This document shows, one piece after another, positions 1 through 32,000 of a stretch of 32,000 nucleotides of DNA (position 1 is the first letter of the stretch; each line of letters opens with the position of its first letter). The DNA comes from Nanobdella aerobiophila (lineage in GTDB: Archaea; Nanobdellota; Nanobdellia; Nanobdellales; Nanobdellaceae): NCBI RefSeq assembly GCF_023169545.1, contig NZ_AP019769.1, forward strand, positions 360,001-392,000, in the 5' to 3' direction. The position numbers were made by a program, and so were the translations under genes. The notes under the pieces were generated by a model that was given only the letters and a program-made list of their open reading frames with translations, did no database searches and had not been told where the DNA came from.

Positions 1-999
1 CCTTTTATTCAATAATGATAATCCTCTTTCAGATATTTCAGCTAGCATAGAAAAAACATATTCCTGTATAGAATATGATAAATCCTCTATTTTATACTTT
101 TTTATATTATTTTTTATATATGTATATAACCCACCAAATTGTACATCCATACCTTTAACAATATATGGCAGATCTATCAAGTTACTACCTTTTTTCGCAT
201 ATTCTTCTATTCTTGGGCCCGCTGGGAAACCGATATTTATTAATCTACCAACTTTATCTAAAAAATTACCAATACCAATATCTAAAGTTTCTCCTATTAT
301 TCTATACCTATCTCCAGAAAAGGATATCAACATTGTGTTTGCACCAGAAACCAATAGTATTAATGGGTCATTAAAATTATTATATAATTTAACAATTTCC
401 ATATGCGCTATCAGATGATTTACACCTATTTTATCTATCCCAAATCTTTTAGAAAATAAGTTAGCAGAAAAATACCCTTGTAGTAGAGTAGGATATAAAC
501 CAGGACCAGCAGAATAGGATATTAGATTTATACTCCTATCAAATTCATTCAAATTATTTATATAATTATTAAGGAATAGTTCTATATCTTTATCATTTGA
601 TTCTATTCTATTATCTGATATTTTTATGTATATATTATTATTTAATAATAGATATCTATACCGATTCCAAGGTTCTTCATGGAATCTCTCAGATACATAA
701 TCAAAACTACTATTATTTATTATTTTTGTATCTTCAATCTTCCTCTTTATCTCATTTAAAGCATCTACTATAATATACTTATCTTCTATTTTTTTGATAA
801 TAAAACCCGCATTCCATACTGATTTCTTAAATATATTTATAATTTCTTTAGAATGTAATTCAGCTGCTTCAGTAGGGTGAATACCACCTTTTTCTGGTTT
901 AAAAATTATTCTCTCATTAGAATATATCCTACCATTTTGATCTACAATACCAATAGAATACGTATGAGCAGTAGATTCAATACCAAGGGATATTATCAT
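1..999 (-). CDS. kae1: Kae1/TsaD-family tRNA N6-threonylcarbamoyl-adenosine transferase; the 3' end lies beyond the window's left edge
   Basis: Absent from the ORF track because it runs off the edge. My minus-strand translation from the ATG at 999-997 is open down to position 1. It reads MIISLGIESTAHTYSIGIV...SYSAGPG...GVNHLIAHMEI...LLVSGANT...GETLDIGIGNFLDKVGR...GPRIEEYAKKG...LPYIVKGMDVQFGGL, which are the Kae1/TsaD ASKHA-fold motifs. The start overlaps the eS6 stop (ATGA). Confidence 0.85.
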   Translation of the reverse strand, partial: MIISLGIESTAHTYSIGIVDQNGRIYSNERIIFKPEKGGIHPTEAAELHSKEIINIFKKSVWNAGFIIKKIEDKYIIVDALNEIKRKIEDTKIINNSSFDYVSERFHEEPWNRYRYLLLNNNIYIKISDNRIESNDKDIELFLNNYINNLNEFDRSINLISYSAGPGLYPTLLQGYFSANLFSKRFGIDKIGVNHLIAHMEIVKLYNNFNDPLILLVSGANTMLISFSGDRYRIIGETLDIGIGNFLDKVGRLINIGFPAGPRIEEYAKKGSNLIDLPYIVKGMDVQFGGLYTYIKNNIKKYKIEDLSYSIQEYVFSMLAEISERGLSLLNKR

Positions 1000-1388
1000 T
1001 TATTCTCCGTATTATTATTTTTTAATTCCTGAAAAATCTCTTCAAAATTCTTATTACCATATTCCTTTATTACAGTATTTATTTGGACTATTTCAGGTGA
1101 TATTGTATTTCCTCTAACCAATTTTTTTACTCTTATCTTATTATAATTTTTCCAAACATATTTTTTATTCATACCAGATACATAGTCAACCATAGGAGCA
1201 CCTTCATATCCAGAACCGCCTTTAATTTCTAATTTATATCCATCTAAATCAATAATTTCACCATCTATTATATCTCCAATTTTCTTGCCAACTAATGATT
1301 CTTCTTTAACCTCTTTTTGTATACTCTTTCCACTTTTAGGATCAGATACTATTAATTTAAATATCATTTCTTTTCTCTTAGTTGCCAT
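996..1388 (-). CDS. rps6e: 30S ribosomal protein eS6
   Basis: 130 aa. FKLIVSDPKSGKSIQKEV...GKKIGDIIDGEIIDLDGYKLEIKGGSGYEGAPM matches the conserved eS6 N-terminal pattern. Confidence 0.9.
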   Translation of the reverse strand: MATKRKEMIFKLIVSDPKSGKSIQKEVKEESLVGKKIGDIIDGEIIDLDGYKLEIKGGSGYEGAPMVDYVSGMNKKYVWKNYNKIRVKKLVRGNTISPEIVQINTVIKEYGNKNFEEIFQELKNNNTENK

Positions 1389-1461
1389 TCTTATTCTTTC
1401 TATAAAAATATTTTTAACTCTTTACTAAAACTTTTATTTATTTAAATAAATTAAAAAATAT

Positions 1462-1935
1462 ATGAATGAACTATTACATATAGAACAAGATAAGGACTTC
1501 CCGGACAAATTTTATGGAATAATAACCAGCATAAAAGACAATAATAATATAAATTTTTTAGATTATGAAAATAATATATATTCATATATTAATAATAAGA
1601 TGAGGTTTCCATTCTATTTTGGAATAATACCACAGACATATATAGAGGATGGCCCATTATCATTTATATTCTTCTCAGAGAATCAATATTCGATACTTAC
1701 CAAAATAAAATTAGAACCTTCATTTTTTATAAAAGTTCCGACAGGCGAGGCTGTACTAAATATAGTATTTTCTGAGGTAAATTCAAAAATAATAATAAAT
1801 AAAGATAATATAAAAAATATTTTAGAAGAATTCTTTAATGAAGAAATTTCTATAATAAATAATGCAAAAAATATATTAATAAATGCTAATAATGAATATC
1901 ATAGGAAGTATGTAAAGATTATTAAAAAATTATAG
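1462..1935 (+). CDS. Family I inorganic pyrophosphatase-like protein with a degenerate active site (probable pseudoenzyme)
   Basis: 157 aa. RFPFYFGIIPQTYIEDGPLSFIFF (aa 48-71) aligns by eye to the PPase core YP.NYGFIP.T...DGDP.DVLV. Two of the three Asp of the D-x-D-P-x-D signature are missing, as are the downstream acidic cluster residues. It converges on infB with a 6-nt overlap. Confidence 0.5.
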   Translation: MNELLHIEQDKDFPDKFYGIITSIKDNNNINFLDYENNIYSYINNKMRFPFYFGIIPQTYIEDGPLSFIFFSENQYSILTKIKLEPSFFIKVPTGEAVLNIVFSEVNSKIIINKDNIKNILEEFFNEEISIINNAKNILINANNEYHRKYVKIIKKL

Positions 1936-3705
1936 ACCCCAGGATGGATTTTCTTTTCTGAATATATTTGCAATTTCTTTCAGTATATTCTTTTGGTCCT
2001 CGTCCAATATCTCTCTATAATTTTTAAAAGTTCTATAGTCTTTTTCAGTTATATAAGTATATAAAATATCCTTCTCAAATAGATTTCGTCCTACTATAGC
2101 ATCTTCTATCGATATAGCAACCTTATCTTTTTTATACGCATAATCTAAATTTCTTTTTTCTTTCTGTATTGCTAATATCTTTCCAACAATCCTCCCACTC
2201 TGATTCATTAAATATACCTCTTTTACTATCTTTCCTTCTAATACCTCTACACCCACAATAGCAGGATTAGACCTCCTAAATACATTATTCTCTATAACAT
2301 ATATCTTGCCTATTACTGGTAATGATCCCAATATTTTTTCTTTATTAGATTTTATATCTTTTATATAATTATCTATTTTCTCTGCCAGATCATAAATTAT
2401 GTCTGATATTATTATTTTTACATTATTATTCTTTACAATATCTTCGGCATTTTTTGATATTCTAACATTAAATCCTACAATTACTGCATATTCTATATTT
2501 TTTTCCTTCATAGATAATGCTATATCAATATCATTTTTTTCTATATCGCCTATATCCGCTTTTTTTATTGGAATATTCCTTTCTTTTAATAATCTTGTTA
2601 ATACTTCTAAAGATCCCAGTGTATCTGATTTTACAACAATGCCCTCCTTATCTGTATTGAATATTATATCACTAATATCAGCTTTTAATCTATTTTCTAT
2701 ATCTTTTAATTCTTCATCTTTATTAAATACATATATAGTAGATCCTGGTAATGCATCTTCTAGATTATCTGCAACAATTCTTATACCCGCTGCTGCATAT
2801 ACCTCATTTATTTCATTAAATTTATTTTTAGCAAATCTTATATCAGTTAAATTTTGAGGCTTTAATAATGATTTTATTTTTGCATATTTAACACCATTTC
2901 TAGTTAAAAAAGCTATTTTATCACCTTTCTTTATTCTACCATCATATAAAATAATATCTATAACATCCCCAATACCTTTTTCTTCTTTTCTTTCTAATAT
3001 TACACCTATACCACTCCCCTCTACATTTATCTTTAATTTTTCTTCTAAAAATCTTTGAGATAATCCAGAAATTAATAATAATAAATCTGGTATACCCTCG
3101 CCAGTTCTAGCAGATAAGGGTATTATAGCTACCTGTTTCCTAAAATCTTTTATTCTATCATATCTATCTGAATCAAATCCGAATTCATATAGTTTAACAA
3201 CAATATTATATACATATTCGTCCAATTTAGCTTGAACTTTCTGATCTTGTTGTTTTATAGTTTCTATGAATGGTTTTTCATTATTTGGTTTCCATCCATC
3301 TATTCTATCTATTTTATTTAATGCTATTAAAAATGGTATTTTCAAATTCTTACATATTTCTATCGCTTCATAAGTTTGCTTCTGAAAACCTTCCAATATA
3401 TCTACAACGATTATAGCGAAATCAGATACAGAACCTCCTCTCTTTCTTAGATTACTAAATGCTTCATGACCAGGTGTATCAATAAATAATAAAGAAGGTA
3501 TTTTTAATTCGAATTTATATATATTTAATAATGTTTTTGATATATTTTTTATTACTTCTATTGAAACTTCTGTAGCACCTATATGTTGAGTCATTTCACC
3601 TGCTTCTTTATTTATTATCGATGTATTTCTTATCCGATCTAATAGAGATGTTTTTCCAGCATCAACATGACCTAGAACTACAATAATAGGAGACCTTATT
3701 GCCAT
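1930..3705 (-). CDS. infB: Translation initiation factor aIF5B (archaeal IF-2)
   Basis: 591 aa. GTPase G1 motif VLGHVDAGKTSLLD, G3 motif DTPGHEAF, G4 motif NKID. The length and C-terminal beta-barrel domains are typical of aIF5B. There is no intein. Confidence 0.95.
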   Translation of the reverse strand: MAIRSPIIVVLGHVDAGKTSLLDRIRNTSIINKEAGEMTQHIGATEVSIEVIKNISKTLLNIYKFELKIPSLLFIDTPGHEAFSNLRKRGGSVSDFAIIVVDILEGFQKQTYEAIEICKNLKIPFLIALNKIDRIDGWKPNNEKPFIETIKQQDQKVQAKLDEYVYNIVVKLYEFGFDSDRYDRIKDFRKQVAIIPLSARTGEGIPDLLLLISGLSQRFLEEKLKINVEGSGIGVILERKEEKGIGDVIDIILYDGRIKKGDKIAFLTRNGVKYAKIKSLLKPQNLTDIRFAKNKFNEINEVYAAAGIRIVADNLEDALPGSTIYVFNKDEELKDIENRLKADISDIIFNTDKEGIVVKSDTLGSLEVLTRLLKERNIPIKKADIGDIEKNDIDIALSMKEKNIEYAVIVGFNVRISKNAEDIVKNNNVKIIISDIIYDLAEKIDNYIKDIKSNKEKILGSLPVIGKIYVIENNVFRRSNPAIVGVEVLEGKIVKEVYLMNQSGRIVGKILAIQKEKRNLDYAYKKDKVAISIEDAIVGRNLFEKDILYTYITEKDYRTFKNYREILDEDQKNILKEIANIFRKENPSWGL

Positions 3706-3737
3706 AAATATTAATTATCATAAAATTAATTTAAAAA

Positions 3738-4484
3738 TTAAGAATATTTTTTATTTAATTCATAAACACCTATAGCTGATAAAATAACTTCAAAAATTAT
3801 TAATACAATTATATCAATATAAATCGGTATATATGATAAATTAATTAATAAATATCTTAATATATCTATACCATATGTAACAGGATCAATTAATGTAATA
3901 TAATATAATATTTTTGGAACTTCATTTAATGGATAAAATGCACCAGATAAAAACATCAATGGAAATATTAAAAAAGAAGAAATAGCACCAAAAGATTCGA
4001 AAGTATCTAATAATAATCCTACTAATAATCCTATTGATGATATAGTTAAAGATAATAAAAATACAATAGGTACAACTAATAAAAAAGAAATTATTGATAG
4101 TTTTATACCTATTAAAAATGAAAATACTAATATTATAATGCCTTCTATTGCTCCATTTGTTGCACCTCCAAATGCTTTTCCCAAAAATATTGATAATCTA
4201 GAGGCAGGAGAAACTTGAAATAATTTAAATACACCAAATTCTTTATCCCATATTAAAGATATTCCTGATGTAAGACCTATAGTCATTACTGATATACCTA
4301 CAATTCCTGGAAAAAGAAAATATATATAATTTAAACTATTTATTTTTATAAAATTGAATCCATATCCTAATATAAATAATAATAATAGGGGTTGAAATAG
4401 AGAAGAAATAAATCTTTTCTTATCTCTTATAAATTTTGTTATATCTCTTCTCCAGATCCAATATATTTGATCTAGATTTATCAT
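3738..4484 (-). CDS. ABC-2 type transporter permease
   Basis: 248 aa polytopic membrane protein, about 6 hydrophobic spans. Its start overlaps the stop of the upstream ABC ATPase by 4 nt. Confidence 0.8.
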   Translation of the reverse strand: MINLDQIYWIWRRDITKFIRDKKRFISSLFQPLLLLFILGYGFNFIKINSLNYIYFLFPGIVGISVMTIGLTSGISLIWDKEFGVFKLFQVSPASRLSIFLGKAFGGATNGAIEGIIILVFSFLIGIKLSIISFLLVVPIVFLLSLTISSIGLLVGLLLDTFESFGAISSFLIFPLMFLSGAFYPLNEVPKILYYITLIDPVTYGIDILRYLLINLSYIPIYIDIIVLIIFEVILSAIGVYELNKKYS

Positions 4485-5398
4485 CTTAATTCCCTACCTG
4501 TATAATATAAAAATACTTCTGCCAAAGTTGCTTTTCTAATATTAATGGAATCTATATTTATATTATTATTCTTTATATAATTAAATAATTCTATTAAAAA
4601 TTTTTCAGAATCTTTTACAGTAATTATATATTTATTATCTGATCTCCTTATTTCTTTAATATATTCTGAATTTATATCTATATTATTTTTTGTCTCTAAG
4701 ATTACAATATCACCTTCTAATTTCTTTTTTAAATTATCTGGTTCTCCAATAACTTTTATTTCACCTTTATCCATAATTGCAATTCTATCACATAATTCTT
4801 CTGCTTCTTCCATATAATGTGTGGTAATAAAAATAGTAATATTATAATCTTTTACTAATCTTTTAATATAATCCCATAATAAATATCTTATATCAGGATC
4901 TAAACCTGTGGTAGGTTCATCTAGAAATAATATTTTTGGATTAGATAATAAGGCTCTTGCAATTTCAACTTTTCTCTTCATACCTCCTGATAGATATCTT
5001 ACAATTTTATCTTTATAACTATCTAATTCCAAAAATTTTAAAACTTCATTTATTCTTTCTTCTCTTTTATTTTTAGGCATATTATATAAGGAAGCTCCAA
5101 GATATAAATTTTCTTTAACAGTCAATCTGTTATCAGAAGATGAATCCTGAAAAACAATACCTATTGATTTCCTAACCTCTTTTTGATCTTTTATAATATC
5201 ATAATTATTTATAATTGCAGTACCAGAAGTTGGTTTTACTAATGTAGATAATATAGATATTAATGTAGTTTTTCCGGCTCCATTTGGACCTAATAATCCA
5301 AATATTTCTCCTTTTTTAACATTAAAAGATATATTATTTAAAGCATAAAAATTATTATATTTTTTAACAATATTATTAACTTCTATAGCATAATCCAT
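4481..5398 (-). CDS. ABC transporter ATP-binding protein (ABC-2/DrrA-like exporter type)
   Basis: 305 aa. Walker A GPNGAGKTT, Q-loop FQD, signature LSGGMKRKVEIA, Walker B ILFLDEPTTGLD, H-loop TTHYMEEA. Confidence 0.9.
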   Translation of the reverse strand: MDYAIEVNNIVKKYNNFYALNNISFNVKKGEIFGLLGPNGAGKTTLISILSTLVKPTSGTAIINNYDIIKDQKEVRKSIGIVFQDSSSDNRLTVKENLYLGASLYNMPKNKREERINEVLKFLELDSYKDKIVRYLSGGMKRKVEIARALLSNPKILFLDEPTTGLDPDIRYLLWDYIKRLVKDYNITIFITTHYMEEAEELCDRIAIMDKGEIKVIGEPDNLKKKLEGDIVILETKNNIDINSEYIKEIRRSDNKYIITVKDSEKFLIELFNYIKNNNINIDSINIRKATLAEVFLYYTGRELR

Positions 5399-5470
5399 AT
5401 TAAAATATTATTATATTATTTTAAAAAAGTAAAATTTCAAAGATTAAATAATTTGTAAAAATTTAGAACC

Positions 5471-5544
5471 CGGGCCCGGGGGGTTTCGAACCCCCGACCT
5501 TCGGGTTAAAAGCCCGACGCTCTACCATGCTGAGCTACGGACCC
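5471..5544 (-). tRNA. tRNA-Lys (anticodon UUU); no intron, CCA not encoded
   Basis: The reverse complement folds as a cloverleaf: acceptor GGGUCCG/CGGGCCC, anticodon arm UCGGG-CUUUUAA-CCCGA, T arm GGGGG-UUCGAAA-CCCCC, discriminator G. It is a GC-rich island in AT-rich DNA. Confidence 0.9.
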
Positions 5545-5581
5545 ACAACTAATAATTATTATTTATATAGTACATAAACTT

Positions 5582-6361
5582 TTAAGGATGTATCCAAAAG
5601 TTATATAGACCTAAAGAACGTACTTTATTAATTGCCTCTGAATATGATTCTAATGTACCTATATCAAACCAAAAACCCTCATTATAAGTATATGTTAATA
5701 GTTCTTCTTTCTTAAATTTTAAAATCCACTCAAATAGTTTACCTATCGAATCTTTATCCTTATTATTATTTATGTATTCATATAATAAACCCAATTTTTC
5801 TTTTGGTATATAATATATTCCAATGGATATTATGGTAGATATTGGATTCTCTGGTTTTTCATAAAATTCAACTATTTTATTGTTTTCGACCTTTAAAACT
5901 CCAAATCTCTTAGCATCTTCATTATTTTTTATATCATAAGATCCTAAGATGATCTTATCATAACCGACATCTAATAATCTTTTAATATCAAAATTAAATA
6001 AATTGTCACCAAGTACAACCAATAAATCTGAATTGATTTTTTGTTTATCTATTGTATAATGTAGACCTCCTATCGCGCCCAACTTATTTTCCTGAGAATT
6101 CGAAGGTTCTATAGATAGATCTATATTTACATCACCATAAAATGCTTTTAATGTTTTTAACCAATATTTAAAATGATTTTGAAATTTTTCATTTATAGAA
6201 ATAATTATAGAATTTGGATTTAATTCTAATATTTTGTTTAGAGTATAATTTAATATTGGTACTCCCTCTAATGGAAATAAAGGCTTTGGAATATAATCTG
6301 ACAACGGTCTTAGTCTCTTTGCATAACCACCAGCTAAGATAATACAATCTAGATTGTCCAT
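5582..6361 (-). CDS. Sugar-1-phosphate nucleotidyltransferase (NTP-transferase family)
   Basis: 259 aa. The N-terminal ILAGGYAKRLRPLSDYIPKPLFPL matches the G-x-G-x-R-L nucleotide-binding signature of RmlA/GlmU-type enzymes. Confidence 0.8.
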   Translation of the reverse strand: MDNLDCIILAGGYAKRLRPLSDYIPKPLFPLEGVPILNYTLNKILELNPNSIIISINEKFQNHFKYWLKTLKAFYGDVNIDLSIEPSNSQENKLGAIGGLHYTIDKQKINSDLLVVLGDNLFNFDIKRLLDVGYDKIILGSYDIKNNEDAKRFGVLKVENNKIVEFYEKPENPISTIISIGIYYIPKEKLGLLYEYINNNKDKDSIGKLFEWILKFKKEELLTYTYNEGFWFDIGTLESYSEAINKVRSLGLYNFWIHP

Positions 6362-6370
6362 ACAGATTTT

Positions 6371-7054
6371 TTAGCTATATAAATTTATATACTCTATTGA
6401 ATTATTTACATAGCTAAAATAACCTATCGATACTGTATTAGATGATATACCAAAAGATCTCTTAGTACCTATAATTCTATCCCCATTATATAGATCTAAT
6501 AATGATAAATAATTAGATAATATTATACTATTATAAGTTGAACTTATATTTATATTTCCATTTTGATATAGATATAAATCACAAAATAATAATGACCTGT
6601 AATATATACTATATATACTAATATTATAATAATTACTACAATATATACTTCCGTCGGATAAGCTATAATTTATATTATTGTTACTAAAAATAAAAAATGA
6701 TAAGAAGGATGTTATATTGCTATTAGAACTTTCATATATATTTATATAGCTGCCGGCATTATTATAATATATTTCTACACAGTTATTGCAGACATAATAA
6801 TTAGTAGATAAAAATATAACAGAGGGTGTATATGAGTATGAAAATGGTATTCCTGTAATATTATATATTTGATTTTCATTATAATTATTAGAGAAATAAA
6901 ATGAATCTAAATACAAACCCTGAAATTTTGATATATCAGATAAATAATTAGTATAAGAATTTAGTCCACTTATAAAATCAGTAAAAACATATATAAACAG
7001 GTATATAAATATTCCCAAAGTTAGTAATACCTCAATCCAACTTTGAGATTTCAT
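6371..7054 (-). CDS. Secreted N/Y/S-rich protein with a putative class III (type IV pilin-like) signal peptide
   Basis: 227 aa. The N-terminus MKSQSWIEVLLTLGIFIYLFIYVF resembles the MK(G)Q leaders of the three archaellin-type genes in this window. It has many N-x-S/T sequons and a 4-nt overlap with the upstream platform gene. Confidence 0.45.
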   Translation of the reverse strand: MKSQSWIEVLLTLGIFIYLFIYVFTDFISGLNSYTNYLSDISKFQGLYLDSFYFSNNYNENQIYNITGIPFSYSYTPSVIFLSTNYYVCNNCVEIYYNNAGSYINIYESSNSNITSFLSFFIFSNNNINYSLSDGSIYCSNYYNISIYSIYYRSLLFCDLYLYQNGNINISSTYNSIILSNYLSLLDLYNGDRIIGTKRSFGISSNTVSIGYFSYVNNSIEYINLYS

Positions 7055-8316
7055 ATCGTTACATTAATATACTCATCTTTATTATACAATTTACCCTGAT
7101 ATCTCATCTTTGCATCAACTAGATATTCTCCCGACTGATTAAATTCTGTAGAATAAGAATAAAATCCATTATTCAATATAAATACCTGTGTACTCTGATA
7201 ATTTGTATTAATCCCTACAATTGATAATGTTACTGGAACATTATTTAGAGGATTAGAATTAGCAGAGCCATAAATCTGTATAGTTATTGGATTATATATA
7301 TATGCATTTGTAGGATATATATCTAGAGTGAAATTTACTTTAGTAGGTAATATAAATATTATAACGGCAAGTAGCCCAATAAATACATTGATAGCTAAGT
7401 GTTTCATAGAGGTGGAGAACTTTCCTGATTCCGCTATACCTGATGTTATAGAAACAGATATTCCAACTAGTATTATAGATAGCCCTGAAATAAATTTTAA
7501 CCAACCATAATTTATCGAACTGGAGAATAAACTAAAAGAACTCTTGACAGTAGCAGCAATTAGTTGACTATTTATTAAAGGCTGTATGGTATTTAATATT
7601 GATATCATTAATCCTATAAATATCACATATATACTATATAATACCATAACTTGTTGAGAGACATAAGATTTTCTTAATTTATCTAGATCTCTGCTATTTT
7701 CTAAATCAGTATATATTCTTTTTAGAGATTTTGATAGATCTCCACCACCAATATAACTTTCTAATATTACATAATTTGTCCTTCTAATATCTGGTAAATC
7801 ATAAAAATATAAATTAAATAATGTAAAAGCCTTTTCAAATGGTAGGCCCCATTTTAGCCAACTATATAGTTTTCTTACATATCTAGATAAATATCCAAAA
7901 TCTAGATTCGATGTATAATTTAATGCATCTACAATTGACAATCCAGAAGATATACTATCAGATAATTGAGATAGAAAATATGGATAATTGTCTATAATGT
8001 TTTCATTAATCTTATCTTCCATATATTTATAAGCCATATATGGAGCCCCACCTACTAAATATACAACAATAATTAGTATAGATAAAGAGATATAATTTTC
8101 ATATAATCTAAATAGCAATCCAATAGTTAATATTAATAATGATCCTATGGTAGACAAGATCAATATTAACCTACTTTCCTTTATTTCCTTCCCCAGAAAT
8201 TTTATTTTTTTATAATTTTCTGGATCTGAGATATCAGGTATAATACCTAATTTATATAATAAATTAATTGATCTACTGGGCATCTTCCTATTATAATTTA
8301 AATTAATGGTTGGCAT
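7051..8316 (-). CDS. FlaJ/TadC-like platform protein half (single T2SSF domain) fused to a C-terminal Ig-like beta-sandwich domain
   Basis: 421 aa. T2SSF-like cytosolic domain: NYPYFLSQLSDSISSGLSIVDALNYTS...ILESYIGGGDLSKSLKRIYTDLE, flanked by TM spans. The last ~95 aa (about 7054-7340) look like a sequon-bearing beta-sandwich. An alternative ATG lies at 8283 (MPSRSINLLYKLGIIP). Confidence 0.7.
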   Translation of the reverse strand: MPTINLNYNRKMPSRSINLLYKLGIIPDISDPENYKKIKFLGKEIKESRLILILSTIGSLLILTIGLLFRLYENYISLSILIIVVYLVGGAPYMAYKYMEDKINENIIDNYPYFLSQLSDSISSGLSIVDALNYTSNLDFGYLSRYVRKLYSWLKWGLPFEKAFTLFNLYFYDLPDIRRTNYVILESYIGGGDLSKSLKRIYTDLENSRDLDKLRKSYVSQQVMVLYSIYVIFIGLMISILNTIQPLINSQLIAATVKSSFSLFSSSINYGWLKFISGLSIILVGISVSITSGIAESGKFSTSMKHLAINVFIGLLAVIIFILPTKVNFTLDIYPTNAYIYNPITIQIYGSANSNPLNNVPVTLSIVGINTNYQSTQVFILNNGFYSYSTEFNQSGEYLVDAKMRYQGKLYNKDEYINVTI

Positions 8317-8351
8317 TATATTTTTATTTTACAATTTTAATATTTAAATAT

Positions 8352-9197
8352 ATGACTAATATATTATATGAATTTTTTGATGGTATAGAAAAGGATTATT
8401 TAGCATCGGGCATGAATAAAAAATTAGAAAAATATATATCAGACTCTATACAATATTCTATAGTAATTGCTATATTTATTGGAGTATTATCTTTTATCTT
8501 TATATTAATTATATCAATAAAATTAATAAAACATATAATACCTTTTCTATTTATAGCTCCAATATTCTTAGCTATACTATCCTTCGCCGGTCTATTATAT
8601 TTATTCAAGATATATCCAAAATTTTTGAAAAATGAAAGAGAAAGAAAAATAGATAACTCTTTATATTTTGCTGTATTATATATGGCTTCCTTAACATCTT
8701 CTGGTGCAAATCCTAAAGTATTATTTGATTTATTATCAAAATACAAAGATTTTTCAGAGATACAAAAAGAATCTCAAAGAATAATATATTTAGTAGATGA
8801 TATTGGATTATCATTACCTGATGCATTAAAAAATAGAATAGATTACTCCCCATCAAAAAAATGGGCTTCTATATTAGAGGGAATTAGATCTATAATTATA
8901 GAAGGTGGAGATTTAGAATCTTATTTATATCAGCAAGTAGAAAAATTATATGAAGAATATAAAAGAAAGATTATAGAATATTCTGATAACTTACAAATAT
9001 TTTTGGAGATATATATTACCTTAATTGTAGTAGGTATAATATTCTTAATAATATTAACAACACTCATGGGATCTATAGCAAATACAAGTTTTCAGTCTAT
9101 AGAATCATTACAATTGATAAGTGTACTTACTATATTACCAATGGGTACATTAATGTTTATTATATTGATAAAATCTATGAACCCATTTGAGACGTAG
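8352..9197 (+). CDS. FlaJ/TadB-like platform protein half (single T2SSF domain)
   Basis: The ORF-track start at 8310 is a TTG, so I prefer the ATG at 8352 (MTNILYEFFDG). Domain: LYFAVLYMASLTSSGANPKVLFDLL...GLSLPDALKNRIDYSPSKKW...IIIEGGDLESYLYQQVEKL, followed by TM spans. It is the only plus-strand gene in a long minus-strand run. Confidence 0.7.
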   Translation: MTNILYEFFDGIEKDYLASGMNKKLEKYISDSIQYSIVIAIFIGVLSFIFILIISIKLIKHIIPFLFIAPIFLAILSFAGLLYLFKIYPKFLKNERERKIDNSLYFAVLYMASLTSSGANPKVLFDLLSKYKDFSEIQKESQRIIYLVDDIGLSLPDALKNRIDYSPSKKWASILEGIRSIIIEGGDLESYLYQQVEKLYEEYKRKIIEYSDNLQIFLEIYITLIVVGIIFLIILTTLMGSIANTSFQSIESLQLISVLTILPMGTLMFIILIKSMNPFET

Positions 9198-9849
9198 AGA
9201 TACTAGAATTATTAGAATATAGATTAATTATAATATTGGTTATATCTTGAACATTATAAACTTTAATATTCCCGGTTTCTAATCCATATTTTATTATATT
9301 TATCAAATTTTTGTTCTTATATTTTAAATCATATAATATTTGCTGCTCTATGTTATTTGACATATATATTGTTAATGTATCATTTATATTATTTAAATAA
9401 TCTGGAGGTATATTTATAATTCCAACATTAGTAAATGTATACGCAGCACAGGAGTGGTTCAAACATAATATAAACGAATATTTTGGGTATAATATATCTA
9501 CTTTATTTTCATATAATTCATAATTGTATCTTACAATACTATCATTCTCTATATAATAATCTATTTGTTTTATAAAAGATATAGATTGATTTCCATCAGA
9601 AAAATCTATATATCTATTATTATTCAATATGCCATTTATAGATATTAAAAATAAATCATATCCAGATATATTTAACTGATAATAATCTATAACTTCTGTA
9701 TTATTTTGAGTAATATTTGCTATAAATGGAAAGTTAAATGTATATACAGGATAAAAAAATAATCTATAGAATATTGAAGACGATATAACAAGTGCAGAAA
9801 ATACTATCAAAAAAATAATAATCTTGTTTTTAATATATGACCTCCTCAA
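9175..9849 (-). CDS. Signal-anchored N/Y-rich hypothetical protein
   Basis: 224 aa. N-terminal TM IIIFLIVFSALVISSSIF, then an Asn/Tyr-rich sequon-bearing ectodomain. The track start is a TTG and no nearby in-frame ATG exists, so the exact start is uncertain. It overlaps the ndk 3' end by 20 nt, and its 3' end overlaps the convergent 8352-9197 gene by 23 nt. Confidence 0.5.
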   Translation of the reverse strand: MRRSYIKNKIIIFLIVFSALVISSSIFYRLFFYPVYTFNFPFIANITQNNTEVIDYYQLNISGYDLFLISINGILNNNRYIDFSDGNQSISFIKQIDYYIENDSIVRYNYELYENKVDILYPKYSFILCLNHSCAAYTFTNVGIINIPPDYLNNINDTLTIYMSNNIEQQILYDLKYKNKNLINIIKYGLETGNIKVYNVQDITNIIINLYSNNSSISTSQMGS

Positions 9850-10435
9850 TGTTTCTAGTATAATTATATATTTCTTCTAGCTTAAATATAACAAATATCT
9901 CTCTCATTGCATCTTTCTCATTTTCTGAAGCATGAACTACATTTCTCAATACAATCTTATTCCAGTTTGCATACGCTATAGACATATGAGCATAGTCTCC
10001 CCTTATAGTACCTGGTGGGGCTTTTAGCGGTTCTGTAGAGCCAACCAGTTTCCTTACTTCTTCTATAGAATTTACACCCTCTAATACTATAGCAACTATT
10101 GGAGCAGAAGTAATAAAATCTATAAGCCATTGCCTTATTATTTTTCCTATTTCTTTTGGATCATCAGTATTAAATTCTTTCTTTGGATCTAAGCCCATCT
10201 CTCTATATCTTGTTAAAGTCTTTGAACCAACAGTAGCTAACCAATTCTCATCAGAGTAATAAAATTCCTCCGCTGTTTTTTTATCTAGTTTTACCATCTT
10301 TAAAGCAACAATTTTTAGCCCTACCTTCTCAAATCTTGATATTATTTCTCCAATTAAACCCCTTTTTACACTATCTGGCTTTATTAAAACTAGAGTTTTT
10401 TGAACCAGATCTTTTCCACTCATTTTATTTTCCAT
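9830..10435 (-). CDS. ndk: Nucleoside diphosphate kinase (long archaeal form)
   Basis: 201 aa. [34 protein letters not shown], active-site context NVVHASEN, and an internal insertion relative to ~150-aa NDKs. Confidence 0.9.
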
Positions 10436-10601
10436 ATTTATTTGTCCATTTTAGTTCTTTGCTTGGTCTATTTAATTTCCAGTTTTTATAGCATTTATTT
10501 GAACAAAAGTAATATACCCTACCATCATTTTGTGAATATAACAAACCAGTACCAGGCTCTATTTGGTTACCACAAAATGAACAATTATTTTTAACTACCA
10601 T
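10425..10601 (-). CDS. rpl24e: 50S ribosomal protein eL24
   Basis: Not in the ORF track (58 aa). My translation is [58 protein letters not shown]. It has the C-x2-C...C-x3-C zinc ribbon and the eL24 pattern. It starts 1 nt after the eS28 stop and overlaps the ndk start. Confidence 0.85.
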
Positions 10602-10602
10602 C

Positions 10603-10896
10603 TTATTCTTTCTTTTCTATCGGCATAGCCGATATTTCAGTATCCCTTAACAATATTATATCGCCCTTCCTAATTGGACCAGTGATATTTTTTCTAATTA
10701 TCTTACCAGCATCAGGACCTTCAGCTACTCTTATTATAGCATGTATAGCTTCGCCTCTCATACCAGTTCTACCTATCAAATCTATTATCTCTCCTTTGTA
10801 TGCTTTACTCCAATTTACAGTATTTTCTTTTATAATATTATCTTCCAGATGCTTTACACCTTCTTCAGATACCTTGTTTTCTACTTTCCGTGGCAT
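10603..10896 (-). CDS. rps28e: 30S ribosomal protein eS28 with a ~30-aa N-terminal extension
   Basis: 97 aa. [53 protein letters not shown] matches the eS28 core. No internal Met is available to shorten it. Confidence 0.85.
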
Positions 10897-10950
10897 ATCA
10901 ACTTAATGTTATAAAAGGATTTTTAAATTTTTTATTAAAATTAATAAAAG

Positions 10951-13900
10951 ATGCTATTAAACAAAAATAAAAATATCCTGATAGAGATAGTAATAATAAT
11001 ATTTATATTTCTATTTGCCCTAGGATCGAAAGGTTTACTGTTAGAGGCCTTACCCAACTATAGTCTAGTAGGACCAGATGCATATTATTTTTTCTATTAT
11101 TTTGAATACCTAATCGCACATCATACTATAAATAATTTAACTTTCCATTTATATTATCCATTGTACCAACCACTGGATAATAAAGATATGGTTTCTTATT
11201 TAAGTTATGTCTCATATATTTTATTCTCTAATCCTATAAGTTCTGGAATTATTGGATATTTACTAAACTTTTTAAATATACATCCTGCAGCCAATATAAC
11301 TATATGGTTGTCAGCGGACTTTACAAACGCATATGTACCAGCAATAGCTGCAATAATATTTTACTTCTTATCGAAAAGCATATTCAAAGATAGATACTTG
11401 GCATTATTATCAGCAATAGTATTTTCAATAAATCCATTTCTAACTACAAGACTCGTATTATACGATACTGAGCTTGGAGCTATAATATTTTTAGTAGCTT
11501 CTTTCTATCTAATTATAAAATATATTAAAGGAAAATCTGGAGAGAACATCTACAAGAAAATTGGACTACTATCATACTCTATAGTAGCATTAATAATATT
11601 TTATTATACCTCAATTATGCCAAATTATGATGTACTAATAACTATAGAATTATTTGCATTCTTAGCTGGATTACTATTATTATATCCTCTATTCAAAGGG
11701 ACAAGAGAGTACTACTTAACATTACTGATATTTACAACAGCTTTGACAAGAAAAGGATGGGGAGGATGGATTATAATCCCTATGACATTCGGATTATATG
11801 GCATCCTAGCATATGTACTTAATAAAGATACTAGCGATATGTATTTTTTCTTACCTTATATGGGTTTTACAGGGGTACTAGATTCTGAACTAAATATTCA
11901 TTTATTTTTAGCAGATCATAATATACTATTTGAGCTCGGATTAATATTACCATATCTTTATGCAATATTAAGAAAAGTAGATATATTTAATAGATCAATA
12001 TTTAATAAGCTAGATAAATACTCTGAGAACTTGAGTAGATTCTCTTTAATATTAATCTTATTCATAATTGCATCACCAATAATAGCATCTAAAGTTATCG
12101 GAGAATTCTTAATAAATCCATTTACAGCCTCAAGAATGGGATCTACAATAGCAGAATTTCAGTCTACACCAGCATCATATTATTTCCAATTATTCTCTCC
12201 AGTAGGTGTATTATTTGCCTACCTGGGTCTAGGTTATCTGATATTTGATAAAACAAAACCAGCAATATATACTTATATAGAATTTATATTTCTATTCTTA
12301 TTAGTTGGATTAGAGATAGTTTTAGGATCATCAGTTGGCATCTTATTATTTATGTTAATTATATTTATTGTATCTATATTCAATATAAATAAAAATAAAA
12401 AAGAACTAAGATATAAATTGCAATCAATATTCGAAATTTCTACATTATCTATTGCAATGTATATGATTGTATTTACAGATATAGTATTAAATGGACAATA
12501 TATAAGTATATTCTTCTCATGGATGATATTTTTCGTATTTATAGTACCTTACATATTACTATATAGAAAAGATATGGAAGATTATGAATTATTTATACTA
12601 TCACTAAGCTTTTTAACAATAATAGTTGGAAAATATATATATGAGCTAGTTTATTATGCAGGATTAGCAGTACCTTTCTTGTTTATATATGGCATTAAAG
12701 TTATAGATATATTTAAACCATATTATGAAAAATTAAAAACTAATGTAAAAGAATACTTAAATTTAATATTATTATTAATAGTAGCTATATCAGGTATATC
12801 CATTAGTATATTTACAAAGATACCAGTTATAGGAATTCTACCTGCTGCATTCTTTATATTATACTTATTATATGAATTTATATTAGATAAAAAAATAGAA
12901 GATATAAATACATTAAAATATGCTATAATATTATTATCATTCTATGGTATATCAATAGGATTAAGTAATAATATTTATGGGGCTCTTGGCTATATACAAA
13001 ATTATTTTATACCATTATCAACACAAGGTACGCCAGGATACGAAATATCTGCATTTACATGGATAGCCCAAAATACCCCTATAGATTCTATAATAAATTC
13101 CTGGTGGGACTATGGTTATTACATATTTACAGTTGCAAATAGAACTGCATGGATAGATGGATCTAATTCATACCCATATTGGAATCATTTGATGGGCAGA
13201 TATGGATTATCATCTGATAATATTACAAAAACTCTTCAGTTATTTTATGTACATGCAGATTATAATTATCAGACATTTAAGACATTAGAATTATTCAATG
13301 AGAATCAAGTATTTTATGACGATATATATACTAATCTAGGATTTACAGAGCAACAAGTAAGAGAGATAGAACAGCTAAAAAATATGATTGGATACAAAAA
13401 TTGGATAAAATTACTATACGAGTATAATGGAACTAATGAATCTGTATTAAACTTCAATCTATCAACAACAGACCTATATTTATTAAATAAATTATATAAT
13501 ATGAATTATCTAAGACCAGCATATTTGTATATAGACCCAACAGATATAGGTAAATCATTCGCATTTCAATTTTTAGGATCAAATGAAACATATGATAAAG
13601 AGTCGTGGATATCACAATTTGAATCTGGAACAAATACAAATCCCGGACCACAAATACCATCTATATATTACAATGGATACTATGTATTCGCACAAAATAA
13701 TAGTTTATACTTCTTTGGAGAGATGCCATTAGATCAAAATTTAGATATAAATGGGACAATAATTCAGAGTTGTATATATGAACAAAATCTAGGTATAGTA
13801 AATCAGAATTCTTGTGGAGTCGTAAATGCGGTTCAAATAGTATTTAATAATTCTTTAGTAGAACAATCAGGACTGTATCAAAGCTTAAATGTATCTAAAA

Positions 13901-14418
13901 TAACACCAAATGATATACAGAGCGCATATGTATATATACTAGATCCTATAAATAATCAAAACTACAGATTATCATTACAATATGTAGATCTAGATGGTCA
14001 GTTACTAAACTTTTCAAATGCACAATACGGAGGAATGCTATATATATCACCAACCCTATCCTTACTAGAACAAAATAACCAAGTAGGATCATTCCTATAC
14101 GCATATATGATATCACAAAAGGCATTTAAATATGATTGGGTACAATTATATTTCCTAAATAATTCTTATAATGGTCTATTTAATCTAGATTTTTATAGCA
14201 ACCAGTATTTACAATTACAGAATGGAATAACAATAAGCTTACCACCAATAGTATACTCTGATGTAGCACCTTCAAAAGTTTGGCAAATAAATTTCCCACA
14301 GAACTTTACAGTACCAGACAGTTTATATTGCATATATCTTGCACAAAACTTACAACAGATAAATGAATGCGCTCAGATATATAATTTAACACCATACACA
14401 AATTATTACAATGTATAA
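10951..14418 (+). CDS. aglB: Archaeal oligosaccharyltransferase AglB (STT3 family)
   Basis: 1155 aa polytopic N-terminal half. It has the WWDYG motif (tgg tgg gac tat ggt at 13102-13116, aa 718-722), acidic-loop motifs VGPDAYYF and YDTELG, and a large soluble C-terminal domain. Confidence 0.9.
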   Translation: MLLNKNKNILIEIVIIIFIFLFALGSKGLLLEALPNYSLVGPDAYYFFYYFEYLIAHHTINNLTFHLYYPLYQPLDNKDMVSYLSYVSYILFSNPISSGIIGYLLNFLNIHPAANITIWLSADFTNAYVPAIAAIIFYFLSKSIFKDRYLALLSAIVFSINPFLTTRLVLYDTELGAIIFLVASFYLIIKYIKGKSGENIYKKIGLLSYSIVALIIFYYTSIMPNYDVLITIELFAFLAGLLLLYPLFKGTREYYLTLLIFTTALTRKGWGGWIIIPMTFGLYGILAYVLNKDTSDMYFFLPYMGFTGVLDSELNIHLFLADHNILFELGLILPYLYAILRKVDIFNRSIFNKLDKYSENLSRFSLILILFIIASPIIASKVIGEFLINPFTASRMGSTIAEFQSTPASYYFQLFSPVGVLFAYLGLGYLIFDKTKPAIYTYIEFIFLFLLVGLEIVLGSSVGILLFMLIIFIVSIFNINKNKKELRYKLQSIFEISTLSIAMYMIVFTDIVLNGQYISIFFSWMIFFVFIVPYILLYRKDMEDYELFILSLSFLTIIVGKYIYELVYYAGLAVPFLFIYGIKVIDIFKPYYEKLKTNVKEYLNLILLLIVAISGISISIFTKIPVIGILPAAFFILYLLYEFILDKKIEDINTLKYAIILLSFYGISIGLSNNIYGALGYIQNYFIPLSTQGTPGYEISAFTWIAQNTPIDSIINSWWDYGYYIFTVANRTAWIDGSNSYPYWNHLMGRYGLSSDNITKTLQLFYVHADYNYQTFKTLELFNENQVFYDDIYTNLGFTEQQVREIEQLKNMIGYKNWIKLLYEYNGTNESVLNFNLSTTDLYLLNKLYNMNYLRPAYLYIDPTDIGKSFAFQFLGSNETYDKESWISQFESGTNTNPGPQIPSIYYNGYYVFAQNNSLYFFGEMPLDQNLDINGTIIQSCIYEQNLGIVNQNSCGVVNAVQIVFNNSLVEQSGLYQSLNVSKITPNDIQSAYVYILDPINNQNYRLSLQYVDLDGQLLNFSNAQYGGMLYISPTLSLLEQNNQVGSFLYAYMISQKAFKYDWVQLYFLNNSYNGLFNLDFYSNQYLQLQNGITISLPPIVYSDVAPSKVWQINFPQNFTVPDSLYCIYLAQNLQQINECAQIYNLTPYTNYYNV

Positions 14419-15424
14419 TTTTCTTAATCTATTATTAGCTATAGTTCCAGGAATTATAACATTCTTAGTATCATATTTTTTAATAAGAAAATGGATAAAT
14501 ATTGCTAAAAAAACAAATTATCTGGGAAAGGATATGAATAAGTACGAAAAACCATTAGTAGCAGAAATTGGAGGATTATATAGCATTATAGGTATTATAT
14601 TTGGAATTTTAATATACATAGGATTAAAAGTATATATATTTAATACAAATTATGATCTAGTAGATGTATTTGCAATACTAACAATATTGTCTTTAGTAAC
14701 TATAATAGGACTATTTGATGATATATTAGGATGGAAGAAAGGATTGAAACCCTGGGAAAAACCATTATTAACATTTATACTAGCTTTACCATTGATTATA
14801 ATATCTGCCGGCAATCCATATATGCAAGTTCCATTTATAGGCATTATAAATCTTGGATTATTATATCCATTATTTATAGTACCTATAATTATTATGGGAA
14901 CATCTAATGGTTTTAATATGCTTGCCGGTTACAATGGTTTAGAAGCATCATTAGGTGGAATAATATTGTTTATATTAGGAGTTAAATTATATATGATAGG
15001 TCAGTATTATCTATCAGAGATTGCCTTAATATCTTTATTTGGTATCCTCGCATTCTTAATATTCAATTGGTATCCATCAAAAGTATTTCCAGGAAATTCA
15101 TTTACATATGGTATTGGTGCCCTATTTGGAACCTTGGTAATATTAGGTAATCTAGAACAATTAGGATTTATATTATTTATACCATATTTCATTGAATTAA
15201 TATTATTCATAAGAGGATTATTAAACCATGTATATAAAGAAAATTTTGGAATACCAAATGAAAAAAATGAGCTAAATGAACCATATAAAAAGGTATACAG
15301 TTTAACTCATCTTGCTATAAAATTAGATAAAAAAATATTTAAAAGAGCAACAGAAAAATCTGTAGTATTCACTATAATATTTATAGAAATATTATTTTCT
15401 ATATTAGGAATATTATATGGATAA
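14411..15424 (+). CDS. Polyprenyl/dolichyl-phosphate N-acetylhexosamine-1-phosphate transferase (GT4 MraY/WecA/GPT family, AglH-like)
   Basis: 337 aa polytopic protein. Motifs GLFDDILGWKKG and NGFNMLAGYNGLE are typical of the family. It overlaps aglB by 8 nt. Confidence 0.8.
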   Translation: MYNFLNLLLAIVPGIITFLVSYFLIRKWINIAKKTNYLGKDMNKYEKPLVAEIGGLYSIIGIIFGILIYIGLKVYIFNTNYDLVDVFAILTILSLVTIIGLFDDILGWKKGLKPWEKPLLTFILALPLIIISAGNPYMQVPFIGIINLGLLYPLFIVPIIIMGTSNGFNMLAGYNGLEASLGGIILFILGVKLYMIGQYYLSEIALISLFGILAFLIFNWYPSKVFPGNSFTYGIGALFGTLVILGNLEQLGFILFIPYFIELILFIRGLLNHVYKENFGIPNEKNELNEPYKKVYSLTHLAIKLDKKIFKRATEKSVVFTIIFIEILFSILGILYG

Positions 15425-17186
15425 AATAGTATATATTTATGAAAAAAAAGATAAAGACAAATTCTTAGATAATTTTCATCTTTTATATAGTTTATCTAAA
15501 AAAAATAGGCTAGAATTAATATGTATAATACATAAAAGTTTTAGGAATATTGCTATTAAATTAAAAGAGAATCACAATGTTAGATTTTACCTAATAAACA
15601 ATAAAAAGGATATAAATAAAATAAAAATTTATGGTAAAAAAATAATTATATATAATGAGATAAACTTTAATATAAAAAATATAAATGATATACTAAAAAA
15701 TATAGAAAAAAATAAAATATTAATAGTTAAAAACAAGTTTATTAATAAAAAAATAATAAATAAGTATATAATAGGTAAAGAAGAAGAAAAATTAAATTAT
15801 AATTTTTTAATAGAATATTATAGATATAATAAAAAATATTTTCTAGATAATTATAACTTTAAATTTAATATAATAAAATTAATTAATATCAATATATTTA
15901 TTTATATAAAAAAAATACTAAAACTAATAGAAAAGATACTGAGTAGAAAATTTATTAGCGATTATATACACGAAAAAACAGGACTACTATCATATAAATT
16001 TTTATCATTAGTTACAACAATAGTTTTAGTTAGATTATTGACAGTAAGTTATTATGGAGAGTATATAACAATATATAATTTCTTATTAATAGTTTCTGGA
16101 TTCATAGGTTCTTCAAATATTATACTAACCAAAAGTTTGGTAGAAAGTAATAACAAAAGCTACATTGAGATTGATATAATAGTAAAAATATTATTTACTA
16201 TGATAGCTGGAATGATTATAATAATTTTACTTCCTTATATATCAAAATATGTATTTTATAGCTATAATTTATATTCTATATTCTTAATATTTTTAGCAGC
16301 AATATTTTTATCATTAGAGGGTCTAGGAATAAGTATACTATATTCTTATTTAAACTTCAAAGACTCAAAATATATAACAATTATAGAAGGTCTATCTAAA
16401 TTTATATTAATTATATCCTTAACCATAATATATAAAAATTATGGATTTATAATTGGATTACCAATTGCTTTCTTTCTAACTGACCTATATATATTATACT
16501 ATTTTAGAAGGACTAAAGTCAAAATAAATATAGATATTTACGAAATTATAAAAAATAGTGGTAATAAAATAAAAGGATATTTAAAAAATATATTATATAT
16601 AAGTCTACCTCCATTATTATTTAATTTATATACAAGCTTTGATATACAAATATTAAGAATATTTACATCATTTCAAGATGTAGGATATTTTTATAATGCA
16701 ATATTAATTGTATCAACATTGTCTAATATATTATCTATATCAAGTATATCTCTACCAAGAATATTAAGATGGAAAAAAGAAGAAATATCTAGAAATATTC
16801 CCAAATTGATAATAGCTCAATTAATAATAAACATAATTATATATTTTACATTATTTCTAACTGGAAAATATATTATAATATTACTATATGGAAAAGGATA
16901 TTTATTATCCGCAGAATTGATAAAGTATCTTGGAATAATTTTTATAATTCAAAGTTTTAATATATTTAGTTTAATATTATATAAAGCCGGACTAGAAAAA
17001 TATTATGGTATATATACTGTATCTGTATCTTTACTTTCTATAGTTTATGACTTATTATTAATACCAAGATTTAGATTAGATGGTGCAATAGCTGCTGCAA
17101 TATTATCAAATTTAACAAACATATTAATAGCTTTCTATATATATAAAACTAAATATGATAACATCACTCCCAGACCTGTTTATTGA
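15417..17186 (+). CDS. MOP-superfamily (Wzx/AglR-like) oligosaccharide flippase with a ~175-aa K/N-rich N-terminal extension
   Basis: 589 aa. From about aa 178 onward there are ~12 hydrophobic spans with Wzx-like organisation. aa 1-175 are soluble and low-complexity. It overlaps the upstream gene by 8 nt. Confidence 0.6.
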   Translation: MDKIVYIYEKKDKDKFLDNFHLLYSLSKKNRLELICIIHKSFRNIAIKLKENHNVRFYLINNKKDINKIKIYGKKIIIYNEINFNIKNINDILKNIEKNKILIVKNKFINKKIINKYIIGKEEEKLNYNFLIEYYRYNKKYFLDNYNFKFNIIKLININIFIYIKKILKLIEKILSRKFISDYIHEKTGLLSYKFLSLVTTIVLVRLLTVSYYGEYITIYNFLLIVSGFIGSSNIILTKSLVESNNKSYIEIDIIVKILFTMIAGMIIIILLPYISKYVFYSYNLYSIFLIFLAAIFLSLEGLGISILYSYLNFKDSKYITIIEGLSKFILIISLTIIYKNYGFIIGLPIAFFLTDLYILYYFRRTKVKINIDIYEIIKNSGNKIKGYLKNILYISLPPLLFNLYTSFDIQILRIFTSFQDVGYFYNAILIVSTLSNILSISSISLPRILRWKKEEISRNIPKLIIAQLIINIIIYFTLFLTGKYIIILLYGKGYLLSAELIKYLGIIFIIQSFNIFSLILYKAGLEKYYGIYTVSVSLLSIVYDLLLIPRFRLDGAIAAAILSNLTNILIAFYIYKTKYDNITPRPVY

Positions 17187-18015
17187 TATATTAATAAAGA
17201 ACATAAAGATTAATAAAAATACGGGCAATATAAACAAGGATATAATTATAAAATTGGGTGGAAATGCTGGAAATTTTTCGTTAGCACTAGCTAAACTTAA
17301 CATTGAGAATAATCTAATTGCTGGCTGTAATAAATTATTAGAATATTATTTCAAAAATTATATAGATGATCATAAATTAAAGATAAACTTTTTACCTGTA
17401 TACAAAGATATATCTATTACAATAAGTTTCGAAAATGATGATGATAGAACCATGATTACAGATCCCAAAGGTATACAGATAGACGATCAAGATATAAAAG
17501 AATATTATAATTTAATTTCTAAATCCGATTACATATTTTTTGGAAATTGGAATAATAATAAAAAATCTAATAAATTATTAAAATATGTACTAGATACTAA
17601 TAATAAAATATATTTAGATATGGGAGACCCTTCCGTAAATAAAGAAAATCTAGAAGAATTTATAGAAATAATTAAAGAAAAAAAGATATGGGTTTTAGGT
17701 TTAAATGATTATGAATTAAAATATTTGGGGAAATATATTGGTATAAAAGGCAGTATACAATATATATCTAACAGAATATATAATGAATTTAATTTAGAAC
17801 ATTTGGATGTACATTCTCCAGATTTTGTATATACATTACCTTCAGATAAATATATAGAAATTAAAAAAATAAAACCAAAGATAATCACTGGAGTAGGAGA
17901 TTACTGGAATGCTGGAAATTTCTATGGATATATAAACAATTTTGATGATTCTGAAAGGCTCAATTTTGCCAATAATTTTGCTAAAATGTATATTTCTAAA
18001 AAAATAGAAATATGA
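17155..18015 (+). CDS. PfkB/ribokinase-family carbohydrate kinase
   Basis: 286 aa. N-terminal KLGGNAGNFSLALAKL (GG motif) and C-terminal ITGVGDYWNAGNFYG (a relaxed version of the DTxGAGD anion-hole motif). It overlaps the flippase gene by 32 nt. Confidence 0.6.
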   Translation: MITSLPDLFIDILIKNIKINKNTGNINKDIIIKLGGNAGNFSLALAKLNIENNLIAGCNKLLEYYFKNYIDDHKLKINFLPVYKDISITISFENDDDRTMITDPKGIQIDDQDIKEYYNLISKSDYIFFGNWNNNKKSNKLLKYVLDTNNKIYLDMGDPSVNKENLEEFIEIIKEKKIWVLGLNDYELKYLGKYIGIKGSIQYISNRIYNEFNLEHLDVHSPDFVYTLPSDKYIEIKKIKPKIITGVGDYWNAGNFYGYINNFDDSERLNFANNFAKMYISKKIEI

Positions 18016-18016
18016 A

Positions 18017-18087
18017 CGCCCCCGCCGGGATTTGAACCCGGGTCGCGGGATCGACAGTCCCGTATGCTGCCACTACACCACGGGGGC
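18017..18087 (-). tRNA. tRNA-Asp (anticodon GUC); no intron, CCA not encoded
   Basis: Reverse complement: GCCCCCG...CGGGA-CUGUCGA-UCCCG...CCGGG-UUCAAAU-CCCGG-CGGGGGC-G. About 70% G+C by my count. It starts 1 nt after the PfkB stop, on the opposite strand. Confidence 0.9.
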
Positions 18088-18115
18088 AGATTTCTATTTA
18101 TATTCTCATTAATTT

Positions 18116-18649
18116 TTATAAACTATTAAATATAAATCTCTTTATATTTATATAATTGTAGATAGTATAATTTCTTTTATATAATTTTAGCAAATCAAAT
18201 ATTTTATTATTACCAATATTATAATATTTTATTATATATTGTAAGAATTGGGTTAGATTAGATGGTCTTTCCTTTATTGTTGCTCTTTCCCAATCTATAA
18301 GATATATATTATCATCTTTTAATATTATATGGTAGTAAGGTCTTGTAAATTCTCTCTTTTCTATACCTAGCCGATCTAACAAAAATAATATATCTAATAA
18401 TTTTTCTAGATAGTCTATTTTTTTACTTCTATCTATATATTTAAAATATATACCATCAATATATTCCATCTCTATCTCTAAATTATTATTGTCATAACTC
18501 AATATTTTAGGAACAAAAGAATAGTTTCTTAAAAAGTTTAAGAAAAATTTTTCCTTATTGTAATTTAATAACAAATCTTTATTAAATTTTTTAATTATTG
18601 TATTTCTATCAGTTAAAAAGATATGTGAATGTTTTCCTCTAAAAATCAT
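18116..18649 (-). CDS. Small atypical protein-kinase-like protein (RIO/Bud32-related, resembling the archaeal predicted Ser/Thr kinase family)
   Basis: 177 aa. Gly-loop-like FRGKHSHIF, Lys in IIKKF, hinge EMEYIDG, then REFTRPYYHIILKDDNIYLIDWERA...PSNLTQFLQYI. The canonical HxD is replaced, and DWE stands in place of DFG. ATGA overlap with the thrS stop. Confidence 0.5.
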   Translation of the reverse strand: MIFRGKHSHIFLTDRNTIIKKFNKDLLLNYNKEKFFLNFLRNYSFVPKILSYDNNNLEIEMEYIDGIYFKYIDRSKKIDYLEKLLDILFLLDRLGIEKREFTRPYYHIILKDDNIYLIDWERATIKERPSNLTQFLQYIIKYYNIGNNKIFDLLKLYKRNYTIYNYINIKRFIFNSL

Positions 18650-20016
18650 TCAAAAATAAAATTAAAATCTTCATAAATCCTATAATTTCTTCCATTTAAA
18701 TCATACACTGGCTTTTCTAACTTATTTATTATATCATATATCTTGTTTTTATCTCCCTTTATTTCTTCAATATTCTTTGATTCCTGATTATAATATTTTA
18801 TAGTATAAATATTATCTTTAGTTTCCTTTTCTCCAATATATATAATTATAGATGGCTTGTAACTCGATTCCAGTATTCTTATCGTATTACTTAATTCAAC
18901 TTTAGATGAATTTATTATAACCGCTCTCAACTTACCATTTACGAATTCCTTATATAAATTATTTGAATATTCTTCAATACTCTTATCTTTTGCTCCGTCT
19001 CCTGTCTTTATCTTTACTACAGCTATTTGTATAGGATTCAATGTAAATGGTAACCTACCTTTAAAGGACTCTAGATATGCGCCACTAAATCTTTCTATAG
19101 ATCCTATATATGCTTTGTGTATTATATATAAATTATCTTTATCTAATGTTTCCTTTAATAGATCTAATAATCTAAAATTCCTGGGCAAATTAAAATCTAA
19201 TTGTATTGTACCAAGCTGCCATTCCTTTTCACCAATCTTTAATGTAAAATCAAACTTTGGTCCATAAAATGCGGCCTCTCCAATGCCCTCATATGTAGCA
19301 AAATTATATTTCTTCGCTAATTTATTCATTACATTTCTCATTATATTTTCTACATATTCCCAGTCTTCCTTTTTACCAGAATATTCATTCATCTTATTTG
19401 GATCATGCAGACTTAATCTAACCTTAAAATCAGACTTCTTTAGATCTATTAAGAAAACTCTATCATATAACAAAATCATTTCTTCTAATAATTTCTCGAT
19501 TTCAGACTCTAATTGTTCTGGTAATATAAATATGTGGGAGTCATCTTGTGTAAAAGATCTGACTCTTAATAGTCCATATACACTGCCTGAGGGTTCATAC
19601 CTATGTACAGTACCAAGTTCAAATATCCTAAATGGAAGTTTTAATTTTCTATATTTTTCTAGTATGTTTATAAAGATTAGTATATGATGTGGGCAATTCA
19701 TAGGTTTTATAGAAAACTGTTCTTCTTCTATATTAAATATATACATATTATCCTTGTAGTATGATAGATGTCCTGATATATTATATAATTCTGTATTTGT
19801 TATAATAGGTGTTCTTGCAATATAATAATTTCTATTTAAATAAAAGTCTGTTAATATTTGACTCAATATATTATAATATAATCCTCCTCCTAAAGAAAAT
19901 AATTGTAATCCTTTCCCAATTAAGTCTCCAAAATTTTTGTTTAAATTTGCTATCCTTCTATCATGTCTTGCCAAGATATCTAGTTCATCTCCTATATCTA
20001 TATGGTCTTTATCCAT
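18646..20016 (-). CDS. thrS: Threonyl-tRNA synthetase with catalytic and anticodon-binding domains only (no editing domain)
   Basis: 456 aa. It starts at the DH..IG.ELDL entry to the class II core. It has FSIKPMNCPHHILIF (zinc Cys), FTQDDSHIF and a C-terminal anticodon-binding fold. No TGS or editing region lies upstream. Confidence 0.9.
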   Translation of the reverse strand: MDKDHIDIGDELDILARHDRRIANLNKNFGDLIGKGLQLFSLGGGLYYNILSQILTDFYLNRNYYIARTPIITNTELYNISGHLSYYKDNMYIFNIEEEQFSIKPMNCPHHILIFINILEKYRKLKLPFRIFELGTVHRYEPSGSVYGLLRVRSFTQDDSHIFILPEQLESEIEKLLEEMILLYDRVFLIDLKKSDFKVRLSLHDPNKMNEYSGKKEDWEYVENIMRNVMNKLAKKYNFATYEGIGEAAFYGPKFDFTLKIGEKEWQLGTIQLDFNLPRNFRLLDLLKETLDKDNLYIIHKAYIGSIERFSGAYLESFKGRLPFTLNPIQIAVVKIKTGDGAKDKSIEEYSNNLYKEFVNGKLRAVIINSSKVELSNTIRILESSYKPSIIIYIGEKETKDNIYTIKYYNQESKNIEEIKGDKNKIYDIINKLEKPVYDLNGRNYRIYEDFNFIFE

Positions 20017-20038
20017 ATATATTTAGAAAAAAATAAAT

Positions 20039-20488
20039 TTATATATTAATATTATCTATTTCATAGTATATTATATTCCTTTCAATATCTAATATTGCCA
20101 ATATAATACTGGTAATATTATATTTATCAAATATTGATATTATATCATCTATTTCTATAAATTCATATTCATATATTGTATATATGAATTCCTTATTATT
20201 GAGCAAAATAAATTTATCCTTTATTTTTACATTATATCCTTTATCTCTTAAATCCTCAAATACATAATATTTCTTAAAATCTATAATATTATTATATTTT
20301 TCTATAAAATCTACAAAATTTCTTATATTATCTAATTTTGCCCATCCTTTCTTTAATATATATAATACTTCCTCTGGTTCTAGGTATATATAATCACCAC
20401 CTAGATAACCTATTCTTCCTATTTTATCATAATAATTTTTTTCTAATACAAATTTATTATCTTTCAATTTTATTATAGCTTTCTCCAT
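20039..20488 (-). CDS. tRNA-splicing endonuclease structural (beta) subunit
   Basis: 149 aa. It has an EndA-like YVFEDLRDKGYNVKIKDKF segment but lacks the G.KFG.DF motif and the catalytic His and Lys. It overlaps the catalytic-subunit gene by 16 nt. Confidence 0.6.
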   Translation of the reverse strand: MEKAIIKLKDNKFVLEKNYYDKIGRIGYLGGDYIYLEPEEVLYILKKGWAKLDNIRNFVDFIEKYNNIIDFKKYYVFEDLRDKGYNVKIKDKFILLNNKEFIYTIYEYEFIEIDDIISIFDKYNITSIILAILDIERNIIYYEIDNINI

Positions 20489-20898
20489 TTTACTTCTAGA
20501 AATATATCTTTATCTTTTTTTATACAATATAAAATATTCTTTCTAGTACTATGTGCAACTCTATTTTTTGATAAAAAATCATATGTATCTATTTTCTCTT
20601 TATCTTTTATTGGTATCCCTATCCATTTAGAATGTTCATTTATATTTTCATAAATCCTAAATACCCCACCAAATTTTAATCCAGTACTAACAATATAATT
20701 TTTATCTCTAAAAAGTTTATAGAAATGGTAATATAACCCTATCTTTTCATCTTTTAAGAAGTAGTTAATATCTAGCTTTTTTCCCTGATCATTATATACC
20801 TCTATTTTCTTATTTTCTAATAAATATAATCCTTCATAAAAATAAATAATTTTATCTTTATCCAAAAATATACCATTTTTATATAATATGCTTTTCAT
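20473..20898 (-). CDS. endA: tRNA-splicing endonuclease catalytic (alpha) subunit
   Basis: 141 aa. FRDKNYIVSTGLKFGGVFRIYENINEHSKW...RVAHSTRKNILYCI carries the Tyr/His/Lys triad. His and Lys are 31 residues apart, as in characterised EndA. Confidence 0.75.
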   Translation of the reverse strand: MKSILYKNGIFLDKDKIIYFYEGLYLLENKKIEVYNDQGKKLDINYFLKDEKIGLYYHFYKLFRDKNYIVSTGLKFGGVFRIYENINEHSKWIGIPIKDKEKIDTYDFLSKNRVAHSTRKNILYCIKKDKDIFLEVKWRKL

Positions 20899-21112
20899 AT
20901 AAATATTCTTTATATAAAAAATCTTTATTTAATATATATAAAAAATTTATGAATAATATGATAACATTGATATAAATAAATATATTATTTGTAGATATTA
21001 TATTTCATGAACTATATGTATATATATTATATGCATTACCATAATATATTAAAATAAAGGTTTTGTAAGAGTTAGAAAATATTTTGTTATACAAATATGA
21101 TTAAAAAATTTA

Positions 21113-21185
21113 TGCCGTCGGAGGGAGTTGAACCCTCGACCTGTGGATTACAAGTCCACCGCTCTACCAACTGAGCTACGACGGC
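21113..21185 (-). tRNA. tRNA-Thr (anticodon UGU); no intron, CCA not encoded
   Basis: Reverse complement: GCCGUCG-UA-GCUC...GAGC-G-GUGGA-CUUGUAA-UCCAC-AGGUC-GAGGG-UUCAACU-CCCUC-CGACGGC-A. Confidence 0.9.
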
Positions 21186-21236
21186 ATTAATAAAAGTATA
21201 TAATAAAAGTTAAATTAAAAAATTAATATTTTATCT

Positions 21237-22088
21237 TCAGCTTCCTCCTAAAGATACTACAGAATCTGCCAAAACGGTAGGTATAGCACCTCCGTATTGG
21301 GCGGCATATCCATTTACTGGAGTTATTTGTAAATTATAATTTTCATCAGTAACTAATCCGGATGGTATATAATATATTAATTCGTAATTCTCTCCTGTAG
21401 TTAAATATACGCTTTCCTGATTTACTGCTAATCCAATTACTGCATATGGATCTTGTATTCCTGCTTCATTCATAGATTGCAAGAACTGGAATACCTGACT
21501 TATAGATAGTGGAACTCCAATAACTGAACTATTTATATTAATAGAACATGAAGATAAAGTATTATTTATATAACTAAAATTAATATATATATACTGATTT
21601 GATATATTTGTTAAAGTATTACATATATTTGTATTATTTATAGTAACATTTTCTACATTAACCTGATCATTGTACATAAATCCAGATATTAATATACTTC
21701 CACCCTCCAGAACACCATATATAGATGTTGGTTCATAATTTGATGGAGAGTATGAATAAACATTACCATTACTGGTGGTTAATAATGAATCTACCTCTTC
21801 TAGATTTATTGGACCAGAACCTGGCATTAATGATACAACAGGACCCATACCTGTAATTTCTTGTAGATAATTATCTAACTGTCCAGTATTTGGATTATAT
21901 TGGTATCCAAACATCTGGGTTATCTGCATTCCAGTTGTAATTCTACTTTCTGCTTGCTGTCCTGTCTGTAATGCTTTTGCTTGTAATGCACTTGCTGTAT
22001 ATATTACAACTCCTGCTGCCACTGCCGCTGTTACTATAATTGCTATTAATATTATTAATGTCGATAGACCAAACTGACCCTTTGCCAT
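21237..22088 (-). CDS. flaB: Archaellin (FlaB/ArlB family)
   Basis: 283 aa. Class III signal peptide MAKGQ followed by FGLSTLIILIAIIVTAAVAAGVVIY, then ALQAKALQTGQQAESRITTGMQI. Internal V.L.PGSGPINL and a C-terminal ITPVNG pattern are typical of archaellins. Confidence 0.8.
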   Translation of the reverse strand: MAKGQFGLSTLIILIAIIVTAAVAAGVVIYTASALQAKALQTGQQAESRITTGMQITQMFGYQYNPNTGQLDNYLQEITGMGPVVSLMPGSGPINLEEVDSLLTTSNGNVYSYSPSNYEPTSIYGVLEGGSILISGFMYNDQVNVENVTINNTNICNTLTNISNQYIYINFSYINNTLSSCSININSSVIGVPLSISQVFQFLQSMNEAGIQDPYAVIGLAVNQESVYLTTGENYELIYYIPSGLVTDENYNLQITPVNGYAAQYGGAIPTVLADSVVSLGGS

Positions 22089-22110
22089 AATATACTAACA
22101 TTTATTGATC

Positions 22111-22118
22111 ATTATAAA
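22111..22118 (-). promoter_or_regulatory. Candidate TATA box for the archaellin gene (implies a leaderless mRNA)
   Basis: The minus strand reads TTTATAAT at -30 to -23 relative to the A of the ATG at 22088. TATA-like strings are common in this AT-rich DNA, so the support is weak. Confidence 0.3.
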
Positions 22119-22136
22119 TTTATCTGTAGTAGGTAG

Positions 22137-23243
22137 TTATTTTTTTAAGGTAAATATCGTTTCCATATGAAATGTATTTGGAAACTGGTCAATCAGGATT
22201 TTATTATTTATCTTATATCCGGCATTTATAAAGTAATCTATATCTCTTTTCTGAGTTTCTGGATAACAAGAAATATAAATAATATCTTTTGGATAAGAGT
22301 TAATTATCTTTTTTATAACGCCCTTACCCAATCCAGATCTTGGAGGATCTACAATTATTTTATCGGCACTTATCTTTTCTATATCTTCAACTCTAGACAA
22401 TAGGAATCTTAGATTTTTTATATTATTTATATTCTTATTTACCTCGAACATTTTTTTATTTTCAATACTATTATCTATAGCATATACATAATTAGAATAT
22501 TTAGATAATTCTATTGCATAAAATCCAGAACCAGAATATAGATCATATACTATATCATTTTCTTTTATATTTGATAGTTCTTTCACATATTTTAATAATA
22601 TTTCTGCTGTATAGCTATTTGGCTGGTAAAAATTATTAGGAGATATATAATATATATTATCTAAAGCCTTTTCTTTTATATAATTATTATTATTTAAATT
22701 ATAGTTAATATCCCCATACGATACATCAGATATCGTATTATTTATAGTCCAGTAAAAAGAGTTTACATATTTTTTTATTTCTTTATAAAATTCTAGAAAT
22801 ATATTCTTATAATATTCTATATTTTCTGTATTAGAGGTTACAATATTCACCATTCTCTCATTAGTAAATTTACCTTCTCTTATTACTATATACCTTATAA
22901 AACCAGTATGATCTATATTATTCCAGGGTTCTAATTTATTATTTATAATAAAATCTCTAAATCTATTTCTTATAATATTTGATTCTTCTGACTGTAAATA
23001 ACATTCATCTATATCTATATAAGAATACCATTTTTTGTATTCTTTTAATCCAACTTCATAATTTTTACCTACAGCATAATCCATTCTATTTCTATAATAA
23101 AATATTTTTGGAGATTTAATTACTTCATCTGGTTCTAAATTAAAAATTTCTATAAATTTATTTATTTTGTATTCTATTTGTTTATTATACGATAAATTTT
23201 GTATTTGACATCCTCCACATTTATTAAAGTATTTACATATCAT
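22137..23243 (-). CDS. RumA/TrmA-type RNA (uracil-C5)-methyltransferase, TRAM-less (probable tRNA m5U54 enzyme)
   Basis: The track start at 23306 is a TTG, so I prefer the ATG at 23243 (MICKYFNKCGGCQIQ). Fe-S Cys cluster C-x5-C-x2-C plus IDECY, SAM-binding DLYSGSGFYAIE, IIVDPPRSGLGK, and the catalytic Cys in YISCYPET. Confidence 0.85.
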   Translation of the reverse strand: MICKYFNKCGGCQIQNLSYNKQIEYKINKFIEIFNLEPDEVIKSPKIFYYRNRMDYAVGKNYEVGLKEYKKWYSYIDIDECYLQSEESNIIRNRFRDFIINNKLEPWNNIDHTGFIRYIVIREGKFTNERMVNIVTSNTENIEYYKNIFLEFYKEIKKYVNSFYWTINNTISDVSYGDINYNLNNNNYIKEKALDNIYYISPNNFYQPNSYTAEILLKYVKELSNIKENDIVYDLYSGSGFYAIELSKYSNYVYAIDNSIENKKMFEVNKNINNIKNLRFLLSRVEDIEKISADKIIVDPPRSGLGKGVIKKIINSYPKDIIYISCYPETQKRDIDYFINAGYKINNKILIDQFPNTFHMETIFTLKK

Positions 23244-23274
23244 AATATAGAAATAATAAGAGTGCTTAAAATAA

Positions 23275-23561
23275 TATATAATATATGATATTGCAAATGA
23301 ATACAATATTAAAATAGATAAAATTATATTATTTGGATCTAGAGCTAGGGAGATTATAGAGGAAATTCGGATTATGATATATTAATTTTAATAGATGAAG
23401 AACTAAAATCAAGAGAAAAAATAAATTTTTGATATGAAATATATAAAAGAATACCATTTCCAGTAGATATAATCATAGTATCAAAAAATATATTCGAAAA
23501 ATACAAGGACTCCTATAGATATATTTATAAATATGCGATAAATGAAGGAATAAAAATATGA
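23275..23561 (+). pseudogene. Decayed minimal nucleotidyltransferase (MNT, antitoxin-type) gene
   Basis: It reads ...KIILFGSRAR, then a frameshift near 23350, then DYRGNSDYDILILIDEELKSREKINF. An in-frame TGA follows at 23430-23432, then YEIYKRIPFPVDIIIVSK...NEGIKI and the stop at 23559-23561. No start codon or N-terminus remains. Confidence 0.7.
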
Positions 23562-23940
23562 AAGAAAGATACTCATAACTAGATAAAGAAAGTAGATACT
23601 GATCTAGAGATATGTAAAAAATTATATAAAGAAAAATATTATGATTATCCAAGATATCTCGCTCAACAATCAGTAGAGGAATATTTAAAGGCGTTTTTAA
23701 TAGAAAATAATATAGATTATCCAAAAACTCTTGATATAAAGCAACTAATAAAAATATGCAAGGATATTAATAAAGATTTTGAATACTTATATAAAATTTA
23801 TGTAGATAAGTTGACTATATATTCTACCGAAACAAGATATCAAGAATATGATTTTATTTTTAATGAAGAAGATGCTAGAAACGATAGATATTGCTAAAAA
23901 AGTTAGGGAATTCATATATAAAAAATTAAATATAAAGTGA
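23558..23940 (+). pseudogene. Decayed HEPN-domain (toxin-type) gene paired with the MNT remnant
   Basis: The ATG at 23558 overlaps the MNT stop (ATGA), but that frame stops after 6 codons. The body, in another frame, has a TAG at 23580-23582 and then reads VDTDLEICKKLYKEKYYDYPRYLAQQSVEEYLKAFL...ETRYQEY. The tail ETIDIAKKVREFIYKKLNIK is in a third frame. Confidence 0.65.
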
Positions 23941-24266
23941 AGGTATTTATTTTTTAATTATAAAATGTAATAAAAATATATATAAATATTGGAAAATTAG
24001 GAAGAATAAAGTTTGGACCTGGTTATTATATTTATATAGAATCTGCATTAAATAATTTAAAAAAAAAGAATTCAAAGACATTTAAAGAAAAATAAGAAAG
24101 TACATCAGCATATTGATTACCTAACAACAAATGAAAACTTTAAAATAATAGAAGTTTATTACATTAAAACAAATGAAAAAAATTGAATGTAAGATATCAA
24201 GAATTTGGAAATTTTGATTGTAAAGGTAATTCACATTTATTTTATTCTAAAAATTTGAAAAAATAG
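23936..24266 (+). pseudogene. Decayed DUF123 / GIY-YIG (Uri-superfamily) endonuclease-like gene
   Basis: Fragments lie in three frames: GIYFLIIKCNKNIY; INIGKLGRIKFGPGYYIYIESALNNLKK; RIQRHLKKNKKVHQHIDYL...; EFGNFDCKGNSHLFYS. One frame change coincides with an A9 run at 24059-24067. Confidence 0.6.
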
Positions 24267-24272
24267 AAAAAA

Positions 24273-27200
24273 TTATGAATAATACAATGCATAAATACCA
24301 AAACCGGATGGACTAAATGTATTATTTGTAGATATTATATTTCCTGAACCTCCTACTATCTTTTCTATTATATAATTACCTGTAGGTATATTTGTAAATG
24401 TAATATTAGCATTTAATGACCCTATTAATAATATTCCAGAAGCAAAGTTATATTGTATAGTATTATTTATTATTGAACTTGCAAAACTATTTGCATTATT
24501 AATAAATCCTGAACCTATATAATTTATATCAATAGTTCCTGTTGATACAGTTAAATTATTTATAGTTCCATTATTATTTATAGCTACACCTAACTGTGAA
24601 TTATAATCATATATATTTGATGCATTACCATATATATTAAGTCCGAATATTCCTCCATATGCTGTAACATTATTAATATAATTATTATTTGTTTCATATA
24701 ATCCAAATACAGATCCTACTTTTATTAAATCATTTAATATATAATTATTTCCTGATCCTAAATCTATACCAAATATATTACTATCAATATTATTATTTTC
24801 TATATAATTATTATATCCATTATTTAATTTTATACCAAATATATTACTATCAACATTATTATTATTTATCGTATTATTTATCGCATTTCCATCTAAATCT
24901 ATACCAAATATATTCGCATTAATATTATTATTATTTATTATAATATTTTCTGGATTATTATCATATATACCCCACACACTTGATTGTATATTTGAATTCT
25001 CTATTGTAGAATTCTGGAATGTACCTGTTCCATATATTGCTCCTATATTTCCATTTATTGTACTATTATATATATTTAATATTGATGGATTTTCTACTTG
25101 TATACCAAATAATCCAGAATTTATATTTGAATTATATATATTTACTGTTCCATTTGTTAATCTTAATGCAAATAAATTAGTTTGTATATTTATATTAGTT
25201 ATATTTACATTTGAAGATTCTATATTTATTACAGGTAGTCCTGGATTAGCAGGCTCAAATAGTACATTTCCAGATCCTAATAATTCTATATTTTTACCTT
25301 GTGGATTTATATTTAAATTAACTAAATATATTCCTTGAGGGAATACTACAATTGGTATATTATTATTTATTGATCCTTGTATTATATTATTTATTTGATT
25401 ATTAGTTAATGAATTATTTATTACAGTTATATTTTGTGAATTAGGAGAGAAATATATAACTTGTTCTGGAGTTATATTATATAATCCATAATTATTATAT
25501 CCATATATTCTATAATATAATTGATAATATTGTCCATTATATTTAGAATATTCTTGTAATAAACCATTATAAAATACATCATTACATTCTGTAGAACTAG
25601 ATATAGTTACCCATTGATTATTTGATTGATTCAAGAATTGTATATTACAATAATCTATACCTTCTGTATTATCATATACATTTCCATATATTTGTAATAA
25701 CCATAGATTACTTATATATCCATTACTTGGAGTTGGAGATGTATATGATACATTAAATACAGGTTCAGGTAATTGATAGATATATATTCCTGTACTATTT
25801 ACAATATTATTATAAGATTCTGTAGATAATTCTATGCTAATATTTCCTCCATTTGGTATAATATTATATAATGAAGGTAGTCCATTTGATGAATTATTAT
25901 ATCTTAAATATATATTATTTATTCCTGGAGTTACATTTATATTATATTTATTTCCATTAATTGTTATATTTACATTTGGATAATTTGTATAGAATGTTAA
26001 ATTTAATCCATAATAATTACTTTTAGTATTATTATTTGGAGATATAATATATATAATAGGATATGGATATACATTTAATGTAAATATTGAAATATTTGAT
26101 AGTCCTGTTACTTGGTCTATTCCTAAAAATGTTATATTGTATTGTTGATAACTATTTACATTCGGAGCAGTTATTGTAAATATTTGACTTCCTCCAGAAG
26201 TAATATTAACTTCTGCTGGAGAGCATGTAACACTTGATGGAGACAAACATCTTAGTGTTAAATTATTTCCTAAATTATCTGTTCCAGATACTTGTATAGA
26301 TATTGACTGTCCTGAATTTAAATTTCCAGATGTCTGATTAAGTGCTATATTTATATTTTCTATCACTACTGTAACATTTACTTGTGTTTTATTTGTTACT
26401 ATATCTGTTGCAGTAACATTTATTATATACAATCCTTGAGATGCTGAACTTGGTACAGATATATCTAAACTTGTAGAACCTCCTGAAGGGATTATTACAC
26501 TATTTTGCCCACTAAAGGAGCATGATAATGGGGAAGGACAAGAAGCACTTATATTTAAATTATCTCCATAATTATCTGAAGCTGTTATAATAGTTGAACT
26601 ATTTGAACCTGGTGATAAAGTAATAGAGGATGGATTAGAGCTTACATTAATTAATTCTTGTGGAACATTTACCGTTATTGTTGTAGAATTTGTTGCATTA
26701 TTCTCAGATATTCCATTTATTGTCACTGTATAAGTACCCGGTGTTATTGATGTTGTTGAATTTATATATAATGTTACTGTTGTATTTGGAGTTGCTGTAT
26801 TATTTGAAAGATAACATCCTAAATTAGTATTTGAAGTTGAACAAGACAAATTTACTGGTAAAGGTGTATTTCCAGTTAGTTGAGTTAATTGTATATTATC
26901 TGTTATTGTTTTACCTGGTATTTCGGTAATTAGATTACTAGAAGGTATCAATTCGAATGTAAATACTGGAAAAGCATATACAAATACTGAAGCATAGTTT
27001 GTTGTACCTGGTCCACCAACATTTGCATCAAAAGTAAAAGAATAGGATCCTGGAGCTAAATCTTGACATCCCGCAGCATATACTGCATTATTAGGATTAT
27101 TAGCAGGACCTGCTTCTTCATAATTTATTTCTGAACACCCAGCAGGTAAAGTTACAGTAGTTATACCAGCCTGTCCATTATTACTTCCAGCAGCTAATAA

Positions 27201-27671
27201 TATAAATACAGTTTCATTTTGTCCATTTACATTAAAAGATACAGATTGTGTAGCACTTTTTCTAAAATTAAATGTTAAATTATCTAATATTAGATATTGA
27301 GAATAATTATTTATAGTTAATCCAATTAATGCATTATTTCCATTTCCTGCTGGACCTCCTCGATTAAATGTATATGAACATGAATTTTGTGTATTATTAC
27401 CTATAACTGAATATCCACTATTATCTACTAATATATTAAAGTATGGAACTATAGTACTTCCACCATTTACAGAAGCTGTACAATAATATAGATTTCCTAA
27501 AGGTAAATTAACACTCACTGAATTAGATCCTGGTCCAGGGTTTGCATTTGTTCCATTATATCCAACTAATGTTGCTCCTACGGCAGAGAATACACTATTT
27601 ACAGAAAAAATAGAGAGTATAGATAAAATAACTAGTATATATATTTTTTTTATTAAGAATTTATATACCAT
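24273..27671 (-). CDS. Large secreted surface protein: Sec signal, unknown N-terminal domain, three Cys-pair Ig-like repeats, beta-sandwich region, right-handed parallel beta-helix (PbH1-type) region; no recognisable membrane anchor
   Basis: 1132 aa. Signal MVYKFLIKKIYILVILSILSIFSVNSVFSA. About 100-aa repeats each carry a Cys pair (LSCSTSNTNLGCY, ASCPSPLSCSF, LRCLSPSSVTCSP). 22-23-aa coils carry NIFGI(D/K)L and G(I/L)FG motifs between about aa 765 and 1010. I hand-counted about 47 N-x-S/T sequons. Confidence 0.8.
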   Translation of the reverse strand: MVYKFLIKKIYILVILSILSIFSVNSVFSAVGATLVGYNGTNANPGPGSNSVSVNLPLGNLYYCTASVNGGSTIVPYFNILVDNSGYSVIGNNTQNSCSYTFNRGGPAGNGNNALIGLTINNYSQYLILDNLTFNFRKSATQSVSFNVNGQNETVFILLAAGSNNGQAGITTVTLPAGCSEINYEEAGPANNPNNAVYAAGCQDLAPGSYSFTFDANVGGPGTTNYASVFVYAFPVFTFELIPSSNLITEIPGKTITDNIQLTQLTGNTPLPVNLSCSTSNTNLGCYLSNNTATPNTTVTLYINSTTSITPGTYTVTINGISENNATNSTTITVNVPQELINVSSNPSSITLSPGSNSSTIITASDNYGDNLNISASCPSPLSCSFSGQNSVIIPSGGSTSLDISVPSSASQGLYIINVTATDIVTNKTQVNVTVVIENINIALNQTSGNLNSGQSISIQVSGTDNLGNNLTLRCLSPSSVTCSPAEVNITSGGSQIFTITAPNVNSYQQYNITFLGIDQVTGLSNISIFTLNVYPYPIIYIISPNNNTKSNYYGLNLTFYTNYPNVNITINGNKYNINVTPGINNIYLRYNNSSNGLPSLYNIIPNGGNISIELSTESYNNIVNSTGIYIYQLPEPVFNVSYTSPTPSNGYISNLWLLQIYGNVYDNTEGIDYCNIQFLNQSNNQWVTISSSTECNDVFYNGLLQEYSKYNGQYYQLYYRIYGYNNYGLYNITPEQVIYFSPNSQNITVINNSLTNNQINNIIQGSINNNIPIVVFPQGIYLVNLNINPQGKNIELLGSGNVLFEPANPGLPVINIESSNVNITNINIQTNLFALRLTNGTVNIYNSNINSGLFGIQVENPSILNIYNSTINGNIGAIYGTGTFQNSTIENSNIQSSVWGIYDNNPENIIINNNNINANIFGIDLDGNAINNTINNNNVDSNIFGIKLNNGYNNYIENNNIDSNIFGIDLGSGNNYILNDLIKVGSVFGLYETNNNYINNVTAYGGIFGLNIYGNASNIYDYNSQLGVAINNNGTINNLTVSTGTIDINYIGSGFINNANSFASSIINNTIQYNFASGILLIGSLNANITFTNIPTGNYIIEKIVGGSGNIISTNNTFSPSGFGIYALYYS
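24759..24932 (-). repeat. Intragenic tandem repeat (66/69-nt period) encoding consecutive beta-helix coils
   Basis: The plus-strand core TATACCAAATATATTACTATCAA(T/C)ATTATTATT occurs at 24765 and 24831 with 1 mismatch. A more diverged copy lies at 24900. CTAAATCTATACCAAATATATT is identical before copies 1 and 3. Confidence 0.7.
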
Positions 27672-27772
27672 TAGATAAAAAATACTTTATTATTAAAAAG
27701 AGTTTATTCAACATAATTAATTTACTATGTTGATAATCAATAAAGATTTAGGATAAAATAAGCTAAAAAAAT

Positions 27773-28390
27773 TTATTGTAAGGATGAAGTTCCGCCTAGA
27801 GAACTACAAGATGCATAACCTGTAGCTGGATTTACAGAACACTCCATTATATCTAATTGCTGTGTAGGTGATATTATTAATCTCACACCCATCTCTAAAT
27901 TAGATGTTGAATATTGTATTGTTTGATTCAAACATGTAGATAATAGAGTCACATTAACCTCTGCAACTGTTTGAGCAGGTATTGCTTGTCCATATGATAA
28001 TGTCTGATTTGTATTATAATCATATACACTTGTAGATATCTCTGTAGCCAATGATGGATTATTAGCTAGATTAGCAAACAATACAGGTACTGAACAAAAT
28101 ACATCACCATTTTGATCTGTAAAATCTAATGTCCATCCACTTAATGGTATATTTGTAGATCCTAAATTATATAATACGAATGATAATGTAGCAACCGTAC
28201 CAAATTCTGAATATTGTACATCATGAATCGCAAATTGAGGAATTTCAGATTGTTGTTGAGTTAAATCTAATTTTGCTAATGATAAATTTGAATTTTTTAA
28301 GTAAATATTAACTAAAGCATAACTTGCTATTGTTGCTATGGCAACCAAAAATATAAAAAGAAATAAATTTTGAAAAGCTTGCCCTTTCAT
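27773..28390 (-). CDS. Archaellin-related / FlaF-FlaG-like protein with a class III signal peptide
   Basis: 205 aa. MKGQ followed by AFQNLFLFIFLVAIATIASYALV, then a beta-rich domain (TLSFVLYNLGSTNIPLSGWTL). It starts 1 nt after the upstream archaellin stop. Confidence 0.6.
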   Translation of the reverse strand: MKGQAFQNLFLFIFLVAIATIASYALVNIYLKNSNLSLAKLDLTQQQSEIPQFAIHDVQYSEFGTVATLSFVLYNLGSTNIPLSGWTLDFTDQNGDVFCSVPVLFANLANNPSLATEISTSVYDYNTNQTLSYGQAIPAQTVAEVNVTLLSTCLNQTIQYSTSNLEMGVRLIISPTQQLDIMECSVNPATGYASCSSLGGTSSLQ

Positions 28391-28391
28391 C

Positions 28392-28982
28392 TTATCCGTA
28401 TAATATTACTACTGGATATATCATTGCAGCTGGTGTTACACCTGATAAATCATATGGTTGTCCATTTGGTGGAATTACTGATATTTCCCATGTTTGTGAA
28501 GTTCCTAATGTTACATTAGAATATACTAATAATGCACCTAGATCATTTGGACCCAATACTCCATTATATAATAATCCTGAATTATCTACAGAATCATGTT
28601 CATCAATATAATAGTCCCCAGTATATGATGTTACTAGCGATGAATTTGCTATTGCACCACCATATGCAAATACTTCTCTTCCAGCTGGAGTATATAGTAT
28701 TAATGATGTTTGATTTAATAATATTGGTTGTGATCCTGGTGCTAATCTTGTATATACTAAGTATTCTTGAACTTGTTGTGTTGTTGTATTTACATTTATG
28801 CCTTCTACCCTTACAATCTCTACTGTAGTTCCAGATGTTTGCACTGTTTGTTGCGCTGCTGCTGCTGCATGTCCTTGTGCACTTGTTGTTGCTCCTATAA
28901 TTACAAATGCCGCTATTGCTGCTGTTAATGCTGCTGCTATAAATAAAACCATAGACGAAAAACCTGTACCTTGACCCTTCAT
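28392..28982 (-). CDS. flaB: Archaellin (FlaB/ArlB family)
   Basis: 196 aa. MKGQ followed by GTGFSSMVLFIAAALTAAIAAFVIIG, then QQTVQTSGTTVEIVRVEG, LAPGSQPILLNQTSL and the C-terminal ISVIPPNG pattern. Confidence 0.75.
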   Translation of the reverse strand: MKGQGTGFSSMVLFIAAALTAAIAAFVIIGATTSAQGHAAAAAQQTVQTSGTTVEIVRVEGINVNTTTQQVQEYLVYTRLAPGSQPILLNQTSLILYTPAGREVFAYGGAIANSSLVTSYTGDYYIDEHDSVDNSGLLYNGVLGPNDLGALLVYSNVTLGTSQTWEISVIPPNGQPYDLSGVTPAAMIYPVVILYG

Positions 28983-29038
28983 TTAATATAAAAAATCTCT
29001 ATTATTTATATATATTTGCTAATCAATATTGATTATTA

Positions 29039-29113
29039 TGCCCCCGCCGGGATTTGAACCCGGGTCATAGGGACGAAAACCCTATATCCTGGACCAGACT
29101 AGACGACAGGGGC
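29039..29113 (-). tRNA. tRNA-Glu (anticodon UUC); contiguous, no intron, CCA not encoded
   Basis: Reverse complement: GCCCCUG...UAGGG-UUUUCGU-CCCUA-UGAC-CCGGG-UUCAAAU-CCCGG-CGGGGGC-A. Confidence 0.9.
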
Positions 29114-29147
29114 AATAAGATTAAATTCTATATATCTATTTAAAAAT

Positions 29148-29390
29148 TTATTCTTTGTCAATAGAGCTTGCGAATTTATTTATATCTTCTAAATCAAAAT
29201 TAGTAAATATTACTTCTCCATATGAAAACCCCAATATATTCTTTTCACCTTTTCTCATATTTATCGTATCATCTGACTCGTCTATGATCTCATAATCATT
29301 GAAATAATCCCTCAACCTTTTAATATTGAGATTCTTATTAAACCTAATGCTAAAATCTTTTTTTCCACATAATGGGTATATTCTATACAT
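29148..29390 (-). CDS. Small hypothetical protein
   Basis: 80-aa ORF in AT-rich DNA where random ORFs of this length are uncommon. I recognise no motif. It is divergent from sufB. Confidence 0.4.
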   Translation of the reverse strand: MYRIYPLCGKKDFSIRFNKNLNIKRLRDYFNDYEIIDESDDTINMRKGEKNILGFSYGEVIFTNFDLEDINKFASSIDKE

Positions 29391-29443
29391 TATATATTAT
29401 AAATTATGATATATTTTTAAAAATATATAACATTGTTATATAT

Positions 29444-30829
29444 ATGAGTATTTTAACAAAAGAAGAGAAACTAATAGAGAAAAATAATGAAAATTATAAT
29501 ATATTAATTAGAGGGCCTCTAGATGAAAAAAAGATAAAAGAAATATCTGAATTAAAAGGAGAGCCCGATTGGATGTTCCAAATTAGACTTAAAGCATTTA
29601 AAAAGTTTCAAAATATAGATCTACCAAGATTTGGCCCTAAAATAGATATTAACTTTGATAAAATAATATACTATGGATCTCCGACAAAATACCCAAAGCC
29701 ACTCAATTGGAATGAATTGCCATCATACATGAAAGAAACCATAGAAAAATTAGGATTAAAACAAGAATTTGAGAATCTAAGCGCATTAAATGTACAATAT
29801 GACTCTATACCATTATATAAAGAAATAAAAAATTATTTAGATCAAGAAGGTATAATATTTACATCATTAGATGAAGGTGTAAAAGAATATCCTGAAATAG
29901 TAAAAAAATATTTTTCAAAGGTGGTTCCAGAAGGCGATAACAAATTTGCTGCTTTAAATACTGCAGTATGGTCTGGAGGTGTGTTTATATATGTACCTGA
30001 AAACAAAAGAATAGATTTTCCACTTCATGCATATTTCATAATAAATCTTGAAAATTTAGGTCAATTTGAAAGAACATTAATAATTACAGAAAAAAATGCA
30101 AAAGTTACATATATAGAGGGGTGTACTGCGCCAGTATATTCTTCTACCCAATTGCATGCTGCCGTAGTAGAATTATTTGCAAATGAAAATTCTAATATAA
30201 CTTATGGTACTATACAAAATTGGTCAAAAAATGTATATAATTTGGTAACTAAGAGAGCTAGAGTAGGAAAAAAAGCCAGAGTAAGATGGATATCTGGGGA
30301 ATTTGGTAGCAAAGTTACGATGCTGTATCCTGGGTTAATATTAGATGATGATGCTGAAGGAGAAATATATACCATCGGTTTTGCTACAGATAACCAAAAT
30401 ATAGATACAGGAGGGAGAATATTTGCTCTAGGAAAAAATTCTAAAGGATATATATTATCAAAGTCTATCGCGATAGGAAAAGAAAATGAATCTATATCTG
30501 TCAATAGGATAGATATAAAATTAAATAATAACGGAGAAGTTATATCAAAATGTGATTCTTTAATAGAAGAAAAAGGTAAGAGCACTTCTATACCAAGGAT
30601 AGAGAAATTTAGCAATGAAAGTAGTTATAATCACGAAGCAAAAATGGAAAAAATCAATGATGAAAAAATATTATATTTAAGATCATTAGGTATAGAAGAA
30701 AAAGAAGCTAGAAGGTTATTCCTATTAGGATTTATGGATGATATATTAAATAATTTTCCAGAATCATATAAATTAGAAATAAAAAGGATATTGGATTTGG
30801 AATTAGAAGAAATTGGTGGATTTGGATGA
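29444..30829 (+). CDS. sufB: Fe-S cluster assembly scaffold protein SufB
   Basis: I prefer the ATG at 29444 (MSILTKEEKL) over the track start at 29372. GEPDWMFQIRLKAFKKF, TLIITEKNAKVTYIEGCTAP and the C-terminal beta-helix region are typical of SufB. Confidence 0.9.
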   Translation: MSILTKEEKLIEKNNENYNILIRGPLDEKKIKEISELKGEPDWMFQIRLKAFKKFQNIDLPRFGPKIDINFDKIIYYGSPTKYPKPLNWNELPSYMKETIEKLGLKQEFENLSALNVQYDSIPLYKEIKNYLDQEGIIFTSLDEGVKEYPEIVKKYFSKVVPEGDNKFAALNTAVWSGGVFIYVPENKRIDFPLHAYFIINLENLGQFERTLIITEKNAKVTYIEGCTAPVYSSTQLHAAVVELFANENSNITYGTIQNWSKNVYNLVTKRARVGKKARVRWISGEFGSKVTMLYPGLILDDDAEGEIYTIGFATDNQNIDTGGRIFALGKNSKGYILSKSIAIGKENESISVNRIDIKLNNNGEVISKCDSLIEEKGKSTSIPRIEKFSNESSYNHEAKMEKINDEKILYLRSLGIEEKEARRLFLLGFMDDILNNFPESYKLEIKRILDLELEEIGGFG

Positions 30830-32000
30830 TGATGGATCCGTACAAAATTAGATTAGATTTCCCAATATTAAAAAGAAAAATAAATGGAAAGGATTTGGTA
30901 TATTTTGATAATGCAGCAACAACCCAGAAGCCATTGAGAATAATAGAAAAATTTACAGAGGTATATACAAAATATTATGCAAATATACATAGAGGTATTC
31001 ATACTTTATCTCAGGAAGCATCCGATATGTACGAAGATGCTCATAGAATAGTCTCTGAACATCTAAATGCTAACGATTGGAGAGAAATAATATTTACAAA
31101 AAATACTACAGAGTCTATTAACTTAGTAGCATATTCTTATGGAATAAACAAGCTCAAGAAAGATGATAAGATAATAATAACAAAAATGGAACATCATGCA
31201 AATTTAGTACCATGGCAACAAGTTGCTAGAAAAACAGGAGCAAAAATAGAATATATAGACTTTAATAAGGATTATAGATTAGATATTGATCAAGCAGAAA
31301 AAATAATTGATGATAAAACCAGAATAGTGGCAATAACTCATGCCTCAAATGTATTAGGCACTATAAACCCTATAAAAGATATAATAAAAATTGCTCATGA
31401 ACATGACGCGATCGTTTTAATTGATGCTGCGCAAAGCATTCCACACAATAAGATAGATGTAAAAAAATATGATATGGATTTTTTAGCATTTAGTGCACAC
31501 AAAATGATGGGACCTGATGGGATAGGGGTATTGTATGGAAAAGAAGAGATATTAGAAAAAATGGATCCATTCTTAACTGGAGGTGATATGATAAAGGATG
31601 TAGATCTTTACAATGCTGAATGGAACGATCTACCATGGAAATTTGAAGCTGGTACACCAAATATCGCTGGTGGGATCGTATTTGGAGAAACAATAAAATA
31701 TATAAAAGATATAGGTATAGAAAATATTGAAGAATATGATAGATATATAACAAAATATTTTATTGATAAATATAATGATTATAAATTAGATGATATTATG
31801 TTAATAGGTCCTAATGATTATAAAGAGAGAACACCTACATTTTCATTCTATACTAAAAGGTATAGATCTCATCAAATTGCAAAACTATTGGATCTTGAAG
31901 GTATTGCTGTAAGATCTGGATTTCACTGTGCACATCCACTATTAAAAAATATTAATATATTAAATAATAATTTATATAACCTAGGAGGAACTTTTAGAGC
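30826..32000 (+). CDS. sufS: Cysteine desulfurase SufS (class V aminotransferase); the 3' end lies beyond the window
   Basis: Not in the ORF track because it runs off the right edge. My translation reads MMMDPYKIRLDFPILKRKINGKDLVYFDNAATTQKP...HANLVPWQ...ITHASNVLG...FSAHKMMGP (PLP lysine)...RSGFHCAHPL (catalytic Cys). The start overlaps the sufB stop (ATGA). Confidence 0.9.
   Translation, partial: MMMDPYKIRLDFPILKRKINGKDLVYFDNAATTQKPLRIIEKFTEVYTKYYANIHRGIHTLSQEASDMYEDAHRIVSEHLNANDWREIIFTKNTTESINLVAYSYGINKLKKDDKIIITKMEHHANLVPWQQVARKTGAKIEYIDFNKDYRLDIDQAEKIIDDKTRIVAITHASNVLGTINPIKDIIKIAHEHDAIVLIDAAQSIPHNKIDVKKYDMDFLAFSAHKMMGPDGIGVLYGKEEILEKMDPFLTGGDMIKDVDLYNAEWNDLPWKFEAGTPNIAGGIVFGETIKYIKDIGIENIEEYDRYITKYFIDKYNDYKLDDIMLIGPNDYKERTPTFSFYTKRYRSHQIAKLLDLEGIAVRSGFHCAHPLLKNINILNNNLYNLGGTFR

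Follow-up and report, generated by a model that had tools for sequence, protein, structure and literature searches.

The archaellum platform, ArlJ/FlaJ (arCOG01809; NF004704/NF004705), unites two T2SSF domains in one polypeptide with approximately 9–10 transmembrane (TM) segments and lacks an Ig-like tail. Tad TadB/TadC and archaeal Epd-like platforms are instead encoded by two adjacent genes carrying one T2SSF domain each, an N half and a C half (Denise et al. 2019, PMC6668835; system 1/4A/4B in the preprint of Sivabalasarma & Albers 2026), and both studies describe two-gene platforms that arose by fission. The closest described genes are the pairs Nps_01915/Nps_01920 of Candidatus Nanopusillus acidilobi, with 5 and 4 TM segments, and Nst1_571/Nst1_572 of Nanobsidianus stetteri (Nst1), all annotated as "Flp pilus assembly protein TadC", arCOG01808 (Wurch et al. 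2016, PMC4935971). According to the same source, N. acidilobi also has a second TadC pair (5 TM + 4 TM) beside an ATPase and a separate FlaJ, Nps_02340, with 10 TM segments (arCOG01809), and neither of the TadC orthologs Nps_01915 and Nps_01920 was detected in its proteome. A separate full-length FlaJ of 549 aa (arCOG01809) is likewise present in Nst1. The published tables carry no comment on divergent orientation, an Ig-like tail or the prepilin nature of the adjacent gene Nps_01910; one member of the set of six TadC genes was not found in them, nor was a prepilin peptidase (Wurch et al. 2016, PMC4935971).

We analysed a homologous locus of Nanobdella aerobiophila that lies in a 32-kb stretch of the genome, hereafter the window. 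Its two platform genes, an N-type and a C-type half, are the orthologs of Nps_01920 and Nps_01915, respectively. The N. acidilobi and Nst1 pairs are direct orthologs of them at 54–61% identity, and share their 5-TM/4-TM architecture, head-to-head layout and flanking genes (a prepilin-like gene on one side; a 1-TM protein, NDK, L24e and S28e on the other), and nothing material differs between them and the Nanobdella pair. The two-gene arrangement is old, conserved and already annotated in relatives, rather than a freshly broken archaellum gene. Very probably, the pair encodes the heterodimeric platform, and its neighbouring prepilin-like gene the pilin, of a type IV pilus of the arCOG01808 "TadC" kind that is distinct from the archaellum and served by an ATPase in trans. 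A TadB/TadC-like two-protein platform had been the closing alternative of a first-pass annotation of this DNA, and that alternative proves essentially correct; the likeness to TadB/TadC and Epd is one of shared architecture and does not imply direct orthology to EpdJ/EpdK or TadB/TadC.

Domain content and layout of the platform genes

Pfam searches returned one PF00482 (T2SSF) match per protein, both above the gathering score (52.5 and 46.4 bits for the two proteins against a cut-off of 25.2). The N-type half (8352–9197, plus strand) encodes 281 aa with four TM segments, one cytoplasmic T2SSF domain (E = 4.9e-12) and both termini inside, and the C-type half (7051–8316, minus strand, stop codon included) encodes 421 aa with five TM segments and one cytoplasmic T2SSF domain (aa 114–241, E = 6.2e-14), all TM counts and topologies being hydropathy predictions. 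The sum of the two counts, 4 + 5, matches the 9–10 TM segments of ArlJ. Aligned to NCBIfam model NF004704 (ArlJ, 555 positions), the plus-strand protein spans 12–248 and the minus-strand protein 269–544. When the two profiles were run by hmmsearch against true two-domain relatives, the N-type profile fell on the first half in every case and the C-type profile on the second. By hhalign, the C-type half aligned to residues 298–569 of a 575-aa FlaJ-like protein with 99.5% probability; the N-type alignment gave nothing useful against a single 575-aa FlaJ-like sequence, P0069 (probability 2.9%), and only a very weak match to the C-type profile (E = 0.095). The assignment of the halves rests on the NCBIfam model coordinates and on the hmmsearch of two-domain proteins.

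Between them, these two separate genes, with one T2SSF domain each, make up the equivalent of a two-domain platform protein, one matching its N half and the other its C half. The N-type half is TadC-like by the alignment of Denise et al. (PMC6668835), and the C-type half is TadB-like. ArlJ is homologous over both halves and is their best named NCBIfam match, but each protein has a single T2SSF domain and the best scores against the ArlJ equivalog models (NF004703-5), 89.7 and 44.8 bits, fall far short of the required 550 and 400. NCBIfam may lack a model for the archaeal two-gene (Epd-type) platform.

The two genes stand head-to-head with their 5' ends 35 nt apart (ATG 8352 on the plus strand, ATG 8316 on the minus strand), and the N-type gene is the sole plus-strand gene within a minus-strand run from 1930 to 10896. 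Ortholog alignments favour ATG 8316 for the C-type gene and, for the N-type gene, ATG 8352 over TTG 8310; the latter start, with which the genes would overlap, was ruled out by ortholog N-termini and spacer conservation. The intergenic spacer (8317–8351, 35 nt) holds two conserved AT-rich boxes, at approximately 8317–8330 and 8339–8350, each about 28 nt upstream of the opposite gene's ATG, and the second of these is a palindrome, ATATTTAAATAT. Six orthologous spacers of 35–38 nt retain both boxes but vary in the middle. The motif TTTA[AT]A precedes many genes of the window, beginning at -27 to -32 from the ATG, that of the C-type gene at -32. The boxes are putative promoters, back-to-back TATA boxes that would drive leaderless divergent mRNAs. 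Short divergent promoter regions are common in the N. aerobiophila genome.

The C-type half ends in an Ig-like beta-sandwich (residues 327–421; 7054–7338, minus strand) with sequons N328, N393 and N418. The AlphaFold2 model of the whole protein has a mean pLDDT of 81, and residues 327–420 form an eight-stranded beta-sandwich with a block pLDDT of 83–91. Foldseek related this domain to macroglobulin (MG), PKD and FN3-like domains; 2p9r was the top match of domain size (target-normalised TM-score 0.74). The whole-model run was swamped by spurious long helical matches, and only domain-sized matches to the beta-sandwich are meaningful. The five-TM hydropathy topology places the domain, with its three sequons in or at it, outside the cell. 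The domain is kept across the C-type orthologs of the family, and a similar tail is found on the C-type partners of outgroup loci L009 and L028, with a weak CarboxypepD_reg match in L028; the tail is therefore not unique to the Nanobdella lineage. The first-pass annotation had described one T2SSF gene per strand, facing each other in complementary halves, a lone plus-strand gene in the 1930–10896 run and an extracellular Ig-like domain, and the Pfam, NCBIfam, AlphaFold2, Foldseek and topology results bear out this description.

Conservation within the family and in outgroup loci

Sixteen orthologs of the N-type half share 42–63% identity with 50 invariant columns, and C-type orthologs share 38–58%. 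Across these alignments (38–63% identity) many columns are invariant and no frameshift was found in either platform gene. The head-to-head pair with its downstream prepilin gene is present in 14 of 15 named genomes, the remaining locus (L023) ending at a contig end, as well as in three metagenome lineages and in L028. A genome-collection scan with a family-level N-type alignment returned family members only.

The comparison was extended beyond the family by searching 1.84 billion representative proteins with a profile. The best non-family matches were mostly single-domain proteins of 280–300 aa (E from 1e-80 to 1e-40), and two-domain proteins appeared only from approximately 1e-37. The outgroup loci L009, L011, L028 and L029 are archaeal. 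Locus L009 contains pilins, a 529-aa T2SSE ATPase, the N-type gene, the C-type gene and small proteins, all co-directional; L029 has an ATPase, the N-type gene, the C-type gene and then a prepilin gene; and L011 has the N-type gene, the C-type gene and then a gene for a 203-aa protein. The platform genes of L009 and L029 adjoin the ATPase gene in tandem, whereas the Nanobdella pair is contiguous but divergent. The L009 ATPase scored higher against Archaeoglobus fulgidus GspE (2OAP, 427 bits) than against FlaI (4II7, 329 bits).

Because the nearest non-family relatives are single-domain proteins of about 290 aa, which in two loci are encoded in tandem next to an ATPase gene, the fission predates the Nanobdella lineage. 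It had been proposed in the first-pass annotation that half of an ancestral flaJ was inverted in place, a model for which an uninverted single gene was to be sought in related loci. The outgroup loci L009, L011 and L029 show two tandem genes instead, and N. acidilobi has a second TadC pair beside an ATPase; two genes therefore pre-existed, and it was a whole gene that was inverted. Only the inverted N-type gene and the severed link to the ATPase are specific to this lineage, and both are fixed in all 15 named relatives, from Nanopusillus to Nanoclepta. Nor is the pair likely to be the archaellum FlaJ, as Nst1 and N. acidilobi possess a separate full-length FlaJ (549 aa and 10 TM, respectively) besides the orthologous pair; a full-length two-domain flaJ elsewhere in the genome was one half of an observation that the first-pass annotation had named as decisive against its model. 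ArlBHIJ genes have been reported for N. aerobiophila MJ1, and an intact arlJ is expected elsewhere in its genome, the separate ArlJ having been seen in the sister genomes rather than in N. aerobiophila itself.

Neighbouring genes and the ATPase

Downstream of the C-type gene lies a gene for a 227-aa protein (6371–7054, minus strand), whose start overlaps the C-type stop by 4 nt. The protein carries a class III signal peptide, MKS/QSWIEVLL (slash, cleavage position), in which E occupies position +5, and it has four conserved cysteines and six sequons. As in pilins, the short basic leader has [KR][GAS] as its last two residues and precedes a roughly 20-residue hydrophobic helix. The N-terminal consensus M[KR][GS]/[QI]SWIE[FV]L is found in 14 of 15 orthologs from genome loci, the exception (L015) reading QHWIE, and two metagenome loci have D (L003) or A (L007) at -1. 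A prepilin-like gene also follows the C-type gene in outgroup loci L029 (MKG/QFTIEF) and L028 (MRG/QIETI). The AlphaFold2 model, of low confidence (pLDDT 56), shows a helix over residues 6–56 and then a beta domain. The conserved N-terminus across orthologs agrees with the prepilin-like character proposed on first reading, and the product is a putative pilin or priming minor pilin, its cleavage and entry into a filament being predicted from this N-terminus.

On the other side of the pair, a gene for a signal-anchored, sequon-rich protein of 224 aa (9175–9849, minus strand; nine sequons) is the last of an S28e-L24e-NDK transcription unit that converges on the N-type gene. A single N-terminal TM segment is predicted, in keeping with the signal anchor assigned earlier; the protein lacks a class III cleavage motif, and neither Pfam nor NCBIfam returned a match. 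The gene keeps its position in nearly all family loci examined, at 24–54% identity, and is absent from that position in L005/L006, L026 and every outgroup locus examined. The 224-aa protein is at most a candidate member of the pilus system. Neither it nor the 227-aa protein has a credible Pfam or NCBIfam family, the matches lying far below curated cut-offs.

A tblastn search with a related ATPase as query found no secretion ATPase in the 32-kb window, as the first-pass annotation had stated, and no T2SSE ATPase lies within 7–10 kb of the platform pair in any family locus. Pfam searches over most main ORFs of the window, a set that excludes the 1930–3705 gene, showed neither FlaH nor a prepilin peptidase. 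N. acidilobi has an orphan arCOG01817 ATPase, Nps_01175/Nst1_088 (Wurch et al. 2016, PMC4935971). By exclusion from the published gene table, we infer that the ATPase partner of the pair is the ortholog of Nps_01175/Nst1_088.

A divergent pair as the probable platform of a type IV pilus

Very probably, the locus arose as follows. The two-gene state was inherited, a gene for a two-domain platform having split long ago, as it did in Epd and Tad systems; the N-type gene was flipped in nanoarchaea ranging from Nanopusillus to Nanoclepta and in one further relative; and the locus lost its ATPase linkage during the general operon break-up of these reduced genomes. Transcription would run divergently, probably as leaderless mRNAs, from the two back-to-back TATA-like boxes in the 35-nt spacer, with the prepilin-like gene probably co-transcribed with the C-type gene. 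Both platform proteins would assemble in the membrane as a pseudo-twofold 2xT2SSF platform, presumably by dimerisation, and their cytoplasmic helical domains would dock a hexameric VirB11/PilB-type ATPase encoded elsewhere. The 227-aa protein would be cleaved by a prepilin peptidase after K-[S/G] and incorporated at the platform as a pilin or priming minor pilin. By homology with known systems, such a heteromeric platform would bind the ATPase and support pilus assembly.

Tad/Epd-like pilins and the 227-aa protein share a short leader and Glu at +5. In contrast to Tad/Epd loci, where the genes are in tandem and followed by the ATPase, the Nanobdella pair is divergent and its ATPase unlinked; its C-type half has an extra extracellular Ig-like domain, and its prepilin-like protein is large (approximately 225 aa) compared with the short Flp/Epd pilins. 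The N-terminus of Nps_01910, the prepilin-like ortholog, is truncated in the gene call used.

Cryo-ET of N. aerobiophila revealed a second appendage, rough-surfaced and approximately 15 nm wide. That the pair and its large, glycosylated, Glu+5 prepilin build this appendage or another host-contact filament, with the ATPase in trans and the Ig-like ectodomain contacting the S-layer or the filament base, is a speculative and on balance unlikely extension; if true, it would assign genes to a symbiosis-related surface structure of nanoarchaea. The platform pair and the prepilin gene are candidates for the second filament.

It is improbable that the pair is a functional platform shared among ATPase and pilin sets in trans, or one serving a non-pilus host-attachment structure with the ectodomain in cell-surface contact. 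Either reading would accord with the case made for archaeal ATPase/TadC modules that can use pilins encoded in trans (Makarova 2016), with the high density of non-synonymous SNPs in a FlaJ/TadC homologue in Nanoarchaeota populations and with the second, approximately 15-nm-wide appendage; however, no direct link connects the platform genes with any structure, and a dedicated prepilin gene is probably co-transcribed with the C-type gene and therefore favours an ordinary dedicated pilus.

A decaying or functionless orphan platform, left over when genome reduction removed the ATPase and pilin genes, is quite improbable. In its favour, no ATPase is linked to the pair in any family member, the genome is highly reduced, and proteomics of N. 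acidilobi did not detect the orthologs; proteome surveys often miss polytopic membrane proteins. Against decay, the platform genes, the boxes between them and the prepilin gene downstream all remain intact and are conserved in lineages only 38–47% identical to the window proteins. The genomes concerned measure approximately 0.6–0.8 Mb, a size at which useless genes are normally purged, and N. acidilobi has an orphan ATPase of the matching arCOG.

Least probable of all is an archaellum ArlJ/FlaJ recently split by in-place inversion of its N half, with FlaI and FlaH elsewhere: a single inversion fits the geometry (N half at higher coordinates, 5' ends facing), ArlJ is the best named family for both halves with complementary coverage, three archaellin genes lie inside the same 32-kb window and split genes are a known trait of Nanoarchaeota, but the nearest outgroup relatives are already two tandem genes, sister genomes with the orthologous arCOG01808 pair also carry a full-length FlaJ (549 aa / 10 TM, arCOG01809), the ArlJ model scores of the halves are 45–90 bits against cut-offs of 400–550, and the published list of Nst1 split genes does not include FlaJ. 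This corrects the reading of a locus that could pass for a freshly fissioned archaellum gene and serve as evidence of ongoing gene splitting in Nanoarchaeota.

Read as the platform of a non-archaellar type IV pilus, the pair is a clean example of a platform pair turned divergent by inversion and no longer linked to its ATPase. As the flipped, unlinked pair is still conserved across a whole family of reduced genomes, it supports the view that archaeal platform, ATPase and pilin modules can work in trans. The downstream gene, annotated as hypothetical, can now be recognised as a putative prepilin gene.

Two halves of a platform protein

With a G+C content of about 25%, the window carries archaeal genes whose closest protein matches all lie in Nanopusillaceae/Nanoarchaeota. 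The reading frames named in the first-pass annotation are present as described, and the single T2SSF domain it ascribed to each of two head-to-head genes was recovered: the proteins encoded at 7051-8316 (minus strand, 421 aa) and 8352-9197 (plus strand, 281 aa) each contain exactly one, above the Pfam gathering score. On the 555-position NCBIfam ArlJ model, the plus-strand protein spans positions 12-248 and the minus-strand protein 269-544, and this complementary coverage identifies them as N-type and C-type halves, respectively. Profiles of the family, comprising the orthologous head-to-head pairs from Nanopusillus to Nanoclepta, gave the same correspondence in every true two-domain relative examined, with the N-type profile matching the first half and the C-type profile the second. 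In hhalign, the C-type family aligned to residues 298-569 of a 575-aa FlaJ-like protein with 99.5% probability.

Both halves are well conserved. N-type orthologs are about 282 aa long, with 42-63% identity and 50 invariant columns; C-type orthologs are about 390-421 aa long, with 38-58% identity and 54 invariant columns, and neither ortholog alignment shows any sign of decay. Within the species-representative collection, the head-to-head layout is present in 15 named genomes, including YN1, Nanopusillus spp., N. acidilobi, Nanobsidianus stetteri Nst1, MC-1 and Nanoclepta minutus; it also occurs in three metagenome lineages and at the closest outgroup match, locus L028. Wherever the contig reaches, a co-directional gene of ~228 aa lies downstream of the C-type gene, the sole exception being a locus that ends at the contig edge (L023).

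Across six orthologous loci, the spacer between the two genes is always 35-38 nt long and consists of a conserved AT-rich box at either end and a variable centre, with the ATG of the opposite gene some 28 nt downstream of each box. Many genes of the window, the C-type gene included, carry an upstream TTTA[AT]A motif that starts at -27 to -32 relative to the ATG. Together with the position of the spacer boxes, this suggests that they are back-to-back TATA boxes for leaderless divergent transcripts. Two further divergent pairs, S28e/AglB-like (spacer 10897-10950) and 80-aa ORF/SufB (spacer 29391-29443), are separated by ~53-54 nt, with TTTA[AT]A beginning about 28-31 nt before every ATG; such compact promoter geometry between divergent genes thus looks routine in the Nanobdella genome.

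Hydropathy analysis predicted four TM segments in the N-type half and placed both of its termini inside the cell; for the C-type half it predicted five, placing the N-terminus inside but the C-terminal domain outside. These counts equal those published for the N. acidilobi orthologs. An AlphaFold2 model of the C-type half, built from a 13-sequence alignment (mean pLDDT 81), folds residues 327-420 into an eight-strand beta-sandwich, in or at which three sequons lie. Domain-sized Foldseek matches were macroglobulin, PKD and FN3-like domains (e.g., 2p9r, target-normalised TM-score 0.74), so the proposed Ig-like ectodomain is borne out in its general fold and predicted location. The tail is not peculiar to this lineage: C-type partners at outgroup loci L009 and L028 carry a similar terminal beta domain, L028 also giving a weak CarboxypepD_reg match, and the partner at outgroup locus L029 is without one.

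Origin of the divergent pair

The first-pass annotation attributed the pair to an in-place inversion that split flaJ, with a TadB/TadC-like two-protein platform as its fallback. Gene fission does have a place in the history of such proteins: TadB/TadC and Epd-like platforms have one T2SSF domain each, and fission of a two-domain gene, with products aligning to its N half and C half, has been given as the explanation (Denise et al. 2019, PMC6668835). A freshly split flaJ was nevertheless rejected, because the nearest relatives outside the family are single-domain genes in tandem. In a search of 1.84 billion representative proteins with the N-type profile, the best non-family matches were mostly single-domain proteins of 280-300 aa (E 1e-80 to 1e-40), and two-domain proteins first appeared at about 1e-37. 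Outgroup locus L009 encodes, on one strand throughout, pilin genes, a 529-aa T2SSE ATPase, N-type (284 aa) and C-type (360 aa) proteins and small membrane proteins; L029 has an ATPase, N-type and C-type genes and then a prepilin starting MKG/QFTIEF (slash between positions -1 and +1); and L011 has N-type and C-type genes followed by a 203-aa protein. These tandem arrangements argue that the two-gene tandem state is ancestral, so that the two genes predate the flip and the only derived traits would be a whole-gene inversion and separation from the ATPase.

The published record agrees. The direct N. acidilobi orthologs, Nps_01915 (5 TM) and Nps_01920 (4 TM), are listed as "Flp pilus assembly protein TadC", arCOG01808, and equal Nst1_571/572 (Wurch et al. 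2016 and its supplementary table, PMC4935971). The annotation had itself named a full-length two-domain flaJ elsewhere, together with silence of the pair, as contrary to a split; the former exists, in sister genomes. N. acidilobi has a separate FlaJ, Nps_02340 (10 TM, arCOG01809), with FlaI/FlaH listed too (Wurch et al. 2016, PMC4935971), Nst1 FlaJ is 549 aa long (Makarova et al. 2016 table), and FlaJ is not among the published Nst1 split genes. Two-gene platforms are known from several archaeal systems, DPANN among them (Makarova et al. 2016; Sivabalasarma & Albers 2026 preprint).

Taken together, these results support the TadB/TadC-like reading: the locus is a further example of known two-gene pilus platforms, with the divergent orientation, unlinked ATPase and Ig-like tail as minor peculiarities. 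The first two hold family-wide, and the tail is found across the family members examined.

Neighbouring genes and a proposed ATPase partner

The 227-aa gene (6371-7054, minus strand) and the C-type gene share 4 nt. Among its 15 orthologs extracted from genome loci, 14 share the N-terminus M[KR][SG]/[QI]SWIE[FV]L, the other (L015) having QHWIE; in metagenome loci, position -1 is D in L003 and A in L007. This N-terminus is a predicted short class III (prepilin-type) leader with Glu at +5, in line with the prepilin-like neighbour first proposed. Four cysteines are conserved in the protein, which is also rich in sequons, and its weak structure model (pLDDT 56) comprises a long N-terminal helix and then a beta domain. 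At outgroup loci L028 and L029, the C-type gene is likewise followed by a prepilin-like gene. The N. acidilobi ortholog is called as 206 aa (L002 11320-11940, CP010514.1), and its reading frame reaches upstream to the conserved MKSQSWIEV start, giving 228 aa (L018 5026-5712); the gene call thus starts too far downstream and hides the class III signal peptide.

The signal-anchored, sequon-rich 224-aa protein (9175-9849, minus strand), whose gene converges on the N-type gene, is encoded at the end of an S28e-L24e-NDK unit, a position kept in most family loci only. It contains no prepilin motif and was not assigned to the pilus system.

The L009 ATPase scored 427 bits against A. fulgidus GspE (2OAP) and 329 bits against FlaI, which points to a non-archaellar pilus system. 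As first noted, no ATPase is nearby: tblastn with this protein gave no match anywhere in the window, nor in the 7-10 kb around the pair at any family locus. In N. acidilobi, a second TadC pair (5 TM + 4 TM) adjoins an ATPase, another TadC lies beside an ATPase, and one arCOG01817 ATPase, Nps_01175, is an orphan (Wurch et al. 2016, PMC4935971). By exclusion, the ortholog of this remaining unpartnered ATPase is proposed as the partner, tentatively because one of six TadC genes in the N. acidilobi table was not located. A link between the pair and the 15-nm appendage of N. aerobiophila is speculative. At L028, a ParA/MinD-family ATPase gene (6167-6934 of that locus, 255 aa) lies about 190 nt past the N-type gene's 3' end; for T4P systems of the euryarchaeal type, FleN/MinD ATPases have been proposed as accessory components.

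Archaellins and other genes of the window

Three archaellins, whose leaders are MKGQ or MAKGQ, are encoded at 21237-22088, 27773-28390 and 28392-28982, all on the minus strand; the 205-aa archaellin scores 25.3 bits, below the Pfam gathering score of 29.5. None of their genes adjoins arlI, arlH or arlJ, an example of how archaellum genes are scattered in this lineage. Between the archaellin genes, 24273-27671 (minus strand) encodes a secreted, N-, S- and T-rich 1132-aa protein with many sequons, whose C-terminal half contains repeats such as NINIxxNxFGI, resembling a parallel beta-helix. It has no match in Pfam or NCBIfam and resembles the pectin-lyase-like surface proteins of N. aerobiophila (MJ1_0451 class); at 21-29 kb, the succession of an archaellin, a pectin-lyase-like protein and another archaellin is similar to MJ1_0449/0451/0453 in strain MJ1.

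The minus-strand segment 20039-20898 encodes the catalytic subunit of a tRNA-intron endonuclease (141 aa, PF01974) and, next to it and overlapping its gene by 16 nt, an ORF of 149 aa with no Pfam match. This ORF may encode the structural subunit of a splicing endonuclease that is heteromeric. The 456-aa class II aminoacyl-tRNA synthetase at 18646-20016 (minus strand) has the catalytic core domain (PF00587) only and may represent a truncated or split enzyme, forms that are common in Nanoarchaeota and Crenarchaeota.

Follow-up and report, generated by a model that had tools for sequence, protein, structure and literature searches.

Polysaccharide lyases, GH28 enzymes and the depolymerases of phage tailspikes all have a right-handed beta-helix as their fold. 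The receptor-binding proteins of phages (tailspikes and tail fibres) are elongated and multi-domain, with a right-handed beta-helix and, in addition, Ig-like domains; the beta-helix recognises surface glycans, and one end of the protein is swapped while the other is conserved. For other DPANN archaea, host-recognition surface proteins carrying Ig folds together with lectin or pectin-lyase domains have been proposed to bind host glycans at first contact; in Ca. Nanohaloarchaeum antarcticus these are the SPEARE proteins and those with lectin or pectin-lyase domains. The assembly proteins of SlaA-type S-layers, in turn, are exported by Sec, heavily N-glycosylated and Ig-rich, and they have no TM anchor and are retained by a partner.

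Nanobdella aerobiophila MJ1 is a nanoarchaeon in culture with the host Metallosphaera sedula. The window analysed here is a stretch of 32,000 nucleotides of its genome (NZ_AP019769.1:360001-392000). ORF calling reproduced the three-gene block of the original prediction, with minus-strand ORFs at 28392-28982 (gene 1, 196 aa), 27773-28390 (gene 2, 205 aa) and 24273-27671 (1132 aa), and with gaps of 1 nt between gene 1 and gene 2 and 101 nt between gene 2 and the third gene. The 1132-aa product is 100% identical to MJ1_0451 (arCOG06957), and BIG is used below as a working name for its family. This protein has already been described, along with two others, as a "pectin lyase-like" extracellular protein, with many N-glycosylation sites, Ig-like folds and a parallel beta-helix; a role in symbiosis or host contact was proposed for it, and glycan degradation was favoured as its activity (Kato et al. 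2023, bioRxiv 10.1101/2023.10.27.564410). The linkage to archaellin genes and MJ1_0452 itself are not discussed there, nor are the promoter palindrome, the variability of Ig number and N-terminal module and the missing conserved catalytic residues; the present analysis also differs from that account in favouring binding over degradation.

First of all, gene 1 (MJ1_0453, minus strand, 28392..28982) encodes the major archaellin and is a canonical ArlB, as had been predicted: it scores 72.7 bits against PF01917 (gathering threshold 29.5) over profile positions 3-158 of 162, and it matches the solved archaellins 5z1l (E 2.5e-6), 5o4u (4.1e-6) and 7ofq (9e-6). Its class-III-type N-terminus (MKG, then QGTGF…) follows the class III signal peptide pattern, with predicted cleavage between MKG and QGTGFSSMVLFIAAALTAAIAAF and a hydrophobic peak at residues 5-35. 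Its transcript ranks second genome-wide (Kato et al. 2023). A third archaellin-type gene of the same cluster, MJ1_0449 (283 aa, minus strand, 21237..22088), lies beyond a tRNA methyltransferase gene and reaches 66.7 bits against PF01917; Kato et al. (2023) likewise count it among the homologues of ArlB.

Gene 2 (MJ1_0452, minus strand, 27773..28390) lies directly behind gene 1 in all genomes compared, either overlapping it or separated from it by 1 nt. With an MKGQ N-terminus, a hydrophobic helix and a beta-sandwich, it shares its architecture with archaellins, ArlF and ArlG, and it has four invariant Cys. Its AF2 model (mean pLDDT 72) consists of a helix at residues 3-33 and a beta-sandwich. 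However, the score against PF01917 is 25.3 bits (E 2.2e-5), under the cutoff of 29.5, although the alignment is nearly full-length, and in an hhalign comparison with the local archaellin profile the probability is 63% (E 7e-5), for the N-terminal ~100 residues only. When the model was compared with the PDB by Foldseek, the best E was 3.5e-3, no match fell below 1e-3, and no archaellin appeared in the top 50. Nor did any of 14 members of the gene 2 family match NCBIfam, including the ArlG model NF052591, and no PDB sequence or fold match to solved ArlF or ArlG was found. The label "archaellin-type" thus claims too much: the architecture is archaellin-like, membership of the archaellin or the ArlF/G family is unproven, and the suggested FlaF/G likeness was not borne out. 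Only 9 cluster representatives of this family were found among 1.84 billion, and MJ1_0452 belongs to a small lineage-specific family that is always coupled to gene 1.

The predicted architecture of MJ1_0451 (minus strand, 24273..27671) was upheld by an AF2 model (mean pLDDT 74.5) and by coil analysis. It begins with a signal sequence (residues 1-30; nt 27582-27671), which is of the Sec type and not class III (pilin-type); the only hydrophobic segment of the protein is this N-terminal one, which lies within residues 1-36 (19-residue windows with their starts at 1-18) and has a helix predicted at residues 2-24. Next come an N-terminal beta domain (31-236; nt 26964-27581) and three Ig repeats (237-537; nt 26061-26963), each with the Cys pair expected of it (277/286, 378/384 and 475/483); Ig2 and Ig3 are genuine repeats of each other (34% identity, z 14.6), and Ig1 is weaker. 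Two beta-sandwich domains, D4-D5 (538-752; nt 25416-26060), lead into a capping helix and beta-helix (753-1050; nt 24522-25415) and a C-terminal segment (1051-1132; nt 24276-24521). The beta-helix has 10 coils of ~22 residues each at residues 834-1027, with the motif [FW/IL]-G/A-[ILVA]; in the model, its short strands are in register behind a capping helix (757-769); as far as about residue 1020, most block means of pLDDT are 80-94, and by 1050 they have dropped to 57-75. With stacked coils and an N-terminal cap, it is predicted to be a right-handed parallel beta-helix, that is, a pectin lyase fold. PF13229 does not match MJ1_0451 itself; it matches 6 of 19 homologues (best E 1.1e-9), with 23-25 bits in those checked individually against a GA of 25.9. 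Neither a C-terminal TM helix nor a sorting signal such as PGF-CTERM is present in MJ1_0451, in agreement with what had been noticed before, nor is there an anchor in the 19 homologues, and all full-length homologues share the C-terminus …GFGxYxLFYS. A membrane- or wall-anchored adhesin was rejected on these grounds.

Exactly 47 N-x-S/T sequons are found in MJ1_0451, the number that had been counted by hand. Same-composition shuffles contain 37 ± 5, so the density is mostly a matter of composition (N 17.8%, S+T 19.1%). At 4.2 sequons per 100 aa against 0.3-0.7 in the cytoplasmic proteins of the window, the density is still 6-10 times higher, and charged residues make up 6% against 25-31% in the cytoplasmic neighbours. 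The gene of AglB was located at 10951-14418, ~10 kb from MJ1_0451 as predicted, and genes for a flippase and for a glycosyltransferase of the GT4 family (Pfam Glycos_transf_4) lie in the window as well. Large size, Sec export, heavy N-glycosylation, Ig-rich build, absence of a TM anchor and retention by a partner would together make MJ1_0451 similar to SlaA-type assembly proteins, and an S-layer or major envelope protein had been offered as the alternative reading. This is very improbable. MJ1_0160, the proposed S-layer protein, is the top transcript of the genome and MJ1_0707, its anchor, ranks twelfth, whereas MJ1_0451 is not top-expressed and was classed among "other cell surface proteins" (Kato et al. 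2023, 10.1101/2023.10.27.564410). YN1 carries orthologues of both MJ1_0160 and MJ1_0707, the predicted S-layer protein of N. acidilobi is a different gene (Nps760), and a beta-helix core is atypical of SlaA-type proteins, as is a repeat number that varies by strain, which is hard to fit with a fixed lattice.

The proposal of Kato et al. (2023) is that the pectin-lyase fold depolymerises host S-layer glycans and thus opens the contact site. The fold, typical of lyases, GH28 enzymes and tailspike depolymerases, agrees with this, as do the PF13229 matches among homologues, a weak match of the family profile to a GH110 alpha-galactosidase (E 0.13), and viral fold matches that include a pectin-lyase-fold protein of a phage and tail proteins; the TM-scores of these are below 0.25, and the matches are driven by the Ig array. 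However, no solved enzyme is matched significantly by the sequence profile, and the only conserved charged residues in the beta-helix are D927, which is acidic in 100% of sequences, and K948, which is basic in 94%, while acidic conservation at E806 and D981 is 89%. Over 7 diverse sequences, the invariant positions are I, N, G, F, Y, L, V, S, W, P, T or A, so that apart from one acidic position the invariants are structural (I, N, G, F, Y). A constellation of the lyase or GH28 type, with an Asp/Glu cluster and an Arg/Lys base or Ca2+ site, is not conserved on the helix. Since no catalytic constellation is conserved, the core is most likely a glycan-binding and not a glycan-cleaving one. The conserved Asp/Lys pair could belong to an unconventional active site, and a glycan-degrading enzyme is considered possible but doubtful.

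Family arCOG06957 is found only in Nanopusillaceae and Nanobdella-type genomes. Within it, the number of Ig repeats (1-4) and the N-terminal module vary by strain, and the C-terminal core is conserved (56-71% identity). Swapping at one end and conservation at the other recall phage tailspikes by analogy, as do the elongated multi-domain build and the beta-helix with Ig-like domains, but the arrangement is typically reversed in tailspikes, the variable end of MJ1_0451 being N-terminal and the conserved end C-terminal; unlike in phage tailspikes, no trimerisation or particle-binding domain was identified. With the proteins of Ca. Nanohaloarchaeum antarcticus, MJ1_0451 shares the concept of host-glycan binding, and no sequence homology was detected. 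The same variability bears on the idea that MJ1_0451 makes up the repetitive cone which takes the place of the S-layer at the site of contact. This attachment organelle has no molecular assignment so far, and MJ1_0451 is large, secreted and anchor-less, with conservation also in YN1, where an organelle of similar kind is present. The case is purely circumstantial, however, and variable Ig number with swapped N-terminal modules suits receptor binding better than a lattice, which makes a component of the organelle an improbable identity for the protein.

As for gene order, the sequence gene 1-gene 2-BIG is found in four lineages (MJ1, YN1, KM4331-08 and L020), so that the linkage of the large gene to archaellins is no accident of one genome. 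Since these lineages include the most divergent relative, L020 (46% identity), in which BIG has archaellins on both sides, the order is probably ancestral. In the Nanopusillus/Nanobsidianus clade, BIG lies ~18 genes from gene 1-gene 2, behind tRNA-Lys and adjoining a split arlJ; gene 1-gene 2 run straight into a methyltransferase gene, and neither they nor BIG are lost. A location away from archaellin genes combined with a regular S-layer lattice was to count against the original prediction; the former is seen in this one clade, and the latter finds no support. These data also bear on a filament-mounted adhesin, in which the archaellum physically carries MJ1_0451, for example as "thorn-like densities", with MJ1_0452 as adaptor or minor subunit. 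The probably ancestral adjacency, including the position of BIG between archaellins in L020, speaks for it, and the relocated gene of the Nanopusillus clade again adjoins the split arlJ and p227; BIG and archaellins have a promoter palindrome in common, and the sporadic thorns and corrugated proximal segment of Nanobdella archaella have no molecular identity. On the other hand, the signal of MJ1_0451 is of the Sec type and not class III, gene 1-gene 2 and BIG are separated in a whole clade, a BIG paralogue is located among housekeeping genes, and p227 has no detectable archaellin similarity. A physical mounting of this kind is considered unlikely.

The promoter palindrome, ATTGATTAnCAA, is present in every archaellin promoter examined. 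In the gene 1 promoter (minus strand, 29004..29027, between tRNA-Glu at 29038-29114 and the ATG), the palindromic 12-mer ATTGATTAGCAA (29016-29027) abuts the TATA-like box ATATATATAAAT (29004-29015), and the 12-mer occurs upstream of gene 1 in 6/6 genomes examined. A second copy, ATTGATTATCAA (minus strand, 27730..27741), lies 59-70 nt upstream of the start codon of MJ1_0451; the window holds these two exact copies and no others, 0.4 being the number expected, and the 12-mer stands at the same position upstream of the homologues in YN1 and KM4331-08. Across loci, 12 exact sites were counted in 292 kb against 4.3±1.7 expected, 10 of which are in promoters of gene 1, BIG or the second archaellin. 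The element may thus be shared by MJ1_0451 and the major archaellin. It is missing from the region before BIG in L020 as well as in every genome of the Nanopusillus/Nanobsidianus clade (B-type), so co-regulation of BIG with archaellins would not be family-wide.

Other signals point to separate transcription. Immediately after the stop codon of gene 2 there is a T7 run, a candidate archaeal terminator (minus strand, 27765..27771), and the T-run at this place is conserved whichever gene comes next. Two TATA-like A/T boxes on the minus strand upstream of MJ1_0451, TAAATTAATTA (27714-27724) and TTTTTAATAATAAAG (27685-27699), are candidates for its own promoter, and a ACTCTTTT(T)A(A/T)T block upstream of BIG is conserved in MJ1, YN1 and KM4331-08. 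Directly after the stop codon of MJ1_0451, runs of T6, T6 and T5 form another candidate terminator (minus strand, 24247..24272). In B-type genomes, a tRNA-Lys gene stands between BIG and its upstream gene. The T-runs after gene 2 together with the TATA-like sequence argue for MJ1_0451 being its own transcription unit, separate from the archaellin bicistron. A single operon of all three genes is disfavoured by the T7 run, the TATA-like boxes, the 101-nt gap and the different gene 3′ of gene 1-gene 2 in the Nanopusillus clade. The earlier view of one block in which the archaellin genes "feed directly into" the large protein is thereby reduced to adjacency, which was observed; direct feeding had been an interpretation, and the terminator-like runs on either side of MJ1_0451 and its TATA-like boxes speak against it.

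In the reading preferred here, to which a probability of roughly 55% is given, MJ1_0451 is a secreted, glycosylated protein that binds host glycans and forms its own unit beside the archaellin bicistron, possibly co-regulated with the archaellum. The first unit would be a family-wide bicistron of MJ1_0453 and the translationally coupled, archaellin-like MJ1_0452. The second, MJ1_0451, would be exported by Sec, with the signal peptide cleaved between …VFS and AV, and heavily N-glycosylated by AglB; since it has no membrane anchor, it would be held non-covalently in the envelope or released. Its core, made up of the two beta-sandwich domains, the PbH1-type right-handed beta-helix and a short tail, would bind glycans, and the variable N-terminal module and the stalk of 1-4 Ig repeats would tune reach and specificity. 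Against this reading, Nps_01900 went undetected in the proteome of N. acidilobi, although glycosylated, Lys/Arg-poor proteins are hard to detect.

To the published account of MJ1_0451, this analysis adds synteny, the signals of an own unit, the shared palindrome, module variability and the lack of a catalytic constellation. A role in host contact is plausible, the same having been proposed independently for the same protein (Kato et al. 2023, 10.1101/2023.10.27.564410), and MJ1_0451 would act as a host-surface recognition or adhesion protein. Free Nanobdella cells move by means of archaella and have to find a host. MJ1_0451 would be transcribed from its own promoter, which in Nanobdella-type genomes carries the palindrome of archaellin promoters; through this shared element, its synthesis would probably keep step with that of the archaellum at the stage when cells are motile and seeking a host.

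The large protein of the three-gene block is MJ1_0451 of Nanobdella aerobiophila MJ1 (100% identity), a thermoacidophilic nanoarchaeon in culture whose host is Metallosphaera sedula, and the G+C content of the window is about 25%. An ORF search placed the three minus-strand genes exactly where the original prediction had put them, namely gene 1 (MJ1_0453, 28392–28982, 196 aa), gene 2 (MJ1_0452, 27773–28390, 205 aa) and the gene of the large protein (24273–27671, 1132 aa), with the 1-nt gap between the first two and the 101-nt gap before the third. Gene 1 is a canonical archaellin (PF01917, 72.7 bits, plus matches to solved archaellins), and its transcript ranks second in the published transcriptome (Kato et al., 10.1101/2023.10.27.564410). 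Gene 2 had also been read as ArlF/G-like, a reading that found no support: its PF01917 score of 25.3 bits lies under the threshold of 29.5, none of the 14 members of its family matches any NCBIfam archaellum model, and its AF2 model (pLDDT 72; a helix at residues 3–33 plus a beta-sandwich) has no match among PDB folds at E<1e-3, with no archaellin in the top 50. When aligned with the local archaellins by hhalign, its N-terminal ~100 residues reach 63% probability. The family is tiny (9 cluster representatives out of 1.84 billion), its invariants are an MKGQ start and four Cys, and in every genome examined it comes straight after gene 1, the two either overlapping or lying 1 nt apart. The family data and this constant coupling mark gene 2 as an archaellin-like and obligatory partner of the major archaellin.

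The large protein carries 47 N-x-S/T sequons, as had been counted by hand, which is only about 2 sd above same-composition shuffles (37±5), and its sequon density is 6–10 times that of the cytoplasmic proteins of the window. Its charged residues amount to 6%, versus 25–31% in the cytoplasmic neighbours, and so low a charge is what would be expected of an extracellular protein of an acidophile; Lys and Arg together number 19. Its structure was predicted by AF2 with a 19-sequence family alignment (mean pLDDT 74.5), and the layout agrees with the domain architecture first read: a signal helix (residues 2–24), an all-beta N-terminal region (33–235, pLDDT 65–80), three Ig-like domains (238–535, pLDDT 80–88), two further beta-sandwich domains (540–740), a capping helix (757–769), a beta-helix (774–1050, pLDDT mostly 80–94 to about residue 1020, then 57–75) and a C-terminal tail of low confidence (1050–1132). 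The Cys pairs (277/286, 378/384 and 475/483) and the beta-helix coils (ten, each ~22 residues long and bearing an [FW]G[IL]-type motif, residues 834–1027) are likewise present. The sole hydrophobic segment is N-terminal, the C-terminus has none, and a C-terminal anchor is absent from all homologues.

A Pfam scan of MJ1_0451 itself gave no match, and PF13229 (Beta_helix) was found in 6 of 19 homologues. Two other family-level candidates, PF02465 (FliD_N; 14/19 homologues, best E 8e-9) and PF14524 (Wzt_C), were rejected as repeat artefacts, because their scores add up short partial matches scattered over the Ig repeats, none of which would pass by itself. Against PDB sequences, the beta-helix profile and the whole-family profile gave only a GH110 galactosidase at E 0.13 and weak PKD/NCAM Ig matches. 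When the N-terminal domain (26964–27581, minus strand) was used by itself as the query of a word-indexed homology search, there was no match and the parent protein was missed as well, although the translation was correct; this is probably a limitation of the tool with a low-complexity, N-rich query and no sign that the domain is unique.

MJ1_0451 as an object is already known from the literature. It has been reported that MJ1_0451, MJ1_0701 and MJ1_0776 are pectin lyase-like proteins with 36–52 N-glycosylation sites and 1–8 Ig folds, which are proposed to degrade the glycosylated host wall (Kato et al., 10.1101/2023.10.27.564410); the orthologue in Nanopusillus, Nps_01900 (arCOG06957), appears in Wurch et al. 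as an "uncharacterized secreted protein", which their proteomics did not detect. What is new here is the palindrome in the promoters, the history of the synteny, the pattern of variability and the absent catalytic signature. As to the last, the beta-helix retains no catalytic-type constellation among homologues, its only conserved charged positions being D927 and K948, and the densest cluster of conserved charges lies in the second of the two further beta-sandwich domains (D667, D673, D698, K710 and R721). The protein resembles a binder more than an enzyme, and the glycan depolymerase proposed by Kato et al., for which the pectin lyase-like fold speaks, seems rather unlikely. An S-layer role, the original alternative, is highly improbable: the proposed S-layer protein is MJ1_0160 (the top transcript) and its proposed anchor is MJ1_0707 (Kato et al., 10.1101/2023.10.27.564410), and orthologues of both are present according to the YN1 paper.

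Within the family, the conserved core (the two further beta-sandwich domains at residues 538–752, the beta-helix and the tail) keeps 56–71% identity, and the number of Ig repeats runs from 1 to 4, giving lengths of ~905, 1008, 1109–1132 and 1209–1219 aa. In some strains an entirely different N-terminal region (~530–550 aa) with one Ig repeat occupies the same Nanopusillus-type locus (metagenome loci L025 and L028; homologues P0015, P0016 and P0018; L008 and L014), and N. acidilobi and N. stetteri each have a protein of this type as their second paralogue. Such a pattern suggests that the N-terminal module is exchanged cassette-like, and the strain-variable N-terminal end is probably the one that faces the host.

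Two gene arrangements surround the large protein. In arrangement A the order is tRNA-Glu, gene 1, gene 2 and the large protein, and it is carried by MJ1, YN1, Nanopusillaceae KM4331-08 and L020, the most divergent full-length relative (identities of 46% for the large protein, 38% for gene 1 and 65% for SufB), where a second archaellin and then an NDP-sugar pyrophosphorylase come after the large protein. In arrangement B, seen in N. acidilobi and N. stetteri as well as in every Nanopusillus-type locus from genomes and metagenomes, the order is split arlJ, p227 (a conserved protein flanking arlJ), tRNA-Lys, the large protein, NDP-sugar pyrophosphorylase and aIF5B; here the large protein lies away from genes 1 and 2, which adjoin a methyltransferase across a 39-nt gap. 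The second paralogue of N. acidilobi sits amid FtsZ, FKBP and ribosomal protein genes. Since L020 links both arrangements, A probably represents the ancestral state and B a derived one. Because A occurs in so divergent a locus and B in the Nanopusillus-type genomes, the linkage to the archaellin genes appears old but dispensable, and the idea of a recent, Nanobdella-specific accident was dropped given the L020 locus.

A T-run stands 3′ of the gene 2 stop codon whatever gene comes next, A/T boxes precede the large protein and three T-runs follow its stop, and in B genomes a tRNA gene separates it from the upstream gene; these signals argue for an independent transcription unit. The original claim that the archaellin genes feed directly into a filament-coupled module is supported only in part. 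A 12-mer palindrome of the form ATTGAT-N-A-N-CAA (ATTGATTAnCAA) has exactly two copies in the window, one (29016–29027) directly upstream of the gene 1 TATA box and the other (27730–27741) 59–70 nt upstream of the ATG of the large protein. The related loci, 292 kb in all, hold 12 sites versus 4.3±1.7 expected; copies outside the window include L004 8621 and 9918, L010 8537 and 9867, L020 6734 and 11660, L017 5361, L018 3000 and L019 22. Promoters account for ten of the 12, namely those of gene 1 (6/6 genomes), of the large protein in MJ1, YN1 and KM4331-08 (L010), and of the second archaellin in L020; the remaining two are one orthologous position within SufB. The palindrome is a mark of archaellin promoters in Nanopusillaceae and Nanobdella-type genomes alike and is absent upstream of the large protein in L020 and the B genomes. 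It is a candidate operator for an archaellum regulator, and looks like an archaellin-promoter operator that is common to the large protein in Nanobdella-type genomes, where this protein may be induced jointly with the major archaellin.

Gaisin et al. (2024) found that free Nanobdella cells swim by 9-nm archaella whose proximal segment is corrugated and which bear thorn-like densities here and there, and that cells, once attached, form an attachment organelle of several parts. A filament-mounted adhesin or thorn would suit the old archaellin linkage, but with that linkage dispensable it is improbable; a component of the attachment organelle is likewise improbable. A more specific version of the filament reading is a long shot as well: the large protein would belong to an archaellum regulon defined by ATTGATTAnCAA, be made only when cells are free-swimming and act as a host-capture device, perhaps as the thorn-like densities with MJ1_0452 as adaptor.

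Other features of the neighbourhood were also noted. The otherwise empty ~960-nt gap 3′ of the large protein is occupied by a decayed MNT-HEPN toxin-antitoxin pair (~23317–23897, plus strand, between the tRNA methyltransferase and the large protein). A frameshift and stop codons disrupt its nucleotidyltransferase (after conceptual repair, PF01909 E 4e-11 and PF18765 E 2e-12), and a HEPN domain comes next (PF05168, E 6e-16); the pair may mark a rearrangement-prone spot. The arlJ/flaJ gene is split into C-terminal (7051–8316, minus) and N-terminal (8310–9197, plus) halves with one T2SSF domain each, encoded divergently from the two strands so that their 5′ ends share 7 nt; all relatives examined have this split and this orientation, and Wurch et al. 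annotate the halves as two TadC genes. It is flanked by the conserved p227 (6371–7054, minus) and p224 (9175–9849, minus), each with one N-terminal hydrophobic segment and no Pfam match above threshold. The p227 protein starts MKSQSWIEVLL…, pilin-like with Glu at +5, has an extracellular-type composition (7.9% charged residues), overlaps the C-terminal arlJ half by 4 nt, and is the gene upstream of tRNA-Lys and the large protein in B genomes; despite its N-terminus it was rejected as an archaellin relative (archaellin profile probability 0.1%, no similarity). Gene order near tRNA-Lys (5470–5545, with 5582–6361 and 3738–5398) varies between clades (compare L006 and L020): in MJ1 tRNA-Lys and aIF5B are separated by a pair of ABC transporter genes and the NDP-sugar pyrophosphorylase adjoins p227 (9-nt gap), and in Nanopusillus tRNA-Lys is followed by the large protein, pyrophosphorylase and aIF5B. 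A cell-surface glycosylation cluster (10951–17186, plus), syntenic in all relatives, encodes AglB (1155 aa), a GT4-family glycosyltransferase (Pfam Glycos_transf_4) and a polysaccharide flippase-like protein, and lies with all three archaellin-type genes and split arlJ within one ~30-kb neighbourhood.

The general idea of host contact survives, and the reading we favour, at a probability of roughly 55%, is that MJ1_0451 is a surface protein which would be exported by Sec, N-glycosylated and retained non-covalently; its conserved beta-helix core would bind glycans, the variable N-terminal module and adjustable Ig stalk would tune host recognition, and it would be transcribed apart, its expression in N. 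aerobiophila probably being coordinated with that of the archaellum to serve the stage in which hosts are sought. Should the regulon and thorn version be true, it would be the first molecularly identified host-recognition protein of any nanoarchaeon, and the archaellum the first to double as an adhesin carrier via a Sec-exported passenger. MJ1_0451 is among a handful of published candidates for the means by which DPANN and Nanobdellota ectosymbionts recognise their hosts and hold on to them; the present analysis sharpens it into testable statements, and since the organism is cultured with its host, the predictions are directly checkable.
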